A stretch of DNA of 64,000 bases from a virus. The first letter of the stretch is position 1. Every line of letters starts with the position of its first letter. The translations under genes were made by a program, and so were the position numbers. The notes under the pieces are model-generated. The model ran no database searches. It saw only the letters and a list, made by a program, of their open reading frames with translations, and had not been told where the DNA came from. Shown in pieces: positions 1 through 64,000 of the stretch. The stretch is taken from positions 1-64,000 of the IMG/VR virus record IMGVR_UViG_3300014501_000002; one strand, given 5' to 3'.

Positions 1-128
1 ATCAGCATTATATAGTATAGTGCATTAAACCCTAACCCTAACCATCAGCATTATATAGTATAGTGCATTAAACCCTAACCCTAACCATCAGCATTATATA
101 GTATAGTGCATTAAACCCTAACCTAACC
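1..128 (+). repeat. Tandem repeat, 43-bp unit ATCAGCATTATATAGTATAGTGCATTAAACCCTAACCCTAACC x3
   Basis: Copies at 1-43, 44-86 and 87-128 (third lacks one C). The 28-bp core recurs at 349-376. The array may continue left of the window. Confidence 0.97.
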
Positions 129-134
129 GGATCA

Positions 135-346
135 GGTTTGTCATGTAGTACATGACAATTCTGTCACGGTCGAGCATGCATTGTCAAGCTAAAATGCTCT
201 GTTAAAAGCTAAAAAGCTAAGTTGTTGATTCTATTATATTTAAATAAAAACGAAGACGATACGTTACGAGTGAGTGTGTCATCTTATGATTTGTACCTTT
301 GTGTTGCTCGACCGTGACAGCATTGTCATGCACTACATGACAAACC
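135..346. repeat. 42-bp inverted repeat (135-176 / 305-346, 2 mismatches)
   Basis: GGTTTGTCATGTAGTACATGACAATTCTGTCACGGTCGAGCA matches the reverse complement of 305-346. Each arm contains an internal TTGTCATG-N5-CATGACAA palindrome. Confidence 0.95.
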
Positions 347-1079
347 GGATCAGCATTATATAGTATAGTGCATTAAGCTTGAGCAAGTTCATTTGATCCA
401 AACTATCAAAGCGAGCCCGGCGAGCGTGTCGCGCGCATCGGCCGCGATGGCATACGCAAATAGCCGTCGAATAAGCGGACACACGCGTACGATAGCGAAC
501 GGCGCGCACGGCAAGCTTGCAGTGCGACGCGCGCCCGGCGAGCAAGCTAACAGACCAACAAACGCGCGTTTGAATCGCTATGGCTCACTAAAGCGAGGCA
601 GTTTATTGAGCACAAAGGCTTTAGTGATTGGACACAGCACGGCGCTCTATCACACAATTTCCCGTCGGCCCGGTTTAATTTTCGAAATTTCCGCGATAAA
701 AGCCGAATTTTCGCTAAATCCTTTGTTTTCAGTGCAGTATGTCGGCCGTCGGACGTGTGAATCAATACAACATTGATTGACAAGCCTAGATAACAAAGGG
801 TTTAGCAACGAAATGCAATAAGTGCAATGCTCTGATCGAGCCCGGAAATGGTGAGCCGATTGGAGTTTATCTTGTTTGCTATCATATAGATATGGAGTGC
901 TCTGTATGTTGATGAGCTCGCGCGGGTTAGAGTCTTGGCCGCTATCTCTTTTGTTGTGAGGCACATGCCGGGGGCGGGGCGCCCCGTGCCACCCCACCGC
1001 GGCCGCCCGCTTGGCGAATGGCAAACCGCGGATACGTACCTTCTGCAGACCCGGTAAATTCTACATGCTCGGAAACTGC

Positions 1080-1108
1080 TTGACGCCCGGCTCCGGACGT
1101 GTTCTAAT
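1080..1108 (+). promoter_or_regulatory. Possible sigma70-like promoter
   Basis: TTGACG-N17-TCTAAT upstream of the rightward gene block. Confidence 0.35.
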
Positions 1109-1743
1109 GATCTGGGAGGGTGTGTTCGGGAAGTTGGCAGCTGTATGTCTATGATACGAAAAACTTTAGTATAATGTGTGCCTAGCTTGGAACCAATTAC
1201 AGACGAAGAATACGTGACTCGTATCCTTCGCGCACGGTCTGGAGGGAACCGTTAACCGATCTCGTATCGGTACTCTCACCTATTTTGAGGAGTGACACAC
1301 GAGTTATAACGGGCTGGCGAGACCCGATAGCCGTTCTTCGTAACGGCACCCGCGCCAATTTGAGGAGTGACACAGCAGCCTCACACGAGCCCGGTCGACT
1401 GGCGTAGACCTTCGGGTTTATGCCGGGCCGGAATATTGTCACGATAACGAGGCGTTTCAACGCACGCCTACCTCACACGAAGAAGTAACCGCGTACGAGA
1501 AGGAGCACCGACGTGTCGGTCTAATTGGCAGACACCCGGTTTGGGAGCCCTCGTCCGGCCAAGCGCTAATTTTTATTACCCGGTGAAATTCCGGGTGACA
1601 CGAACCCGTTTGTGGCTTTATTGTCTGAGACGCCTGGCGTCGAGGAAAGCCACCATCTGCCCCGTATGGCCGTGAGGCGACGGGCAAATTTCTTTTCACA
1701 CAAGGAGGTTCACATGACAATCACTCTTTAGGAGAGGTGACTC

Positions 1744-1929
1744 ATGGAACCAAAGAAAGGTCGTAAAGGTCGGAAGATCGGAAAAGGTGTTCGCAAGCTG
1801 TCCCATTCGAAGTGGGGTAAGTACGCCGCACTGTTCGATTATAACACCATGGTAACTGAAACCCTGGTCCCGAGGTTAATATCGGGGCACATACTGAAAT
1901 TGTCTGGACTGACGTGCATGCGCCTCTGA
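1744..1929 (+). CDS. Small basic hypothetical protein
   Basis: GGAGAGG RBS upstream; Lys/Arg-rich N-terminus. Confidence 0.5.
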   Translation: MEPKKGRKGRKIGKGVRKLSHSKWGKYAALFDYNTMVTETLVPRLISGHILKLSGLTCMRL

Positions 1930-2230
1930 GGGCGGGTGCCACGATCTAGCGCATCTCGGTGCGACGGTACCAGAACAAGAGCCCTCACACTTTCTTAATC
2001 TCGTCCGGTTGACAACCGAGCACAGCTACAACAAGGTTAGCTTCGGCTTATAAATCCTTGCCTATTCTGTCGACAGTCATCCCATGCTCTGCGCATAGCT
2101 GGGAATACGAGAGGTGCCGTCGGCACCTGGCCGCGAGGCCGAAGCCGACAAAATTTTGATCACGAGCGCCAGTAAATAAAGTCTGTAAGCGTGCGATCCC
2201 CTGCACCACCGACTCCGTGAATCTCCAGTC

Positions 2231-2304
2231 GTGAATGTGTTGTAACGTCAGCATGGCGAGTTGTGTCCTCGCCGGAGCGGGTTAGACTCCCGTCATCCAC
2301 CCCA
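2231..2304 (+). tRNA. tRNA-His(GTG), atypical
   Basis: Acceptor GTGAATG/CATCCAC (one mismatch), anticodon arm GCGAG-TTGTGTC-CTCGC, T-arm GCGGG-TTAGACT-CCCGT, C73 and encoded CCA. Confidence 0.75.
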
Positions 2305-2354
2305 CTTCCCAGGAGGGAAGCAATGGTACATCACACTAACTCTCGAGTAGGAGC

Positions 2355-2564
2355 ATGATTCTGCTCCACCAGATAATTCCCATTACGCCCAGCACACCGC
2401 TGGTCACCGTGAAGCGTAACCGCATAAACATAGACACCATCGAGCGTGTGATTCAAAAGGACGTGGGCTGCATAGTCGTGTTCAATTCCGGCGCAGCAGT
2501 AGACTATCAAGAGACAGACGTCGAAGTCTATAATCTGATTCAGAAAGATATGGTCACCGCGTAA
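2355..2564 (+). CDS. Small protein, FlbD-like
   Basis: AGGAG RBS. INIDTIERV...IVVFNSG...QETDVEV pattern resembles the FlbD family. Confidence 0.55.
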   Translation: MILLHQIIPITPSTPLVTVKRNRINIDTIERVIQKDVGCIVVFNSGAAVDYQETDVEVYNLIQKDMVTA

Positions 2565-2676
2565 GCGGTTCAGGCGTCGTTACCCGGCGCAAAGAGGGAG
2601 GCCTCATGACCTACAAAGTTAAATCGCAGCACCCACTCTTCGATGGGTGGGACGACTAATACCGAAAGGAAAGTCC

Positions 2677-3168
2677 ATGAGTAAGCCAATAGAGAATACG
2701 ATCGGACAAGCCACCGAAAAGACATGGGACGTTTGGACTAAGCCCGCGACGCCTGTTCTGCCGACAGATTTGTACGATAAAGAATGCGTCAAACAACTCT
2801 CTGAGTTCTGTAACATTACATCCGATTGGACCGAAGGTAGTATAGACGACCCTGCAGTTATTGCAGCGACGGCGCCTAGCGCGTTCCCCGAGCACACTAA
2901 GAGCCATACCTTCGAGGATGGGCCACCGTATCGCCCCACGTCCGAAGTAGACGTCGAGCGCATCGTCGCGCGAGAACTGAAGAAGGAATTAGACATCATC
3001 AAGAAGTCGTACGCGAAGCTGATCGCTGTGCAAGACTTCAATGTTAATCAGCGCCTGAATGAGATTGAGGAAAAGTTTCAGAGCGACCTAGAACTGATCA
3101 CGAACAAAGTCGTGGCCGCGTTCAAACACATCGGCCATCCGCTCAGCGGCATGGTCCCGAAGATATAA
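2677..3168 (+). CDS. Hypothetical protein with C-terminal coiled coil
   Basis: AAGGA RBS before ATG 2677; long ORF. Confidence 0.7.
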   Translation: MSKPIENTIGQATEKTWDVWTKPATPVLPTDLYDKECVKQLSEFCNITSDWTEGSIDDPAVIAATAPSAFPEHTKSHTFEDGPPYRPTSEVDVERIVARELKKELDIIKKSYAKLIAVQDFNVNQRLNEIEEKFQSDLELITNKVVAAFKHIGHPLSGMVPKI

Positions 3169-3314
3169 GATTCGGAGTCCAACGCGTTAACGTTTTGGGA
3201 GATGCAAGAGATCGCCTTTAGCAAGCGTGCAGCTTGGCGGGCCTCGCCCGCACACAACAACATCCGTTCCCGATTCTGACGCCGCGGTAGCCATGCAAAA
3301 GGTGAACCTCCGAT

Positions 3315-3527
3315 ATGATCCGTTACAGACCGAACGCAGAGAACACGATGAAGGGCGCCGCGCCACGAAATGCGTGGTGGAACGATATCAAAAGTTCAGT
3401 CTGCCTTTATTGCGGTCAAATTCACGACTCCGCAGGCCGTACGCTCGACGAGCGCGGCAAGCTGGTCGACCAACCGGCCCGCCCGGATATCCCGCGGGTA
3501 CCGAATACTTGTCCGCTTGTAAAATAG
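3315..3527 (+). CDS. Hypothetical protein with CxxC
   Basis: ORF fits the gene array; CLYC motif; start uncertain. Confidence 0.45.
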   Translation: MIRYRPNAENTMKGAAPRNAWWNDIKSSVCLYCGQIHDSAGRTLDERGKLVDQPARPDIPRVPNTCPLVK

Positions 3528-3534
3528 GAGACAT

Positions 3535-3720
3535 ATGGCTTTCAAGGCTGGAGACGTAGTCAAAGTTAAAGCTGGCGGCCCGCTGATGACCGTACAGAGC
3601 ATTGAGTTAAGCGATGTTGAATGCATCTGGTTCGTCAAAGAGACTCTGAAGGTCGGGAGATTTGTCCCTGCGACTCTTGAACCGGTTCCAGACGAAGAGT
3701 TGTTTTCCTCGAAAGAGTAG
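3535..3720 (+). CDS. YodC/DUF2158 family protein
   Basis: FKAGDVVKVKAGGPLMTV...VECIWF signature; AGGAG RBS. Confidence 0.85.
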   Translation: MAFKAGDVVKVKAGGPLMTVQSIELSDVECIWFVKETLKVGRFVPATLEPVPDEELFSSKE

Positions 3721-3722
3721 TT

Positions 3723-3911
3723 ATGGCAAAGCAAAATGATTATGCAGCTGCCCGGCAAGAGCGCGTGACCGGAGAGTTCAGTGCTGAGCTCGAGAAATTG
3801 AAGCGTGGATCTACCCCGGATGAGAAACGTAAGCCGGAGATTCACGATGAATCTGCTGATTTGTCGAAGGCCCGGGACACGATCCCCGCGGCGTCGCAAG
3901 AACGTACCTAG
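3723..3911 (+). CDS. Hypothetical protein
   Basis: Tightly packed ORF in the operon. Confidence 0.6.
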   Translation: MAKQNDYAAARQERVTGEFSAELEKLKRGSTPDEKRKPEIHDESADLSKARDTIPAASQERT

Positions 3912-3919
3912 GAGTAGTG

Positions 3920-4273
3920 ATGAAGAATTCAGACAACATGTCAGACGTGAAGAACTTCCCCTTCAAGAAGGTGATGGACTCCACAGCGCCGGGCGCAATT
4001 GCCGCGAAGGATGTCGAAGACTCGACTCCGCATGCTGGGACGACCGCCATGCCGGGGAAAAGCACTCCTGCCAATGGTGCAGGAAATTACAGGTTCAGCA
4101 CGACTAACGCAGTCGTGAAAGCAGAAGAGTTCGCGGGCGCGAAGAAACGCGCACAAGATTTGCAAGAAGGCACGAACAAGTCTAAGCTGCCCGATGCCGC
4201 ACCTCCGGGAGGAAGTCGCTTGAAGGACGGAGAGACTGAGACTTATCAAAGTGGATTGATCGGCACACCTTAA
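3920..4273 (+). CDS. Hypothetical protein (disordered)
   Basis: AGGAG RBS; followed by a terminator-like hairpin. Confidence 0.7.
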   Translation: MKNSDNMSDVKNFPFKKVMDSTAPGAIAAKDVEDSTPHAGTTAMPGKSTPANGAGNYRFSTTNAVVKAEEFAGAKKRAQDLQEGTNKSKLPDAAPPGGSRLKDGETETYQSGLIGTP

Positions 4274-4283
4274 TATTCATCAC

Positions 4284-4309
4284 AACCCCCTCGAATGAGG
4301 GGTTTCGTT
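4284..4309 (+). terminator. Putative intrinsic terminator
   Basis: CCCCTC-GAAT-GAGGGG stem followed by TTTCGTT. Confidence 0.55.
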
Positions 4310-4365
4310 ACACAACATTACAAGGAGACTCCCATGATGGACATCACCGACCCGGCCCCATCGTT

Positions 4366-4442
4366 AGGGGAGTAGCCCAATCTGGTAAGGCGCTCGTTTC
4401 GGATACGAGAGACTGTGGGTTCAAATCCCACCTCCCCTACCA
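4366..4442 (+). tRNA. tRNA-Pro(CGG)
   Basis: Acceptor AGGGGAG/CTCCCCT, anticodon arm CTCGT-TTCGGAT-ACGAG, T-loop TTCAAAT, A73 and CCA. Confidence 0.92.
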
Positions 4443-4473
4443 TAATACTACAATTTTCTAAGGGAATCGTGCA

Positions 4474-4677
4474 ATGAACCTAGTACGGAAGATCAAGCAA
4501 CTCGAAGAACGCATCACACAACTGGAATGGCAACTCGCGCAGCACCCGCAGATAATCGTTGTATCGGCGCCCGCGCCGGTTACGCTTCCTACGGTGCCAA
4601 CGTACAAACCGAATCCTTTCATGCCGAACTATCCGGTCATTATGTGTGGACAAACACCCGGATTTCAGTCTAGGTAG
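4474..4677 (+). CDS. Hypothetical protein (short coiled coil plus Pro-rich tail)
   Basis: ORF composition typical of small phage genes. Confidence 0.65.
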   Translation: MNLVRKIKQLEERITQLEWQLAQHPQIIVVSAPAPVTLPTVPTYKPNPFMPNYPVIMCGQTPGFQSR

Positions 4678-4685
4678 AACATACA

Positions 4686-4958
4686 ATGATTGATCTAACC
4701 CTTGACGACCTCGCGCAACTTGACCACGTAGCATGGGGCTACCTGATCGTCACTTTTCTTTGTCTCATGTTCCATGCCCCTTTAGATATCGTCGTACCGA
4801 TTGCATTCGTCGCGGCCGCCGGTAAAGAGTACTGGGATTGTCACGGGCTCGAGCCTATTGCAGACTCCGGTGGCATCAGCGGTAGTTGGAAAGACTTTAT
4901 ATTCTGGTCCCTGGGAATTCTGATTGGGGCATTTGTGTCACTTTACGTTCGACCATAG
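4686..4958 (+). CDS. Small multi-pass membrane protein
   Basis: Three hydrophobic stretches; H...KEYWD...D pattern. Confidence 0.7.
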   Translation: MIDLTLDDLAQLDHVAWGYLIVTFLCLMFHAPLDIVVPIAFVAAAGKEYWDCHGLEPIADSGGISGSWKDFIFWSLGILIGAFVSLYVRP

Positions 4959-4965
4959 GAGAATT

Positions 4966-5169
4966 ATGATTACAGTCATTATAGCCACAGTAGTAGGTTA
5001 CGTCACCGGGGCATTCACACCGGGTATCGAACGCAAGATCAAAGCTTGGTACACCGCGAAGTCCAAAGCTGTAGTCGTGGCAGTAGTCACGAAGGCGCTA
5101 CCGGCCGCGCCCGCGTCCGTGACATCCGAAGTCGCCAAGGTCGAGGCCGAAGTCAAGGCCATACTTTAG
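4966..5169 (+). CDS. Small membrane-anchored protein
   Basis: AGGAG RBS; N-terminal hydrophobic helix. Confidence 0.7.
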   Translation: MITVIIATVVGYVTGAFTPGIERKIKAWYTAKSKAVVVAVVTKALPAAPASVTSEVAKVEAEVKAIL

Positions 5170-5199
5170 TTACTGGGCCACGGCCCACAGGAGAATTTT

Positions 5200-5421
5200 A
5201 TGGGATGCAATCCGAAAGATGAATCTAATCCGCAAATGGGCACGCGCGAACACACCGACTTCTCGGCCAATTCCGGAGAGATGGCAGAGTGCGGTTCGAA
5301 GGGCACCAAGATGAAGGTGACCGATGCCAAGTTGGATCAGGCCGCGCTGGCGAAGGCGCGTAAGTTTATTGAACGATCAGAAAACGGCGGCGCGGAAGAA
5401 TCTGCGTATCCCGGCAAGTAG
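5200..5421 (+). CDS. Hypothetical protein
   Basis: AGGAG RBS. Confidence 0.7.
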   Translation: MGCNPKDESNPQMGTREHTDFSANSGEMAECGSKGTKMKVTDAKLDQAALAKARKFIERSENGGAEESAYPGK

Positions 5422-5447
5422 TTAGAGACTAAACAGGAGATACAAAG

Positions 5448-6599
5448 ATGCCGTTAAATCAAACGAAAGCGACTGTGGCTGATTGGGGGCGTCTGCGTCT
5501 TAATCCCACGTCACCTTTGTCCCTGCTCAGCTTGTACAACCCCCTGAAGCTCGACCTGTTGCAAGTGGTCGACGAGGGCGGCGACATGTTGCTCAACGTG
5601 ACCTACAAGGGCGTTGTGCAGCTTCTGCCAAACAACCAGACTCCATCCGGCGGCGGCTCCTCATTTGTTACCGGTAAGTTGGGTTTGGCTGGGAACTATG
5701 AACTGTTAGCTGCGGCCGGAATTTCGAACACCGGTAACACGGTGGTCACCGGCGGAAATGTTGGGTCATTCCCCACTCCGTCGATCACAGGCTTCCCTCC
5801 CGGGATCGTTACACCTCCTTTCACGGTCGACAATACCGACGCTGCCGCGGCTCAGTCTGCTGCCCTTGTCGCGTACAACTATTTCACAGGCTTGACATTC
5901 ACGTCATTGAGTGGTTCTTCGGCCAATCTGAGCGTCCTTGGAAACGGATCGACTGCATCGACTTATCTTCCGGGAAACTATTCGTCTGGTTCTAGCATGG
6001 ATATTCCTACGAGCATTACTTTGGATGCTCAAGGAAATCCAAACGCGATGTTCGTGTTCATGGCCGGATCATCGACGATCACTCTTGAGAGCGGAGCATC
6101 TATCCTACTTGTCAATGGTGCACAAGCAGCCAACGTGGTGTGGTTGCCGGGTAGCTCTTTCACATCAGTTTACAACGGCATTTCTTCAGTCATGCAGGGT
6201 AACATTCTCGCGAACACGAGTATCACGCTCGGTGGCGGCGTACTGAATGGTCGTGCGCTCGCAGGCATCGTTACTTCAAGTGGCGCAATTACTATCGCAG
6301 CGGCTGTACTGGCTACTTCGCCAGGCGGCGGTGGCGGTACACCTGTCACCGGTGGATTCTATTCTAGCCAGTGCTTGTTCGGAAAGTACTACACTCGGGT
6401 TGCTGCTACGACCGTGCCACCTCTGACGGCCGCCGCAATATTCGCGGATGTGTTCAGCCAGAATAACCAGCACTACGATATCTTCGATATCATCGGGCAG
6501 GGAGATTCTCCGATTTATCACTTGGACTACTTGGGCGTCGCATATTATGACTCTCCATCGCTTACGTACCAAACTGCGGAAGGTTCGACAAACGTTTAA
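5448..6599 (+). CDS. Putative virion protein with inserted DUF3494 (IBP-1, ice-binding-like) domain
   Basis: LGLAGNYELLAAAGISNTG...AAAAQSAALVAYNY...PGNY...TLDAQGNPNAMFVF...LVNGAQAANVVW...QGNILANTSITL...LNGRALA; Gly-rich linkers on both sides; no signal peptide. Confidence 0.9.
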   Translation: MPLNQTKATVADWGRLRLNPTSPLSLLSLYNPLKLDLLQVVDEGGDMLLNVTYKGVVQLLPNNQTPSGGGSSFVTGKLGLAGNYELLAAAGISNTGNTVVTGGNVGSFPTPSITGFPPGIVTPPFTVDNTDAAAAQSAALVAYNYFTGLTFTSLSGSSANLSVLGNGSTASTYLPGNYSSGSSMDIPTSITLDAQGNPNAMFVFMAGSSTITLESGASILLVNGAQAANVVWLPGSSFTSVYNGISSVMQGNILANTSITLGGGVLNGRALAGIVTSSGAITIAAAVLATSPGGGGGTPVTGGFYSSQCLFGKYYTRVAATTVPPLTAAAIFADVFSQNNQHYDIFDIIGQGDSPIYHLDYLGVAYYDSPSLTYQTAEGSTNV

Positions 6600-6605
6600 C
6601 TCGGT

Positions 6606-6681
6606 TGCGGGGTAGTGCAGCGGTAGCATACCTGCCTCATAAGCACGGTGGTCGTTGGTTCGAATCCAACTCCCGCAACCA
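6606..6681 (+). tRNA. tRNA with CAT anticodon (Met or Ile2)
   Basis: Acceptor TGCGGGG/TCCCGCA, loop CTCATAA, T-arm GTTGG-TTCGAAT-CCAAC, A73 and CCA; irregular anticodon stem. Confidence 0.85.
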
Positions 6682-6699
6682 ATTTTCTAAAGGAACAAC

Positions 6700-7140
6700 A
6701 TGGCATCCGGCAAGGGCAATAACAACAGCATCCTTTACCTCGGGGCGATTTTCCAGGCAGTGTTTACGGGAGTCCCAAGCTTGCTCGCGAATGCGGGTAG
6801 TCCCTTAACCAACCTCTACGTCAGCTTGTACACAGCGAATCCTGGAGCATCGGGGAACCAGACGTCTAACGAAGCTGCATACACGAGCTACGCTCGCGTG
6901 GCGGTTGCTAGAACAGTCAGCGGATGGTCTATCAGTAGTGAGACAATTGCGAACGTGGCTGCGGTCACCTTCCCGGCTTGCACTGGTGGTACAGAAACAG
7001 AAAATTATGTTGGGATCGGTACGCTCGCGACGCTCGCCGGAAACTTGCTTTGGTTCGGACAGCTTACCACCCCTCTCGCTGTCAGCGCTGGAATTACTCC
7101 ATCATTTGCGATCGGTGCTTTAACGATAACGGAGTCGTAA
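6700..7140 (+). CDS. Small virion structural protein (tail/fibre-associated family)
   Basis: LYVSLYTANPG...NEAAYTSYARVAV...NVAAVTFP...GITPSFAIGALTITE is a common phage structural motif. Confidence 0.8.
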   Translation: MASGKGNNNSILYLGAIFQAVFTGVPSLLANAGSPLTNLYVSLYTANPGASGNQTSNEAAYTSYARVAVARTVSGWSISSETIANVAAVTFPACTGGTETENYVGIGTLATLAGNLLWFGQLTTPLAVSAGITPSFAIGALTITES

Positions 7141-7144
7141 CCCT

Positions 7145-8137
7145 GTGACGATACAGGCGGCCATTACCGGTGTAGGTGTAGTATCCGGAACGCTAGGCGG
7201 GAAAGGATTACTCGCCGATCATATTACAGGAGTCGGCGCCGTCGCCGGAACGTTGGGCGGTCTCGGCAACCTTGCATCAGTCATTGCAGGACACGGTGCG
7301 GTAACAGGAGCGATCTCTACTGCAAACCCCGTGTCTGCCACGATTCATGGATCAGGCTCAGTGCTTGCAGCGCTTTCTGGAACACTGACCGGGAACATGC
7401 TCGGCAACATCTTAGGAATCGGCAGTGTGGTGGGTTTCCCATCATTCACGAAAGAATTTTTTCCACCACGCAATCCAGGTGGGCACGTCAAGAATTACAT
7501 TCTGCGGGATTTCGGTACGATGTATTCCGCTCCCGCATATTTAGCGACTGCTAGTAATGCATTGCAGTTGTTTCACCAAACTACTTTTATTCCCAACGTC
7601 AATCCCGGAACAGTTACACCTCCGCGATGGTCAACTCCGGGAACCCCCGATTCATTTAACTATCAGGGGCGAGTACAGATGCCCGGCGAGGTGATGAGTC
7701 CGCCTGGGACCGGTTCACTCAATGGTAAGATTTACAAAGTCAAAGCTGATGGAATGGTTTTTGTTCCACAGTCGGCGGTCAACGCATCGTTCAACATTGT
7801 CCTGAATCAGAATTACACCTCGTACGGTTACGCAGTTGTTTCAGATACCTTATTCTCTATGACTAGTCAGGTGCCGGTAGCGGCCGGTACTATGGTCGGT
7901 TGGTCTCTGAGTGCAACCTTGGCGGGGAATGGTGTTGGAAACCCGGTGCTAAGTTGCGCAGGCGTTATGTATGTCGACGGTGTTCAGTACGTAGGTAATG
8001 GGTTCTCGAGTCGACTGACTAACCGAGAGCCTATTGTGCAGTTAAGTCTCGGAGTGCAATTCGGTGGAGCGTTAACCGGCCCCGATATGTACCAGGCTTT
8101 CCTCAGCACGTTTCAAATCAGGGAAGATCATTTTTAG
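7145..8137 (+). CDS. Putative virion protein; Gly-rich repeats plus a C-domain paralogous to 18971-19579
   Basis: ITGVGxVxGTL repeats; PGTGSLNGKIYKVKADG resembles PGSNRLNGQVFHILASG. Confidence 0.7.
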   Translation: MTIQAAITGVGVVSGTLGGKGLLADHITGVGAVAGTLGGLGNLASVIAGHGAVTGAISTANPVSATIHGSGSVLAALSGTLTGNMLGNILGIGSVVGFPSFTKEFFPPRNPGGHVKNYILRDFGTMYSAPAYLATASNALQLFHQTTFIPNVNPGTVTPPRWSTPGTPDSFNYQGRVQMPGEVMSPPGTGSLNGKIYKVKADGMVFVPQSAVNASFNIVLNQNYTSYGYAVVSDTLFSMTSQVPVAAGTMVGWSLSATLAGNGVGNPVLSCAGVMYVDGVQYVGNGFSSRLTNREPIVQLSLGVQFGGALTGPDMYQAFLSTFQIREDHF

Positions 8138-8147
8138 ATCGGAACCC

Positions 8148-8909
8148 ATGACAGACTTGTCGCGCGTCACCATAGGTATAAAAACCTTTTTACGCGATGC
8201 GCAACTGTTCAACACTATCGCAGCGATCCGGCAGAGCATGCCGGAGGTGCGCATGATAATCGCGGACGACGGTGAGATGTCTGAAGAGAAGAGGGAAGTT
8301 TATAAGTCCCGAACAGGTTTGATGCACATTTTTCTCCTGCCGTTCGATAGCGGGTTCGGTGCGAAAAGTAACATCATCGCTGGTTGCTGTGGTACCCCGT
8401 ATCTTTTAATTGGGTCAGATGATTTCGATTTTTCTCCAGCACCGGTTCGAGAGGGCATCGAGCGTCTGACTGAAGTATTGGATCATACGCCGCGGCTTAG
8501 TATCGTCAGCGGTCGAGTGAGTAACCGGCCGTACGAGTTCGCTTTGGCTGATGAGGGACATCGAGTTCAGGAGTTCCCCATTGAATATAGCGAAGGTATG
8601 CCTTACTGTCCGTGTGACTTGACGGTGAACTATTCCTTGATTCGGCAAGAAGTATTCCAGAAAGTTAGTTGGGATGACGATGTTAAGATCGGTGGCGGCG
8701 AACACGGCGCATTTTTTGTAGATTGCAAACGCGCGGGTTTCGAAGTAGCGTATGTCCCTGGAGTAAGCATTTCTGAGCAACGAGTTCCTAGCAGTGCGCG
8801 TTACCGGCAGTTTCGCGCGAGAGCTAACAGCCCGGAGCGCCCATGTTTTGATAAGCGCGGCATTACAGAATACATCCTAGGAGATGGCAGAACGGATTAC
8901 AAGAAATGA
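8148..8909 (+). CDS. Glycosyltransferase family 2
   Basis: VTIGIKTFLR...IIADDG...PFDSGFGAKSN...SDDFDF...GGEHGAFF. Confidence 0.88.
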   Translation: MTDLSRVTIGIKTFLRDAQLFNTIAAIRQSMPEVRMIIADDGEMSEEKREVYKSRTGLMHIFLLPFDSGFGAKSNIIAGCCGTPYLLIGSDDFDFSPAPVREGIERLTEVLDHTPRLSIVSGRVSNRPYEFALADEGHRVQEFPIEYSEGMPYCPCDLTVNYSLIRQEVFQKVSWDDDVKIGGGEHGAFFVDCKRAGFEVAYVPGVSISEQRVPSSARYRQFRARANSPERPCFDKRGITEYILGDGRTDYKK

Positions 8910-9574
8910 ACGTCTTGCTTGCTGTCAAGTCATGTCAGCGCGATTTAGATCATGGATGCCACGACATTATTCGCAGCACGTGGGGTAAGGACGTGCACGA
9001 AGCGAACCTTCGGTTCTTCGTCGGTGCCCTCCAGGAGTCAGAGAAGATATCACAAGGCGACGTTTTCTTAAATGTCCCAGATGATTACGACTCCCTGCCT
9101 TTTAAAACGCGTGAGATCTTACGCTGGTCGCTGGTACATAATTACGATTACACTTTTTTGTGCGATACAGATACATTCATTATTCCGAGATTGCTGATGC
9201 GGTGCGGTTTTGAGAAGTACGACATCGCCGCGCGATTTGGTACGATACACCCAGTTGGCGGTCCGATGTTCGACTATACGGACGGCAGAGGCTACCAAGG
9301 GCAGGTTCATCCGTGGCCGAGCGGAGGTTTAGGATACTTCGTATCAAAGAAGGCCGCAGAAATTATTGTGGCCGCTGAAATCAAAGTTTGGGCCGAGGAT
9401 ATGCATGTAGGCCAAGTCTTAGGCGAGCATATTCGAAAAGGCGTGATTTTAGCGCTTGACATTCCCGACTATGAATGCAATACTAGCTGGCACTGGCCCA
9501 GACGGGCTACGGGAAAGGCATACGACCACACGAGCGGATGGATGGAGCGTATGCAGAAAGAACACGGACAATGA
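8906..9574 (+). CDS. GT31-like (beta-1,3-galactosyltransferase-like) glycosyltransferase
   Basis: IRSTWG, DDYDSLPFKT, LCDTDTF (DxD), SGGLGY, AEDMHVG motifs. Confidence 0.85.
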   Translation: MNVLLAVKSCQRDLDHGCHDIIRSTWGKDVHEANLRFFVGALQESEKISQGDVFLNVPDDYDSLPFKTREILRWSLVHNYDYTFLCDTDTFIIPRLLMRCGFEKYDIAARFGTIHPVGGPMFDYTDGRGYQGQVHPWPSGGLGYFVSKKAAEIIVAAEIKVWAEDMHVGQVLGEHIRKGVILALDIPDYECNTSWHWPRRATGKAYDHTSGWMERMQKEHGQ

Positions 9575-10029
9575 GCGTAATTAAATTCAACCTGAAAACA
9601 GTAGAGGGAAGACGGGCATACAACAGGGCGAAGTATATTGCTAATAGAAAGAGGCATAGCGCCCAGATGAAGCTTTGGAGAAAGCGCAATTTTAAAAAAG
9701 TTAAGGTACTCGCAAATAGTTATTACGCAAATAATACAGCCCAGATTCGTCTTCGCATGAGATTGAGAAATGCTAAAAATAAAGCGGAAGTTTTAAGCCA
9801 TTATGGACCGGGTGGGAAACTTCAATGTTCTTGGGATAAATGTAAAGTAGTCGATCCAGATATGCTATCTTTAGATCATATCAAAAATGATGGGGCGGAA
9901 TCTAGACGATCTGGAGAATCTGTCAACGCTTATGGTTATGTAAGAAAACATAATTACCCTTCGGGATATCAAACCCTGTGCCACAACCACCAGTGGAAGA
10001 AGGAATTAATTCGCCGGAGAGCCATGTGA
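9571..10029 (+). CDS. HNH-type homing endonuclease (free-standing)
   Basis: LSLDHIKNDG...YQTLCHNHQ; AT-rich; 4-nt overlaps with both neighbours. Confidence 0.8.
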   Translation: MSVIKFNLKTVEGRRAYNRAKYIANRKRHSAQMKLWRKRNFKKVKVLANSYYANNTAQIRLRMRLRNAKNKAEVLSHYGPGGKLQCSWDKCKVVDPDMLSLDHIKNDGAESRRSGESVNAYGYVRKHNYPSGYQTLCHNHQWKKELIRRRAM

Positions 10030-10868
10030 ACGCAATACTCTTAATCGCGACTGGCTCGATGTATTGGGGTTTTGCGAAAAACCTGATAGTGTCTGCTAGG
10101 CAATATTTCATTCCGCATGATGTGATTTTATTTACAGACAGTCCAGAGCGGTTCGATGTCGCGCACAAGATCGTTATACCTAGTGCCGGATACCCGGAGG
10201 CAACATTAAAACGGTACCACACGTTTCTAGACCAGCGGAGTATTCTAGATCGATACGAAACATTATGGTACGTAGACGCAGATATGAAATTCGTCTACCC
10301 AGTTACGGAAGCGGACGTACTGTCCGATGGGATCACGGCAACGCTCCATCCCGGCTTCGCGGTGGATAGAATACATCCGACCGTCGGCTTTGTAAGCAAA
10401 GTCGGTACTCCGGAGAGACGGAGAGAGTGTACAGCGTTCATTCCGGAGACCGCACAGAGTCTGTATTTCTGCGGCGGATTTAACGGTGGTCGCGCAGAGA
10501 GTTATTTGTGCATGGCCGAGAAGATTCGAGAAAATATTGACATCGATGCAGCGGGCGGCATCATCGCTCACTGGCATGATGAGTCTCACCTGAACCGATA
10601 TCTGTATGACAATCCACCGGCTAGAATTTTGTCGCCGTCGTTTTGTTATCCTGAAGGATACGATGGTGGGTACGGTTGGCCTATAAATGGGCATCGTCCA
10701 ATTCTCCTAGCGCTGAATAAGCCGGGCCATTATGAACCGTCACATTATGTGCCGGAGCCGCTTGTAGCAGTTCAACCGACTCCCGCAATGCCAGCGCGTC
10801 GAGGCGTGGTTCCCGGATCGAAGTCTCGTATACGCTCGGCAATGCAGAAAGGAAACAGATGGTCGTAA
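10026..10868 (+). CDS. Glycosyltransferase family 6 (ABO-type alpha-1,3-GalNAc/Gal transferase)
   Basis: IATGxxY, FTD, VDADM (DxD), LHPGF, ERR, YFCGGFNGG, WHDESHLNRY; GTG start at 10026. Confidence 0.93.
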   Translation: MNAILLIATGSMYWGFAKNLIVSARQYFIPHDVILFTDSPERFDVAHKIVIPSAGYPEATLKRYHTFLDQRSILDRYETLWYVDADMKFVYPVTEADVLSDGITATLHPGFAVDRIHPTVGFVSKVGTPERRRECTAFIPETAQSLYFCGGFNGGRAESYLCMAEKIRENIDIDAAGGIIAHWHDESHLNRYLYDNPPARILSPSFCYPEGYDGGYGWPINGHRPILLALNKPGHYEPSHYVPEPLVAVQPTPAMPARRGVVPGSKSRIRSAMQKGNRWS

Positions 10869-11635
10869 TTAAACTTCTCGGCGGGTTGGGCAATCAGTTG
10901 TTCCAACGCGCGTACGGATTCGCGTTGCATCATCGCGGTTATAATGTCGCGTTCGATAAGTCGGCGTTAATAGAAGGGACACATCGCGAATATTCACTCG
11001 GCGCCTTTAACATGGATGTTTCATTCTCCGAACCAGTCGGGCCGATTGTTTATGAGTCGGGTCTTCAGTTTAACTGGCAGAACCTTCATCCCGCGGACCC
11101 GAGCACAATCGTGGGGTACTTTCAGACTGAGAAGTATTTCCAAGATATCGCGAATTTAATACGAGTGGAATTCACGTTGACCGGTGAGCCTTCTGAACAC
11201 GCGCAAGACTTACGAAGACAGATCAATAATTGCAACAGCATATTTCTTCACGTGCGTCGTCAAGATTACGTTGGCCTACAGCACTTCCATGGTATGCCAG
11301 ATATGGCATATTATAAAGAGGCGCTCGCGCTGATTCAGTCGTATTACGTGGACTCTAAAGTGTTCGTGTTCTCCGACGATCGCGAATGGTGTCTACAGAA
11401 CTTCATGGGGTACGACGTCGTTCAAGGTACAAGCAAGTATGAAGATTTGTGGCTCATGGCTCAGTGTCAACATGCGGTCATTGCGAATTCATCGTTCTCA
11501 TGGTGGGGTGCCTGGCTTGGCGATTGGGGTGATAGCAAATCGCGTCGCATAGTCGTCGCACCGAAACAATGGTTTAATCCGGCAGCAAATGTGGACGCGT
11601 CAGACATCGTCCCGGAAAGATGGCTCAGAATATGA
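10859..11635 (+). CDS. Glycosyltransferase family 11 (alpha-1,2-fucosyl/colitosyltransferase)
   Basis: GGLGNQLFQ, GYFQTEKYF, HVRRQDY, FSDD, ANSSFSWWGAWL. Confidence 0.95.
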   Translation: MVVIKLLGGLGNQLFQRAYGFALHHRGYNVAFDKSALIEGTHREYSLGAFNMDVSFSEPVGPIVYESGLQFNWQNLHPADPSTIVGYFQTEKYFQDIANLIRVEFTLTGEPSEHAQDLRRQINNCNSIFLHVRRQDYVGLQHFHGMPDMAYYKEALALIQSYYVDSKVFVFSDDREWCLQNFMGYDVVQGTSKYEDLWLMAQCQHAVIANSSFSWWGAWLGDWGDSKSRRIVVAPKQWFNPAANVDASDIVPERWLRI

Positions 11636-13197
11636 TCGTCCAAGCATTCGTTCCAAATTGGCCCGGCCCGAAGCAACACGCTAAGGAAGTCGCCGCGATC
11701 ATCGCGCCGCACTGCCCGGTCACAATTCTGGACGACCCGAACGATTACTTTAACGCGCAGTGGGAGAAGGCCCGCGCACAGTTCACGGGAGATATCTTGT
11801 TGTGGGTTATGGCGGATGTGAAACCTCCGCTCGATTTTGGCGCCATGTTCGAGGAAGGCGTACGCTTAATGTCTCGCGCTCCCGTGGGTTGGTATGCCCC
11901 GGACGTTGCCTGGACAAGCTATATTTATGACCCGCAGAATCTATCTCGGGTCGAGGAACATATCTACGAAGTTCCGAATACAGATTCGTTGTGTTTCATG
12001 ATTCGTAAAGATGTGATTGACAACATGCCACACCTCGATCCTGCCACGTGTTTCATGTGGGGTATGGATTTGACGGCGATCGGCACCGCGCGTCTGATGG
12101 GTTTAAAAGTTGTTCGCGACTATCGGTTCAAGGCGCAGCATCCAAACCAGACGGGTTACGAGATTGAGAAGGCGGGACGCGGCATGATCCCTATGTTTAA
12201 GACGTACCCGATTGCGTTGCAGCGGGAGATTGGTAAGCTTGAAATCGAGACGCGTCGGTTACGCAAGCCGTTTTGGAAAGACAAGCGAATCACAGTCACC
12301 GGCGGCAATGGCTTCCTAGGGAACCACGTCGTCGCAGCGCTGCATAGCAAAGGTGCAGAAGTATCGGTTCCGCATCTCGTAGAGTATGACTTACGAAACC
12401 GTGCAGATGTGGATCGCATGTATCAGAATTTTCGCCCGACTATCGTCATTAACTTAGCCGCGGCTGTTGGTGGACTCGGCGCGAACATCGCGAGTCCGGG
12501 TCGTTTCTTTTACGACAATCTTATGATGGGCATGCATCTCATGGATGCGGGCTGTCAATTCGGTATAGACAAGTTTGTGCAGATGGGCAGCGCGTGTGAG
12601 TATCCGAAAGACGCGCCGGTTCCATTGGTAGAGGAAGATGTTTGGAACGGGTACCCCGAGCCCAGCAACGCTCCGTACGGCATCGCTAAGCGCGCGCTGT
12701 TGACCATGGGGGACGCCTACAGAACACAGTACGGCATGAATGTAATACACATTCTCTCGACCAATCTTTACGGGCCGGGAGACAACTTCAATCTTGAAAC
12801 GTCGCATGTTATTTCCGCGCTGATAAACAAGTGTGTCACGGCGAGAGACGCGGGCTCCCCAAGCATTTCGATATGGGGCACTGGCGCTGCCACGCGCGAC
12901 TTCTTGTTTGTGCGGGACGCGGCATCAGGAATAGTTCTTTCGACAGAGTTATGGAATAATCCGGCGCCGGTCAATTTAGGTTCCGGTAGGGAAGTATCGA
13001 TACTCGAGATTGCAGAGAAGATAAAACAGCTGACCGGTTTTCAAGGCGCGCTGTCATGGGACCACTCGAAACCAGACGGGCAGCCGCGCAGATTTCTCGA
13101 CACGAGTCGAGCGTTATCGTTTGGATTCGTATCCGGTACGCCCCTAGAAGCTGGGCTGAAAGAAACTATTTCGTGTTTCGAAGAAAAATTGCGATGA
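11632..13197 (+). CDS. fcl: Fusion: N-terminal GT-A-like domain plus GDP-L-fucose/colitose synthase (Fcl/ColC-like epimerase-reductase)
   Basis: C-domain has TGGNGFLG, AAAVGGLGAN, GSACEYP, YGIAK, NLYGPGDNF, SHV and WGTG...RDFL. The ~215-aa N-domain (ADV, WGMD motifs) is only tentatively GT-like. Confidence 0.88.
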   Translation: MIVQAFVPNWPGPKQHAKEVAAIIAPHCPVTILDDPNDYFNAQWEKARAQFTGDILLWVMADVKPPLDFGAMFEEGVRLMSRAPVGWYAPDVAWTSYIYDPQNLSRVEEHIYEVPNTDSLCFMIRKDVIDNMPHLDPATCFMWGMDLTAIGTARLMGLKVVRDYRFKAQHPNQTGYEIEKAGRGMIPMFKTYPIALQREIGKLEIETRRLRKPFWKDKRITVTGGNGFLGNHVVAALHSKGAEVSVPHLVEYDLRNRADVDRMYQNFRPTIVINLAAAVGGLGANIASPGRFFYDNLMMGMHLMDAGCQFGIDKFVQMGSACEYPKDAPVPLVEEDVWNGYPEPSNAPYGIAKRALLTMGDAYRTQYGMNVIHILSTNLYGPGDNFNLETSHVISALINKCVTARDAGSPSISIWGTGAATRDFLFVRDAASGIVLSTELWNNPAPVNLGSGREVSILEIAEKIKQLTGFQGALSWDHSKPDGQPRRFLDTSRALSFGFVSGTPLEAGLKETISCFEEKLR

Positions 13198-13724
13198 AAA
13201 ACTTCTATGTGTATCTCTGGCTTAGAGAAGACAACACTCCTTATTACGTGGGTAAGGGTAGTGGGAATAGGGCTTACATTAGACATCGCGTTGGGCGATG
13301 CCCAGAAGGCCGAGTATTAATTCGGGATTGTTTTAGCGAGAAAGAAGCGTTTGAGATGGAGAAGTTTTTAATCGAGCTTTACGGTAGGAAGGATTTAGGA
13401 ACGGGCTGCCTTAGAAATTATTCATCAGGAGGCATCGGCGGATCGGCAAACCCGTCAGAAGAAGTCCGTTATAAGATGGGCGCGGCTAGAAGAGGGGTTG
13501 CGCCGTCCGCATCAACTCGTCGTAAGATAAGTTGTGCTAATGCGGGAAGGAAACATCCACATAAGTCTCATCCAGTTTCACAAGAAACCCGCAGTAAAAT
13601 AAGTAAGTATAGAAAGGGTCGCGAAAATTCTTACGCAACGCGAATTAAAATGAGCGACGCTAAAAAAGGTAAGCCGTGGTCGGAAGCAAGGTGGCGGGCT
13701 GAGCGTGAAAGGTTATCCCAATGA
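13194..13724 (+). CDS. GIY-YIG homing endonuclease with NUMOD3-like repeats
   Basis: FYVYLW...PYYVGKG...R...E...GRKDLGTGCLRN; ETRSKIS repeats. Confidence 0.85.
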   Translation: MKNFYVYLWLREDNTPYYVGKGSGNRAYIRHRVGRCPEGRVLIRDCFSEKEAFEMEKFLIELYGRKDLGTGCLRNYSSGGIGGSANPSEEVRYKMGAARRGVAPSASTRRKISCANAGRKHPHKSHPVSQETRSKISKYRKGRENSYATRIKMSDAKKGKPWSEARWRAERERLSQ

Positions 13725-14905
13725 GAAAAATCACGTTGGGACATTTGGACATTTCGGAGCGTGGTAAGGCCTACGTCAACGACGCCCTGGACCACAACCG
13801 ATTGTCGCGAGGCCCGTATACGGATAGATTCGAGAGCGAGTTTTCTCGGCTGCACGGATGCAAGCACGGTCTGTTTATGAACAGCGGCACGTCGGCGCTT
13901 CAAGTAGCGCTGGTCGCGTTGAAAGAAGTTCACGGTTACGCGGACGGAGACGAAGTTATCGTCCCGGCCACGACATTCATTGCGACAAGTAACATCGTGA
14001 TCCAGAACAACCTTACGCCGGTGTTCGTAGATGTCGACCCGTTTACGTTCAACATCGACCCTAGAAAGATCGAAGAGAAGCTTACATCGAAGACGCGGTG
14101 CATTATCCCGGTTCATTTGTTCGGGTTGCCCGCGGAGATGAAGTGGATTAGAGATATAGCAAAGCATCGGGGCCTTCAGATTATTGAGGATTCCTGTGAG
14201 ACTATGTTCGCTACTTTAGACGGACAGTCAGTCGGAAGTTTTGGGGACATCGGCTGCTTTAGTACATATGTGGCCCATTTAATTGTGGGCGGTGTGGGCG
14301 GACTCGTTACGACCAATGACCCTAAACTGAACGAGATTTGCAAGAGCCTGATGCAGCACGGTCGGGATAGCATTTATACGAACATAGACCAGGACGACAA
14401 CGCGGACGACGCACTGCTTAAACAGATGATCGAGCGCCGCTACTCGTTCGAGCGTGTAGGATACTCTTACCGTGCGACGGAACTCGAAGCCGCAGTCGCT
14501 CTGAGCGAACTCGAACGCTGGGAAGAGAATATTGGGCGCCGCAGGTTTTCCGCCGCCCGCCTGACGGACTTATTAAAAGATTTGAGCGGTGTACTGCAGC
14601 TGCCAGTAACGCCAGTTGGGTTCGAACACTCTTACATGATGTTCCCAATGGTGTTCTACGAAGGCTACGAGCGCAATCCATTTTTATGGTATCTTGAGAA
14701 GAACGGTATTGAGACTCGTTACCTGTTCCCGTTGCTGACGCAGCCGGTGTACAGGACGTTGTTCCCTGGACAAGCGGAGAAGTATCCCATAGCGCAGTAC
14801 CTCGCTGAGCACGGATTTTTTATCGGCATGCATCAGGGACTCTTAACAGAAGATATTGAATACATCTCAGAAGTAATCCACGACTATTTCAAAAAGAGTA
14901 AATAA
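13721..14905 (+). CDS. DegT/DnrJ/EryC1/StrS PLP enzyme, ColD-like (His at the catalytic Lys position)
   Basis: NSGTSAL, PATTFIAT, PVHLFG, IEDSCE; FSTYVAHLIVGGVGG instead of FSFxxxKxxTTGEGG. Confidence 0.9.
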   Translation: MRKITLGHLDISERGKAYVNDALDHNRLSRGPYTDRFESEFSRLHGCKHGLFMNSGTSALQVALVALKEVHGYADGDEVIVPATTFIATSNIVIQNNLTPVFVDVDPFTFNIDPRKIEEKLTSKTRCIIPVHLFGLPAEMKWIRDIAKHRGLQIIEDSCETMFATLDGQSVGSFGDIGCFSTYVAHLIVGGVGGLVTTNDPKLNEICKSLMQHGRDSIYTNIDQDDNADDALLKQMIERRYSFERVGYSYRATELEAAVALSELERWEENIGRRRFSAARLTDLLKDLSGVLQLPVTPVGFEHSYMMFPMVFYEGYERNPFLWYLEKNGIETRYLFPLLTQPVYRTLFPGQAEKYPIAQYLAEHGFFIGMHQGLLTEDIEYISEVIHDYFKKSK

Positions 14906-15777
14906 TGGCTAAGGTGTCAGTTATCGTACCCCTCTACAATCAAGCCAAGTTCGTCACGCAGACATTGGATAGTATCATGGCGCAGACGTACGAAGACTTC
15001 GAAGTGATTGTGGTGAACGACGCCAGTACGGATGATAGTTTATCCGTTGTCACTGAGTACGCGAAGAACTTCCAGAAGATAAAGATTGTCAACAATCCTG
15101 TCAACCGTGGATTACCCGCCACACGAAATATCGCTATAAGTCATTCGGTAGGGGATTTCATACTTCCATTGGATTCAGATGACCGGATCGATCCGGACTT
15201 TCTGCAGAAGACGACGGCGCGGATGGTCGACGGAGTCGCGATAGTCGGAACGTGGATGCACATCGAGCCCGATGATATCACTCGACGTAACTCGCATGAG
15301 GTTCAGCAGGCCGGTGCATTCGGGTCGTGCTATCCAATCTACGCGCCCACGCGTGAGCAGATTCTAACCGGCAATAGTTTGGCTATATGCTCTTTGATTC
15401 GCCGCGAAGCCCTCGACCAGGCGGGCCAGTATCCAGAAGATTTTAAGAATGGTTCCGAGGATTGGTGTTTGTGGTGCTCGATCATATGCAGCGGTAGATG
15501 GAGAGTAGTGGTGGTTCCGGAGTATCTGTTTCATTATAGAGTCCATCCGGATTCTATGTGCCGGTCATCCACGATGGCCCCGTTCCCGGTGACACGAGCC
15601 CGCATCAGAACTAAGTTTGGTTGGACGGTTGAAGAGGCCGCGCGAGAGCAAGAGCGGTTGAATCCGAAGCCTATCCCGCCGCCCCCGCAGCCACCTCCCG
15701 GAATTTATCGAGTGAGTGATAGAGAACGTTTTCGAGCCCAACTCAAGGCGTACAAAGAGAAATACAATGTCCAATGA
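14905..15777 (+). CDS. Glycosyltransferase family 2
   Basis: VSVIVPLYN, VNDASTD, NRGLPATRN, LDSDD, SEDW. Confidence 0.93.
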   Translation: MAKVSVIVPLYNQAKFVTQTLDSIMAQTYEDFEVIVVNDASTDDSLSVVTEYAKNFQKIKIVNNPVNRGLPATRNIAISHSVGDFILPLDSDDRIDPDFLQKTTARMVDGVAIVGTWMHIEPDDITRRNSHEVQQAGAFGSCYPIYAPTREQILTGNSLAICSLIRREALDQAGQYPEDFKNGSEDWCLWCSIICSGRWRVVVVPEYLFHYRVHPDSMCRSSTMAPFPVTRARIRTKFGWTVEEAAREQERLNPKPIPPPPQPPPGIYRVSDRERFRAQLKAYKEKYNVQ

Positions 15778-16486
15778 TGTCGTTCAAGGATTATGGATCG
15801 GCGGCGATCTATCAAACATGGAGCGGTTGTCCATTAACTCATTTTTACAGAACGGACACGAGTACCATCTTTATATATACGATGAATTAGGGCACATTCC
15901 TGACGGCGTAATTGTTAAGGACGCCAACGAAATTATAGACGGGAAGGATATCTTCCTAGTTCGCGGAGGGTATTCAAGCTTCTCGGATTTCTTTCGTTGG
16001 AAGTTGGTGCTAGATCGTGGCAACTGGTGGGTGGACACGGATGCTGTGTGTTTACGGCCGTTGGATTTCATATCAGATCATGTGTTCATCGGTGGAAAAG
16101 GTTTGCCCGGCTCGGATGATTGTATCACGAGCGGGTTGTTTAAAGCGCCCGCGCAGTCAGAGATTATGAAGTGGGGTTGGGAACAGTGTCAGAAAATGAA
16201 TCCACTGACGATGGCGTGGGGCCAAGCTGGCCCGCCGCTGTTTACCGAGGCCGTGCACAAGTTCGGTTTGTCAGTTGGAGCCACCGTCGTTCCGGGTAGC
16301 TTATTCTTCCCGGTGTTTTACACGAAGGCGCCCGGCGCATTCATCGGTCCGAATACATCAGATGATTATGGCAACGCGTATTCCGTGCATCTGTTCAATG
16401 AAATTTGGCGCTTGGCTGGGACCGACAAGAATGCGGTCTACCCAAATACGTCCGCGTACGAAAAACTAAAGAAGAGGTTCCAATGA
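15767..16486 (+). CDS. GT32-like DxD glycosyltransferase (alpha-1,4/1,6 type)
   Basis: LWIG, SINSF, FSDFFRW, GNWWVDTD, GP.LFT. Confidence 0.85.
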   Translation: MSNDVVQGLWIGGDLSNMERLSINSFLQNGHEYHLYIYDELGHIPDGVIVKDANEIIDGKDIFLVRGGYSSFSDFFRWKLVLDRGNWWVDTDAVCLRPLDFISDHVFIGGKGLPGSDDCITSGLFKAPAQSEIMKWGWEQCQKMNPLTMAWGQAGPPLFTEAVHKFGLSVGATVVPGSLFFPVFYTKAPGAFIGPNTSDDYGNAYSVHLFNEIWRLAGTDKNAVYPNTSAYEKLKKRFQ

Positions 16487-17157
16487 TCGGAACGCTTTAT
16501 AGATACGCGCATCCTTACGATTCAGCCCAATTTCTTTATTGTGGGCAGGGGTCAGATAGAGATAGGCATCATCGTTCTGGACACAGTTCATTTGGGCGAC
16601 GTTTTAAAGAGAAATTTCCCGATATAGAATTACCAGAACCTATAAGAGAACAAATCGAGGTTTCTTCTCCGATAGATTTAAACGAGGAAGAAACAATTTG
16701 GATTTTTCGATATCATACGTGGTGGCGGTATCCAAATGGAATGAATATAACTTTACCTGGTTCGGTCGACTATAAAAGTCAGGGTCTTATTACCGGTCGT
16801 CTAAATGCTAAAAATGGGCGTATGCAGAGAATTTCTACTCCGGAAACCTGTGCTAAAGGCGGTCGAATCGGCGGTCGCAGAAGAATAGAATTGCACGGCA
16901 ACCCACTGACGCCTGAGAGTTGTGCGAAAGGCGGTCGCATAACAGGCCGCATAAATGGGCGTAGGGCTTTTGAGAATAACACAGGAATATTCGCTTTAGA
17001 TTTCGATATAAACGCAGCTAGATGTAAAGCTGGACGCAAGAATTTCGAGAGTGGACACATGAAAAATCTCGGGAATTCAGGAATAGGTCTCTGTTTTCGA
17101 TGGAATATTAAACGTGGGAAACCTTGTGTTTGCGGTAAACACGGGAGAAAGGCGTAA
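16483..17157 (+). CDS. Divergent GIY-YIG-like homing endonuclease
   Basis: GTLYRY...FLYCGQG...R..H; NGMN; TPETCAKGGRI repeats; Cys-rich tail; AT-rich. Confidence 0.65.
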   Translation: MIGTLYRYAHPYDSAQFLYCGQGSDRDRHHRSGHSSFGRRFKEKFPDIELPEPIREQIEVSSPIDLNEEETIWIFRYHTWWRYPNGMNITLPGSVDYKSQGLITGRLNAKNGRMQRISTPETCAKGGRIGGRRRIELHGNPLTPESCAKGGRITGRINGRRAFENNTGIFALDFDINAARCKAGRKNFESGHMKNLGNSGIGLCFRWNIKRGKPCVCGKHGRKA

Positions 17158-17160
17158 GAA

Positions 17161-18126
17161 ATGAAAGCTTTGGTAACTGGTTGTACGGGCCAGGACGGAT
17201 CTTATTTAGCGGAACTATTACTAGAAAAGGGTTATGAAGTTCATGGATTGGTGCGGAGACATAGTTCTGTTAGTACGGATCGTATTGATCATATTTTTAG
17301 CAAACTACATCTACATTATGGTGACCTTTCTGATTCCGGATCGCTAAATAAAATACTCCATGAAATACGTCCGGATGAGATTTATTCTCTTGGCGCACAA
17401 TCGCACGTTAGAGTATCGTTTGAGTGCCCAGAATATACGTCTGATGTGGACGCTTTAGGTGTTTTACGTTTGTTAGAAGCGATGCAGTTAAATTGCCCGG
17501 AAGCGAGATTTTATCAAGCATCGTCAAGTGAGATGTTTGGCGCAGCCCCAGCACCACAAACGGAGACCACGCCATTTTATCCGCGAAGCCCATACGGCAT
17601 CGCCAAGCAGTTCGCTTATTGGACCACAGTCAACTACCGTGAGGCATACGGTATGTTCGCGTGTAACGGGATATTATTCAACCACGAGAGTCCGCGCCGC
17701 GGCGAGACGTTTGTTACTCGGAAGATAACCAAAGCCGCCGTACGCATAAAAGCGGGATTGCAGGATAGTTTAGCGCTGGGTAATCTAGACGCTAAGAGAG
17801 ATTGGGGATTCGCCGGGGATTATGTTGAAGCGATGTGGCTCATGATGCAGCAACCGGTGCCCGATGATTTTGTCATAGCGACCGGCGCCACACATTCAGT
17901 TCGAGAATTCCTAGATGAAACATTTGGGTACCTAGGCATGGATTGGAAGCCGTATGTAAAGATCGACCCGAAGTATTTCCGTCCCGCAGAAGTCGATTTA
18001 TTGCAGGGCGATGCTAGCAAGGCGCGGCGTGTTCTAGGCTGGGAGCCGAAAGTAAATTTCAAACAATTGGTTAGGCTGATGGTCGACCATGAGACAGAAG
18101 GCAGTCGTTTGCATCCCCACGTTTAA
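17161..18126 (+). CDS. gmd: GDP-mannose 4,6-dehydratase
   Basis: [66 protein letters not shown]. Confidence 0.98.
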
Positions 18127-18847
18127 CCGCCCGGAATTCCTCGCTCTCGCACTCGAAAAGATTGCGCGGGCATCCGATGTTCCGGAAGATATCCGGATAT
18201 TTCTGGACACCTGTTCTGACGCACGGCTCGATGAAGTAGAATACGTCCGTGATACGTATATGCCCACAGCAGATATATTTCGCGCGCGTCTTCATGTCAT
18301 TGCCCCGAGCGGTACATGGAACATCTTGAATTCCTTGAAACAGGGATTTGAGACCGGCGCAGAGTTCGTCTTTTTTATCGAAGAAGACGTTATGATAAAG
18401 CCAGAATTCTTTAATGAGCATCTGAGGATGCAGTCCGAAGGAGACTACTTCGTGACTTGCGGTCGTAAGTTGCGAAACCGCGACGACAGTTACTATAGCA
18501 ATCCCGGCACCTGTTACCGAAGCGATAAGCTGTCTCTTGTTGTTCCACATATCAACATGAAGTATTTCGCGGACCAAGCGGGGTATCTTGAACGCCAGTT
18601 TCCGCATATGGACGACGCAGGCATTATGGATGACGGCCTGATTCGTCGCGTCATGCAGTCCATCGGCGCCCGAGCGAAGTGTGCGGTACCAGCTATAGCA
18701 GCACACCAAGGGTTCCATTATTTTGCGAAGTTCGCGCAGTATCAGACAGTTGGATCGATTGCAGAACGGATAGAGCAACTTCGCGTTATGCTAGCGAAGG
18801 TCGACCCAACCGATCGGTACACTCGAGACTTCGAAACACTTTTGTAG
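18089..18847 (+). CDS. GT-A fold glycosyltransferase (GT2/GT13-like)
   Basis: [26 protein letters not shown] motifs. Confidence 0.8.
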
Positions 18848-18970
18848 AAACATGTGAGTGATAGCACGTTCAAATCTACTCATATGGACTTAGACTAAAA
18901 TCTGAGTCTTTCATTAAAGCATCCATGCCGGGTGATCCTCGTCACTGGGTGTTAATAGGAAATAGAAACC

Positions 18971-19579
18971 ATGGCACAAGTAATCACGAATTATAGCATC
19001 AACGGCGCAACTCCGTCTACCGTCGGTGGAACCGGAATTCTGCCCAAGGCATTCCCGAACCTCCCCGGCCCTTCGATCGGGGTTAACCGTACGACTCCTT
19101 CTTTCCTGAATGCGACCACTCTTTCGAGTGCAGTCGGGCAGCTTGAAGTTCCCGGCTCAAACCGGTTGAACGGACAGGTGTTCCACATTCTGGCTTCTGG
19201 AAACTACGAAGTCGGCGTCGGCGGCGCGTGCCCGAGCTTCTCTCTCGCTCTGTTCGCGAACACTGGAACTCGGACGGCCCCAATCACTACGAAGATCGTT
19301 GCTCCTGCGGCTTTTACCGCGCAGAACCTCGACGCGGTGTTTTATCCTTGGTACATTGACGTCCTGTTGTACGGCGAAACTTTGTCCGGGACAGTGACGG
19401 GTTCTTACACCGGTCAAGTTGACGGCGTAGCTTTCTCGAAGACGACCCTGGATGTTAACCTCGCCGGTGTCAACTTCTCCAACGTCGAACCTGCTTTCGG
19501 TTTGGTGTTGGCGGTCACGTTCAGCGTTAGCGAGCCTGGAAACAGCGCAAACGCGTACGCGTTTCAAGTCGTAGCATAA
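18971..19579 (+). CDS. Putative virion structural (decoration-like) beta-rich protein
   Basis: AGGA RBS; Ser/Thr/Gly/Val-rich; paralogous to the C-domain of 7145-8137; followed by a hairpin. Confidence 0.7.
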   Translation: MAQVITNYSINGATPSTVGGTGILPKAFPNLPGPSIGVNRTTPSFLNATTLSSAVGQLEVPGSNRLNGQVFHILASGNYEVGVGGACPSFSLALFANTGTRTAPITTKIVAPAAFTAQNLDAVFYPWYIDVLLYGETLSGTVTGSYTGQVDGVAFSKTTLDVNLAGVNFSNVEPAFGLVLAVTFSVSEPGNSANAYAFQVVA

Positions 19580-19592
19580 CCATTCAAGCCGC

Positions 19593-19614
19593 GGGAGGCC
19601 CGATTCGGCCTCCC
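19593..19614 (+). terminator. GC-rich hairpin after 18971-19579
   Basis: GGGAGGCC-N6-GGCCTCCC; weak U tract. Confidence 0.4.
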
Positions 19615-19629
19615 AAAGCTTACACGACC

Positions 19630-20028
19630 ATGATCGCGGTATCTCAGTTCTGGCACGAATTCAATTTCTACGGCAAGACAATTGGTACTGCGTTCACGTT
19701 CCTGTCGGTGCTAACATATTTGTATAAGAAGTTGGTTTCTCCAGTGGTTAAGAAGGTAGTGAACATTAATGACACCGTGTCATCACTAGCGTTGAATCAT
19801 TTCCCGCATTTACAAAATGCTCTTGCGTCACAAGAAATTCAACTCAAAGAAATTAAGACCAGTGTTGTAGAGTACGGAGCACGTTTAGAAAATACGAATA
19901 AGGCAGTCGAGACTCTGCATCAGTCGTTCACAAACCATATTGAGAACGAGTCAAGGAAGAAACGAAATGCCATTCGAGTCAACCGCGCAACAAGGGTACA
20001 TGCACGCGCACCCCGAGATTCTCGGTAA
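19630..20028 (+). CDS. Single-TM plus coiled-coil protein (holin/XhlA-like)
   Basis: One hydrophobic helix followed by heptad repeats. Confidence 0.55.
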   Translation: MIAVSQFWHEFNFYGKTIGTAFTFLSVLTYLYKKLVSPVVKKVVNINDTVSSLALNHFPHLQNALASQEIQLKEIKTSVVEYGARLENTNKAVETLHQSFTNHIENESRKKRNAIRVNRATRVHARAPRDSR

Positions 20029-20152
20029 GAAAGGTTTGCACGAGTGGGATGAGGCGACCAAAGGTCATTACTCCAGTCTGCCCACGCATGTGAAACATGA
20101 GCATTCGAACGCGCCCTATAAGGTCGCGCGCGATGCGAGGAAGAAAGAGTAG
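19967..20152 (+). CDS. Small conserved phage protein (MPFxSxAQ type)
   Basis: MPFESTAQQGYMHAHPE...EWDEATKG...LP pattern is common near phage head genes. Confidence 0.75.
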   Translation: MPFESTAQQGYMHAHPEILGKKGLHEWDEATKGHYSSLPTHVKHEHSNAPYKVARDARKKE

Positions 20153-20154
20153 TC

Positions 20155-20475
20155 ATGGCCGAAATGAAAAGTTGGTTGAAGAAGATCGGCCTGCTCAAGA
20201 AACTGCTCGCAGAGACCGGCCCACTTTGGCCTGACAGCACGAAGCTAGCAGGGTACGCCGAGAGCGGCCCATATCATTGTGGAGATTGTGAGTACTTGAA
20301 GGGTAAGACAAAAGGTGAAATTTTTAAAGACGAGAACGGAAAGGGTCGCTGCAACCAGTCGGTTATGATCGCGGATATTGAGACCTTGAAAGATAAAGAC
20401 GGTCTCCCGATCGTGAATATTGAAAAGGGATGTTGTGAGTTCGTAGAACCGCCGTCCCAAAAGTTGGAGAAGTAG
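20155..20475 (+). CDS. Cys-motif protein (CxxC...C...CC), possible metal/Fe-S binding
   Basis: HCGDCEY...GRC...GCCEF. Confidence 0.7.
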   Translation: MAEMKSWLKKIGLLKKLLAETGPLWPDSTKLAGYAESGPYHCGDCEYLKGKTKGEIFKDENGKGRCNQSVMIADIETLKDKDGLPIVNIEKGCCEFVEPPSQKLEK

Positions 20476-20477
20476 TC

Positions 20478-21098
20478 ATGAAAATAGTCGCGTATTTCGT
20501 CAGACATGGCGACACGGACATGAATGATGACAATGTGTTCCGGGGCGACCTGGACATCGGCATCAATAAAGATGGGCAGGAACAAGCCAAGGAGTTAGTT
20601 CCATATTTTAAAGGACGCAAGTTTAGCGCTGCGTTCAACAGCACTCGGAAGAGGACGAAGCAGACTCTGGCCCCTCTCCTAAGTTCGAAAGGCATGGATT
20701 CCGTCACTTCCGACAGATTAGATTCGTTGGATACCGGTGACTTGGCCGGTAAGCCGAAGAGCGACGAGAATCTCGAGATTCTGAAGTATTATCGAAAACA
20801 TCCAGACGAAAAAATTCCCGGTGGGGAAAAGGTTCAAGACTGGAGAAATCGAGTAGACTCTGAACTGCTTGCGATTATTCGAAGGGGAGAAGAAGCTTCA
20901 TCTCCCACGATTGCGGGGATTCACGGGTCGGTGATCAAGGAATTATCTAGGCTCCTGACCGGAGACATGAACAAAGTAGGCGTTGATCCGGGCGGCGTAT
21001 TAGGAGTGTTCAAAACACCCAACGGTTATGTTTTAAGTGCATTGATTAAGCCGAAAGACGGGAAAGGTAACTACGACGACGATCGGCAAGGAAGCTAG
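20478..21098 (+). CDS. Histidine phosphatase family protein
   Basis: VRHGDT motif, RTKQT, PGGE, HG.VI. Confidence 0.9.
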   Translation: MKIVAYFVRHGDTDMNDDNVFRGDLDIGINKDGQEQAKELVPYFKGRKFSAAFNSTRKRTKQTLAPLLSSKGMDSVTSDRLDSLDTGDLAGKPKSDENLEILKYYRKHPDEKIPGGEKVQDWRNRVDSELLAIIRRGEEASSPTIAGIHGSVIKELSRLLTGDMNKVGVDPGGVLGVFKTPNGYVLSALIKPKDGKGNYDDDRQGS

Positions 21099-21106
21099 GA
21101 GATATC

Positions 21107-21433
21107 ATGGCAGAAGAAAAGAAAGAACACAAGAAAAAGAAGCATGCAGGCCACGGCTTTAAGTCTACACACATCGAGCATCACGGCGATGGTAGCGCGA
21201 CTGTGCACCATATGCATGCCGATGGACCCGAGCATGATGTCAAGCACGCCGTTAGCGATCTCGACGGAATGCACGATAGCATGCAGGATCACCTTGGTAC
21301 GCCGAACCCCGGAGAAGCCGAAGCTAACGAAGGCTCTGACGCGGCAGCCGCAGGCGCAGCACCGGCAGGCGGGGCTCCCGCAGCAGCAGGCGGGGCTCCC
21401 GCAGCAGCAGGCGCAGCACCGGCAGGGATGTAA
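21107..21433 (+). CDS. His-rich small protein with Ala/Gly/Pro tail
   Basis: AGGAG RBS; many His; DNA repeats in the tail (21349-21427). Confidence 0.8.
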   Translation: MAEEKKEHKKKKHAGHGFKSTHIEHHGDGSATVHHMHADGPEHDVKHAVSDLDGMHDSMQDHLGTPNPGEAEANEGSDAAAAGAAPAGGAPAAAGGAPAAAGAAPAGM

Positions 21434-21493
21434 ACCCATTGGGTGAGTTCGATTTGTGGTTGGACAAAGTTTATAAATCAAGGAGAAGTGGAC

Positions 21494-21689
21494 ATGGCGA
21501 AGAAGCATAATGTTTCATTATATCGCGCCCTCCACCACCTTTAGGAAAGGTGGTTTGCATAAGGCGTTAGGTGTTCCCGAAGGCGAGACAATCCCAGCTG
21601 CAAAGATCGCTAAGGCTAAGAGTTCGAAGAATTCGCACGTGGCCCATATGGCGAATTTCGCACACACAATGTCTCACTTCAAGCACTAG
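21494..21689 (+). CDS. Small basic phage protein, frameshifted (+1) at CTT-TAG 21539-21544
   Basis: MAKKHNVSLYRALHHL, then the +1 frame gives RKGGLHKALGVPEGETIPAAKIAKAKSSKN...HFKH*. AGGAG RBS. Not in the supplied ORF track. Confidence 0.75.
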
Positions 21690-21697
21690 GAATCTCA

Positions 21698-21964
21698 ATG
21701 AGTATCGTGGACGTTAAGAAAATTCTCCGAGAGATTCACAGCGATGCTAACGGCCAACTGTCTTGGGGTCGAACTGCATCTACGTTTGCCTTAGTTGCAG
21801 GTATTGCGTGGATCAGTCGTCTTGTTTTCATGACCCATACATTGCCCGCCATGGACGGCATTACCGCATTTGTGGTAGGTCCGTACGGCGCAAACAAAGT
21901 TGCGGGCGCCGCACAATCGTTCTCGCAAAACCCGGTGGTTCCACCGCCGAACAAACCGCAGTAA
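21698..21964 (+). CDS. Two-TM membrane protein (holin-like)
   Basis: SDANGQLSWGR followed by two hydrophobic helices. Confidence 0.65.
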   Translation: MSIVDVKKILREIHSDANGQLSWGRTASTFALVAGIAWISRLVFMTHTLPAMDGITAFVVGPYGANKVAGAAQSFSQNPVVPPPNKPQ

Positions 21965-21976
21965 TTGAGAGATGGT

Positions 21977-22336
21977 ATGAAACTTCCTCACGTCCCATAT
22001 TGGTACCTGGCAATAGGCCCGTATCTTCTGATGTCATTGGGGTTCACCCTTAACGCGCTTGTAATGGCTTTTAACGGTGGGCAGATGCCAGTTCTTTGGC
22101 CCGGCGGCTGCGATGCTATGCGCGCTATTCAGGATATGGTTACATCTTTAGGTGGTAGCAGTGATCCACTTCATTCGTGTATGACTCACGCCACTCATTT
22201 GAAGTTCCTGGCAGATTGGATTATTTTAAAAAGTGGTGTTGCTAGTCCTGGGGATTTTCTGGAGTGGGCGTACGACTACACGCACATTCCATCCGTGGCA
22301 ATTTGGGTTGCACTTACGATAAAGGAAAGATTATGA
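21977..22336 (+). CDS. DUF5317-like membrane protein
   Basis: GFTLNALVMAFNGGQMPV...LKFLADWI...SPGD. Confidence 0.75.
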   Translation: MKLPHVPYWYLAIGPYLLMSLGFTLNALVMAFNGGQMPVLWPGGCDAMRAIQDMVTSLGGSSDPLHSCMTHATHLKFLADWIILKSGVASPGDFLEWAYDYTHIPSVAIWVALTIKERL

Positions 22337-22599
22337 GTTCAATGGCGAGTATTTTAGCTGGCGCACAAGGAGCGGTGGATAAGGCAAAAGCCACAACTAA
22401 ATCTGTGGAGGGCTCGGAGACATCGAGGTTTGGCCCAAAGAATCAATACTCAGCGACGCCTTATAAGATGGCAACCGCCGAGAAAAATACACCGACCTGG
22501 TCCAGTCAAATCAACGGAGCGGGCGCTGGTAACGACGCGGCCGCAGGCATCAAGGCTCGACAGCAGAACGCACAGGCAGTAAATGATGTGACGAAGTAG
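22333..22599 (+). CDS. Hypothetical protein
   Basis: AAGGA RBS. Confidence 0.65.
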   Translation: MSSMASILAGAQGAVDKAKATTKSVEGSETSRFGPKNQYSATPYKMATAEKNTPTWSSQINGAGAGNDAAAGIKARQQNAQAVNDVTK

Positions 22600-22670
22600 T
22601 TTGAAGCACCGTTTGTACAATAGAAGTCCGCAAGACAATCAATGGGCCGACAGGCCATCGGAGAAATACA

Positions 22671-24703
22671 ATGCCGTTAGAAGGCGAAGAGAAAAAGAAG
22701 TGGCAGGCAGAATACGACGCGCGACGCAGACAACAGCGCGCCGAGAATAACGTTGAGAAGGATGAAATTGAAAAAGCTGCAGAACGCGATAAGGCTACTG
22801 CGCTCCTGGCACCGGATGGAGTCGGGGCAGCGCGTCATCTATCAGAGACGAAGTCGTACAGTGATCTAGCAAAGTGGTACTTTGGCCTCGTGGAAGATTC
22901 CGACGACGAAGACGTTGAAGACAGGAAGAAAAAGAAGAAAAAGAAGAAGGCGCTTAAGCCCGCGACCGCAACGATCTTAGGTGAGAAGCGTACGTTCGAC
23001 GAGTGGCTCGCGCTCCGAGACAAGGCCCGTAAGGATTTGTTCTGGCTCGGAAAAGAAGTCCTGAAAAGAGATTTCACGCCATTTACTCACCAGATTATCT
23101 GCGATCAATTCGTGCAGAAGAATTTTGATGGGGTGTACAAAGAAGGTTACACCCTGAAGGATTTTCACAAAGCAATCGATGCACAGCCGCGAGAGAAGGA
23201 AATGATTCTTCTCGACCCGCGTGGATTCTATAAGTCAACTATAGATGGCGTCGACTCGGTGCAGTGGATTATCAACGCGCCGGACATTCGCATCCTGATC
23301 ATCACGGGAGAGTACAAACTAGCACTTGCGTTCATGTCCGAAATCAAGCGCTATTTTTACTTAGCCGACGGCGGTGAAGCGACCGATTTTCATTACCTGT
23401 TTCCAGATTTTGTCCTGTCCGGTATAGACGGGCGCTCTAAAGAACCTATCCAATGTCCCGCGCGTAAGCACAACCAAGTCGCGCCGACTCTTTGGATCAA
23501 TTCTATCGACGCCAACTTGTCTGGATGGCACTGCGATATTAAAAAGGGTGATGACGTTGTCACCGACGAGAACAGTAAGAACGAAACCGCTCGGAAGAAC
23601 CTGAAAGAAAAGTACGACGGCACCGCGAACCTACTCGATGAGTGGGGATTCTCGGATCATATCGGGACACGTTATTACACCGATGACTGGTACGGCACGA
23701 AGATACTGCCGGTCATGGATGATAATGATGTAGTCCAAGATACGTCTCTGCGGTATCATTGTCGCGCGTGTTGGAACGTGAGACCAGGCTTTGAGCAAGT
23801 GCCACTTCGGCAGTTGACCGAAGACATGGTCATCTTGAATTTCCCGGAGAAGGCGTCGTTTAAATCTCTCCGTAAGAAGTTGCTCGACAACGAGCGCAGC
23901 TTCAGAAACCAGCAGTTGAACGAACCGACTGATGTTCTCGATGAAGCCGCATTCAAGATTACGTTCGAAAAAGAAGTTTTGATTAAGCATTCTTACGCGG
24001 CATCAGCCGCTCCGAAGATAGGAGATATTTACATCGGTTGGGATTGGGCGTATACCGATGGTAAGTACTCAGACATGTCCGCGGGAGCCGCGGGCAGAGT
24101 TTACAAACGGGAAGATGGTGAATGGGGCATCGCGGTCCTGGAAGTTATTTACGGCCGTTGGAAGCCTAGCGAGTTGGCGTTTCACATCGTGCAGTTCAAC
24201 AAGAAGTGGAATCCAAAGAAGACGTTGATTGAAAAGACGATGTGTGCCGACCTCCTCAAGCTTGAGGTTCAGCGTCAAGCAATGAAGTACGGCGTGACGT
24301 TGGATGTATTCTGGAAGCCGGTTGATCTATCCCCGGATGCAAAGCGCAATCGCATTAAAGGTCTCGAAGTATTGTTGACCAACGGCTTGTTGTGGTTTGT
24401 GACCGGCGCATGGCTCGAAGAAACATTCCTTCAATTAGTACGATATACAGGAGAACGAAAAGGTCGTGGACGTAAAGACGATCTCCCCGACGCGATAAGT
24501 TTTTTAGCTGTTTTCTGCCCTCGACCGCACCTAACGCGGATATGGAAGCAATGCTAGAGGCGCAGAATGCAGTAGCGTTGCTGAAGCAGATGCAGAGTCA
24601 TATCTTCGGTTCAGAATCGATTATTCGCGATCCCGAAGCTCCTGTGACACCGGCAAAGATCGACCCGAGGGGTAGGTATAACATCCCCGGTTTGAGGTAT
24701 TAA
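22671..24703 (+). CDS. terL: Terminase large subunit (zero frame stops at 24557; the -1 frame from ~24500 continues to 24703)
   Basis: Walker A PRGFYKST, Walker B KKGDD, IGTRY motif, RNase H-like DWAY...D and DDLPDA; directly upstream of portal. Confidence 0.92.
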
Positions 24704-24705
24704 GA

Positions 24706-26862
24706 ATGAGTAAGCAGCTTAAGAACCCAAACATCGGTGAGGGTCAGGTCAATAGCAAGCTCGAAGAAGCAAAACAGAAACTGGATGCGCTCAGCTTGAC
24801 TCCGGCATCTGAAGTAACCAAAGCGAGCATGACGTACGATGAAGAAACGGGAACTTTCACGTTTGACGATCGTACCGCGCTCAAGTTGATTATCGACGAT
24901 TCGAACACTGTGGACACGTTCATCAATGTGAACCAGTGGGCGAGCGGTTGGACTTTATCCGACATCATTTATCAATCCCCGGCATCCGCTTCGGCGTTTG
25001 ACGGCGGGAACGTGGCACAGGCCAACGTCCCGAAGTTTACGGTTAGTAACCACATCAGTTCGATCGTTCCGAAGATTATGTCGGGAATTTTTTACGAAGA
25101 TCCTCCGTTTTTACTGCGGCCGCTTGCTGGGACAGATCAGGATACCGTCCTTGCGAAGACTGCGTTGTTCTCTCAGCAACTGGTAGAGATGAAGTTTGAA
25201 GAGGAAGTCGAGCGCGGCCTTGATCAGATGGCGCTTTTGGGAACCTGCATTTTCAAGTGGGGATACCTGGAGTACCAAAAGAAAACCAAGACGTATGTTC
25301 AAACCGGCGAGCGTCTCAACCTGAATCTGCCGTCCGGCAATAAGCAATTGGATACCCCGGACTCCGATAATTTTAAAGTCATTCGTAAGGATGAAACTGT
25401 CTCGCATCCTTGGATTCGTTACTGCGATATTCGTACGGTTCTTGTAGACCCGGCTTGCCGTTACGGTGATATCCGGCGCGCGAATTACGTCATTTATCGT
25501 GATTATGCTACGTACACCGATTTAGATCATCTGCGCGGCCAAGAGGGTTACGATATCCCGGCAGAGGCTGTTCTTCAGGCGCTGTTCTTGAGTAATCCTT
25601 CAAGCGGTCCGGATAACATCAGTCTGACTCTTCCAGAAGGTATGCGTGGCTATTTGCAGCACGCCGTACCGCGAAGCTATAAGACGACCGCCGATCCGAC
25701 GCTGCAGTCTATCGAAATTCTCGAGCGTTGGGATAACGAGAAGGTCATCGTGGTGCTGTCATACAACGGCCACAACATCTTGATCCGTAACGAAGCTAAT
25801 CCTTACGGGAAGATTCCGTTCTATAGCGCAAACTGGCGCAACATCCCCGATGCATTTTATGGTCAAGGGCTCGGCCAGTTGGTCGGAAGCGAACAGCTTG
25901 TCGAACAGGGAATCACGAACATCGCGCTCGATCTGTTGGCTTATGGCCTGCAGCCGACGGCTGTTCGTAAAAAGGGTTTCAACACACCTACGCAGAATCA
26001 GCGCTGGAAACAGGGCGGTATTATCGACGTAGATGACGACGTGGAAAGGGCGTTCAAGTTCCTTGAGATGCCTCCGGTTCCTCCTGCCGCATGGCAGTTT
26101 ATATCCCAGGCGCAGTCCGCTTCCGCGGCAACCTCCGGAGCCAACGAGCAAGTTGTGCAGGGCGCGGGTGGTATGGGTAACAAGTCAACTGGTATGCGTT
26201 CAGGTACCGGCGCGGCAGCTGTTGTAGCAGCCAACGCGTCCCGGCTCGATGGGCCAACTGGTCGATTCGTTCGTCAAGTCTTTTTGCCATGGATCACACA
26301 GATGGACGACTTGAACAACGATTTACTCCCGACATCGGTTATGAAATCTGTTCTCGGAGAGAAACTCGGCGAAACATTTCAAATCGATCATTTGAAACTC
26401 CGTAACGCGAAATTTGAATTCGAAGTCCTGGCCGGTACGAAGCTTGGCGCCAAGAAGGAAATGGCGCAGTTCTTGCCGATCATGTTGCAGATATTCAATA
26501 ACCCGACGTTCACGCAAGATTTGGCACAGGCTGGATATATCTTTGATCCAGTCGCGATCTTCAAGTCCTTCGCGGATGCCGCAGGGTGGAAGTTCTCGCA
26601 GAATTTCCTTAAGAAGATGACAGATGAGCAGATGCAGACTGCCAAGGCTAACACCAAGGCAGCGCTCATGCAGATGCAGTTGAACGCGAAACAGCAATCG
26701 CAGACTCAGCAGTTCCAGCATGAAGAGACGTTGGAAGATCAGAAACAGCTTGGCAAGGCAGGCAATGAGGTTCTTCGCCAATCTATTGAACAGGCCACGA
26801 CTCCCGAGGAAGTTCAAGGGGAGCCCGGCGGTGTAGGGTTCGGATCGACAGACGTCATCTAG
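24706..26862 (+). CDS. Portal protein
   Basis: 718 aa after TerL; LLGTCIFKWG, LVDP, NPYGKIPF...FYGQG motifs; Gln-rich C-terminal helix as in podophage portals. Confidence 0.88.
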   Translation: MSKQLKNPNIGEGQVNSKLEEAKQKLDALSLTPASEVTKASMTYDEETGTFTFDDRTALKLIIDDSNTVDTFINVNQWASGWTLSDIIYQSPASASAFDGGNVAQANVPKFTVSNHISSIVPKIMSGIFYEDPPFLLRPLAGTDQDTVLAKTALFSQQLVEMKFEEEVERGLDQMALLGTCIFKWGYLEYQKKTKTYVQTGERLNLNLPSGNKQLDTPDSDNFKVIRKDETVSHPWIRYCDIRTVLVDPACRYGDIRRANYVIYRDYATYTDLDHLRGQEGYDIPAEAVLQALFLSNPSSGPDNISLTLPEGMRGYLQHAVPRSYKTTADPTLQSIEILERWDNEKVIVVLSYNGHNILIRNEANPYGKIPFYSANWRNIPDAFYGQGLGQLVGSEQLVEQGITNIALDLLAYGLQPTAVRKKGFNTPTQNQRWKQGGIIDVDDDVERAFKFLEMPPVPPAAWQFISQAQSASAATSGANEQVVQGAGGMGNKSTGMRSGTGAAAVVAANASRLDGPTGRFVRQVFLPWITQMDDLNNDLLPTSVMKSVLGEKLGETFQIDHLKLRNAKFEFEVLAGTKLGAKKEMAQFLPIMLQIFNNPTFTQDLAQAGYIFDPVAIFKSFADAAGWKFSQNFLKKMTDEQMQTAKANTKAALMQMQLNAKQQSQTQQFQHEETLEDQKQLGKAGNEVLRQSIEQATTPEEVQGEPGGVGFGSTDVI

Positions 26863-26874
26863 AAAGGTACACCA

Positions 26875-27237
26875 ATGGCAATAGGAATGTTATGCCGCGA
26901 TCTAACCTTCGCGGAGCAATCGATACTTGCAAACTTGGCACAACATCCCGGCTTCGAAATTCTTACGAGGTTGATGGATGAGTGTTGCATTCAGTCCGCA
27001 CGTGAGCCTATTAAACTCGATCCAACGGCTGAAGATTACACTACTAAGTTGATGAAGTTAACGCTCATTGCTCGGGCTATGAATGAATTTTGTGCCACAT
27101 TGCGCAAATCGGTCAATGCTCACATTGAAGCTGCAGTCCTTCAAGCGAATCAAGACGAAGTAGATGCACAAATGGAAGCCGAAGCAGAACAGGTGATAAA
27201 TACTGTCCGGCGGCTTCAGAATTCCAATAAAGAATAG
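26875..27237 (+). CDS. Small helical protein between portal and scaffold
   Basis: Conserved position; HPGF motif. Confidence 0.75.
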   Translation: MAIGMLCRDLTFAEQSILANLAQHPGFEILTRLMDECCIQSAREPIKLDPTAEDYTTKLMKLTLIARAMNEFCATLRKSVNAHIEAAVLQANQDEVDAQMEAEAEQVINTVRRLQNSNKE

Positions 27238-27246
27238 GAGACTACA

Positions 27247-36072: not shown

Positions 36073-36657
36073 ATGGCAAATACATACGTCGACCAAGCGT
36101 TGGTTATTTACGACCGAGCTACGGGAACATTTACTCCGTCGAACTCATTGGCACAAAGTGCTATACTAGGTGCTGTTGCCGTGTACGACGAAATAACCGG
36201 GATGCTCGGCCCCGGCGGACCACTCATCTTAGATATTGCCCGAGTTGCGACGGTGAGTTTGACAAGCGCCCAACTTCTTGCGCTATACGCTACGCCGGTG
36301 CAGATTCTTCCAGCCCCAGGCCCAGGTCTTTATAATTGGCCCATTGCTTATGCGATGGAATACATTTTCGGCGGGATTGCTTATTCATCGCCCGCACACA
36401 CCAACGATTGTTTCATCACGTATGGTAATCCCCCAGCCGCATCCACAAATGAATTAGTGATCTATGCATGGGCCAACGCAGCCTCGGGCATCATCGAGGC
36501 AACACAGTCATGCATATTCCAGGGCGTGTGTGGTAATGGACTTATCACGCTGTCGATTGCGGAAAATGCTCCGGTGATGTTCAGCGCGCCGAATGCTTTG
36601 ACGTTGGGGAATGGAACTTTGAATATATCAGTCTCTTACTCTACTTTAAAGGCATAG
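36073..36657 (+). CDS. Putative virion protein
   Basis: YDxxTG repeats shared with 36664; LTSAQLLALYATPVQILPAPG structural motif. Confidence 0.75.
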   Translation: MANTYVDQALVIYDRATGTFTPSNSLAQSAILGAVAVYDEITGMLGPGGPLILDIARVATVSLTSAQLLALYATPVQILPAPGPGLYNWPIAYAMEYIFGGIAYSSPAHTNDCFITYGNPPAASTNELVIYAWANAASGIIEATQSCIFQGVCGNGLITLSIAENAPVMFSAPNALTLGNGTLNISVSYSTLKA

Positions 36658-36663
36658 GACAAA

Positions 36664-37191
36664 ATGTCAGATAACTATCAGGATCAAGCAGTGATGGTTT
36701 ACGATGAGACGACGGGCACGATTCAGCCGTCTCCCGTGCTCACTGTGTCGGAAGTTCTCGGGGCTGTCGCGGCATATGATGCGATCACAGGCATACTCGG
36801 CCCATCTTCCTTGCTCACTGTTTCAGGAGAGCTAGGAGCTATTGCTGCGTACGATCTAACCACAGGTATACTCGGTCCTTCTTCTGTAGTATTGGATCAA
36901 CTTTTTACGAGACAAGTTCAGACGATACGAGTCGACTGCGGGGTGATCGCAAGCGCAACACCGTCTTTGGTGATTCCGGTTCTTTGGCCTGTTGCTTTCG
37001 CGGATAACAATTACACGCTCACCGGTAGTGTCGTCATACTTGAGACTCCTCCGGCAGCAGCCGCAACAGAGATTATCTGTATCGGGAGTATAGAACTGGC
37101 AGTCAACGGCACTGGATTTTCATTCGTGGTTTGTAACGCTTCTTCTGGCGTTCATCACGTGATAGCTAACTTTTTCGCGATACACGATTAA
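36664..37191 (+). CDS. Putative virion protein (fibre-tip-like C-domain)
   Basis: Three YDxxTG.LGP-like repeats; WPVAFADNNY...TGF...FFAIHD. Confidence 0.75.
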   Translation: MSDNYQDQAVMVYDETTGTIQPSPVLTVSEVLGAVAAYDAITGILGPSSLLTVSGELGAIAAYDLTTGILGPSSVVLDQLFTRQVQTIRVDCGVIASATPSLVIPVLWPVAFADNNYTLTGSVVILETPPAAAATEIICIGSIELAVNGTGFSFVVCNASSGVHHVIANFFAIHD

Positions 37192-37200
37192 GAAGGAACC

Positions 37201-38322
37201 ATGATTCAAACTCAAAGCACCGTTACGCTTCAACGAATTGTCAACATTGCGCAAGCATTCGCCGATATCGAGCCGGTGTTAAACGTGGCTGGGAGCGATG
37301 ATCACCCGGCGTTGTTTATTGCCACCGACGTCATGAACGCTATCTGCGGGGTTCCTTTCCCGCACAAGTGGAATGAATTCAACCTCCCTCCGTTTTATAC
37401 GAACTCGTTTCAGCAAGACTACGCGCTTATCTATCCCACCGGTCAACCCGCGGGTTATCCGGTATCAGGTTCTTCGGTGACCAATCTTGAATGGCTTGAG
37501 CGTGGCATCGCGATCGATATTAACAGCACGTCGTTTCCGAAAGCTTACCGCACCGTTGAAGTCGGTCGGCAGTTGCCACAAGCTACGGCATCAAATTGGA
37601 ATTATGGCAATGGTAGCGGGGGCGGTAACTACGGCGTCGGCAACGCAATATGCATCGCCAACTTTTTCCCGAACAACACTTTATATTACGGAACATGGGG
37701 CGCGCTGAACAACGGAACGCAGTCGATCGGAAACAATCCTATCCCTGGCTCCGCATACACACAGCCGCTCGGAACACAGAGCATGCCGTCGAACCCGATC
37801 TCACAGATTCAGGATGCGAACGGAAATCTTTTAGTGATCACCACGTACGGTATCGAAGGTGTAAGTGCTCCTCTCGCACCAGAGAATTCGGTCCCTGGCA
37901 CAACCTGTTCTGGAGTAGGCGCCACGACTGTATGGACTGTGGTCGATCCGTGGGGACAGGGTATTCGTGTCCAACCGGTACCTTATCAGACTGGACGCGT
38001 TTTTCAAATTCAGTTAACCGGGCAGGCGAAGCCGGTTCGTTTCACATCTCTCGCGCAGACGTTGTTCCCTTTGCCCGATCAGTTCGAGTCGAACTTCCGG
38101 GCCGGGTTTATCGCACAATGCTATCGGTACTCTGCGGACTCGAAGGTTCGTGGCAAATTTAAAGATGAGTGGGCGCTCTGGCTCGCCTCTTTAGTCGAAC
38201 TTCGCGCGAAGCAAGATCGTGAACTCGAAGAGAATGTGTTTGTCCCGGATCGTGGAATTATGTCCGGCGGTTCCCAACGGGGCGGCTTCTTCCGTGGCCC
38301 AGGCCGTCCGTTCAACTACTAA
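37201..38322 (+). CDS. Head-tail adaptor-like protein with insertion
   Basis: TLQ...FPHKWN...QQDY...LPDQF pattern shared with 38331-39050. Confidence 0.65.
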   Translation: MIQTQSTVTLQRIVNIAQAFADIEPVLNVAGSDDHPALFIATDVMNAICGVPFPHKWNEFNLPPFYTNSFQQDYALIYPTGQPAGYPVSGSSVTNLEWLERGIAIDINSTSFPKAYRTVEVGRQLPQATASNWNYGNGSGGGNYGVGNAICIANFFPNNTLYYGTWGALNNGTQSIGNNPIPGSAYTQPLGTQSMPSNPISQIQDANGNLLVITTYGIEGVSAPLAPENSVPGTTCSGVGATTVWTVVDPWGQGIRVQPVPYQTGRVFQIQLTGQAKPVRFTSLAQTLFPLPDQFESNFRAGFIAQCYRYSADSKVRGKFKDEWALWLASLVELRAKQDRELEENVFVPDRGIMSGGSQRGGFFRGPGRPFNY

Positions 38323-38330
38323 GGATTACA

Positions 38331-39050
38331 ATGTACACACTTCAGCAAACGATCAACTGGGCACGGACGTTCATCCAATACTCGCCTTTGACTGCGGGAA
38401 TAGGAAACGAACCCGCGATATCCATTGCGAACATGGTGTTGGATACAGTCACATCCGCGCCGATCACATGGCCGTGGAACCGCGCGGAATATACGGGGTT
38501 GACACTGACCGCCAATATACAGGACTACAACGTAGTTCCGATCACAGATTTCAATTTTCTTGAGGTGGTTAGTTTGAAGACTGTGGACGGTAAGTACTCG
38601 TACGAATTGAAGGATGTGTACAACACGAATATTCTCGGTGTGTCAGTCTCCGCACCGGCGCAACCCAAAGCGGTCGCGGTTAAGTTTTTTACTTATGGGG
38701 TAAGTGTCGCGCTTAGGTTCTTGAGCATTCCGGATCAGAATTACGCCGCGACCATAACGTATCAGAAGGTTATTACACCGTTCACTCTCCTGACGCAAGC
38801 ATGGCCCATTCCGGATCAGTACCTCGATATTTACAACAACCTTTTTCTTGCAGAAGCGTTTCAGTCGGTCGACGATGATCAGCAAGCTGCGCGGTATCGT
38901 ATGCGTGGCATCGCGGCATTGTTGTCGAAGGCGGAAGGCCTCAGCGAAATGCAGCGCAACGCATTCCTTGCTCAGTATCTCGCTCGTGAGAGTCAATCGC
39001 AAACTAATGTATCACGTACGCAACAGGGTCAGCAGGCCCGCGGAGTATAA
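38331..39050 (+). CDS. Head-tail adaptor (tail tubular A-like)
   Basis: TLQ...WPWN...IQDY...PDQNY...Y...IPDQY; precedes the nozzle-like gene. Confidence 0.72.
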   Translation: MYTLQQTINWARTFIQYSPLTAGIGNEPAISIANMVLDTVTSAPITWPWNRAEYTGLTLTANIQDYNVVPITDFNFLEVVSLKTVDGKYSYELKDVYNTNILGVSVSAPAQPKAVAVKFFTYGVSVALRFLSIPDQNYAATITYQKVITPFTLLTQAWPIPDQYLDIYNNLFLAEAFQSVDDDQQAARYRMRGIAALLSKAEGLSEMQRNAFLAQYLARESQSQTNVSRTQQGQQARGV

Positions 39051-42000
39051 TGCCTAATTTACTCGAGCAATCCGGAGCGCAACCACAGAAACAACCGAAG
39101 TTTGCGCCGCTTTTCATTGATAAAGCGTTTACCGGAATTTATACACAGCGCTCGGTGCTGCACGATCCTTCTGATTTAGCTACGTCGAGATTTTATGGCG
39201 GTCGTCCAGATGCTTTATGGCAGGGTTCGAACGTTGAACTAACGAATCGACTCACTTTGCAACGGCGCCCCGGCTTGTCGGAATTCTCTACAGTGACTTA
39301 TCCGACGCCTCCAGATCGCGGCTTCTCGTTCCAACTTCTCGACGGAACCATTCGCGTAATCATTGACACCGAATCCACCGGTGCTTTGAGCGTCACATCG
39401 GTTGCTACTTCTGTCGGCGGTAATGCGGTATATACCGGCACGTTCCCCGGAGGTGTGGGGAACACGTATGTCGGCATGAAGTTCACCGTTTCCGGATTCG
39501 TGGGTGCCGGTTCCGATTCAATATACACCGCCGTAGCTTCAACTGGCACAACCATCACTTTGAACAACCCGCACGCCACCGCGGAGACCGCAGCTGCGAG
39601 TATGGTGTCTTCAGGCGCCGTGTATTGGGATCAGCAGAACGGTTCGAAAACTTTGATATTCGCGAAAGGCACCGGCGCTGGACAGACTTATTTCGTTGCC
39701 GTCGCGGGCATTCTTTACATGGGCGATGGGGTCGAGACTTTTATCTATACGCCACTGAATCCGAACGCAATCGCATACGGATTCGGTTTGGTCGCGCCGG
39801 TCAATGGGCCGACGATTACCACCACAGAGTCAGCTGCTAGTGCGGTCGCATGGCAGGCGCACACATATTTTACCACGATGGGTTTGATCGTCGACTCTAA
39901 CGGAAACATTGAGCAATTATCCGGAGTCAACGCAGACGGAACTAACCCGACACTGCGATTCGGCACGAGTAGCAACGGACAACCTCCATGGAACCAAGCG
40001 ACCGGCGGAACAACTGCGGATGGTTCGGTCACATGGACCAACCAAGGCCCGATCGGCACGTGGGCTCCTAAGACGACATATCAGCCTGGTCAAGCCATCT
40101 ATGATCCGGGAACTAAGTGCGTGTTTATTCAGACGCACAATTTCGCGGCTACTTCTGGACCCTCGGCGCCACAGTGGAACCCAGCCCTTGTATCCACGGG
40201 CGCTCGCACGAGTGAACTGAACGCAGGCGGCGCAACCGCCGCGCGTTGGGGTAGCCTCGGACAATTGAACGTCACACCTACGTTGCTTAGATCGTGGACC
40301 GCCGGAGAGACGTACGGAACGTATGTCGAGCCGAGTACTGGAAACGATCCGAACGTATTGAATTGCGCGACGATTGAGCCCACACTTATTCTTCCTCCAC
40401 TTGCCGGGCAGAATGTTTACCTGCAAGGTGCGACTACCGGCGGCGTGACCGGAACCGGCGCGACTCCTCCTCCGTGGCAAACAGCTATCGGTCAGACGAC
40501 TACAGACGGCCAATTGACCTGGACAATGCTCGGTTCGGCGACATGGACTGCGCTCACTTCTTACACTGCATGGGTTTCTGGAGCAAACACCTTTTCGGTA
40601 ATTGAAGATACGAACGGCAACTTGCAAGTTTGCATGGCGAGTGGGATCAGCGGTCCTACTATCCCTGCAGCGTGGGGAACTACTTATGGTGCAACTACTT
40701 TGGATGGCTCCGGCACTTCTCAGATTACTTGGGTGTGCGTTGGTGCAGCAATTGCATGGGCTGCGAATACGATTTGGTATCTTCCGCTAGCTGGTTTCGT
40801 TCCTCCAAGCAAGAACCAACCTTACGGCAGCGCGTCTGTCATTGATACTCAGGGTGATCTTGAGTATGTGATTTCATCGGGTGAGTCAGGTTCTGTAACT
40901 CCGGCGTGGCAAGCGATCGGTTTCAATACGACTGATAACACGATTACGTGGTACAACTCGGGCGTCGCGCAGACCAACTCACTCGCGTGGACCCAAGGCT
41001 ACTCGTACGCATATTCATACTACAGTCGAACGACCACAGATTTCTACGACACCAATCCTCCTCCGGGACTCAACCTGATATATCCCGCGGGACTCGGCCA
41101 GCCAACTGGCTCCGAGACAGGTGCGATCAGCACTGCGTCACCCGCGACTGTAATCGGCGGCCCAAACACCGGCGCGATTAACACGGTTAGTGGGATCAGT
41201 TCACTTGATCCGGCCGTGGACACAATCATCATCTGGCGCTCGGCGGACGGCGGCGGATCGGACAACATGTTCTTCCTGACCGAGATTCCGAACCCTCTTC
41301 CGAACGGCGGACAACCCGTTGTGTGGCACTTCCAAGATTATCTCCCCGACGTAGCTATAGGAGTATTCCAAGGTTTGAACAACCTCATTCCGGCTCCGAT
41401 TGATGATGAGAATGATCCTCCTCCGAATAATTTCTTGCCGATGACGTATAACTTCCAACGTATTTGGGGAGCGTCCGGTAGCAGTGTGGTGTTCTCAGGC
41501 GGTCCTGATGTCATCACCGGAAACGCGAACTTCGCGTTCAACCCATCCGATACTTTCCCATACCTTGCGGACGTTATACGTATCGTAAAAACGTCTACGG
41601 GGCAGGTTGTGTTCTTGACTGACAGCATTGAGTTCTTGGCCGGGGGTCCGTTAACTGCGTCGTTCTACTCCGTGACACTCGGGCCGGGCATCGGACTTCG
41701 CTCATTCAATGCGCTCGATGTGTACGCAGGAGAAATTTATTTCGTATCATCTGACGGGCAATTCCGCGTAATCAATCCGTCTCTTAACATTTCTAACGCA
41801 GGATTCCCGATCGGAGATCAACTTGCCGTATTGAATACATCGAAAATTTATGTCGCGGTTCAACAGGCCGGTGTAGACAACGCAATTTACGTCGCGGATG
41901 GAAGTACTGGGTGGTGGCGTTGTAATCCACACCAAGTTCCCGGAAGCGCAAATGGTCCGGAGCCTATTTGGAGTCCGTTCGCGAATATCACCAACGGATG

Positions 42001-43114
42001 TCAGATGGTGCAGAGCATCGAAATTACTCCGGGCATCAAGAAGCTTCTCGTGGGTGGCGTCGGTGATAACGAGAATATATTATTCCGCGATTTGACTGTG
42101 TACACGGATGGGGTGGTAGTGTTAAACCCGTCGCCGATTAACTTGCTAACAACTTCTACATACGGTGTCCTGGCAGGTAGCACAATCACTAATTCCGGGA
42201 CAACTACCATCAATGGAGACTTAGGGTTGAGCCCGGGAAGCGCTGTCACGGGTGCTCCAGTAGTTACGGGCGCGACGAACATCGATAACCCAGCAGCGGT
42301 TCAGGCTCAGACGGATTTGGTCACGGCATACAATCAAGCCGCGGCTTTCCCAGGGGCTGTTACGATACCGACAGAATTAGGTGGGACGACTCTTCCACCC
42401 GGAGTTTATTCAAGTCTGTCTGGAACGTTCAGTATCACGACGGGGACGTTAACTCTCGATGCTGCAGGTAATCCAAACGCGTTCTGGATTTTTAAAACTG
42501 CGACTACGTTGGTGTTGGGCACGGGTACTTCGGTATCTTTGATAAATAAAGCGCAATCCCTTAACGTGTTCTGGCAAGTTGGTAGTTCCGCTACGATCGG
42601 GGTAGGCGCCGTGTTCCAAGGAACCATCCTTGCACTTACGTCTATTTCTGTAAATACCGGAGCGATACTGACTGGAAGATTGTTGGCTCAAACCGGTGCA
42701 GTGACATTGCTGGGTAACACTATCACCACGCCTAGCTCAACTGTTACCGGGCAGTACGACGCCTACTTTGTCATGGGTAGCATTATGCTCGCGCACCCAG
42801 GACAGATAGCCGTGCTCGGATTTATCGAAGGCGATTTCTCCGGAGTTGCGTATCAACCTCAAGTTGGTTTCTTACTGAACGAGATAGCGGGTTCGTTCGT
42901 GAACATGCCGCTTAAGCCTCAGTTCGATCCTCCGACAATTTACGGAGATACGATTGCGCCGACGTCATATTCTCCTAATCGGTATTATTTCGCTGCAACG
43001 GGTACACTCGCGCGCTGTCGTCACCTTCAGATTAAGGTCGATTTCGGAATTACCCCGAACGGTGACGAGCTTTATAACCTCACCATCTTTGGGCGGGTCT
43101 TCGTGGAAAATTAG
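39050..43114 (+). CDS. Tail nozzle/stabilisation-like protein with Trp-rich repeats and an inserted DUF3494 ice-binding-like domain (~42135-42735)
   Basis: NV....LTLQRRPG N-terminus and RCRHLQIKVDF C-terminus fit P22 gp10/T7 gp12-like nozzles. Clear IBP-1 motifs: YGVLAGSTITNSG, AVQAQTDLVTAYN, LPPGVY, TLDAAGNPNAFWIF, NVFWQVGSSAT, GRLLAQTGAVTL. Confidence 0.85.
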   Translation: MPNLLEQSGAQPQKQPKFAPLFIDKAFTGIYTQRSVLHDPSDLATSRFYGGRPDALWQGSNVELTNRLTLQRRPGLSEFSTVTYPTPPDRGFSFQLLDGTIRVIIDTESTGALSVTSVATSVGGNAVYTGTFPGGVGNTYVGMKFTVSGFVGAGSDSIYTAVASTGTTITLNNPHATAETAAASMVSSGAVYWDQQNGSKTLIFAKGTGAGQTYFVAVAGILYMGDGVETFIYTPLNPNAIAYGFGLVAPVNGPTITTTESAASAVAWQAHTYFTTMGLIVDSNGNIEQLSGVNADGTNPTLRFGTSSNGQPPWNQATGGTTADGSVTWTNQGPIGTWAPKTTYQPGQAIYDPGTKCVFIQTHNFAATSGPSAPQWNPALVSTGARTSELNAGGATAARWGSLGQLNVTPTLLRSWTAGETYGTYVEPSTGNDPNVLNCATIEPTLILPPLAGQNVYLQGATTGGVTGTGATPPPWQTAIGQTTTDGQLTWTMLGSATWTALTSYTAWVSGANTFSVIEDTNGNLQVCMASGISGPTIPAAWGTTYGATTLDGSGTSQITWVCVGAAIAWAANTIWYLPLAGFVPPSKNQPYGSASVIDTQGDLEYVISSGESGSVTPAWQAIGFNTTDNTITWYNSGVAQTNSLAWTQGYSYAYSYYSRTTTDFYDTNPPPGLNLIYPAGLGQPTGSETGAISTASPATVIGGPNTGAINTVSGISSLDPAVDTIIIWRSADGGGSDNMFFLTEIPNPLPNGGQPVVWHFQDYLPDVAIGVFQGLNNLIPAPIDDENDPPPNNFLPMTYNFQRIWGASGSSVVFSGGPDVITGNANFAFNPSDTFPYLADVIRIVKTSTGQVVFLTDSIEFLAGGPLTASFYSVTLGPGIGLRSFNALDVYAGEIYFVSSDGQFRVINPSLNISNAGFPIGDQLAVLNTSKIYVAVQQAGVDNAIYVADGSTGWWRCNPHQVPGSANGPEPIWSPFANITNGCQMVQSIEITPGIKKLLVGGVGDNENILFRDLTVYTDGVVVLNPSPINLLTTSTYGVLAGSTITNSGTTTINGDLGLSPGSAVTGAPVVTGATNIDNPAAVQAQTDLVTAYNQAAAFPGAVTIPTELGGTTLPPGVYSSLSGTFSITTGTLTLDAAGNPNAFWIFKTATTLVLGTGTSVSLINKAQSLNVFWQVGSSATIGVGAVFQGTILALTSISVNTGAILTGRLLAQTGAVTLLGNTITTPSSTVTGQYDAYFVMGSIMLAHPGQIAVLGFIEGDFSGVAYQPQVGFLLNEIAGSFVNMPLKPQFDPPTIYGDTIAPTSYSPNRYYFAATGTLARCRHLQIKVDFGITPNGDELYNLTIFGRVFVEN

Positions 43115-43117
43115 TCC

Positions 43118-45151
43118 ATGGCTAAAAAGAAAAGTGCGCCAAAATTCGAGTCCGCGCCGCAACAAACCGTCGCGCAAGAAGCTGGGCTGCCCGGTAATTT
43201 TCATCCGATAGATGTTCCGCCGATTATTCCCGGTCAACCTACCGGTGGGGCACCTCCTACGCCTGCAACCATGCAGCCGTATTTCAGTGGATCAATTCCC
43301 CCGGCATTCATGTTGCAGCCGGACCAGATTAATACACAGTACGGCGGCGGTAGCACTCCGTCCGCGCGACTCATGCCGGTTGGTGCGGGAGGGAATCCGC
43401 AGATCGTCGCCGCGGCACAATCAGTCGCAACGCAGATCGTCGGTTCGAGTGTTGGGCTGCAGATGCCTATCCAATACAACGTCACAACGAGCGCAGGTTT
43501 CTCGATTGTCACGTGGAAACCCGAGCCCGCAGGCTATGCACTCATGGGACCGCCGATCTTGATACCGGAGGCATTCGTTTCAAACGATCAAATACCACTC
43601 GCAAGTCAAACAGGCGCTGTCGTAACCCTGAATCCGGTCACGGCCGCAAGTCCCATTTCTATCGGTGATTTTGGATTTTTAACTTGTTACCTAAGCGGTG
43701 GCGCTATAGTTGTGTCAGTCGTGGATAATTTAGGGCAAACGTGGTTGCCTCTTTTCCCAGTCCAAACTCCCCCTGGCTCTAGCGGAACCATTTCTTTCCA
43801 AGTTTTTTATTTTCCTTTTACCAATGCGGTAGCTATCGGCGGCACGTTTACTATAACGGTCACGATGAGCGATACCTTCTCGCAGTTATTCGACGCCGAA
43901 TTTGTCAGCGTCAACGGACTTCTTGCCGTTGATCAGGTTGTGCAAGCAACCGGCTCCGCAGGAAATCCTACAGCGGGCTCCGTGACAATCACTCAAGGAG
44001 AGTGGGTGACGAGTTGGGTATGGGATAACAACGGCGCCGGAAGCGAACCACTTGTGGTTCCGCCGGGCTGGGCCGCAATCACTCCATTGGACCTCACGGT
44101 CAATGCACCGACTTCATTTGGTGGCGCGGGTATTATCGAGCCAGCTGGGACGTACACGGATGCGTGGAGCGGAATTCCAAGCCCTAATGTTTTCGGTTGG
44201 ACTGCAAGTATCGTAACGTTTGTGACAACCGGAAGTGCTGGCGGGCCGTCATCTGGAATTCCCACCTTTCGAGCCATAGAACCGTCTGATCTTCCTGGCA
44301 CGTCGGTCAATTTCGTGGTTAATAATTCGAATTCATTCATCACGGGTTCGATCGCAAATCATACGTTAACGTTGGCCTACGGCGGCACTCCGCTCCTCGT
44401 GACTCAGGGCGGCACCGGTGCAGATTTGTCCGCAACTGGTGGTGCGGGCGAAGTCGTGCAACAAACTTCACCAGGCGCGCCGTTCACAGTCGCGACACTT
44501 GCATTAAGCAGTCTCACGGGCATCCTAGCTTTGAACCAAGGCGGAACCGGATCAGACTTATCCGGAACCGGTGGCACGAATAAAGTGCTGCAGCAAAGCA
44601 CACTCGGTGGTGTGGTCACCGTCGCGCAATTAACTGTGTCACAAATCTCGGGTGCTGCGCCTCTCGCGTCCCCTACGTTCACGGGTACGGTGACGGCACC
44701 AACCCTTGCTTTAACAGGAAAAATTTCTAAGTATGATAACGTAGCTACGGTTCGAGGTGGTATCCCAGCCATCTTAGCGTCTTCTTTGCTTACAGCCCAA
44801 GCAGCGGCTATTACCGCTACGACGATTTACGCAGTTCCGGCCGCGGGAGTTGGCCTGTACCGCATCTCGTACGTCGCTACTATAACGACCGCGGGAACGA
44901 CTTCCGTTTTAGGTGGAGCGACCGGCTTTCAAGTTATATACACGAACGGTAATGGCGACACGGTGGTTAAGACAAGCAATCCCACGACACCAAACGTGTC
45001 ATCGGGTAACACAACGGGGACACAAATCTCCGGTGTGGTTCTTGCTTACGCCAAAGCTTCAACGAACTTGCAGTACGCTTTCGGTTACACGCCGGGCAGC
45101 CCAACAGCGGGCGCGTACGATTTAGCAGTTTACGTAGAATGGCTTGGGTGA
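43118..45151 (+). CDS. Tail fibre protein
   Basis: PTFRAI..SDLP, QGGTG repeats, GAAPLASPTFTG. Confidence 0.82.
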   Translation: MAKKKSAPKFESAPQQTVAQEAGLPGNFHPIDVPPIIPGQPTGGAPPTPATMQPYFSGSIPPAFMLQPDQINTQYGGGSTPSARLMPVGAGGNPQIVAAAQSVATQIVGSSVGLQMPIQYNVTTSAGFSIVTWKPEPAGYALMGPPILIPEAFVSNDQIPLASQTGAVVTLNPVTAASPISIGDFGFLTCYLSGGAIVVSVVDNLGQTWLPLFPVQTPPGSSGTISFQVFYFPFTNAVAIGGTFTITVTMSDTFSQLFDAEFVSVNGLLAVDQVVQATGSAGNPTAGSVTITQGEWVTSWVWDNNGAGSEPLVVPPGWAAITPLDLTVNAPTSFGGAGIIEPAGTYTDAWSGIPSPNVFGWTASIVTFVTTGSAGGPSSGIPTFRAIEPSDLPGTSVNFVVNNSNSFITGSIANHTLTLAYGGTPLLVTQGGTGADLSATGGAGEVVQQTSPGAPFTVATLALSSLTGILALNQGGTGSDLSGTGGTNKVLQQSTLGGVVTVAQLTVSQISGAAPLASPTFTGTVTAPTLALTGKISKYDNVATVRGGIPAILASSLLTAQAAAITATTIYAVPAAGVGLYRISYVATITTAGTTSVLGGATGFQVIYTNGNGDTVVKTSNPTTPNVSSGNTTGTQISGVVLAYAKASTNLQYAFGYTPGSPTAGAYDLAVYVEWLG

Positions 45152-45164
45152 TAAAATAGGACTT

Positions 45165-45740
45165 ATGACTTTTTACGCTTACCTTTATTTACGACAAAAC
45201 GGGACGCCCTATTATGTGGGTAAAGGCCGCGGTCGTCGCGCTTATAATTCATACATAGGTCATCGTCCGCCCAAAAACCGTTCTCGTATCGTCATCATGA
45301 ATCGTAGTAATGAGGCAGAGGCGTTCGTCACGGAAATAGAGTTGATTCGCAACTGGGGTAGAAAGGATTTGGGCACAGGTATTCTTTATAATCGCACGGA
45401 CGGAGGAGACGGCGCATCTGGATTCATTTCCTCTGAGGAACGAAATCAGAAAATACGAGAGTCAAAGCAAGGAAAGAATCGTCCGACATTTTCTAAAGAA
45501 TGGCGTGAAAATCTTTCCAAAGCCGCGATGGGTAATCAGCACCTTCTCGGGAAAACATGGGCGCTGTCAGCAGAAGCCCGTCGTCATCATAGCGAAGCCC
45601 TAAAAGGGAAACTAAAGACCGGAGCCGCTCTTATTGCCGCTCAGGCGAATGGGAAACTTGGCGGTGGGCATGCCCGCTGGCATTCAAGTAAGGGGATAGT
45701 AAATCCCAATTGTGAACTCTGCATGAAAGACCAAGGATAG
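45165..45740 (+). CDS. GIY-YIG homing endonuclease
   Basis: FYAYLY...PYYVGKG...GRKDLGTGILYNRTDGG; paralog of 13194-13724. Confidence 0.88.
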   Translation: MTFYAYLYLRQNGTPYYVGKGRGRRAYNSYIGHRPPKNRSRIVIMNRSNEAEAFVTEIELIRNWGRKDLGTGILYNRTDGGDGASGFISSEERNQKIRESKQGKNRPTFSKEWRENLSKAAMGNQHLLGKTWALSAEARRHHSEALKGKLKTGAALIAAQANGKLGGGHARWHSSKGIVNPNCELCMKDQG

Positions 45741-45747
45741 AGGGAAT

Positions 45748-46158
45748 ATGATTAGCTTTGTACCAACAACGTTCGAAGACGTACCGCAGTTAGCTAGGTG
45801 GATACAAGCCGATCCCTGGCACACCATAAAGGACAGTACAGATTGGTGGATTCACGGTTACCTTACATTCAAATTGGCAGATGATAAGGGCACGGTCATC
45901 TTTGTCCGATTCGATCGCGAAAAAGATGTGCTTCGGTTGCATAGCCAGTTTGGACCGTTGTCCGAAGTTTCGGAACGTCGCGTGGCTTCTGCAATCATAC
46001 AAGGCATCCAGAATTTCATTCCATATGCGAAATTAGATGGCGCGACGGGAATTATCACGGAAAGCATATCGGTGAAATTGGTGAGTTTTTTGCAACAACA
46101 TTTGGGATTTAAACCTGTTTTGTCGACCGACGATTACGAGCTTGATTTTTCGGAGTAG
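45748..46158 (+). CDS. Small GNAT-like protein preceding the ejection genes
   Basis: Size, position and HLGF motif resemble podophage virion-module acetyltransferase-like genes. Confidence 0.55.
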   Translation: MISFVPTTFEDVPQLARWIQADPWHTIKDSTDWWIHGYLTFKLADDKGTVIFVRFDREKDVLRLHSQFGPLSEVSERRVASAIIQGIQNFIPYAKLDGATGIITESISVKLVSFLQQHLGFKPVLSTDDYELDFSE

Positions 46159-46612
46159 ACCACTGGCAATTTTCAGGTGTGTAGTTTCCATCATTGTCTT
46201 TCCTATCTATAGTTTTGTCATTTGGGCGAACACCCATGTCATAAAGAAAGTTTTGGAAAGACCATCTCCAACGAGTGCACACTTTGATGCCCCTTCCTCC
46301 GTAATCGTGGTAACGAGGATGTTTCTTGTAGTAACAGCGTTCTCTCATGGCAAGCCAAGAATAGTACGTAGGCGATCGTTTTCCTCCTCTTTTGTGTCCA
46401 TGAGTTGAGTTTCTTATAGACGAAAGCTCTCTAGCTAGGCACCCGCAACTTCGTATTTTTCCGTTTCGCATTTTAGAACCGCAAGTTGTAATCGTAGTGC
46501 CACATTTGCAACGGCATCGCCATAGGGAGTTTCCGCCGGAATCTAAACCAGCGGCTTCTAGAACGGTTAATCGTCCGAATACTAGACCTTCGAGTTGTAA
46601 ACGGTTTGCCAT
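46109..46612 (-). CDS. HNH homing endonuclease (antisense insertion)
   Basis: FGRLTV...WRCRCKCG...SCGC; YGGRGIKVC.RW...F..DMG...TIDRKDNDGNYTPENCQW. Confidence 0.9.
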   Translation of the reverse strand: MANRLQLEGLVFGRLTVLEAAGLDSGGNSLWRCRCKCGTTITTCGSKMRNGKIRSCGCLARELSSIRNSTHGHKRGGKRSPTYYSWLAMRERCYYKKHPRYHDYGGRGIKVCTRWRWSFQNFLYDMGVRPNDKTIDRKDNDGNYTPENCQWSTPKNQARNRRSTKQV

Positions 46613-46668
46613 AAAGAAATAGTAGCATTTCAAAGGTTTGTTTGTCAAGGCTTTTTAGTGAGGCGAGT

Positions 46669-47418
46669 ATGAAGATTATCACGAGAGCAATCCTCGATAT
46701 GGAAACATTGGAGTGGGTATGCGAGGACTCTTATGAATATGAAGGTCTGGTTGTACAATGCTGCGGGCCAACAACGGCTGAGCAGAATATTGCTGGGCAG
46801 CAGGAGCAATTTTCTCAGCAAGTACAACAGAATTATGGTACGCTGTTTAAGCAACAGCAAGGTGTAAATCAAAACTTAAGTAACATTTTTACACCAATCG
46901 CTGAAGCTGGGCCAAACCAGAACGGTATGAGCGCCCAGCAGCTAGCTGCGGAAAACACGCAAGCTCTTGATACTACGGGAGCCAATTACGCGAACGCGGC
47001 TCGCGCCCTGAACGGACAAATAGCTGGACATGCATCGGATTCTGGGTCAACATCCGGGCCGGAGCAACAGCTTCAGGCGAACTTGGCAAGCACCGCGGCC
47101 GGGCAGTTATCAACCGAACAGTTGGGGATTACGCAGCGGAATGCCGATCTTGGACGTCAGAACTTCCAAGAAGCGACCGGTGGGTTGCAATCTTTATCAG
47201 GCGACTATAGTCCGAACGCGGCAGGTAGCGCCGCAAATACGGCAAGCAATCAAGCATTCGGTGACGCAAACACGATCGCGCAGCAAGAGGCGCAGGAAGA
47301 TCAAGCTATATCAGGCGCGGTCACCGGCGGGGTGATGGATGCGGCTACATTCGGTGCCGGGGCAATGGGTGGCGGTGGGTTTCAAGGCGGTCTTAACGCA
47401 TTAACCGGTCAAGCATAA
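46669..47418 (+). CDS. DNA ejection/pilot protein (Gln/Ala/Gly-rich)
   Basis: Low-complexity helical composition; position after the tail genes. Confidence 0.7.
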   Translation: MKIITRAILDMETLEWVCEDSYEYEGLVVQCCGPTTAEQNIAGQQEQFSQQVQQNYGTLFKQQQGVNQNLSNIFTPIAEAGPNQNGMSAQQLAAENTQALDTTGANYANAARALNGQIAGHASDSGSTSGPEQQLQANLASTAAGQLSTEQLGITQRNADLGRQNFQEATGGLQSLSGDYSPNAAGSAANTASNQAFGDANTIAQQEAQEDQAISGAVTGGVMDAATFGAGAMGGGGFQGGLNALTGQA

Positions 47419-47429
47419 GGAGCAATAAA

Positions 47430-49688
47430 ATGGCATTAGTTCTTACCCCTGAACAACAGGCTAACCAGCAGCAGATGACGGCGGCAAATCAAGGTTCTGC
47501 ACCCGGCGCGGGCACGTTGGCCGGACCGGGAGGCACACCTCCAGCTGCGGCCGCTCCAGATACTGCGGCTCCCGATGCAGGACAAGGCGCCCTCGGTGCT
47601 CCGGATTCAACTCAGGAGCCCGTCAACGCGTCCAATCCAAAGTCGTTGTTCGCGCAGAAATTAGGCCGCGCTCTAGATAAACCAGAGAACTCAATTCCGC
47701 TGCAGGCGAATGGTAAGCCTCAGCCCGGCGGATGGGCGAAGTCGTTGCTCGGCGCCGCGCAAGGTGTGTTGTCCGGTCTCGGTGATGCTCCGCAAGGAAA
47801 GGCCCCAGTCGGCGGCGGAATCCTGAGTGGAATCACGGGCACGATTGCGAATCGCAATCAGCGTCTTGCTGCGCAGAAAGAGCAAGCTCAAAAGGCCCAG
47901 CACGAAAATGCCGAAGATCAACGCGCACAGGAAAAACAAGATGATGCGCATCAGAAGGCACAGCTGGATAATACCGAAGCGAATCTGCGCATGATCCACA
48001 CGCAGAATTTGAACCATCAAATCGGCGTCGTCGATCCAATGATTGCCGATGGAAACAAGACGCTCAAAATGTTGGAAGATCCCGATAGCGGACATCCTAC
48101 GCCGGTTCTCGCACGAGATGTCACGTACGCCGACCTACAGAAGGGTGTTGTCGACGGTAAGTGGAACCTGCATGATATGACGCCGTTCCCATCTGGTAAG
48201 AAGGCAATCGGCACGGACGCGAACGGTGAGCCGCAGTACGCGACTACGTACACGCTTGTGGATGCGCACGGTAAGGTCACGCCGAACGAAGATGAGATCA
48301 AGTACCTAAACGCCAATAAAGCGACCGACCAGCCCATTAAGCCGGGTCAGGAATTCGATTTCAGTTCATGGAATTCTCTGCATCAGAAGGCCGATGATAT
48401 CAAGGCTCAGACAGATGCGCGAAACAAGACGTTGATCAATAACAAATTGTCCGATGCGGACGATGCTTATAAATTAGAGAAGGTCGACTTTCCTCCGGTA
48501 TGGTCGAAGGCGCTGTCCGATCCTCGCGCGAAAGGCAAGGATGGTTTGCCTGATCCGATTAAAGCACGTAACCTGATCCTAAGCGACCCGGCATCGTTGA
48601 AGCAATTCCCGGACGTTGCAAAGCTTGTTCCCGAAGCTTACCCTGGATTCGACAAACTCGAGTCTCAGGCTCAGGAAGCAGGATTTAAGGCTACGGAAGA
48701 TGCTGCGAAGAAAGCGGCAGACAAGGCCGATGACATTCGTAATCTCATGACAGATGATATGAAAGCGAGTATTGCACAGCTTTCTCCGGATCGACAGAAG
48801 TTCCTTGGTCAGTATAACCCGGAAGAACAAGGCGCGATCGTATCTCTCGGCACGAGCCCCGGCGATGTAAACTTCCGCGATGTGTTCACACGTATGGCGA
48901 AGGGCCAGAAAGGTCTCACGCCACAAGACGCGGAAAACGCCATCAAGCAAGTTTACCCGCACTGGAGCATGGCTGCGTACGCGAACACTCAAAAGATGTA
49001 CAAGGACATCACGGGTGGCGGTCCGTTGTCCAAGCAGATCGCACAGTACAACAACGTTCTACAGCACGCATCCATCGCGCAAGATGCAATCACCGAAGCG
49101 ACCGGTCGCGCAAACAACCCGCGGTTCGTGAACACCGCTTTGAACCAACTCGAGAAACAGGGTTGGGGAGCCGAAGCCGGTAAATTGAATATCGCGCTCG
49201 GTACGGTCAAGGATGAATATGCGTTGTTGCAGTCCGGCGGATACAAACCGTCTGAACAAGAACAAGCAACTCTCGACGCAGCACTAAAGCCTACCGCTAC
49301 TGCTGGACAGATTTCCGGTGCATTGAAAGCCTTAGCCGACGTCGGAGCCGTTCGATTGAACCAGATCAACGATCAGTACAAGCGTAGCTCTGGTCGCAAC
49401 GTTCCCGGAATGTTGAATCAGGATTCGGTGGACGCCGCAAACCACCTCAACGTCAACCCGGCTACGAGAAAGGTTCTCGGACGCATGAACGTCGCGGGCG
49501 ATTTGTTCGGAAACGACGATGGACATCTAGCGTCGCAGGATTTAGAGCAGAAGAATACGCAGGCGCCTAATGCCGCAGCCGCCCCGACACAACCAGTTGC
49601 GGGAATTCCTCACAATGTCATTATCAACGGAAAGGTTGCAGGAGTCACGACAGATGGTGGTAAGACTTACAAGCCGGTCGCGCAATAA
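47430..49688 (+). CDS. Internal virion/ejection protein
   Basis: 752 aa, helical, in the ejection-gene position. Confidence 0.7.
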   Translation: MALVLTPEQQANQQQMTAANQGSAPGAGTLAGPGGTPPAAAAPDTAAPDAGQGALGAPDSTQEPVNASNPKSLFAQKLGRALDKPENSIPLQANGKPQPGGWAKSLLGAAQGVLSGLGDAPQGKAPVGGGILSGITGTIANRNQRLAAQKEQAQKAQHENAEDQRAQEKQDDAHQKAQLDNTEANLRMIHTQNLNHQIGVVDPMIADGNKTLKMLEDPDSGHPTPVLARDVTYADLQKGVVDGKWNLHDMTPFPSGKKAIGTDANGEPQYATTYTLVDAHGKVTPNEDEIKYLNANKATDQPIKPGQEFDFSSWNSLHQKADDIKAQTDARNKTLINNKLSDADDAYKLEKVDFPPVWSKALSDPRAKGKDGLPDPIKARNLILSDPASLKQFPDVAKLVPEAYPGFDKLESQAQEAGFKATEDAAKKAADKADDIRNLMTDDMKASIAQLSPDRQKFLGQYNPEEQGAIVSLGTSPGDVNFRDVFTRMAKGQKGLTPQDAENAIKQVYPHWSMAAYANTQKMYKDITGGGPLSKQIAQYNNVLQHASIAQDAITEATGRANNPRFVNTALNQLEKQGWGAEAGKLNIALGTVKDEYALLQSGGYKPSEQEQATLDAALKPTATAGQISGALKALADVGAVRLNQINDQYKRSSGRNVPGMLNQDSVDAANHLNVNPATRKVLGRMNVAGDLFGNDDGHLASQDLEQKNTQAPNAAAAPTQPVAGIPHNVIINGKVAGVTTDGGKTYKPVAQ

Positions 49689-49694
49689 TAGGAA

Positions 49695-51425
49695 ATGATT
49701 ATGGCAGACACCAACAATATCCCCGTCCCCACCGGTGCAACATTTGCGCCGGTAGAATCAGAAGCTGTTCCCGTTCCCCAAGGTGCGACATTTTCGCCGG
49801 TCACGCCTGTGTCCGATGTAAATCCCGGCACGATGTCTGCGCCTCCGAAGACAACCCCGGGCGGTCTTTTAGATACGGCGGCTCAGGCAGTAATCGATCC
49901 CATCGGCTCGGTGAGCAAAGCTTTGGATCATGTGACGTCGTCCATCGAGAATTATACGCAACAGGGACGTGCAGAACATCCGATCCTGTCCCGCATCGGT
50001 GACGCTACACGCGAAGCTAAAGAGTTGTTGACCGGCGGACAGTCGGCAGGTAAACCTCTCGGTACGTCAAGCGGCGTGACCAATAATCCCGTGACTATCG
50101 CGATGTCGACGGCTCCAGGTGCGGCTGAACTAGGCGCCGAGGCAGAACAAAGATTGACGCAAGGTTTGGAAGCGATTAAGTCAGCGCGGGTCGCGCGCAC
50201 TGCAACCGCGGCACAGGAAGCGGCTGCGAAGGTTGCAACCGTGAAACCCGTGGACCCGGCTCAGTTTGTGTATCGCGAGCCTTCCCCGGTGCCCCAACAC
50301 GGCGCGCCGGTACAGGTCGACAGCCCATTGGATAATGCAACGATCAATAAACTCCCCGGTGGAAAAGATTTGAGCGCGAATGCCATCGAGACTCTCAAAC
50401 AGCATGTCGGCGGCACACCTGGCGCGGAGATTGAGGCTGGAAGCAGCCCGAAGAACACGCTCATGAAGGCCGTCGAGCCTGTCCAGCAGACCATCAAAGA
50501 TACGGGTATCAAGATGAATGACCTGATACAGAATTCACCTCCGTTTCGATCCACCGTGAAGGACGACGGCACGTTGGTTGATGTGATGGACGAACTGAAG
50601 AACAACATACCCGCGAGCGATCGCGCGAAGCTGAGTCTAGATGTGGACGATGAATTGAAGAATGCAAACGACGCGATGATTTCGTTCGATCCGAACGAAG
50701 TGCTCGCGTATCGTCGGAAGCTCGGCAGTCAGATCGATTGGAACGATATCCCGCGCAACCCGCAGACTCCGGGAGAAGTGCAGAATGTCGCGAAGGTAAA
50801 AATTTACAAGGCATTGGGCGATAAGATTCACACCGAAGTCCCAGGCGCCGCGGAACTGGATAAAGTCTTCCAGCCGAACCTGGAATTGCAATCGCACCTC
50901 GACGCGAAGCTTGGACGCACAGTTAGTCGCGACCCAGTGGAAGCGAACGCACAACAGCGGTCCGAATTGCTCAAGGGCAAGGCGCAGCTGGAGAACAAGG
51001 CGCACAATGATATCGTTGCGAAGAACCGCGACCTCGCCGGGCTGTCAGAGAGCGACATAAAGCCGACCATCACCGGGGCGAATGTTCCTAAGACTCCGGT
51101 AGACGTGGCAGTCGACAAGGCTCTGGACCAGTTTAATGTACCCGTCACAGAGAAGCCCGCGTTGCGAGACATCCTTGATGTAAAGGCCGGGACTTATTAC
51201 GGCACGAACACCGATTGGGTAAACGCGAGAAATACTTTCGATAAACTGTCCCCGGCTGAGCGTGCGGCCCGATTCTCTAACCCCGAAGAGGTGCGATCGG
51301 TGCTACAGAAACAAGCTAAAAGGCAAGCTGTTAAGGCGATCCTTAAATATGGTAGTATCGGAGCGGCAGCCATCGGCACGGGTATCGACAGGTACATTCT
51401 GCACGCAGCGGCGACGGGAGAATAA
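49695..51425 (+). CDS. Internal virion/ejection protein
   Basis: PxGATF.PV N-terminal repeats; Ala-rich helices. Confidence 0.7.
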   Translation: MIMADTNNIPVPTGATFAPVESEAVPVPQGATFSPVTPVSDVNPGTMSAPPKTTPGGLLDTAAQAVIDPIGSVSKALDHVTSSIENYTQQGRAEHPILSRIGDATREAKELLTGGQSAGKPLGTSSGVTNNPVTIAMSTAPGAAELGAEAEQRLTQGLEAIKSARVARTATAAQEAAAKVATVKPVDPAQFVYREPSPVPQHGAPVQVDSPLDNATINKLPGGKDLSANAIETLKQHVGGTPGAEIEAGSSPKNTLMKAVEPVQQTIKDTGIKMNDLIQNSPPFRSTVKDDGTLVDVMDELKNNIPASDRAKLSLDVDDELKNANDAMISFDPNEVLAYRRKLGSQIDWNDIPRNPQTPGEVQNVAKVKIYKALGDKIHTEVPGAAELDKVFQPNLELQSHLDAKLGRTVSRDPVEANAQQRSELLKGKAQLENKAHNDIVAKNRDLAGLSESDIKPTITGANVPKTPVDVAVDKALDQFNVPVTEKPALRDILDVKAGTYYGTNTDWVNARNTFDKLSPAERAARFSNPEEVRSVLQKQAKRQAVKAILKYGSIGAAAIGTGIDRYILHAAATGE

Positions 51426-52085
51426 ATGTCATCCACGAATGTTATGCCTAAGAATGCCGATCCGATCGGGGACGTGGCTAAGGCGCTCGATAGCGTCGTA
51501 GGCGAAATCACTCAGTATCCCGAACAAGACGTCAAGCAGCATCCTATCCTGATCCACATCGCGAACACGTTGCGCGCGGCAACCGATATGCTGCGTAAGG
51601 AAACCGGCGCGGAGGGAACAAACCTCACGCAGAATCAAGTTTCGCCGGGCACGGACGAACAGGCGGCCAAGGGCGTTCAGAATTTGCCGGAGTTTGCGGC
51701 GGCGCACGGCGGCGACGAAGACCTCGCCGGTCTGTCCAAGGCCACGAAGCTTGTGGCGCTCGCGAAGAAATATCCGCAAGTCGCGGAGACGTTGAATATG
51801 GCGAAGGATCATCCGCTGCTCTCGAAGATCATCACCACGCCTCCGAAGCCGGAGCCTGCAGCGAAGTCTCCCGCAGCGAAACCGGCTGCGAAGAAAGATA
51901 AGACTGCGGCGAAGCCATCCGCTCCGGAAGCTAAGAACGAAGAGCAGCCCGAAGCCCCGCCTCCAGTCGAGGCAGGATTCGTGCGCGTGCAGGATAGTCG
52001 CGGCGGAATCCACGACATCCCCGAGCAGGCGATCGCTGCGGCGCAACAGCGCGATCCAGGTCTCAAGATCATGGGCGGTAAATAA
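51426..52085 (+). CDS. Putative internal virion protein
   Basis: C-terminal VRVQDSRGGIHDIP...AAQQRDPG motif; Pro/Ala/Lys linker. Confidence 0.65.
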   Translation: MSSTNVMPKNADPIGDVAKALDSVVGEITQYPEQDVKQHPILIHIANTLRAATDMLRKETGAEGTNLTQNQVSPGTDEQAAKGVQNLPEFAAAHGGDEDLAGLSKATKLVALAKKYPQVAETLNMAKDHPLLSKIITTPPKPEPAAKSPAAKPAAKKDKTAAKPSAPEAKNEEQPEAPPPVEAGFVRVQDSRGGIHDIPEQAIAAAQQRDPGLKIMGGK

Positions 52086-54148
52086 TGGCTGACGATAAGG
52101 ACTATCAACAGTCCGCGGAGTTTACGCCTACTCCGGAAGATACCAGAAGTTTCCAATCGTGGACGCCCACCGGCCCCACGCAAGTTGACGGAATGGTTTC
52201 ACCGGGGAACATTGATTTGACTGCGCGCCCGATCGTTCATCACTCGGACGGATCGTCCAGTTCTTTGTATTCGTCCAGCTTCAATGAGGACGGCCGCGAA
52301 ATCCTGGTCCCGCAAGTGAGCTCCGACGGCCACATGATGACCGAGCAAGAATCTCGAGATGAATACCATAAAACCGGAAAGCATCTCGGTATGTTCAAGA
52401 GCCCCGATGACGCGGATAAGTACGCGTCGATGCTTCATTTGAAACAGGGCGCGTTCCAGACATACAAGAACGGCGGGAAGTATAACCCATCCGTCGAGAC
52501 TTATGACGATTGGAAAGAGCCTAAAGATGGAGCTCCGGAAAGCAGCCGATTGGTGGGCGATCGAGCACTAGCCAGCACTCAAGCACAAGCCAAAGCTGAT
52601 CTTCCGCAACCGAAAACTCAATCCGCATTCGACTTCTCCGATCTAGGTGGGAAGAAAATTTCTGCGGGCGATGCGCTCAAAAAGAACGAAGCGGATGCCG
52701 CGGCAGATAACGAACTGTACGGCACAAATCCCCAGGCGTATAAAGTCAAGCATCCGATCGATTACCAAATTCGTAAAGCACACGACTTCATGTCGAATGC
52801 GATCACCGGTCTCGCGATGCACGATCAGGCCGCAAGCACGAAGGCATTGGCTGAAGCGCCTGTACGTAAAGTGGTCAGCGGCGCGATGGGTCTCGCGGGT
52901 GTGCCGACCGGCGAACAGGAAGGCGGGATACTGAAATCTACGTTACCAGTTAGGCCCGGTGGCGGTGAATTAGGCAACATTGAGCGCGGCCCGGATCGCC
53001 GCGTCGGCGGCGATGAGCTACCCGTGGAAGGCGAGCGTCGTCTCGGGCCACGTCGGCAAGTCACATATTCAGATGCGCAGAGTCGCGCGATCAAGAACGT
53101 AGATGCACAAATCGCCAAGCCTGGTATAACTCCTGAAGACCATTCTTCTTTGACTCGACAGAGACAGGAAATTCTCGATCACCCGGAAGACTTCGGTGTG
53201 GTCAGCGAGGCGCGGAAAGAGCCCAACGAGCCCGGCCTTGAGCAACAGATCAACGCGGTGCGCGGCCAGATCGGTCGTGGAAAGTCTCCGGAGTCCTTGG
53301 AGCCTGGCGCCCGGTACCTGTACCAGAAGTACGTGTCGCCTCTAGGCGGCGAAATTTCTAAATCGTACAAGCCGGTTGCCGGTTTGGACCCCGAAGAGGT
53401 AGAAGCGATCGGCGGAAAGACCATCGTTCCGCCTACGCCGCACCCCGATGTGATCAAAGACGGGTGGATCACGGACCAGGGATTCGTCGAGAACCCGCAC
53501 GGAACAAATCACAAACAGAATGCACCGGACAATGATACGCAAGCTGCGATTAAAAACGGCCACGTACGTGTCGCGACGCTGGGAACGAACGGAGAGAATC
53601 TCCATTTCGAAGCACACGACTACAGCAACCCTGTTACTCGCAAGCGCATCGCGGACGCGATTCAGCATGGGCCGCGTGCACAAAACATCAGTATGGAGTT
53701 CACGAAGTCTCAAGCTTATAAAAATGCAATGAGCATGAGCCCGGAAGATGCAATGAAATGGCTCGACTCACACGGCGGTGTCTCCGGAGTGACCGAAGAG
53801 GTTAAACCCGGCCCGGCTACCGACCCGCACGAGTATACGGAGTCTGCGAAGTACAACGGAGTGGAATACCGCGGTTTACAGAAACCAATCCTGGATGATA
53901 CCGGGAAAGTTTTGCATCCCGGTGTGGCAATGTTCCAAGACCCGAAATCGGGCACGTCCGTCGCGGTGCGATTGGATGAATGGACCCCGGCGAAGCTGCA
54001 CGAGCACGTAGAGGCGGCGCGCGAGCGTATGAAGGGTACGCCCAATGTTGTGAAGCCGACGTACGGCGTGGTACTGAAAAAGCTTGACAAGAAGCCGAAG
54101 ATTAAGCTAGACTCTGATGAGGCTGGAAGAAAAGCCCTTTACGAATAA
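52085..54148 (+). CDS. Putative internal virion protein
   Basis: GNIDL..RP.V...DGS...EILVP.V...GKHLG.F...AD.YA domain seen in phage ejection proteins. Confidence 0.7.
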   Translation: MADDKDYQQSAEFTPTPEDTRSFQSWTPTGPTQVDGMVSPGNIDLTARPIVHHSDGSSSSLYSSSFNEDGREILVPQVSSDGHMMTEQESRDEYHKTGKHLGMFKSPDDADKYASMLHLKQGAFQTYKNGGKYNPSVETYDDWKEPKDGAPESSRLVGDRALASTQAQAKADLPQPKTQSAFDFSDLGGKKISAGDALKKNEADAAADNELYGTNPQAYKVKHPIDYQIRKAHDFMSNAITGLAMHDQAASTKALAEAPVRKVVSGAMGLAGVPTGEQEGGILKSTLPVRPGGGELGNIERGPDRRVGGDELPVEGERRLGPRRQVTYSDAQSRAIKNVDAQIAKPGITPEDHSSLTRQRQEILDHPEDFGVVSEARKEPNEPGLEQQINAVRGQIGRGKSPESLEPGARYLYQKYVSPLGGEISKSYKPVAGLDPEEVEAIGGKTIVPPTPHPDVIKDGWITDQGFVENPHGTNHKQNAPDNDTQAAIKNGHVRVATLGTNGENLHFEAHDYSNPVTRKRIADAIQHGPRAQNISMEFTKSQAYKNAMSMSPEDAMKWLDSHGGVSGVTEEVKPGPATDPHEYTESAKYNGVEYRGLQKPILDDTGKVLHPGVAMFQDPKSGTSVAVRLDEWTPAKLHEHVEAARERMKGTPNVVKPTYGVVLKKLDKKPKIKLDSDEAGRKALYE
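54084..54113 (+). promoter_or_regulatory. sigma70-like promoter
   Basis: TTGACA-N18-TAGACT upstream of 54158. Confidence 0.5.
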
Positions 54149-54157
54149 AGGAGGCTT

Positions 54158-54436
54158 ATGCTCTACAGAATCTATGCAGCAAATATTTTATTTGATGATG
54201 TGGCGGTCATTTTATGCGGCCGCGGCATTCGGTCGTTCTCGCTGATTAAGCAAGAGGGTTACTGGCGCGGCGTACCTGAAGCATCGATTGTAATCGATGT
54301 GTTCGATCAGGGTGGAGAACTTGAGAATCGGATATATGCGGCCGCAGAAGATATTCGTGCGCTCACCGGTCAAGAGATTGTGTACGTGATCGAATCCAAG
54401 GCACATGCGGTCCGATCGATAAAACAAAAGTCTTGA
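54158..54436 (+). CDS. Hypothetical protein
   Basis: AGGAGG RBS; GYWRGVPE...QE.V motif. Confidence 0.75.
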   Translation: MLYRIYAANILFDDVAVILCGRGIRSFSLIKQEGYWRGVPEASIVIDVFDQGGELENRIYAAAEDIRALTGQEIVYVIESKAHAVRSIKQKS

Positions 54437-54493
54437 CATCAGTTTTGTAATTTCGGCTCCACCATTTCTCGGTAGCTAAAGAAAGGAGGACCA

Positions 54494-54643
54494 ATGAGTG
54501 AGAATAAGGGCGGGGACGTTCTAGCTCGCGGGAATGTGCGGTGCACATTTCAGCCAGCCGGTTCGAAAGTCTCGCAAAAGAAGTGGGATAAGATTTGGGA
54601 TATCTCCACGAAGAAAGCGCCTCGCAAAAACCGCAAGAGCTAA
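54494..54643 (+). CDS. Small basic hypothetical protein (49 aa)
   Basis: AGGAGG RBS; MSENKGG...KKWDKIW...RKS*; below the ORF-track cutoff. Confidence 0.65.
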   Translation: MSENKGGDVLARGNVRCTFQPAGSKVSQKKWDKIWDISTKKAPRKNRKS

Positions 54644-54718
54644 CCTAAAATGATCGTATCTGGTGCCGGGTAACTGTCCCGCAGGCCCGGCACAATCCCT
54701 TGAACTGAGGAGGCTCAG

Positions 54719-55078
54719 ATGTCAAGTTTATTGGCAGTGAATTACGATGAGCGCCACAAGGCGTTCGCGGATTTCAAACAGGATATTGAAACACGGCTCG
54801 AAGCATGGCTCTTGGAACATCCTGTCCAGGAACAGAAATTGCTCACCACAGCCTTCGGGAAAAACATGATCGTGAAAGTGCTGCCGTCCAATTTCGCGTA
54901 TGGCGGGTGGATCGTGTACAAGAACGGGGAGATTATGGAGACGTTCACCGGCGAGAACGCATGGTCGGACGCGACCGCGTACGGAAACAGTCTATTGAAT
55001 CCAACTCTGCAAGAAGAAAATCGACAGCGAGACGAACAAGAAGAGAGGCGTCGGAGAGACGAAGGTTACATTTATTAA
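54719..55078 (+). CDS. Hypothetical protein
   Basis: GAGGAGG RBS. Confidence 0.75.
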   Translation: MSSLLAVNYDERHKAFADFKQDIETRLEAWLLEHPVQEQKLLTTAFGKNMIVKVLPSNFAYGGWIVYKNGEIMETFTGENAWSDATAYGNSLLNPTLQEENRQRDEQEERRRRDEGYIY

Positions 55079-55089
55079 GCTTAGGGTGC

Positions 55090-55167
55090 GGGCACAGTAG
55101 ATCCCAGAAATGGGCACGTGTCATCCCGCACCACAATTTTAAAGAACGGGCACACTCGATCCCAGAA
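55090..55167. repeat. Three direct copies of GGGCAC-N4-SATCCC at the integrase 3' end (candidate att/arm sites)
   Basis: Copies start at 55090, 55112 and 55148; the first and third extend with AGAA. Confidence 0.6.
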
Positions 55168-56053
55168 TATCAAACCCCAGCCCGGCCTTTTTGGCCCATT
55201 CCTTGCGCAGCGTAGTGTTCTGTGCAAGCTTAGAATACCGATCGGTGATATCTCGGTTGGCCGAGTGGCCGATCCAGAACTTCAGGATGTCCTCGGGTGT
55301 CCCGACTTCCCGGAGCCGCGTGGTGCGAAACCGGCGAAGGCTGTGATGTCCAGGCACGCCGTCCGCTTTCAGCGTCCGGTACGTATTATCACGTTTCATG
55401 TTGAATAGTTTGCCTGTCGGGCCACTTATCGCGCGCAGCGTATCACTGATCTCTGGGATGATATCCACCTCGCGCGTGCCTGCGGCCGTCTTCGGCGTCG
55501 CGCTTCGTCCGTCCTGTACCTGATCCCGGATAATCAGCTTGCCTTGCTCTGGGAGCCAGAACGACCCTTTGCCGTCGTCCAGGCCCGCCCGTAGCGCCAA
55601 GCATTCGCTGATTCTAAGCCCAGTACCAGCCAGAGTGATATACAGAGGCTTAAACAGCCCTTCCGCCTCGGAAATCGCCTCCTGGAGGGCTTCCCGGCCT
55701 ATGCTAGGCGATGATTGATCCGATGGATTCACTTCCGGAAGGTCGATAAAGTCTGCATTCCACGTACGCGGGTACAATTCGTTGCCATTCGCGTCCGTCG
55801 CGGAGGCTATAACCCCCTTTAAACAGTTCACGATACCACACACCGACGCCGGTTTTAGTTCCCCGGCGATCGAAGACACAAACTTCTTCATGCTTCCGTT
55901 ATCGAAGTTCGCCAAGTCTTCGGCGCCGCAGAGGGGAACGATCCATGTCCGGAGGTAACTCTGGTATCTTTGCAGGGTTCCCGGCTTGGGCGGCTTCCGG
56001 CGCCGAGACTCTAAGGCTTTGATGAATGCGACCGATTGTTCTTGGATGGTCAT
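55139..56053 (-). CDS. int: Tyrosine recombinase / integrase
   Basis: TGLRISE (R), PKT (K), HSLRR (HxxR), GHS (H), DRYS (Y); SAM-like N-domain; AGGAGG RBS. Confidence 0.93.
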   Translation of the reverse strand: MTIQEQSVAFIKALESRRRKPPKPGTLQRYQSYLRTWIVPLCGAEDLANFDNGSMKKFVSSIAGELKPASVCGIVNCLKGVIASATDANGNELYPRTWNADFIDLPEVNPSDQSSPSIGREALQEAISEAEGLFKPLYITLAGTGLRISECLALRAGLDDGKGSFWLPEQGKLIIRDQVQDGRSATPKTAAGTREVDIIPEISDTLRAISGPTGKLFNMKRDNTYRTLKADGVPGHHSLRRFRTTRLREVGTPEDILKFWIGHSANRDITDRYSKLAQNTTLRKEWAKKAGLGFDILGSSVPVL

Positions 56054-56071
56054 TGTATCCTCCTGTAAACG

Positions 56072-56100
56072 AAGGTAGCATTGATTCACAGGCGGGTCAA
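56072..56100 (-). promoter_or_regulatory. Integrase promoter
   Basis: TTGACC-N17-TACCTT with extended TG. Confidence 0.55.
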
Positions 56101-56101
56101 G

Positions 56102-56320
56102 CTAATTTATTTTGATGTTCGGATTCGGACACAACTCTTGTTTCTGTTTAATTATTTCGAGCCATACGACGGCAGCTGTAGCCGGTACTAACCCGGATGG
56201 ATAGATGTCGCCCCTCTGGTATTCTTCGTCGTATTTTTTGTATAGCTTTGCACATTCTTCGCAACACTCCATATACCTCTTTTCCAACTCGTTCAATTTC
56301 CTCCGCTTCTTTTGGTCCAT
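56102..56320 (-). CDS. Hypothetical protein
   Basis: AGGAGG RBS. Confidence 0.65.
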   Translation of the reverse strand: MDQKKRRKLNELEKRYMECCEECAKLYKKYDEEYQRGDIYPSGLVPATAAVVWLEIIKQKQELCPNPNIKIN

Positions 56321-56835
56321 GACGCCTCCTAGAGATTAACGTGCCCGGTCGGACTGACCAGGTTGCGTCGGTCAGGGTGCTTCTTGCAAAAGATGATTTC
56401 GCGGCCCCATTTATCAGCGCGGCGTTGTCTTGCTTTCGAACCGTGATAGCGCTCATTACCGCATGCAGAACACCCCGAAGTTCGATGCCTCTGTATCCAC
56501 ATGGATGGCTTAATTGGTTTCTTATGCTTCGCGGCTTGAACGCGCAGTACGGGCGTCGTCGCACGCCAAAATCATCAATCATGACTTCTCCTTATACATC
56601 GCCTTATACATCGCCTTCTTGACTAGGTCGTCGAGAGTCTTGGCCGTATGCCACAAACCAGCTTCTCGTAGATCCAGGACCGCCTTTTGAATGCGGTGAA
56701 TCGAGTTAATCTGTTCTCGGGTCATCGGAGCACTCCCACGAAGACAAATCCCCAGCTAATCAGAGTCTTGAACAGGTAGAACACGACCAGTAGTTTCTTC
56801 GATTTCACAAAATGTGACCTCCTTCCATCATAGAT

Positions 56836-56864
56836 AGAATAACTCAGTCAAGGTGCAATGTCAA
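56836..56864 (-). promoter_or_regulatory. sigma70-like promoter
   Basis: TTGACA-N17-TATTCT. Confidence 0.6.
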
Positions 56865-56870
56865 GTTCTT

Positions 56871-57125
56871 TTAGATACAAATGGAGTAAAACCCCACAGG
56901 CTCGGAACCGAGGATCAGGAACACTCCAGCATCAGTATGCACACGCAGGACATCGAGAATACCGGAAGATGAGATTGAAAGTCGGCGCACGTCCTCTGGG
57001 AAAGAAAACGTGTGCTCGTTCCACAACTTCGTTCGACCGGCGTTCCAATCGTCGAGAGTTACGTACCCTAGTTCATTCCCGCACGCGAACCACTTCAGAC
57101 CGCAGTAATCAATTGTGTTTGTCAT
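56871..57125 (-). CDS. Hypothetical protein
   Basis: AGGAGG RBS. Confidence 0.7.
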   Translation of the reverse strand: MTNTIDYCGLKWFACGNELGYVTLDDWNAGRTKLWNEHTFSFPEDVRRLSISSSGILDVLRVHTDAGVFLILGSEPVGFYSICI

Positions 57126-57185
57126 GTTCCCTCCTAACTACATCTAGAAATTTTAGGGCGGTGGGTCGCCGCCCTAGACAACTGT

Positions 57186-57611
57186 TTAGAATACTATTGT
57201 GAGTCCGACATGAGCGCCAGGATAGAACGGATTGTACATGTAGTACGCCCCATCTGGGCCTTCATCCACGTAAACGCCGTCAGAATATGCCCAACCTACG
57301 GGCCATTCCTCGAAGTCGAACTGAAATCCACCATAGTAGAATCCCCATCCGCCGTCAATGCCGAACGGTGAACATACGAACACATGGCCTCGACCGAAAT
57401 AGCGTCCGCGATAGTCGGCGTCAAAATGACGCCCATCGAAATGACCTCGTTCACGATCATGGTCTCCGCGAAATGCGCGATCGTCGCCTCTGTGCTGCTG
57501 TTGTGCGTGCTGACCCCCTCGTCGATTCCCGCCTCCGTGTTCCTGGCGTTGCGCATAAACTGGCGCGGCCAGCAATGCCAATGTTAGTACAAATAGTACG
57601 ATTGCTTTCAT
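57186..57611 (-). CDS. Secreted Gly/Arg/His/Tyr-rich protein with Sec signal peptide
   Basis: MKAIVLFVLTLALLAAPVYA signal (AxA-like cleavage); aromatic C-domain; AGGAG RBS. Confidence 0.85.
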   Translation of the reverse strand: MKAIVLFVLTLALLAAPVYAQRQEHGGGNRRGGQHAQQQHRGDDRAFRGDHDRERGHFDGRHFDADYRGRYFGRGHVFVCSPFGIDGGWGFYYGGFQFDFEEWPVGWAYSDGVYVDEGPDGAYYMYNPFYPGAHVGLTIVF

Positions 57612-57977
57612 TTGTTCTCCTTTGTGGTAGAAATTTTAGGGCGGCCCTACACTCGGCGCCGCCCAACCGGTTTAACGTCTGACCGGTACTCGACGCGGGC
57701 CTTTACGTTGATCAGCCTATGTGGTGCGGGCGGCATTACCCGGTCGACACCTCGCATAGCCAACGTCGTGCCCTTTTATCCTGAGCCCTCGATGAAGCAT
57801 CACCAGTTTACCCAGGTAAATTCGTATGAACCTTTCGGACCTTAATCTTGATATCGCTGTTCCGGACCGAGAATTCGTTGCCTCGACTGTCCTTGATGCG
57901 GGACAGGATCGCGCCCGACGCCAGTATACACACCGGCAGTCCTTGAAAGAACGCCACCTCCACGGTTCGTGTCCCGG

Positions 57978-58226
57978 TCATTCGGCCTCCATCGGTGCAT
58001 TCAGTTCACGCCTCACGTCGGCCAGCCAATAGTGTGCAGCGCAAACATATGAGGGTTGCATATCATCGCACGGTGTGCCCTCGCAGTTGCCGCACATATA
58101 GCCGATGTAATCAGGCAAGAACTTTAAGCCTCGCCGCAATAGCTTTTCTGCGTTGCTCGTGTCTTTCGGAAAAGTGATCGGGCCGTTTTGGATAACCATA
58201 TCTTTGTATCGAATCACCTTAGTCAT
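57978..58226 (-). CDS. Cys-motif hypothetical protein
   Basis: CGNC...C...C; overlapping gene array. Confidence 0.6.
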   Translation of the reverse strand: MTKVIRYKDMVIQNGPITFPKDTSNAEKLLRRGLKFLPDYIGYMCGNCEGTPCDDMQPSYVCAAHYWLADVRRELNAPMEAE

Positions 58227-58423
58227 GGTTTCTCCAATGTGTGCACGCCTAAAACTTCTCTACAATACTTCAGAAGCATCGTTCGGCATTCCTCTTCAGT
58301 ACTGTAAGGTCCGTTTTCATCCGCCCACGTCTCTTCATAAAACCACCATGTACTGTCGGGATGTGAATGTACTGGGTCCGGAGGTTTCACGGAGTCGCAA
58401 TCGTTTCTTTTTAATTCACTCAT
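58223..58423 (-). CDS. Hypothetical protein
   Basis: WWFYEETWADENGPY small phage motif. Confidence 0.7.
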   Translation of the reverse strand: MSELKRNDCDSVKPPDPVHSHPDSTWWFYEETWADENGPYSTEEECRTMLLKYCREVLGVHTLEKP

Positions 58424-58658
58424 AATTTTCCACCTCCATTACGGCGCTGGTTATAATTAACCGGCCGTCGGCTTTGTCGTGATAGGGCTCGCAGTTCAGG
58501 ATCGCTGGGTAACCCAGTTGAATCTCCGGTATCTCAAGCAGCGCTCCGTTGTCGCCGCGCACGTATCCGGACTTTTCGGTCTCCGTGACGCGCGCCCACC
58601 GAAGATGCTCGGAGTCGATTTCGTAAATGCTTCCTGTACGAGTCTTGAATCGAATCAT
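58416..58658 (-). CDS. Hypothetical protein
   Basis: FKTRTGSIYEID...TS.V phage motif. Confidence 0.7.
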   Translation of the reverse strand: MIRFKTRTGSIYEIDSEHLRWARVTETEKSGYVRGDNGALLEIPEIQLGYPAILNCEPYHDKADGRLIITSAVMEVENYE

Positions 58659-58879
58659 AGATCGCTCCTCAACACGCTGGCATCTATGTAGATATATCGC
58701 ACCGGCACATGTTGGATTAGCATGGGCTCGAAGCCATCGATGTGTAACACGCGCCAGTTTGACCGATAGATGTGCCCCATTTGAATATCCGGTATCTCAA
58801 ACAGCATTGCCTCGCGTCCAACCACGTATGTACGATATGGTGCGCCTGTTACAGTCGGTTGCGTAAGATGAATCGTCAT
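58655..58879 (-). CDS. Hypothetical protein
   Basis: ATGA-coupled in the leftward array. Confidence 0.6.
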   Translation of the reverse strand: MTIHLTQPTVTGAPYRTYVVGREAMLFEIPDIQMGHIYRSNWRVLHIDGFEPMLIQHVPVRYIYIDASVLRSDL

Positions 58880-59217
58880 ACGAATTTCCTCCCGTAAAAC
58901 TTGATGATGACTTGTTCCATGCGCGCTTTGCCTGCTGGATTCGCGGAATGTACACGCACGCCGCCGCTCGGCCAGAATTGCGGATGTTGCTTCAGGAACA
59001 GGACGACATCGTAGCCGGACAGTTGGCCGTCTTCGTAAATCTTACCTAGGTAGCCGCCTAGGGTCATCTGACCTTCGGACAGGTCGTGGTCTAGCGACGC
59101 CACAGTCACCACTCCGGTACGGAATATGGAGACCGCTTCCTCCGCGGTCTTGGCCCAGTACCAATCCGGTCTGCCAAAATCCACCGGGTCACGGATGTCA
59201 TCCAACCAAAGTTTCAT
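58876..59217 (-). CDS. Cyclic-phosphate-processing receiver-like domain protein
   Basis: LWLDDIRDP...SLDHDL...GYDVV...VHSANPAG...M. Confidence 0.82.
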   Translation of the reverse strand: MKLWLDDIRDPVDFGRPDWYWAKTAEEAVSIFRTGVVTVASLDHDLSEGQMTLGGYLGKIYEDGQLSGYDVVLFLKQHPQFWPSGGVRVHSANPAGKARMEQVIIKFYGRKFV

Positions 59218-59407
59218 CGTTTTCCTCCATGTGAATCGTCAGGATTCGTCTACGAGATTCATTATCCACGAGCGCGTTGAAGATGTCAAGCCATTTTTTC
59301 ATGTGTTTATTTGCCTCGTACATGTTGTGCACCTTCGGTTCGTCAAAAGTCGAGGTCCACGGCTCACCGACGCATTCTTCCGTGTGGAACCGGACGTCGA
59401 ACTTCAC
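59198..59407 (-). CDS. Hypothetical protein
   Basis: Coupled in the leftward array. Confidence 0.55.
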   Translation of the reverse strand: MKFDVRFHTEECVGEPWTSTFDEPKVHNMYEANKHMKKWLDIFNALVDNESRRRILTIHMEENDETLVG

Positions 59408-59592
59408 AGAGTTTTCCGAATTGCAGTAAAAAGACGATTCAAGGCATCGGCGTGATTTTGTGCGTCGTCCTTTAAACCGTATTTTATGCTACTCACAAAT
59501 CCACCTGATCCGATCACCACCCACGTGCTGCCTTCCCCGCAATTCGGACAACCTAGATGTTCATGCTGAACTTCGTATTTACCAGAGGTCAT
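59404..59592 (-). CDS. Small CxxC protein
   Basis: CPNCG. Confidence 0.6.
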   Translation of the reverse strand: MTSGKYEVQHEHLGCPNCGEGSTWVVIGSGGFVSSIKYGLKDDAQNHADALNRLFTAIRKTL

Positions 59593-59977
59593 GGAACGCT
59601 CCTTGTTTAGCTTTATCCATCATGCAATCCTGAAAAGCTACGCCGTGATCACCATCGGGCAACGGTTGCTCTACGTTCTCTTCGACCCACACGTGGCACA
59701 TTTCGTGGATCAGGCTCTCCTGCGTCGTAACCGTCGCGAGATTCGTCACCGTGTCGATCTGAATTACATAGCGCTGGTCTATGACGCTGGTCAGCCCCAT
59801 TGCTTTCCGCGACGTTAAATCGTCCCACTTAACGATTGTGTTCTGTGGCAGACTGTCCCCGAAGTACCGGATATTGTACCAAGCGTACCACGGTTGCAGC
59901 GCCAGGCGTTCCGGGCGGGCGTACAGTGCGGCGCCCATGAGAACGGACAGTATCGCGAGCATCCGAAGCATCTTCAT
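59579..59977 (-). CDS. SprT-like zinc metalloprotease with signal peptide
   Basis: YNIRYFGDSLP, HEMCH...HG..F; hydrophobic N-terminus. Confidence 0.82.
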   Translation of the reverse strand: MKMLRMLAILSVLMGAALYARPERLALQPWYAWYNIRYFGDSLPQNTIVKWDDLTSRKAMGLTSVIDQRYVIQIDTVTNLATVTTQESLIHEMCHVWVEENVEQPLPDGDHGVAFQDCMMDKAKQGAFHDLW

Positions 59978-60225
59978 ACGGACCAGTTGTACTTGATCAC
60001 AGGAACCGGAACCGCCACGGATTCCGCGACGCTAAATACCCCGTATTCCTCATGCCGGTTTAAAATGAACGCATTCGTGTATTTGCACGGATAGGATTCT
60101 AAGTGCTCCCGAGCCTCGACTGCGGACCTAAAATTTCCTAGGGTGCGGAATCTATTGCACAAAATTTCGTTGTTCGGATCGTAAATAATTAACGCAAATT
60201 GCTTGATTGCTCCATTGTCTCTCAT
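59974..60225 (-). CDS. Hypothetical protein
   Basis: AGGAG RBS. Confidence 0.6.
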   Translation of the reverse strand: MRDNGAIKQFALIIYDPNNEILCNRFRTLGNFRSAVEAREHLESYPCKYTNAFILNRHEEYGVFSVAESVAVPVPVIKYNWSV

Positions 60226-60234
60226 GGTTCCTCC

Positions 60235-60597
60235 TTAGAGTAAATTGTCGTACGCGCCGATTCGAATCAACCGACGTTTGTTCGCTTCGAAAGTCTCATC
60301 ATGATGCACATGCAACCCGGCCGCCAGATGGAGCATTTCATGCTGCAGGACGATGAACACGATCCTCCGGCCGCAGTTCCATACCGCCTTGCTGAACGTG
60401 ATCTTATAGTACAGCAACGCGTGCGCCTGATCAGCCATGCGTGCACACTCTCCGGACTGGCCGTAACCCATTCGATCCACTCCGAAGGTTACGTTCTTCG
60501 GTAGCGAGTCCGAGAAGCACATCCGATTGATCTGTGCGTACCGCCGTTGCACATCCTTAACTGTTACTCGGCGTACTCGCTTCCGTGGTTTGACCAT
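60235..60597 (-). CDS. SprT-like zinc metalloprotease
   Basis: INRMCFSDSLP, HEMLH...H...F. Confidence 0.82.
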   Translation of the reverse strand: MVKPRKRVRRVTVKDVQRRYAQINRMCFSDSLPKNVTFGVDRMGYGQSGECARMADQAHALLYYKITFSKAVWNCGRRIVFIVLQHEMLHLAAGLHVHHDETFEANKRRLIRIGAYDNLL

Positions 60598-60797
60598 GTT
60601 CCTCCTTGTCTTCGGGCCAGATTTGGGGAATCAGGAGCCGCGTAATGTCTCGGCCGTCGTCACTTGTGAGTAGCGGCGCCGCGTACACGTTCTCTTTCAG
60701 GATCATGCCGCCGCGCTTGAACCGCTCTGGATACGCGTCCCAATTGTCTCCGTACCGCTCTTTCATTCTGTCGCCGATGTTGTCCATGATGCCTCCT

Positions 60798-61874
60798 TTA
60801 AATATTTGTGTCGAGCAGTGCGAGCAGTGCCACTTTCTCGTAATCTTGATATACGCTAAAGGCCGCACTGTCTCCTAATTTGAAAAGTGTCGTTGGTTCC
60901 TTGATTTGCTTGATCCCACCGTCTTCCACTGCCTTTAAAAATTTCTCCACGTAGCTCGTATTCTTGATATCGAATATCCGGGTGTAGTTCATCGTCGCGA
61001 ACTCCCGGAACCAACCGCTACACAGATTCGTACATATACGCATAAGCGCCCAATCGAATGCATCTTGCGAGTTGGAAATCTTCCCGCCCGCGAAAAGCAT
61101 CGGGATGATGCACCGTTCAAGAGCAATCACGTACGCCTCTTCGAGCACGCCTCGGCATTGGTCATCGATCGGTAACGCGAAGAACTTTTCCTTCGAACAT
61201 TTAACTGAGCCCTCGGGCTCGCCGTCCTTCTTGTAATACGTGAACATTGGGCGGGTTCGGTACGCCATGACCTGATGGATTTCATCGTGCACGAAAGTCT
61301 TGTTGGACACATTGTCGTTGAAGAATTCACCGGCCACTTTATTGAGACTCGGAGTCTTCAACTTCCCTTCGCACAATTCAGTCTCACCTTCTCGGATTTT
61401 GGTGATTAACGGGAGGCGGTCCACAAGTTGATATGGGCGGGCACCGGGATATCCACCAAGGTGTTCGTGCATGAGCATCAGGTCTTGAATGTGTTTCTTC
61501 CACGCGCGCGGGTAATGCCGGTGCGCTTTCTTGATCGAATACAGCACTTCCAACGGCGCGTAGATCATTTTGATCGGGGCACCATGCGCTCTGAACAAAT
61601 AGCGTGTGAATGGGTTTGTTTCCGCGACGTAACTCATGTACATTCTGCCGGATTCAGACTGGTGAAGCATTTCAAATTCAACAGTCACATTATTGGCATG
61701 CTCGAATCCTTGCCATTTGTACTCGGCGATTTGTTTTAGCGCGAGCCCGTTGCCGTCCGCGTAGTCGTTCATTTCCGCCTCGGTGCAGATTACGTCTAGG
61801 TCGGCGGGCACCCGAAACGGTTGCCTTAGACTGAACATAACCTGCGCCAGAGCGGTGCTACCGATTACGAGCAT
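60798..61874 (-). CDS. Conserved phage protein with N-terminal nucleotidyltransferase-like motif
   Basis: IGSTAL...DLDVI (GS...DxD), K..H...W.KH..D, HDEIH, EE.YV.ALER. Confidence 0.78.
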   Translation of the reverse strand: MLVIGSTALAQVMFSLRQPFRVPADLDVICTEAEMNDYADGNGLALKQIAEYKWQGFEHANNVTVEFEMLHQSESGRMYMSYVAETNPFTRYLFRAHGAPIKMIYAPLEVLYSIKKAHRHYPRAWKKHIQDLMLMHEHLGGYPGARPYQLVDRLPLITKIREGETELCEGKLKTPSLNKVAGEFFNDNVSNKTFVHDEIHQVMAYRTRPMFTYYKKDGEPEGSVKCSKEKFFALPIDDQCRGVLEEAYVIALERCIIPMLFAGGKISNSQDAFDWALMRICTNLCSGWFREFATMNYTRIFDIKNTSYVEKFLKAVEDGGIKQIKEPTTLFKLGDSAAFSVYQDYEKVALLALLDTNI

Positions 61875-62443
61875 TAATAGCTCGGCTTGTACGACGAATT
61901 GTACGAATATTCCGTCGCCGTCCCGATTTCGGACTCCTTAAGGTCTTCCTCGTCGATATTGATGTTGAACGGAAGTCCGGCCGCGAGAGCGTCCCGGTTG
62001 AGCGCATAGATCAGTTCGGCCGTGGGCTCGCTGGTAACGTCGTTGTTCCGAAAATCGGCCAGGATTTTATCCAGCCGCTTGTACGCCTCGATGATTGTGA
62101 GTTTCTTGGGTGCCATGTATTCCTCCTTTGGTTTCGATAGAATTTTATTCAAGTTCCCGAGAAAAGTCAACATGTAAGATGGTGCGTCGTGCATCGTTGA
62201 CAAATTCGGCATAGACTCTTTCAGTTCGGTCATGGTGAGTTGCCGGTAGCCGATCAACTTGGACAGGTAGTCCTTGTCAACCAATTCTATGCCGTCCGGA
62301 GCGATGATTATCGGCACACTGAATGTCATGTTCAGTATCTTACCTGCCTTCTTTAGTCTCTCGGCGGCTTCGGACGTCTTGACTACCAGGATATCTCCCG
62401 GCGCCAACTTAAGCTGTTTTACTTCGTGAGTAGTCACGGTCAT
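61874..62443 (-). CDS. Hypothetical protein (possible internal start at 62116)
   Basis: ORF with an internal GAGGA RBS before MAPKK. Confidence 0.65.
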   Translation of the reverse strand: MTVTTHEVKQLKLAPGDILVVKTSEAAERLKKAGKILNMTFSVPIIIAPDGIELVDKDYLSKLIGYRQLTMTELKESMPNLSTMHDAPSYMLTFLGNLNKILSKPKEEYMAPKKLTIIEAYKRLDKILADFRNNDVTSEPTAELIYALNRDALAAGLPFNINIDEEDLKESEIGTATEYSYNSSYKPSY

Positions 62444-62667
62444 AGCCCTTCCTTTTCCACGCGTCGTTGTACTTCCTTAATGTGTTCACATTTCATGCGT
62501 GGATGAAACATCTTGTGCGTACAGTCGCACCGGAACGTGAGCCCAGTACCCCGACGGCTGGCCGTCACTAGATGACGGCTTAGGGGATTCGATCGGGATT
62601 CGGTCTCCGCGTAAAGCACGATCCCCGATTTGGCATCCTTCGCTCTCTTGAACCGATAAATTTTCAT
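62440..62667 (-). CDS. SWIM zinc-finger protein
   Basis: FRCDC...CEHI (CxC-xn-CxH). Confidence 0.8.
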   Translation of the reverse strand: MKIYRFKRAKDAKSGIVLYAETESRSNPLSRHLVTASRRGTGLTFRCDCTHKMFHPRMKCEHIKEVQRRVEKEGL

Positions 62668-62683
62668 GTGCCCTCCATCACCG

Positions 62684-62712
62684 AGTCTATGTTAATTTCG
62701 AACCCTTGTCAA
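62684..62712 (-). promoter_or_regulatory. sigma70-like promoter
   Basis: TTGACA-N17-TAGACT upstream of the SWIM gene. Confidence 0.65.
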
Positions 62713-63308
62713 GCTTTTTCTTCATCTCTCGTTATTTCGGCCCCGACATACCTGCCGCCGATTTCAGTCGTCGAAGACAAATATTCTACGCTCCCGGCGA
62801 CCGCAGCTTCTGTTCGCGCTTCAATCTCATCATACGACATGCCGTCCGGATCAACCCATTTTCCATCTGTGGTCGACACAAACTTGAATATGCCGTGCGG
62901 GTCCGTATCCCATCCACCGCGATTTAAGTATTCCACGGCGATTTCCTCAACCTGGCCGAGGTAGTTCGTCGGGCACGTGTGTTCATTATAGTGGTATCGT
63001 TGATGTTCGGCATACTCTTCTAGGCTATCTTTCTGGCAATGCCTGTATTTCCACGCGTTCAGTGTGAGTCGGATTCTTGGAACCGTATCAGACATAAGAA
63101 CCACCGTGACTGGTGTCTCTACTTCGCCGCTCGGAGACACTGTCATTTCTACGAACGCGCCCAACCGTTTTCCTCGGACGTACACGTGACATTGATTGCA
63201 GGCCCAGGGACCGAAAGCGGAGTTGGCCGGTATCTGGTCGATCTGGAATTCTCCATCCTTGCAGTTCGGGCATTGCGCATACAGCTTCACAATCGGTCGC
63301 GTGACCAT
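62709..63308 (-). CDS. Zinc-ribbon hypothetical protein
   Basis: CPNC...WACNQC; YNEHTCPTNY...DPHGIF. Confidence 0.75.
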   Translation of the reverse strand: MVTRPIVKLYAQCPNCKDGEFQIDQIPANSAFGPWACNQCHVYVRGKRLGAFVEMTVSPSGEVETPVTVVLMSDTVPRIRLTLNAWKYRHCQKDSLEEYAEHQRYHYNEHTCPTNYLGQVEEIAVEYLNRGGWDTDPHGIFKFVSTTDGKWVDPDGMSYDEIEARTEAAVAGSVEYLSSTTEIGGRYVGAEITRDEEKA

Positions 63309-63505
63309 CAGTATTTCCTCACGCGCAAAAGAGCATGAAGTTCCTTTAAGAGCTCAGCACGACCGGCTTCCATAGCTCGGTCGAGAAGCACCGCGATTTC
63401 TTCGGTGACCTTGACAGTAACCGTGTTGTTACTTTCGGGAGAGTATGTATACGTGCACTGCCAGTCATTCAATTCTGGACCCGCTTTGTAAATTTGGAAC
63501 GTCAT
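63308..63505 (-). CDS. Hypothetical protein
   Basis: Coupled gene with GGAGG RBS. Confidence 0.65.
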   Translation of the reverse strand: MTFQIYKAGPELNDWQCTYTYSPESNNTVTVKVTEEIAVLLDRAMEAGRAELLKELHALLRVRKY

Positions 63506-63687
63506 AATTCCTCCACTTCGATCACTTCGAATTTGTTTCCTGATTCTTCGATGTCATACCACGTGCGTAAGCAACGGGTGCACACATTGTCGGACAGCGA
63601 ATGCCTGTACGTCGTGATCTTCTTACCGTCCGCGGTATACGTTAGTTTACGCGCGCACGGACTTTCGAATCTAAGTTCTCCAGTCAT
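63502..63687 (-). CDS. Small Cys/His protein
   Basis: C...H...CTRC. Confidence 0.6.
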   Translation of the reverse strand: MTGELRFESPCARKLTYTADGKKITTYRHSLSDNVCTRCLRTWYDIEESGNKFEVIEVEEL

Positions 63688-63998
63688 TATTCCACCTTTC
63701 CGAGTGTCCGGGAATACTCTTTATATTTTTCGATCTTATCCCACTTAGCGTTCTTAATCTTCACCAATTCTATAGGGCTCACAGACGGGATCTCTCCGCA
63801 AAATGTTAGAAAATCGATTATCGCGAGAAGATCGTTGATTTCGCCACGCAGCCGCTGCGCATTGGTCTTCCTCATTTCATCCGTCATCGCTCGGCCCGCA
63901 TTGATTACGTTCGTCGCCTGGGATTCCTCGGCGCCGAATTGAATCTGTTTCAGGGCACGCTGTGCAACTTCGGTGCACTCTTCGGCAAGCTTCGTGAG
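63687..63998 (-). CDS. MazG-like nucleotide pyrophosphohydrolase (5'-truncated by the window edge)
   Basis: Frame stays open to the window end: LTKLAEECTEVAQRALKQIQFG...LRGEINDL (EE..E...E..D). Confidence 0.8.
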   Translation of the reverse strand, partial: LTKLAEECTEVAQRALKQIQFGAEESQATNVINAGRAMTDEMRKTNAQRLRGEINDLLAIIDFLTFCGEIPSVSPIELVKIKNAKWDKIEKYKEYSRTLGKVE

Positions 63999-64000
63999 TA

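Follow-up and report, generated by a model that had tools for sequence, protein, structure and literature searches.

A DUF3494 domain set between the two repeats of a small carrier protein in an uncultured soil podophage

DUF3494 is the main microbial ice-binding fold, and to our knowledge no sequence motif is diagnostic of its ice-binding face. Among its single-domain, capless members are AnpIBP (7BWX/7BWY) and EfcIBP (6EIO), which cold-adapted fungi and bacteria secrete as stand-alone proteins and whose ice activity has been measured. Published DUF3494 proteins comprise substrate binders as well as ice binders, some of them from temperate organisms (PMC12337378), and PMC11645318 describes the termini of the fold as adjacent. 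A full-text literature search found no paper on DUF3494 in a phage, and a tblastn search of 50,697 GenBank phage records found neither the DUF3494 domain nor the carrier module described below.

The window analysed here, a stretch of 64,000 nucleotides, belongs to a virus genome of 111.5 kb, complete and bounded by terminal repeats, which encodes a large terminase and an SU10-type portal. The source virus is an uncultured soil podophage whose hosts are probably Acidobacteria. One of its genes carries a DUF3494 domain between the two halves of a small module, which we call RR.

A DUF3494 domain within a two-repeat module

The open reading frame at 5448-6599 (+ strand, ATG start, TAA stop) encodes 383 residues in the order R1, linker, DUF3494, linker, R2, and its ATG start is kept in 16 full-length homologues. 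The DUF3494/IBP-1 beta-solenoid domain, assigned to clade A of the tree discussed below, lies at 5658-6338 (+), with a profile envelope of residues 71-297 and a PF11999 Ice_binding match over residues 87-275 (E 3.1e-33, 115.6 bits against a cut-off of 28.7, 199/208 model positions). Its core is modelled by AF2 at pLDDT 80-94, with a helix at 132-147, and the top 31 Foldseek matches in the PDB are all DUF3494 ice-binding proteins, led by AnpIBP 7BWX (TM 0.85, rmsd 2.5 A, 31% identity). Sequence (PF11999) and predicted structure, a beta-solenoid with a long helix alongside, both place the domain in the DUF3494/IBP-1 family. AnpIBP and EfcIBP share its Pfam family and its fold, a discontinuous beta-solenoid with one long bracing helix (phmmer E 2.6e-19 and 5.7e-19, Foldseek TM 0.85 and 0.76, respectively; 31-32% identity), whereas the phage domain differs from them in being spliced into a phage protein and in belonging to a lineage seen here only on virus contigs. 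A further difference is that the secretion signal or surface anchor typical of most cellular DUF3494 members is absent. The first 75 residues contain no hydrophobic N-terminal segment (highest Kyte-Doolittle 15-residue mean 1.0); a sequence-only reading of this DNA had already noted the missing signal peptide, and the protein is therefore not exported on its own.

The same reading had described two Gly-rich linkers around the domain, and both are found: PSGGGSS at residues 66-72 (5643-5663, +), which differs in length and sequence between homologues, and SPGGGGGTP at residues 291-299 (6318-6344, +). Outside the linkers lie the two halves of RR, a module of about 120 residues in which each repeat spans about 55 residues and is predicted to form a strand-helix-hairpin-strand unit. 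The first repeat, R1, covers residues 29-59 (5532-5624, +) within a wider N-terminal flank of residues 1-61. The second, R2, covers residues 308-367 (6369-6548, +) and is followed by a variable C-terminal tail, residues 368-383 (6549-6596, +), that is missing in about half of the family. Each repeat is matched by its own HMM and by the profile of stand-alone RR proteins, of which positions 32-75 match the ORF at nt 5544-5672 (E 1.2e-6) and positions 70-119 at nt 6378-6542 (E 5.8e-9). The flank motifs picked out earlier fall at nt 5550-5618 on the N-terminal side and, within R2, at nt 6474-6542. All three parts of the protein are under purifying selection, with dN/dS about 0.08-0.10 in each of R1, the DUF3494 domain and R2 at saturated dS, in agreement with the selection that had been proposed for this gene.

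The resemblance between the flanks is visible only through profiles and relatives; direct BLASTP of the N-terminal against the C-terminal flank gave no alignment. Flank profiles of the family with the same architecture align with each other by hhalign at 81% probability (E 1.2e-5), and the R1 and R2 units of stand-alone relatives do so at 95.9% (E 6e-9, score 43.6, against 9.9 +/- 2.4 and a maximum of 17.5 in 100 column-shuffled controls). Homologues of the flanks that lack the insert also exist, as stand-alone RR proteins of 118-128 residues in related podophages. Taken with the RR profile matches on either side of the insert, these results uphold the earlier proposal that the domain is flanked on both sides by related repeats of one small protein, and the profiles show RR itself to be internally duplicated.

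At E <= 1e-3, RR has 141 cluster representatives, of which roughly half are 105-140 residues long. Among the proteins fetched, 131 have two repeats in direct succession (59 R1-R2, 37 R2-R2, 25 R2-R1 and 10 R1-R1, labels that blur in diverged members), 32 are IBP-R1-R2, 25 are R-IBP-R and one is IBP-R1-X-R2. The R1-IBP-R2 form accounts for at least 17 clusters at 55-76% identity and is an established family, not an event within the source genome. Among 67 longer RR members the other partners were Laminin_G_3 (ten), CarboxypepD_reg (six), SdrD_B (four), SpaA, CHB_HEX_C_1, Fn3_assoc and Pentaxin; by type they include ConA-like lectin and transthyretin-like or Ig-like domains. To judge from these architectures, the RR carrier accepts domains either at its N-terminus or in the loop between its repeats.

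RR found no match in Pfam, in PHROGs (best E 0.014) or, as a profile, among PDB sequences. Monomer models of RR are of moderate quality (pLDDT 62 for a stand-alone protein; below 60 for the flanks within the full-length protein; about 30-75 across the flanks and RR in the two models), so that matches may be missed; with such a model nothing rose above noise in BFVD (best E 0.017, TM 0.22), and the best of 48,161 PDB chains in VIA-align (Z 3.0) was within noise. In the ESM Atlas all scores lay below 0.9. A poor monomer model is what would be expected of an obligate oligomer, and instead of a docking domain RR could itself be part of a fibre or stalk with its chains intertwined, as in a trimeric beta-hairpin knot; the 383-residue protein would then be a short stand-alone fibre with DUF3494 heads. 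The VIA-align rows for phage hyaluronidase 6WV2 (Z 2.2), the T5 fibre C-terminal domain 5AQ5 (Z 2.0) and the Bd2439 fibre 8OL4 (Z 2.5), together with an ESM Atlas feature match to a HylP-domain cluster at 0.85, lean weakly this way. Nonetheless, none of these scores rises above noise (Z <= 3, atlas score < 0.9), a stand-alone protein of 120 residues is short for a fibre, and RR is mostly C-terminal where fibre anchors are usually N-terminal. We consider a fibre element of this kind improbable.

Lineage of the cassette and the second DUF3494 domain

A second DUF3494 domain is encoded at 42167-42727 (+), as residues 1040-1226 of the 1354-residue tail protein of ORF 39050-43114 (E 1.8e-55), and belongs to clade B. 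It is 38% identical to the copy in the 383-residue protein, consistent with the divergence noted previously, whereas each copy has much closer relatives elsewhere (82-83% for the copy in the 383-residue protein and 74-76% for the other). The two domains fall into deeply separated clades (support 100/99), and an AU test rejects a tree in which they are forced to be sisters (delta lnL 215, p 4e-140). The two domains therefore have separate origins and are not sister sequences from one duplication, the outcome that a phylogeny of both had been proposed to check. One could still suppose that the likeness of the flanks is due to chance, or that a single duplication in the source genome produced both DUF3494 domains, pointing to the empty BLASTP comparison and to the Pfam family that both domains match. 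Set against the profile evidence for repeats, the existence of contiguous R1-R2 homologues, the rejection of sisterhood by tree and AU test and the far closer relatives of each domain elsewhere, this supposition is hardly credible.

The sequence-only reading had spoken of two separate captures. The AU test bears out their separateness, but the domain was not recently taken up from a host. Clade A was found only on virus contigs among the sequences compared, where its members are 54-82% identical, against 47% or less to the DUF3494 domains of 201 Acidobacteriaceae-family genomes. Pattern scans of GTDB genomes likewise returned no close cellular relative of the whole 383-residue protein, and the DUF3494 domains they returned were only 30-40% identical. 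Among the viruses, the cassette occupies different sites in different structural proteins. In one contig (L010) it lies within a homologue of protein p239, while the homologue of the 1354-residue protein (p1354) in that contig is without it; in another (L014) it lies at a different site of the p1354 homologue. The domain of the 383-residue protein is 82% identical to those of two non-RR proteins (P0019 and L005), and the domains of R-IBP-R proteins do not form one clade (AU p 1.3e-7).

Gene context and the probable role of the protein

The 383-residue gene lies next to a gene of fibre type. A tRNA-Met (CAT) gene at 6606-6681 (+) begins 6 bases past its stop codon, and the adjoining protein-coding gene at 6700-7140 (+) encodes a 146-residue monomer of the gp80-type chain-like tail fibre of phage GP4 (PF23140 E 1.1e-21; PDB 8JOU chain a E 5.8e-5). 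The following gene, 7145-8137 (+), encodes a 330-residue protein, p330, whose first ~100 residues are filled by five 20-residue Gly-rich repeats and which is a candidate for the rope protein of such a fibre (PMC13730344); Tandem Repeats Finder found no DNA-level repeat in this gene, and the repetition is at the protein level only. Just upstream of the 383-residue gene, at 4686-5169, are small predicted membrane proteins. In the R-IBP-R clade the gene adjoins fibre genes and is co-oriented with them, adjacency to gp80-type genes being confined to this clade, and in one contig (L028) an IBP-RR gene comes directly after four fibre-like genes. Nine related virus contigs, whose portals are 58-67% identical, have their RR genes 4-5 kb upstream of that for the terminase.

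Two further assignments were tried and rejected. RR is not a gp80-type fibre unit (hhalign probability 0.2% against the gp80-like protein of the window; no PF23140 match in the 383-residue protein), and the 146- and 310-residue genes downstream of a stand-alone RR gene in contig L035 are neither gp80-like nor rope-like.

Gene context, together with the kinds of domain fused to RR, suggests that the 383-residue protein is on the virion. RR is most likely a particle-attached holder for a sticky domain because related phages use it alone or fused to sugar-binding domains, and we think it probable that the DUF3494 protein is an RR-based virion anchor displaying an interchangeable binding domain. 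RR would be the constant part, docking on the head or the tail of the particle, and DUF3494 one of several interchangeable binding domains that face outwards. In the 383-residue protein the loop between the RR repeats is interrupted by an entire DUF3494 beta-solenoid, with a flexible Gly/Ser/Pro linker on either side; with the first and last coils of the solenoid side by side, insertion into a surface loop could occur without disturbing the carrier. The flat face of the solenoid would then hold the virion to an extended, regular surface, for which host exopolysaccharide or capsule is a more likely candidate than ice.

Not all of the surroundings favour a place on the particle. The neighbours of stand-alone RR genes are not clearly structural and comprise a trypsin-like peptidase, a histidine phosphatase and small membrane proteins, which counts against it, and RR found no structural-family match in the searches above. 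The nearest cultured phage, Tunturi_3, has neither RR nor DUF3494. It is conceivable that the protein is non-structural and soluble, with RR serving for oligomerisation or for binding a partner. It would stay in the cytoplasm, outside the particle, until freed at lysis, and might then form a coat on debris, exopolysaccharide or nearby cells, or hold back the recrystallisation of ice around them. The membrane proteins directly upstream in the window would fit such a role. Against this, related phages carry the same cassette within large proteins that are bona fide tail components, and the genes of the R-IBP-R clade and of L028 keep company with fibre and fibre-like genes, respectively. Moreover, binding domains of extracellular type (lectin, Ig, solenoid) in proteins without a signal peptide, encoded in the late region of a lytic phage, are most simply explained as virion components. 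We therefore judge a soluble protein to be quite unlikely.

The nature of the surface is a separate matter. The anatomy and attachment of the virion anchor would be the same if the displayed DUF3494 face bound ice, and particles would then adsorb to the ice grain boundaries or brine veins of seasonally frozen soil, where hosts concentrate, or gain protection against freezing and thawing. All of the nearest relatives with solved structures have proven ice-binding activity (AnpIBP 7BWX, EfcIBP 6EIO and the Cryosericum IBPs), the domain is intact and under purifying selection, and that one genome carries two separately derived DUF3494 domains suggests that the function itself is selected. Furthermore, the host of the nearest cultured relative is a psychrotolerant acidobacterium of Arctic tundra, and metagenomic kin include viruses of Stordalen Mire permafrost peat (PMC11924767). 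On the other side, relatives of Tunturi-type phages are also present in soils of temperate and tropical regions. The domain shares only about 30% identity with proven ice binders, in a family whose ice-binding face has no diagnostic motif and whose members include substrate binders and proteins of temperate organisms (PMC12337378), and the lectin-like and Ig-like partners of the RR carrier point to adhesion to glycans. The glycosylated, ice-binding particle proposed by the sequence-only reading would draw on the glycosyltransferase island, to which nothing ties the 383-residue protein. On balance, ice as the target of the displayed face is possible but doubtful.

The wider proposition, that soil podophages of Acidobacteria build truly ice-binding particles on which the virus-contig DUF3494 lineage is displayed both on the RR anchor and on the tail, likewise seems unlikely. 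If true, virions would adsorb to ice surfaces or brine veins on freezing, where hosts concentrate, or survive freeze-thaw. Ice binding would then be assigned to a virus particle for the first time, with RR as a new plug-in anchor family for phage surface display. What the comparisons bring out is a DUF3494 cassette that, in uncultured soil podophages, has become part of several distinct proteins of the probable particle, including a small and previously undescribed RR carrier. If this carrier is a virion anchor, it would be a natural display scaffold that tolerates a 230-residue insert and would offer a way to learn how phages in soils that freeze and thaw adhere to the slime of their hosts or to ice.

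Comparison with known systems

In the chain-like tail fibres of phages GP4 and A1002, gp80-type dimers are threaded on a rope protein (PDB 8JOU; PMC13730344). The locus resembles that system in the genes adjoining the 383-residue ORF, which are of the gp80-like and candidate rope types, and RR, with its two repeats, might in principle grip a strand in the manner of a gp80 dimer. It differs in that RR is unlike the gp80-like protein and that, in the loci read, stand-alone RR genes do not lie beside gp80-like genes.

The ice-binding fold of MpIBP, the adhesin of Marinomonas primoryensis, is an RTX-type solenoid and thus different from DUF3494. This adhesin nevertheless provides the precedent of a larger modular carrier whose adhesive tip is a module that binds ice or a surface (PMC5550230). 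MpIBP comes from the surface of a bacterial cell and not from a phage.

The accessory or decoration proteins Hoc of phage T4 and pb10 of phage T5 show Ig-like or lectin domains from a conserved part that binds the particle. The sequence and fold searches found no similarity of RR to them; the carrier here is internally duplicated, takes inserts in its inter-repeat loop and is a putative particle binder. What it would have in common with Hoc and pb10 is a conserved small module combined with variable, outward-facing binding domains, dispensable in relatives and shuffled between phages.

A DUF3494 domain between two halves of a small protein

The gene at 5448-6599 (+) is open throughout and encodes 383 aa; its ATG start is correct, since 16 full-length homologues (55-76% identity) share its initial MP..QT motif. 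By sequence and fold the product contains a clear member of PF11999 (Ice_binding, DUF3494): the Pfam match covers aa 87-275 (E 3.1e-33), and an AlphaFold2 model computed from a 17-sequence alignment has a core at pLDDT 80-94 and finds DUF3494 ice-binding proteins in all of its first 31 Foldseek matches in the PDB, the best being AnpIBP 7BWX (TM 0.85, rmsd 2.5 A, 31% identity) and EfcIBP 6EIO. Secretion is a hallmark of the studied PF11999 members and one that this protein fails to show, its N-terminal hydrophobic stretch being absent; ice activity is their functional hallmark, and the window domain is placed among them by sequence and fold.

The sequence-only reading had described a domain bracketed by two linkers and inserted between repeats of a small protein, with flanks that resemble each other and no signal peptide. 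The linkers lie at aa 66-72 and 291-299, where the family alignment varies most. Direct BLASTP found no match between the two flanks. In BLASTP against databases the N-flank (aa 32-68) and the C-flank (aa ~311-367) both match the C-terminal pair of tandem units in database proteins of ~355 aa that open with a DUF3494 domain (alignment A2). Searching with this pair among shorter proteins recovered stand-alone proteins of 118-128 aa consisting of the two units alone, the insert-free homologues that had been proposed as a check. We refer to the units as R1 and R2 and to the whole module as RR. A profile (A4) built from 15 RR sequences, stand-alone or contiguous, matches nt 5544-5672 with its positions 32-75 (E 1.2e-6) and nt 6378-6542 with positions 70-119 (E 5.8e-9), and nothing else in the whole genome. 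An hhalign comparison of R1 with R2 returned a probability of 95.9%, E 6e-9 and a score of 43.6, against 9.9 +/- 2.4 (maximum 17.5) for 100 column shuffles, and the window family's own flanks reached 81% (E 1.2e-5). These comparisons indicate that R1 and R2 are homologous to each other and that the insertion point is the loop between them; with matches to A4 on either side of the insert, the anatomical description is therefore correct. The selection suspected earlier is also borne out at the level of the gene: purifying selection acts on R1, domain and R2, with dN/dS alike in all three (0.08-0.10 against the virus locus L003, dS being saturated).

RR as a carrier module

HMMER, run exhaustively over 1.84 billion cluster representatives, yielded 141 RR proteins at E <= 1e-3, about half of them 105-140 aa long. 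In 67 longer ones RR usually occupies the C-terminus, in company with Laminin_G_3 (a ConA-like lectin domain; 10 proteins), CarboxypepD_reg (transthyretin-like domains; 6 proteins), SdrD_B, SpaA, CHB_HEX_C_1, Fn3_assoc or Pentaxin. Among all proteins collected in this analysis (IBP standing for DUF3494), 131 have R-R, alone or behind other domains (59 R1-R2, 37 R2-R2, 25 R2-R1 and 10 R1-R1, labels that blur in diverged members), 32 are IBP-R1-R2, 25 share the R-IBP-R order of the window and one is IBP-R1-X-R2. This last protein (P0046, 591 aa, L013:5977-7752) has a ~240-aa segment X in its inter-repeat loop, the position taken by DUF3494 in the window protein. Segment X itself gave only weak atlas leads (TM < 0.5), to the small decoration domains of E1_FCCH type that phage tail proteins carry.

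RR matched no Pfam family, PHROG family or PDB sequence, and tblastn found it in none of 50,697 GenBank phage records. Its monomer model is moderate (pLDDT 62) and has no fold match in BFVD or among 48,161 PDB representatives.

Separate origins and mobility of the DUF3494 domain

The whole virus record contains two DUF3494 domains only. The second, at aa 1040-1226 of the 1354-aa tail protein p1354 (ORF 39050-43114), is 38% identical to the copy at 5.4 kb, a divergence noted from the sequence alone. In a maximum-likelihood tree of 112 DUF3494 domains, long and fully supported branches separate two clades. Clade A comprises the 5.4-kb copy and every domain from 26 IMG/VR loci except that of L026, which is long-branched and placed beside clade B; clade B comprises the 42-kb copy, its orthologue P0151, whose cluster has a 1362-aa member, and the broad set of DUF3494 domains that a search with the 42-kb domain retrieved, the named members of which are bacterial (Streptomyces, Verrucomicrobiae, Dehalococcoidia). 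Forcing the two copies of the window into one group lowers the log-likelihood by 215 units (AU p 4e-140). A single duplication is thereby rejected, and the claim of separate origins holds.

Clade A makes up a cassette lineage, which this analysis met on virus contigs only. Its carriers are RR (in three topologies), a p239 homologue, p1354 homologues (at two sites) and several proteins of 1200-2100 aa. At L010:5458-7515 the cassette is inserted between residues 120 and 124 of the p239 homologue, and the p1354 homologue of this phage is without it; at L014:2986-7278 it sits at aa ~951 of a p1354 homologue, and at L027:2173-7065 it occupies about the window's site in p1354 but belongs to clade A rather than clade B. 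The window domain is 82% identical to domains of the non-RR proteins P0019, P0020 and L005, a higher value than it reaches with most proteins that share its architecture. Cassette mobility is thus shown. Because R-IBP-R domains do not form one clade (AU p 1.3e-7, for a group named after seeing the tree), the cassette has also been exchanged within the same carrier. Separately, L020:5908-7925 has two adjacent DUF3494 genes, IBP-R1-R2 followed by a 319-aa protein without RR, with domains of different subclades.

A host source was examined in 201 genomes that belong to the same family as an Acidobacteriaceae MAG; two of these genomes, G004 and G027, are unpublished and carry none of the claims made here. 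DUF3494 is present in 35 of the 201, the best 47% identical to the window domain, as against 54-82% among virus loci; the domain was therefore not acquired recently from a host.

Genomic setting and a proposed role on the particle

The record is a complete virus genome of 111,514 bp with direct terminal repeats, and the window includes the large terminase (22671-24557), an SU10-type portal (24706-26862) and fibre-like genes. A tRNA-Met gene (6606-6681) starts six bases past the stop codon of the 383-aa gene, the 3' junction of which is a hotspot for mobile inserts. It is followed by a gene for a 146-aa homologue of gp80, the chain-like fibre monomer of phage GP4 (PF23140 E 1e-21; PDB 8JOU chain a E 5.8e-5), and directly afterwards by p330 (7145-8137; 330 aa), whose first ~100 aa hold five Gly-rich 20-aa repeats (pattern I.G.G.V.G.L, with a BLOSUM autocorrelation peak at lag 20) and which has no PDB or Pfam match. 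Since GP4 strings five gp80 dimers on a separately encoded rope protein (PMC13730344), p330 is a candidate rope. A glycosyltransferase and sugar-nucleotide island extends over 8148-18847 (Pfam: two GT2 genes, galactosyltransferase, GT6, GT11, a GT-epimerase fusion, a DegT-type enzyme and GDP-mannose 4,6-dehydratase, Gmd). The order IBP gene, gp80-like gene, p330, glycosyltransferases is kept in the virus loci L003 and L006-L008, where much of the island is conserved directly after fibre genes. L003, a close relative, has an HNH/endonuclease VII-type gene (7192-7911; phrog_1035 E 8.5e-16) in place of the tRNA. The 383-aa gene is closely preceded, at 4686-5169, by a pair of short overlapping ORFs of 90 and 81 aa that contain hydrophobic segments and may encode membrane or lysis-type proteins; neither matches a PHROG, and the 90-aa one is 88% identical in L003. 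Elsewhere, at 33256-36069, a row of three proteins (278, 456 and 184 aa) have an N-terminal module of ~45 aa in common, and in L019 and L028 the matches of all three fall on the same two places; tail-fibre PHROGs match the 456-aa protein, and the set has the look of alternative fibres with a common anchor.

An IBP-RR gene comes immediately after a run of four fibre-like genes in L028. The stand-alone RR genes of nine related virus contigs (portal 58-67% identical) lie 4-5 kb upstream of the terminase gene, their immediate neighbours not obviously structural. A virion location for the 383-aa protein is plausible. In modular phage proteins of this kind it is normally the conserved part that touches the particle, with the variable part pointing outward. 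For this reason, and because the alternative partners of RR are typical extracellular glycan-binding or Ig-like domains, the proteins concerned lack a signal peptide and this cassette also forms part of large proteins of related phages that are beyond doubt tail proteins, we infer that RR would be the constant part docking on the particle and the DUF3494 solenoid the exposed binding domain. A further reason is that in the DUF3494 fold the final coil adjoins the initial one (PMC11645318), which would explain how two short flexible linkers are enough to fit the domain into loops of so many carriers.

As ligand of the flat solenoid face we rank host exopolysaccharide, or some other regular surface, above ice, given the lectin-type partners found on RR and the substrate binders within DUF3494 (PMC12337378). 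The tundra and peat affinity of this phage group leaves ice as a serious, though clearly less likely, alternative. The closest cultured phage is Tunturiibacter phage Tunturi_3 (PP885686.1, L040; portal 36% identical over 81%), a 97.6-kb podovirus of 51.3% GC from Arctic tundra soil that was obtained on an acidobacterium (PMC11924767); this relationship suggests an Acidobacteriaceae host. Neither RR nor DUF3494 was found in its genome.

The carrier logic of RR is like that of the phage display proteins of Hoc type (T4) and pb10 type (T5), with no detectable relationship to either. A GP4-type chain-like fibre may be encoded next to the 383-aa gene, in the gp80 homologue and the candidate rope p330; RR as a gp80-type unit was rejected (hhalign probability 0.2% against the window's gp80-like protein). 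Full-text literature searches found no paper on DUF3494 in phages, and the 383-aa protein would be a modular phage surface-display protein whose carrier has not been described before and whose fold has no earlier phage report in the literature searched. What is new here is the definition of RR, with its internal duplication, stand-alone and alternative-fusion forms and shared insertion loop, together with a formal test that rules out one duplication as the source of both DUF3494 copies in this genome.

Follow-up and report, generated by a model that had tools for sequence, protein, structure and literature searches.

The window analysed here is a 64,000-nucleotide stretch of the complete 111.5-kb genome, with terminal repeats (DTR), of an uncultured soil/peat phage. 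Among cultured phages, Tunturiibacter phage Tunturi_3 is closest to it by TerL (26%). Positions 8148–18847 form a single co-oriented gene chain, on the plus strand like all genes given here from 5448 to 19579, that holds eight glycosyltransferase (GT) domains (three GT2-like, GT31, GT6, GT11, GT32-like and a GT-A domain fused to Fcl), along with Gmd, an Fcl/ColC-type reductase and a His-type (ColD-like) 3-dehydratase. Assignment with Pfam/NCBIfam profiles and their cut-offs bore out the gene content and coordinates of the original prediction, made from the letters of the window; its GT families also stood, but its count of six clear GTs plus a fused one did not, as there are seven stand-alone GTs and one fused domain. 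As predicted, the genes are co-oriented and mostly coupled by overlap: from 6700 to 18847 they overlap or lie ≤10 nt apart, so the GTs almost certainly share a transcript with the gp80-type fibre-monomer gene that opens this stretch. A promoter and terminator scan gave an outcome no better than shuffles.

The enzymes of GDP-sugar supply suggest that the phage could make its own donors. Gmd (GDP-mannose 4,6-dehydratase, 17161–18126; TIGR01472, 503 bits, cut-off 415) would, by homology, convert host GDP-mannose to GDP-4-keto-6-deoxymannose. The fusion protein (11620–13197; assigned by NF047922 Fcl, an AF2 model and Foldseek) joins an N-terminal GT-A glycosyltransferase domain (about residues 1–220; AF2 pLDDT 92.4, with Foldseek GT-A matches), whose presence had been correctly anticipated, to a C-terminal GDP-L-fucose synthase/ColC-type SDR (residues 221–522; 279 bits against NF047922, under the cut-off of 500). 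Its counterpart in lineage L053 is two separate ORFs, and the fused GT-A domain belongs to a family with 68 stand-alone homologues, its closest Atlas clusters being mostly viral. Homology further suggests that the reductase would turn the Gmd product into GDP-L-fucose or, should the ColD-like enzyme act first, yield GDP-L-colitose; the fused GT-A domain probably also uses the GDP-sugar produced by its partner. The ColD-like protein (13721–14905) is a PLP/PMP-dependent sugar 3-dehydratase of DegT fold (Pfam DegT, 316 bits, 3.7e-94) with His186 in place of the Schiff-base Lys in an alignment to perosamine synthase (3bn1), and inspection of its Cys positions found no E1 Fe-S-type Cys cluster.

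The stand-alone GTs begin with GT2a (8148–8909), a probable GT-A enzyme (Pfam GT2 E 0.008, under the cut-off; SDDFD motif) that evolves at a dN/dS of 0.06 relative to L056 and has no counterpart in an alternative form of the island, variant B. It is followed by a GT31-like protein of the beta-1,3-Gal/GlcNAc-transferase family (8906–9574; Pfam Galactosyl_T, 34.9 bits, cut-off 23, 1.8e-8; DTD motif) and by a GT6 retaining alpha-1,3-glycosyltransferase of the ABO/BoGT6a family (10026–10868; Pfam GT6, 73.8 bits, cut-off 25, 1.4e-20), which also matched phrog_3317, found its best PDB match in BoGT6a (4ayj, 3e-34) and has DAD as its DXD motif, along with WHDESH, the conserved context of the catalytic Glu. 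Next comes a member of the GT11 alpha-1,2-fucosyl/colitosyl-transferase family (10859–11635; Pfam GT11, 86.2 bits, cut-off 23.9, 3e-24; phrog_2644, 2e-53) with HVRRQDY as motif I; donors in this family include GDP-Fuc and GDP-Col (PMC11987014). Beyond the donor genes lie GT2b (14905–15777), a clear GT2 with GT-A fold (Pfam GT2, 125 bits, 2.7e-36; DSD motif), a GT32-like protein (15767–16486) with a WWVDTDAV (DXD) motif, a dN/dS of 0.10 and weak HMM support (Pfam Gb3_synth 7e-4, under the cut-off), and, at the end of the island, GT2c (18089–18847), a GNT-I/MGAT2-like GT-A enzyme (Pfam GT2, 25.6 bits, cut-off 23.3, 1.3e-5; EED motif) whose closest Atlas clusters are mostly viral.

Family chemistry and the genes that are optional in relatives suggest that these eight soluble GT domains would assemble an oligosaccharide stepwise: the GT31-type enzyme may build a beta-1,3-linked Gal acceptor, GT11 may cap it with alpha-1,2 Fuc or Col, and GT6 may add an alpha-1,3 hexose or HexNAc to give an ABO(H)-like end. 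Variant B keeps GT31 and GT11 and lacks GT6, which fits GT6 as the last-acting enzyme. Overall, the original prediction's view of the island as a soluble, self-contained line for glycan assembly that supplies its own GDP-sugars is well supported.

Interspersed among the glycan genes are three ORFs of homing-endonuclease type, at 9571, 13194 and 16483. The first (9571–10029; 152 amino acids) is HNH/endonuclease VII-like by motif alone (CxxC...DH...N...CHNH), HMM profile searches having given no support for an endonuclease family; it is a clean insertion that is not in the nearest relative, and its homologues adjoin GT2c homologues in L144 and L145. The second (13194–13724), a free-standing GIY-YIG/NUMOD3 homing endonuclease (NUMOD3; phrog_314 homing endonuclease, 9.5e-15), is likewise a clean insertion missing from the nearest relative and separates the Fcl and ColD genes. 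The third (16483–17157; 224 amino acids) resembles GIY-YIG enzymes by motif, as a putative mobile endonuclease, and had no family matches in profile searches; it shares 99% nucleotide identity with L056, and its location varies (beside TerL in L026; in L053, GT2b and GT32 flank it). Mobile endonuclease-type ORFs in a variable hot spot are what a decaying or hitch-hiking accessory island without current function might contain, but we regard such decay as scarcely credible: every island frame is open and the motifs are intact, three lineages have kept the island at 54–100% amino acid identity, and its GTs are under purifying selection (dN/dS 0.06–0.17, at dS values of 0.6–2 that are saturating).

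Two genes of fibre type adjoin the island upstream, where the original prediction had placed probable structural genes. A gene for a DUF3494/ice-binding-like beta-helix protein (5448–6599; 383 amino acids; Pfam Ice_binding, 3e-33) is the upstream neighbour, separated by a tRNA-Met (CAT) gene (6606–6681; ARAGORN) from the gene for a gp80-like chain-type tail-fibre monomer (6700–7140; 146 amino acids; Pfam PF23140 Gp80, 1e-21; phrog_240), the first of the gap-free chain. Gp80-type proteins are the fibre monomers of GP4, VP1 and A1002 (PMC13730344); within this phage family the gp80-like gene is confined to island-bearing lineages. Behind it lies a fibre-like protein (7145–8137; 330 amino acids) with a Gly/Ser/Thr-rich N-terminal repeat region and a C-terminal domain (about residues 163–328) homologous to the family of the gene at 18971 (hhalign probability 84%, E 8e-6); its stop codon falls 10 nt upstream of GT2a. 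On the downstream side, the gene at 18971 (18971–19579) is structural by inference only. It encodes a 202-amino-acid jelly-roll protein conserved family-wide (23 homologues; AF2 pLDDT 87), with middling fold matches (VIA Z 8.0 to 8ke9 and others) and BFVD matches to tailspike and fibre C-terminal domains; because the predicted fold resembles phage receptor-binding and lectin domains, it is a candidate fibre or receptor-binding protein (RBP) and a candidate glycan acceptor.

Synteny in related phages, which the original prediction had proposed comparing, ties the island to these fibre genes. The cassette of gp80-like gene, 7145 and island occurs in three lineages (G000, L051/L056 and L052-54), with island variants in two related lineages accompanied each time by a gp80-type tail-fibre monomer and a fibre-like paralogue, and is missing as a whole from L009, L010 and L044, where the DUF3494 gene directly abuts the 18971 homologue. 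Among relatives, fibre genes and island thus come and go together. Upstream of 18971 the genome has a variable hot spot for accessory genes, occupied in relatives by proteases, Zn-ribbon proteins or small ORFs; five lineages have a GT immediately before 18971 (GT2c in G000, L051, L015 and L017, GT31 in L053), and GT2c homologues also occur away from 18971-like genes (L141, L144 and L145). GT2c, 18971 and the gene at 19630 diverge together (75, 71 and 62% amino acid identity, with flanks at 94–100%).

Judging by gene context, we tentatively take the phage's own virion (fibre-type) protein or proteins as the single most likely acceptor, with the gp80-like protein at 6700, the protein at 7145 and the adjacent jelly-roll protein at 18971 as leading candidates; glycosylation would then take place in the cytoplasm before assembly. 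The GT block is chained to fibre-type genes, which makes the phage particle the likeliest target, and this reading is further favoured by gain and loss as a unit and by the complete genome, in which no initiating phosphotransferase (PGT), Wzx, Wzy/ligase (WaaL) or GtrA was found (the predicted lack of flippase, Wzy, Gtr and DNA-hydroxymethylase genes in the window holds genome-wide). Chlorovirus capsid glycans, made using viral Gmd and Fcl-type enzymes, offer one precedent. Reported mycobacteriophage capsid and tail glycosylation offers another (Freeman 2023, cited in PMC12619734). Two arguments of the original prediction for this acceptor are weak. The Ser/Thr content of the virion proteins (17–25%) is nothing unusual among beta-rich tail and fibre proteins, and the predicted lack of transmembrane (TM) helices, although confirmed (no 19-residue window of an island protein exceeds a Kyte-Doolittle value of 1.62), does not discriminate because O-antigen GTs are likewise soluble. 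Several observations sit less easily with a virion acceptor: the combination of GT31, GT11 and GT6 with colitose is a classic one in O-antigen synthesis, gp80-like proteins are also common in phages without any of these GTs, some GT2c homologues lie away from 18971-like genes, the structural role of 18971 draws on middling fold matches (Z 8), the island occupies an accessory hot spot and an EPS synthase operon (GT2 matches) is encoded elsewhere in the genome.

It is also quite possible, if less probable, that the island remodels the host surface, its soluble GTs acting at the cytoplasmic face on host undecaprenyl-linked O-antigen, EPS or core intermediates while the host supplies initiation, flipping, polymerisation and ligation, to leave a Fuc/Col-capped glycan on the infected or lysogenised cell. 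Receptor masking, superinfection exclusion, fewer progeny lost on debris or biofilm change could follow. GTs that build O-units of O-antigen or EPS on undecaprenyl carriers generally lack TM segments, as do those of the island, and GT31, GT11 and GT6 with Gmd, ColD and ColC are typical of O-antigen synthesis. WbgN, a GT11 colitosyltransferase, modifies glycolipids (PMC11987014), and the conventional reading of the homologous clusters in cyanophages is that of LPS genes altering the cell surface (PMC1079782; PMC12801897). The EPS operon and the moron-like hot spot suit this explanation too, and the co-divergence of GT2c with the RBP-like 18971 would equally fit a pair of receptor-modifying and receptor-binding proteins. 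However, the complete genome lacks an initiating transferase, flippase, polymerase, ligase or Gtr component, each of the eight phage GT domains would need to mesh with a host pathway, the gene chain links the GTs to fibre genes instead of early or lysogeny genes, and the closest Atlas clusters of two GT domains are mostly viral, not bacterial.

Sequence alone does not fix the identity of the acceptor, and the EPS synthase operon could point to yet another phage or host target (for example whatever the EPS synthase makes, a surface protein of secreted or PEP-CTERM type, or a small molecule or oligosaccharide in solution), which we consider unlikely: the EPS genes lie ~80 kb from the island on the opposite strand, the island co-travels with fibre genes rather than with them and, to our knowledge, EPS systems of the synthase-dependent kind work without sets of soluble GTs that act stepwise. 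Less probable still is glycosylation of phage DNA, with oligosaccharides on hypermodified bases such as the 5hmC of T-even phages or those of MT/TET phages. We know of no phage DNA-modifying GTs of the GT6, GT11 or GT31 types or with GDP-Fuc/Col donors, and no thymidylate-synthase-type hydroxymethylase, C5 cytosine methyltransferase or TGT/DpdA was found in the complete genome (a Tet_JBP search gave no match, nor did its positive control), although phage GTs, multi-GT sets included, can hypermodify DNA (bioRxiv 10.1101/2023.12.21.572611).

The island can be set beside several known systems. Gtr serotype conversion in temperate phages (GtrA/GtrB/Gtr-type) is likewise phage-encoded glycan modification but is membrane-embedded and periplasmic and uses lipid carriers, whereas here GtrA is absent and the island proteins have no TM helix. 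Bacterial ABO(H)-like and colitose O-antigen pathways (E. coli O86 WbnI/WbnK, E. coli O55 ColD/ColC/WbgN) and Bacteroides ovatus BoGT6a use the same enzyme families, with the same predicted order (beta-1,3-Gal acceptor, then GT11 Fuc/Col, then GT6 alpha-1,3 sugar) and, in ColD, the same His-for-Lys signature; unlike them, the phage encodes no initiating PGT, Wzx, Wzy or WaaL, its genes sit in a fibre operon and its GT6 has DAD, as in metal-dependent vertebrate enzymes, rather than the NAN of BoGT6a. Chloroviruses and giant viruses glycosylate capsids or fibrils with virus-encoded Gmd, GDP-4-keto-6-deoxymannose epimerase/reductase and soluble GTs, independently of host membrane pathways; there too the virus supplies GDP-deoxyhexose and soluble GTs for its own structural proteins, but these viruses infect eukaryotes, and their GTs and capsids are unrelated. 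Mycobacteriophage virion O-glycosylation (Che8, Corndog and Myrna), as papers citing Freeman et al. 2023 report it, resembles the proposed system in its phage-encoded soluble GTs, lack of membrane machinery and cytoplasmic glycosylation of virion proteins; it differs in its actinobacterial hosts, its small number of GTs, the reported lack of a GDP-sugar pathway of its own and the glycans demonstrated at the C-termini of capsid and tail-tube proteins, whereas the candidate acceptors here are fibre/RBP-like proteins.

The closest known systems are the 'LPS' or cell-wall-modification clusters of T4-like ocean cyanophages (P-SSM2, a Prochlorococcus phage, 193.4–205.5 kb; ACG-2014f, a Synechococcus phage, 153–163 kb; and S-SCSM2R), and the novelty implied by the original prediction was overstated, as homologous clusters are already known in cyanomyoviruses. 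These are likewise co-oriented, overlapping genes for soluble enzymes without export genes. P-SSM2 shares four enzymes (Gmd, 61% identity; Fcl, 34%; GT11, 40%; GT6, 35%), and ACG-2014f follows nearly the same logic (Gmd, 63%; Fcl-type SDR, 37%; GT11, 34%; GT6, 35%), including a His-type ColD-like gene (30%) annotated there only as hypothetical. The island differs in its GT-A::Fcl fusion, GT31 and GT32-like members and three homing-endonuclease-type ORFs, in having no GT1, GT25 or methyltransferase genes, and in its carrier, an unrelated 111-kb soil/peat phage in which it is chained to gp80-type fibre genes, whereas the cyanophage clusters lie among metabolic genes (hli, psbA, talC).

The virus record is complete (111,514 bp with direct terminal repeats, the window being its first 64 kb), and Pfam/NCBIfam profiles, motifs and gene order bore out the original prediction of a co-oriented glycan island holding glycosyltransferases (GTs), Gmd, Fcl and a ColD-like enzyme. 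With gene starts refined by inspection of overlaps and RBS, the island forms part of a 12-kb, 16-gene chain whose first two genes are of fibre type (a gp80-like gene starting at 6700 and a fibre-like gene at 7145-8137). Every gene in 8148-18847 lies on the + strand, in the order GT2a (8148-8909), a GT31-like gene (8906-9574), a 152-aa ORF (9571-10029), GT6 (10026-10868), GT11 (10859-11635), a 525-aa GT-A::Fcl fusion (11620-13197), a GIY-YIG/NUMOD3 endonuclease (13194-13724), a DegT-fold, ColD-like enzyme (13721-14905), GT2b (14905-15777), a GT32-like gene (15767-16486), a 224-aa ORF (16483-17157), Gmd (17161-18126) and GT2c (18089-18847). Pfam/NCBIfam assignments exceeded curated cut-offs for GT31, GT6, GT11, GT2b, GT2c, DegT and Gmd; GT2a and the GT32-like protein scored below cut-off and carry DXD-type motifs. 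All junctions from the start of the gp80-like gene (6700) to the end of GT2c (18847) are overlaps or gaps of at most 10 nt, and the chain is predicted to be translationally coupled; a promoter and terminator scan gave the same counts as shuffled sequences. Because dN/dS was 0.06-0.17 for all GTs relative to the nearest relative (locus L056), selection maintains the GTs. Two tRNA genes also occur here, Pro-CGG (4366-4442) just upstream of the fibre and island block and Met-CAT (6606-6681) inside it.

The island encodes a predicted donor supply. Gmd (TIGR01472, 503 bits against a cut-off of 415; Pfam GDP_Man_Dehyd, 5.8e-137) would by homology convert host GDP-mannose to GDP-4-keto-6-deoxymannose, from which an Fcl-type SDR would make GDP-L-fucose; were the ColD-like dehydratase to act first, the same kind of reductase would instead yield GDP-L-colitose. 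The DegT-fold enzyme has His at the position of the Schiff-base Lys (FSTYVAH, aligned to FSFFGNK of perosamine synthase 3bn1) and five scattered Cys, with no Fe-S Cys cluster. Because its bit score against E1 (171) slightly exceeded that against E. coli ColD (144), its GDP substrate was judged from the neighbouring genes: next to Gmd and Fcl, 13721-14905 fits a ColD-type GDP-4-keto-6-deoxymannose 3-dehydratase, and an E1-type (CDP-hexose) dehydrase was rejected, given the missing Fe-S Cys cluster and the GDP-pathway enzymes alongside. The Fcl/ColC part of the fusion (NF047922 GDP-L-fucose synthase, 279 bits against an equivalog cut-off of 500; Pfam Epimerase, 1e-51) is a predicted 3,5-epimerase-4-reductase whose substrate may be the 6-deoxy intermediate, its 3,6-dideoxy counterpart or both.

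For the N-terminal residues 1-220 of the fusion, sequence searches of Pfam, PHROG and PDB matched nothing, and a protein-language search led mostly to viral clusters, including Glyco_tranf_2_5. An AlphaFold model of this domain, built with a homologue alignment as input (pLDDT 92.4, pTM 0.91), matched GT-A enzymes at TM scores of 0.5-0.67 (polypeptide GalNAc-transferases, B4GALNT1, the WrtF fucosyltransferase and STIV A197), so that what had been described as a GT-like domain fused to Fcl is, according to the model, a genuine GT-A domain. In metagenomes, 68 stand-alone homologues of ~216 aa were found. The domain and Fcl form one fused ORF in the window phage and in L051 (which with L056 makes up the lineage closest to the window phage); in L053, of a more diverged set of loci, the domain has an ORF of its own (220 aa, 10013-10675) that overlaps the Fcl ORF (10560-11588). 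A transferase seems to have become fused recently to a GDP-sugar-making enzyme, and this partnership suggests that the GT-A domain may use the product of Fcl.

Family chemistry allows a tentative outline of the glycan. GT6 (PF03414, 73.8 bits against a cut-off of 25) aligned to BoGT6a across the whole catalytic domain (3e-34), with a DAD motif where BoGT6a has NAN and with the context of the catalytic Glu (WHDESH) kept. In GT11 (PF01531, 86.2 bits against a cut-off of 23.9), HVRRQDY fits the HxRRxD motif I, and GDP-Col as well as GDP-Fuc can serve as donor for the GT11 enzymes WbgN and FUT2, with Gal-beta-1,3-GlcNAc as acceptor (PMC11987014). The GT31-type enzyme would supply a beta-1,3-Gal acceptor, to which GT11 would then add alpha-1,2 Fuc or Col and GT6 an alpha-1,3 sugar; building the inner part of the glycan and attaching the first sugar would fall to the GT32-like enzyme and the other four GT-A domains. 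The diverged loci L052-54, which lack GT6 but have GT31 and GT11, fit a last step by GT6. Standard lectins and antibodies can detect the end-structure predicted in this way, Fuc/Col-alpha-1,2-Gal capped by an alpha-1,3 sugar.

TerL and portal searches placed the phage in a large uncultured family of 47 loci (portal identity 59-92%), the nearest cultured phage being Tunturiibacter phage Tunturi_3 (TerL identity 26%). Cultured phages held no DNA near-identical to the island and gave no tblastn match to the protein of 18971-19579, the first gene downstream of it. Host hints from a contig scan came from a 158.8-kb Bryobacteraceae MAG contig (L059, DATASJ010000081.1; TerL/portal 34-37%), a faint hint of an Acidobacteriota host. 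A 36.7-kb contig from an 'uncultured archaeon' bin (L058, CABMCB010000038.1; portal 65%) encodes the 18971, HisPhos, TerL and portal core and appears to be a phage contig put in an archaeon bin.

Among the family loci, the island was found in three lineages only: the window genome, L051/L056 (TerL 95%, the same gene order minus two endonuclease insertions) and L052-54. The last (about 54-78% amino-acid identity) keep GT31, GT11, GT-A, Fcl, ColD, GT2b, GT32 and Gmd, lack GT2a, GT6 and GT2c, and carry, immediately upstream of 18971, a second gene of the GT31 family. Synteny partly favoured the virion reading: in all three lineages the gp80-like and 7145 proteins precede the island, though its site is variable. 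In L009, L010 and L044 the DUF3494 gene (5448-6599 in the window) adjoins the 18971 homologue, with no island, gp80-like or 7145 gene between; in L015 and L017 a GT2c homologue (48-50%) lies directly upstream of 18971; and in other loci this slot is taken by small ORFs, by proteins with a Zn ribbon or by proteases of the trypsin-like or papain-like kind. Because relatives hold such other cargo there, the site upstream of 18971 is a variable accessory hot spot. The slot of L007 has both a trypsin-like and a papain-like protease (777-1565, 3216-4037), and proteins of ~260-290 aa with a terminal zinc ribbon occur in L017 (3480-4253), L015 (2457-3293) and L038 (3713-4582). A constant tie of gp80-like genes to GTs was rejected, as most of 80 fetched gp80-like loci from other phages lack these GTs, and so was a constant pairing of GT2c with an 18971-like gene, which fails in L141, L144 and L145.

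Three ORFs of the island, at 9571, 13194 and 16483, are mobile-element-type genes and not glycan enzymes. That at 13194-13724, with its NUMOD3 repeats, matched phrog_314 (homing endonuclease, 9.5e-15). The ORF at 9571-10029 has an HNH/EndoVII-like pattern (CxxC...DH...N...CHNH) and that at 16483-17157 a GIY-YIG-like motif; Pfam, NCBIfam, PHROGs and PDB gave no HMM support for either call, and it is by motif and mobility that the two look like HNH and GIY-YIG genes, respectively. Both 9571-10029 and 13194-13724 are clean insertions between overlapping GT or sugar genes, the flanking genes being directly adjacent in L056. The place of 16483-17157 differs among relatives: in L026 its counterpart neighbours terminase, in L053 it separates GT2b from GT32. 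Relatives of 9571-10029 also adjoin GT2c homologues in two ~100-kb phage contigs (L144, L145; 5579-5932), and L052-54 have an Endonuclease VII-type ORF at another position (L053 12748-13275). Identity to L056 changes sharply along the island: ColD (13721-14905 against 13130-14308) is ~100% identical in DNA (dS 0.012), and the 224-aa ORF (16483-17157 against 15883-16554) is 99% identical with neighbours at 75-92%, whereas GTs have dS of 0.6-2.0 and those neighbouring ColD and the 224-aa ORF are 75-86% identical. This mosaic suggests recent, endonuclease-driven gene conversion within the island.

Fibre- or RBP-type genes appear to flank the island, with family-level support for that role only for the gp80-like gene. 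Its product matched PF23140 (1e-21), a family that in GP4, VP1 and A1002 forms the monomer of chain-like tail fibres docking on the nozzle (PMC13730344). The claim that the island lies between structural genes held on this side; on the other it comes down to middling fold matches of the protein of 18971-19579. This 202-aa protein is conserved family-wide, ~4-5 kb upstream of TerL, and Pfam found nothing in 23 of its homologues. Its AlphaFold model (pLDDT 87) is a jelly-roll sandwich whose best VIA matches, receptor-binding or carbohydrate-binding domains of phages, were middling (Z 8.0 for the CBD of the A-1(L) short fibre, with lectins and the RBD of the PM2 spike also among them), with only low-TM, legume-lectin-type Foldseek matches in the PDB and, in BFVD, matches to tailspike and fibre C-terminal domains; from the model we infer an RBP-type protein. 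By hhalign (probability 84%, E 8e-6), the 7145 protein has in its C-terminal half a homologue of the 18971 family; the gp80-like protein was rejected as a further relative (probability 0.05%). The N-terminus of 7145 consists of ~100 residues of Gly/Ser/Thr-rich repeats of ~11 residues each, and the 18971 homologues of L048 (5903-6583) and L026 (2013-2690) contain an insertion of similar, Gly/Ser-rich composition; such stretches might act as flexible linkers or as sites of glycosylation. GT2c, 18971 and 19630 co-diverge, at 75, 71 and 62% amino-acid identity between flanks at 94-100%. The most diverged of these, 19630-20028 (62%), encodes 132 aa, hydrophobic in a stretch at the N-terminus and otherwise resembling a coiled coil. 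A histidine-phosphatase gene (branch 1, CobC/phosphoglycerate-mutase-like) at 20478-21098, whose product is 100% identical to the closest relative's copy, lies between 18971 and terminase in most relatives.

What the glycan is attached to was weighed against this background. The original prediction, in which soluble GTs with their own donors act on Ser/Thr-rich virion proteins, stood in part. Ser/Thr content failed as a marker of acceptors and was dropped: it is 17-25% in the fibre and tail proteins against a median of 12%, which is ordinary for beta-rich tail proteins. The lack of membrane helices, flippase, Wzy, GtrA and a DNA base-hydroxymethylase noted at the outset stood: island proteins contain no convincing membrane helix (maximum Kyte-Doolittle, 19-residue window, <=1.62), and the complete genome held no initiating transferase (Bac_transf PF02397, WecA-type PF00953), Wzx (PF01943), Wzy_C/ligase (PF04932) or GtrA (PF04138), with the controls detected in each search. 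The island thus lacks the initiation, flippase and polymerase/ligase genes that accompany GTs in Wzx/Wzy O-antigen or capsule clusters, functions that the host could supply, and, having neither GtrA nor membrane helices, it does not resemble a Gtr serotype-conversion system (GtrA, GtrB, membrane Gtr). These missing genes count against the main rival, that the island enzymes remodel lipid-linked surface glycans of the host, which we consider a serious if somewhat doubtful possibility: O-unit GTs are likewise soluble, the chemistry is that of a classic O-antigen, homologous cyanophage clusters have traditionally been so read (PMC1079782), and the same genome has EPS genes. In a Pfam sweep of the 127 other ORFs, the 25 families listed (43 were matched) included a single additional GT2, that of an EPS synthase encoded near 101 kb on the opposite strand. 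Glycosylation of phage DNA is very improbable, as the complete genome has no thymidylate-synthase-type hydroxymethylase (PF00303) or C5 DNA methylase (PF00145) by searches whose controls were detected; TGT/DpdA was also missing from the complete genome, and a Tet_JBP search of it gave no match, its control being likewise silent.

We tentatively favour virion proteins, foremost those of fibre type encoded in this operon, as the acceptor, at a little short of an even chance. This preference rests on the almost certain co-transcription with fibre genes, a cassette that relatives gain or lose whole, recurrent adjacency of GTs and 18971 together with the GT2c/18971/19630 co-divergence, the missing export genes, and nearest clusters that are mostly viral for two GT domains; as in mycobacteriophage-type systems, the GTs are continuous with the virion operon, the structural role of the gp80-like protein coming from PF23140. 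Counting against it are the equal solubility of O-unit GTs and the hot-spot location. More specifically, and rather unlikely in its entirety, the phage's own fibres (gp80-like, 7145 and 18971) would bear a colitose- or fucose-capped, histo-blood-group-like oligosaccharide, assembled wholly in the cytoplasm by eight GT domains from donors supplied with the aid of the GT-A::Fcl fusion. If so, in a permafrost or peat phage that also displays ice-binding-type domains, the role of the glycan might lie in adhesion, hydration, protection from freezing or shielding from proteases, and not in evading immunity; to our knowledge, no phage of a Gram-negative-type soil host has so far been known to have a glycosylated tail fibre. 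Glycosylated fibres would change the view of host recognition and environmental stability in soil phages, and a host-surface target would make the island a lytic phage's version of serotype conversion.

Large islands of soluble, glycan-building enzymes have turned up repeatedly in phages, including cyanomyoviruses, huge phages and soil phages; we know of no such island outside mycobacteriophages whose acceptor has been determined. The present one is tractable, being compact, with all enzyme families recognisable and three small fibre-type candidate acceptors in the same operon, and one 13-kb fragment holding enzymes and candidate acceptors could separate virion coating from host remodelling for the whole island class. 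Like it, P-SSM2 (193.4-205.5 kb) has Gmd (61%), Fcl (34%), GT2, GT11 (40%) and GT6 (35%) in one co-oriented block, and ACG-2014f has Gmd (63%), an Fcl-type enzyme (37%), GT11 (34%) and GT6 (35%). The island thus has the composition of a cyanomyovirus 'LPS'-type cluster (Gmd, Fcl-type SDR, GT2, GT11 and GT6 without export genes), with homologues at 30-63%. Between the Fcl-type epimerase and GT11 of ACG-2014f lies a DegT-fold 'hypothetical protein' (L148 8914-10107, KJ019148.1 155026-156219) with 30% identity to the ColD-like enzyme and His at the Lys position, and this cultured cyanophage probably has an unrecognised GDP-colitose branch. S-SCSM2R has 13 GTs (PMC12801897). Given these cyanomyovirus clusters, neither the Gmd/ColD/ColC plus GT11/GT6 logic nor a large soluble GT island is new for phages; what sets the present island apart from them is its phage lineage and habitat, its coupling to a gp80-type fibre gene, its GT-A::Fcl fusion and its load of homing endonucleases.

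Follow-up and report, generated by a model that had tools for sequence, protein, structure and literature searches.

An ice-binding-fold (DUF3494) domain inserted in the tail nozzle protein of a phage as a candidate virion-surface adhesion cassette

The tail nozzle protein encoded in an IMG/VR virus genome carries, close to its C-terminus, a complete DUF3494 (IBP-1) domain, the fold of ice-binding proteins, and domains of this family have been inserted independently at several positions of the same protein in related viruses. The safest statement of our results is that the insert is a swappable virion-surface adhesion cassette of ice-binding fold, which is under selection and has repeatedly been recruited to host-facing parts of the tail. 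As to what it adheres to, our tentative preference is for an adhesin that would target the host envelope or an exopolysaccharide or slime layer.

The window, that is, the whole stretch of DNA that was analysed, spans positions 1 to 64,000 of a record (IMGVR_UViG_3300014501_000002) of 111,514 bp that has direct terminal repeats and is rated 100% complete. A large terminase gene shows that the genome is that of a tailed phage. The features of the head and tail region that bear on the nozzle gene are as follows.

22671 to 24557, plus strand: large terminase (phrog_38, E 6e-39)
24706 to 26862, plus strand: portal protein (phrog_1216, E 4e-22)
34105 to 35475, plus strand: tail-fibre-like protein of the tail module, upstream of the nozzle gene (best E 4.5e-15 to PHROG tail-fibre families)
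39050 to 43114, plus strand: tail nozzle gene of the T7 gp12 / P22 gp10 class, 1354 aa, protein P0001 (ORF, homologues and structural alignment)
42113 to 42748, plus strand: inserted DUF3494 / IBP-1 beta-solenoid cassette, aa 1022-1233 (alignment boundaries, PF11999 and model)
42749 to 43111, plus strand: C-terminal nozzle domain, aa 1234-1354, which resumes after the insert (conserved in all homologues)

The terminase, portal and tail-fibre-like genes thus lie upstream of the nozzle gene on the same strand. The best cultured match of the terminase was Tunturiibacter phage Tunturi_3 (26% identical, E 8e-36), which infects the acidobacterium Tunturiibacter psychrotolerans from Finnish tundra soil and in which the nozzle homologue also sits among tail genes. 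We propose that the IMG/VR genome belongs to a podovirus of about 111 kb that is a distant relative of this Acidobacteriota phage.

The carrier ORF gives a stop-free translation of 1354 aa. More than 280 homologues were present in metagenomes, most of them 1130-1320 aa in length and without PF11999. No match to the protein was found in PHROGs, and the sole family returned by a Pfam search was PF11999, confined to the insert. Its identity was therefore assessed by structure, using an insert-less homologue (P0006, 1144 aa) folded with a 79-sequence alignment (pLDDT 86.7, pTM 0.71). As determined by Foldseek against the PDB, the top 21 matches to this model were all podophage tail nozzles. Alignment with VIA-align gave Z 26.3 and an rmsd of 3.0 to the Pa223 nozzle over 443 of 512 residues (17..1144 to 2..513), Z 24 to P22 gp10 over 424 of 471 residues (chain 2..472) and Z 19.5-19.8 to T7 gp12 (chain 3..791), with Sf6 gp8, GP4, SU10 and the phicrAss001 muzzle as further matches. 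The nozzle fold, a beta-propeller body with nozzle-specific parts at either terminus, was found across the whole chain of the model, from N- to C-terminus; generic beta-propellers covered only about 280 residues.

A second model, of P0001 aa 640-1354, reached a pLDDT of 77.9 overall and 56-83 within the insert, the latter because few of the aligned sequences carry it. Its flanks were nozzle on both sides of the insert (P22 gp10, Z 13.2, 301 residues, model 146..710). The nozzle structural alignments continue past the insert to the C-terminus, and Y1236, D1237 and A1238 of the C-terminal nozzle domain are among the invariant residues of the homologue alignment. These models identify the insert carrier as a tail nozzle. 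The preliminary description, made from the DNA letters and their translations, had labelled it a core tail protein that was tail nozzle-like, and the end-to-end structural match (Z 20-26) agrees with that label. As the matched solved nozzles are named as C6 assemblies, six copies per tail are expected, and by the same homology the protein would be present in the virion as a hexameric ring below the adaptor. Display of the domain in multiple copies on the tail, which had also been suggested, would likewise follow by homology, nozzles being hexamers.

The boundaries of the insert were defined from the homologue alignment, in which insert-less relatives proceed from '...FTDN' straight to 'G..YDA'. 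Between these two motifs P0001 has about 212 additional residues, aa 1022-1233, flanked at both ends by Pro/Ser/Thr-rich linkers. In the model, a loop joins the final propeller strand ('ILFRDLTVYTD') to the opening strand of the C-terminal domain, and the insertion point falls in this loop. PF11999 (Ice_binding) matched aa 1040-1226 over the full profile (model 1-208 of 208), scoring 188.3 bits (cut-off 28.7) with an E-value of 1.8e-55, and a six-frame search of the genome placed the same family at nt 42167-42727 with 194 bits. The preliminary description had reported a complete IBP-1/DUF3494 domain at 42135-42735 (aa 1029-1229) and had named the PF11999 search as a check. The complete profile match and the IBP-1 fold match bear out the domain, the four Thr/Ser-rich rows that it quoted occur in the translated ORF, and the distance of 125 aa from the domain to the C-terminus is as it gave. 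Its span is also near aa 1027-1231, the segment that 25 distinct solved ice-binding sequences matched in a sequence search.

The best of these sequence matches was EfcIBP (6EIO, E 2e-41), followed by IBPv (5UYT) and AnpIBP (7BWX). When the AF2 model of the insert was compared by VIA with the 25 solved IBP-1 structures, Z was 19-22 and rmsd 2.7-3.4 over 185-199 residues; the values for 6EIO were Z 21.9 and rmsd 3.0 over 197 residues at 40% identity, and identity to EfcIBP was 40-44%. The E-value and the fold match to 6EIO exclude a chance match. The model has a strand stack with a helix (aa 1081-1098) alongside the solenoid, in agreement with the right-handed triangular beta-solenoid and single long alpha-helix of the IBP-1 fold. 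The insert groups with the ice-active proteins EfcIBP, AnpIBP and Nostoc IBP in the capless subgroup. No signal peptide precedes it: the domain occupies aa 1022-1233 inside a 1354-aa chain, and P0001 begins with the conserved nozzle N-terminus, so that exposure would come via virion assembly instead.

Selection on the insert was estimated by comparison with the nearest relative (L187), which has the same length and aligns without gaps. The insert had a dN of 0.032 and a dS of 0.59, for a dN/dS of 0.055, and the rest of the nozzle gene a dN/dS of 0.075. GC content was 0.509 in the insert, 0.533 in the rest of the gene and 0.513 in the window. Given this dN/dS and a GC content near the phage values, the insert is constrained and has long been resident in the gene rather than being freshly captured. 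Recent capture from Actinomycetota was considered separately and ruled out, as the GC of the insert resembles that of the phage and the nozzle copies group with other viral copies. Nor did the domain resemble an auxiliary metabolic gene in the sense of a free-standing, recently host-derived gene that acts in the infected cell: it is fused in-frame within a structural protein and agrees with the phage in GC, and it falls in viral-only DUF3494 clades.

We then asked how widely the domain is distributed among nozzle proteins. Among the 120 best nozzle clusters, PF11999 was present in only four (P0001, P0002, P0007 and P0010). When a tree of the 120 proteins was computed with the insert left out, every one of the four carriers was paired, with strong support, with an insert-less sister, which forces four changes; the pairs P0002/P0006 and P0010/P0067 share 81% and 82% identity, respectively. 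Across the nozzle homologues, DUF3494 was located in four different loops.

Loop 1, after 'RRPG', at about aa 77: L189, L197 and L198
Loop 2, between 'DGS' and 'TGWW', at about aa 952: L213
Loop 3, before 'ILxRxLxVxTD', at about aa 1008: P0007, P0010 and L014 (with Gly5 linkers in L014)
Loop 4, after 'TD(G)', at aa 1021: P0001 and P0002

In a tree of the domains themselves, copies from the two C-terminal sites (about 1008 and 1021) formed one mostly viral clade, and those from aa 77 and aa 952 were placed, with the domain of a second protein of the genome (P0256), in another clade that is exclusively viral. The inserted domains therefore represent two or more viral DUF3494 lineages, and the starred branches force a minimum of three origins. 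The C-terminal hot spot is occupied in two other homologues (P0044 and P0118) by unrelated inserts, to which a Pfam search assigned no family.

Beyond the nozzle family, a two-pattern scan of IMG/VR detected at least 114 DUF3494-encoding stretches, a lower bound, in proteins of 227 to 2730 aa. Two of these proteins had two or three copies each, and several contigs had two separate loci. One was a 2580-aa Baseplate_J-like protein. This fusion, in another viral lineage, is likewise at the host-contacting end of the tail, and we counted it in favour of an adhesin. Among nozzle-family genomes rated at least 90% complete, 7 of 15 had at least one PF11999 domain. A tblastn search of the domain against 50,697 GenBank phage records gave zero matches, and the only DUF3494 protein in BFVD was a free-standing one from a giant virus.

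The second DUF3494 protein of the genome and its neighbour are located near the start of the window.

5448 to 6599, plus strand: second DUF3494 protein, 383 aa, P0256, with the domain at aa 87-275, nt 5706-6275 (PF11999, E 3.1e-33, six-frame search)
6700 to 7140, plus strand: neighbour of the P0256 gene, a small virion protein of fibre/head type (PF23140 'Podophage GP4 fiber I protein gp80', E 1.1e-21; phrog_240 'head protein')

The P0256 domain is flanked by Gly-rich linkers and is 39% identical to the nozzle copy. All of the homologues of the C-terminal part of this protein (8/8) carry PF11999 too, and a complete related genome (G001) encodes the same pair, a nozzle copy and a 394-aa protein. 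Similarity between P0256 and its gp80-like neighbour was looked for and none was found. The position of the P0256 gene next to a head/fibre-type gene would fit a decoration of the whole particle rather than receptor contact, and was counted against a host-surface adhesin. Together, insertion in four loops, the second copy, the baseplate fusion and at least 114 IMG/VR copies in viral-only clades indicate that DUF3494 is no stray host gene but an established virion-surface module of soil phages.

These data also bear on whether the solenoid has an external ligand at all. It could brace or shield the nozzle structurally, or be a tolerated passenger, as most members of the nozzle family manage without it and nozzle loops accept several unrelated inserts. 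We consider this improbable, however, since the insert is as tightly constrained as the core (dN/dS 0.055), independent insertion recurred at four sites, the viral-only DUF3494 clades are long-lived, and the second genomic copy is conserved in relatives.

To our knowledge, ice is the only ligand demonstrated for DUF3494 and all members tested bind it; we know of no DUF3494 protein with demonstrated glycan or cell-surface binding. We counted this against a host-surface adhesin, together with the 40-44% identity of the insert to ice-active EfcIBP and its conserved S153/T156 equivalents. Positions of the B face in P0001 were mapped by alignment to the published B-face rows of AnpIBP. Of 24 outward positions, 21 were A, G, S or T, 16 were S or T, and zero were charged or aromatic. 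The row 'SSATIG' aligns with 'SSATLG' of AnpIBP, and the equivalents of S153 and T156 are kept; in AnpIBP, the substitutions S153Y and T156Y lower activity, down to 17%.

Ice activity is not predictable from sequence and fold, and B-face composition failed as a discriminator of ice binding. Thr/Ser content of the B face was 65% for nozzle copies and 62% for cellular relatives, the B-face scores of Streptomyces hygroscopicus and Actinoallomurus relatives were like those of the phage copies, and phage copies, relatives from mesophilic genera and the cold-named Arthrobacter frigidicola were alike. Because relatives from mesophilic genera have an equal make-up, the Thr/Ser-rich B face characterises the family as a whole and does not mark ice binding.

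A true ice adhesin, in which the six nozzle copies and those of the second protein would bind ice via the B face, is possible but somewhat less probable than a host-surface adhesin. In frozen soil, virions might in that case be kept where hosts concentrate, at ice/liquid-vein boundaries, or the tail might be protected through freeze-thaw. In its favour are the demonstrated ligand of the fold, the best structure and sequence matches, which are to ice-active capless proteins (EfcIBP 6EIO, E 2e-41, Z 21.9; AnpIBP 7BWX, Z 20.9), and the small (21/24), Thr/Ser-rich (16/24) B face with its S153/T156 equivalents. The nearest cultured phage is from Arctic tundra soil and has relatives from Stordalen palsa, and DUF3494 is reported to be 10-100 times more frequent in polar metagenomes. 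However, the B face has the same make-up in mesophilic Streptomyces and Actinoallomurus relatives, domains 51-61% identical occur in hundreds of soil Actinomycetota species, and the domain is patchy among close phage relatives, with non-IBP cassettes at the same site. Six tethered copies could not alter bulk ice growth, so that only adhesion is plausible under an ice reading. To the proposition that virions themselves bind ice, by which soil phages would partition to ice/liquid-vein boundaries and, through freeze-thaw, survive or reach their hosts, we give a smaller share of belief than to a host-surface target. Gain, loss and exchange of the cassette are accounted for at least as well by an adhesin directed at the host or its slime.

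The preliminary description regarded DUF3494 domains as usually those of cold-habitat microbes, to which the family proved not to be confined. In cells, the nearest relatives of the phage domain share 51-61% identity with it and account for at least 599 species matches. Soil Actinomycetota of mesophilic genera make up the great majority, with Streptomyces, Kitasatospora and Actinoallomurus among the closest, and only a few have cold-habitat names. The family has also been noted in the tropics and in hot springs, with various repetitive substrates as possible ligands (Raymond 2021, PMC7783341). Cellular relatives often have Ig-like domains or an LPXTG anchor. This layout is an adhesin architecture, and it was counted in favour of an adhesin. 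No Acidobacteriota were found among the 80 closest cellular copies.

For relatives of the phage, habitats could be traced for three data sets (Tunturi paper, Table S4), none of which is the window's own: 3300028798 is from Stordalen palsa, 3300044837 from Colorado soil and 3300047160 from a Puerto Rico tropical soil enrichment. A further data set, 3300050821, is a very large soil data set. As traced contigs come from soil data sets, the cassette might instead adhere to repetitive abiotic surfaces, for example those of mineral or organic particles in soil, and so retain virions in the soil matrix. We think this improbable, as it is without experimental precedent and leaves the placement on host-contacting tail parts unexplained. 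Still less probable is a homotypic contact in which the solenoid of the phage and a DUF3494 protein on the host surface pair through opposing faces. The ice-binding faces of AnpIBP are hydrophobic and hence pack face to face in crystals, and many cellular DUF3494 proteins are surface-anchored, but the proposal is pure inference and Acidobacteriota are absent from the 80 closest cellular copies.

We ranked a host surface first among the candidate targets because gain, loss and site-hopping, together with alternative cassettes at the same site, typify host-interaction modules, and because the DUF3494 family is broad outside cold habitats. Ice was ranked close behind, being the only proven ligand and the sequence being near that of active proteins. 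In the host-surface mechanism, six IBP-1 solenoids would project from the rim of the short tail via the short Pro/Ser/Thr linkers, and the second virion-type protein (5448-6599) would supply further solenoid copies. The outward orientation is suggested by size, as a 212-residue domain cannot fit the channel or a subunit interface; both it and the copy number are extrapolated from homologous nozzles. The cassette would act as a low-affinity, multivalent adhesin whose flat, Thr/Ser-studded B face holds the particle on a repetitive surface, with the host envelope or exopolysaccharide as the favoured candidate. Such binding could provide a reversible first contact with the host before the fibres engage.

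The wider pattern, with four loops, a second copy, a baseplate fusion and viral-only clades, outweighs the single gene in importance. If host slime or the cell surface is bound, it would be the first non-ice ligand for the large DUF3494 family of non-cold bacteria. If ice is bound, this would be the first virus particle known with an ice affinity of its own, which bears on virus persistence in frozen soils, and a cassette exchanged among phages would constitute a virus-borne cold-adaptation trait.

The podophage nozzle and the DUF3494 fold are each known. Their combination is new as far as the literature searched is concerned, in which no description of the domain inside a virion protein was found. 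Genes of the same Pfam family were reported on viral contigs from Arctic surface waters as auxiliary metabolic genes with putative host cryoprotection (Rahlff et al. 2024, PMC11515562). Those genes were read as free-standing, whereas the domains described here are in virion structural proteins and viral-only clades.

The carrier matches solved podophage nozzles end to end, namely T7 gp12 (7BOY), P22 gp10 (8EAP), Pa223 (9NWI), GP4 (8JOV) and the phicrAss001 muzzle (7QOK), with Z 19.5-26.3 over 422-558 residues, and like them it is encoded by a nozzle-type gene in the tail module. It differs in being two to three times the length of P22 gp10, with about 600 additional residues made up of Trp-rich beta domains, as well as the DUF3494 cassette; none of the matched entries is described with an ice-binding domain. 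The sole homologue of the carrier from a cultured phage, Tunturi_3 gp19 (PP885686.1), is 34% identical over 68% of the protein and, unlike P0001, is without the insert; the phage has podovirus morphology and a 97.6-kb genome. The 'head decoration protein' label of gp19 is an automatic Phold/Foldseek transfer that the nozzle match contradicts, and is probably wrong.

On the side of the domain, EfcIBP (6EIO) and AnpIBP (7BWX/7BWY) are capless single-domain IBP-1 proteins that share fold and subgroup with the insert, with full-length VIA alignments (Z 21.9 and 20.9, respectively) at 40-44% identity, and the insert keeps the AnpIBP-type B-face rows and the S153/T156 equivalents. Both are secreted, free-standing proteins of Antarctic organisms with measured ice activity, whereas the phage domain is internal to a 1354-aa virion protein. 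SfIBP_1 of Shewanella frigidimarina (6BG8; Z 19.8 to the insert), a proposed ice adhesin, also bears its DUF3494 domain on a larger surface-anchored scaffold, as an adhesin and not a soluble antifreeze. Its scaffold is a bacterial cell-surface protein of tandem beta-sandwich domains with DUF3494 at one end, whereas in the phage the domain is a loop insertion in a virion machine.

The C-terminal hot spot of the tail nozzle protein (window 39050-43114, plus strand) also accommodates cassettes other than DUF3494. Among its metagenomic homologues, P0044 carries an insert of ~210 aa at a site identical to that of the window's cassette, and P0118 carries one of ~290 aa, ~8 residues upstream of the C-terminus. 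No Pfam family was found for either insert. A small domain of ~90 aa likewise varies in copy number, from 1 to 3, among nozzle homologues.

DUF3494 occurs outside the nozzle as well, and the same genome encodes a second protein with this domain:

5448-6599, second DUF3494 protein, 383 aa

Here the domain is flanked by Gly-rich linkers and falls in a viral-only clade, which also contains the nozzle inserts that other phages carry at two sites, aa 77 and aa 952. This clade is the supplier of the inserts at those two sites. On other IMG/VR contigs, DUF3494 was observed within a 2580-aa Baseplate_J-like (baseplate wedge) protein (L050, 927-8666), and two proteins of 2288 and 1634 aa contain two or three copies each (L027, 2745-9608; L048, 3198-8099). 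The latter two had no annotation besides DUF3494.

Within the window, the structural gene block is interspersed with four homing-endonuclease-type ORFs (HNH and GIY-YIG-like), and four large ORFs (576-752 aa) without a Pfam or PHROG match lie 3' of the nozzle gene; these presumably encode additional tail or ejection proteins.

28889-29347, homing-endonuclease-type ORF
29827-30483, homing-endonuclease-type ORF
31242-31877, homing-endonuclease-type ORF
43118-45151, large ORF
45144-45740, homing-endonuclease-type ORF
47430-49688, large ORF
49695-51425, large ORF
52085-54148, large ORF

Sugar-nucleotide enzymes are encoded upstream of the terminase, comprising two epimerase/dehydratase-type proteins and one DegT-type aminotransferase, and belong to a larger glycan gene island:

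11620-18126, sugar-nucleotide enzymes

In Tunturiibacter phage Tunturi_3 (PP885686.1), the homologue of the nozzle protein is gp19 (15001-18411). This product is labeled 'head decoration protein' by automatic Phold transfer; given its homology to the tail nozzle protein, the label is probably wrong.
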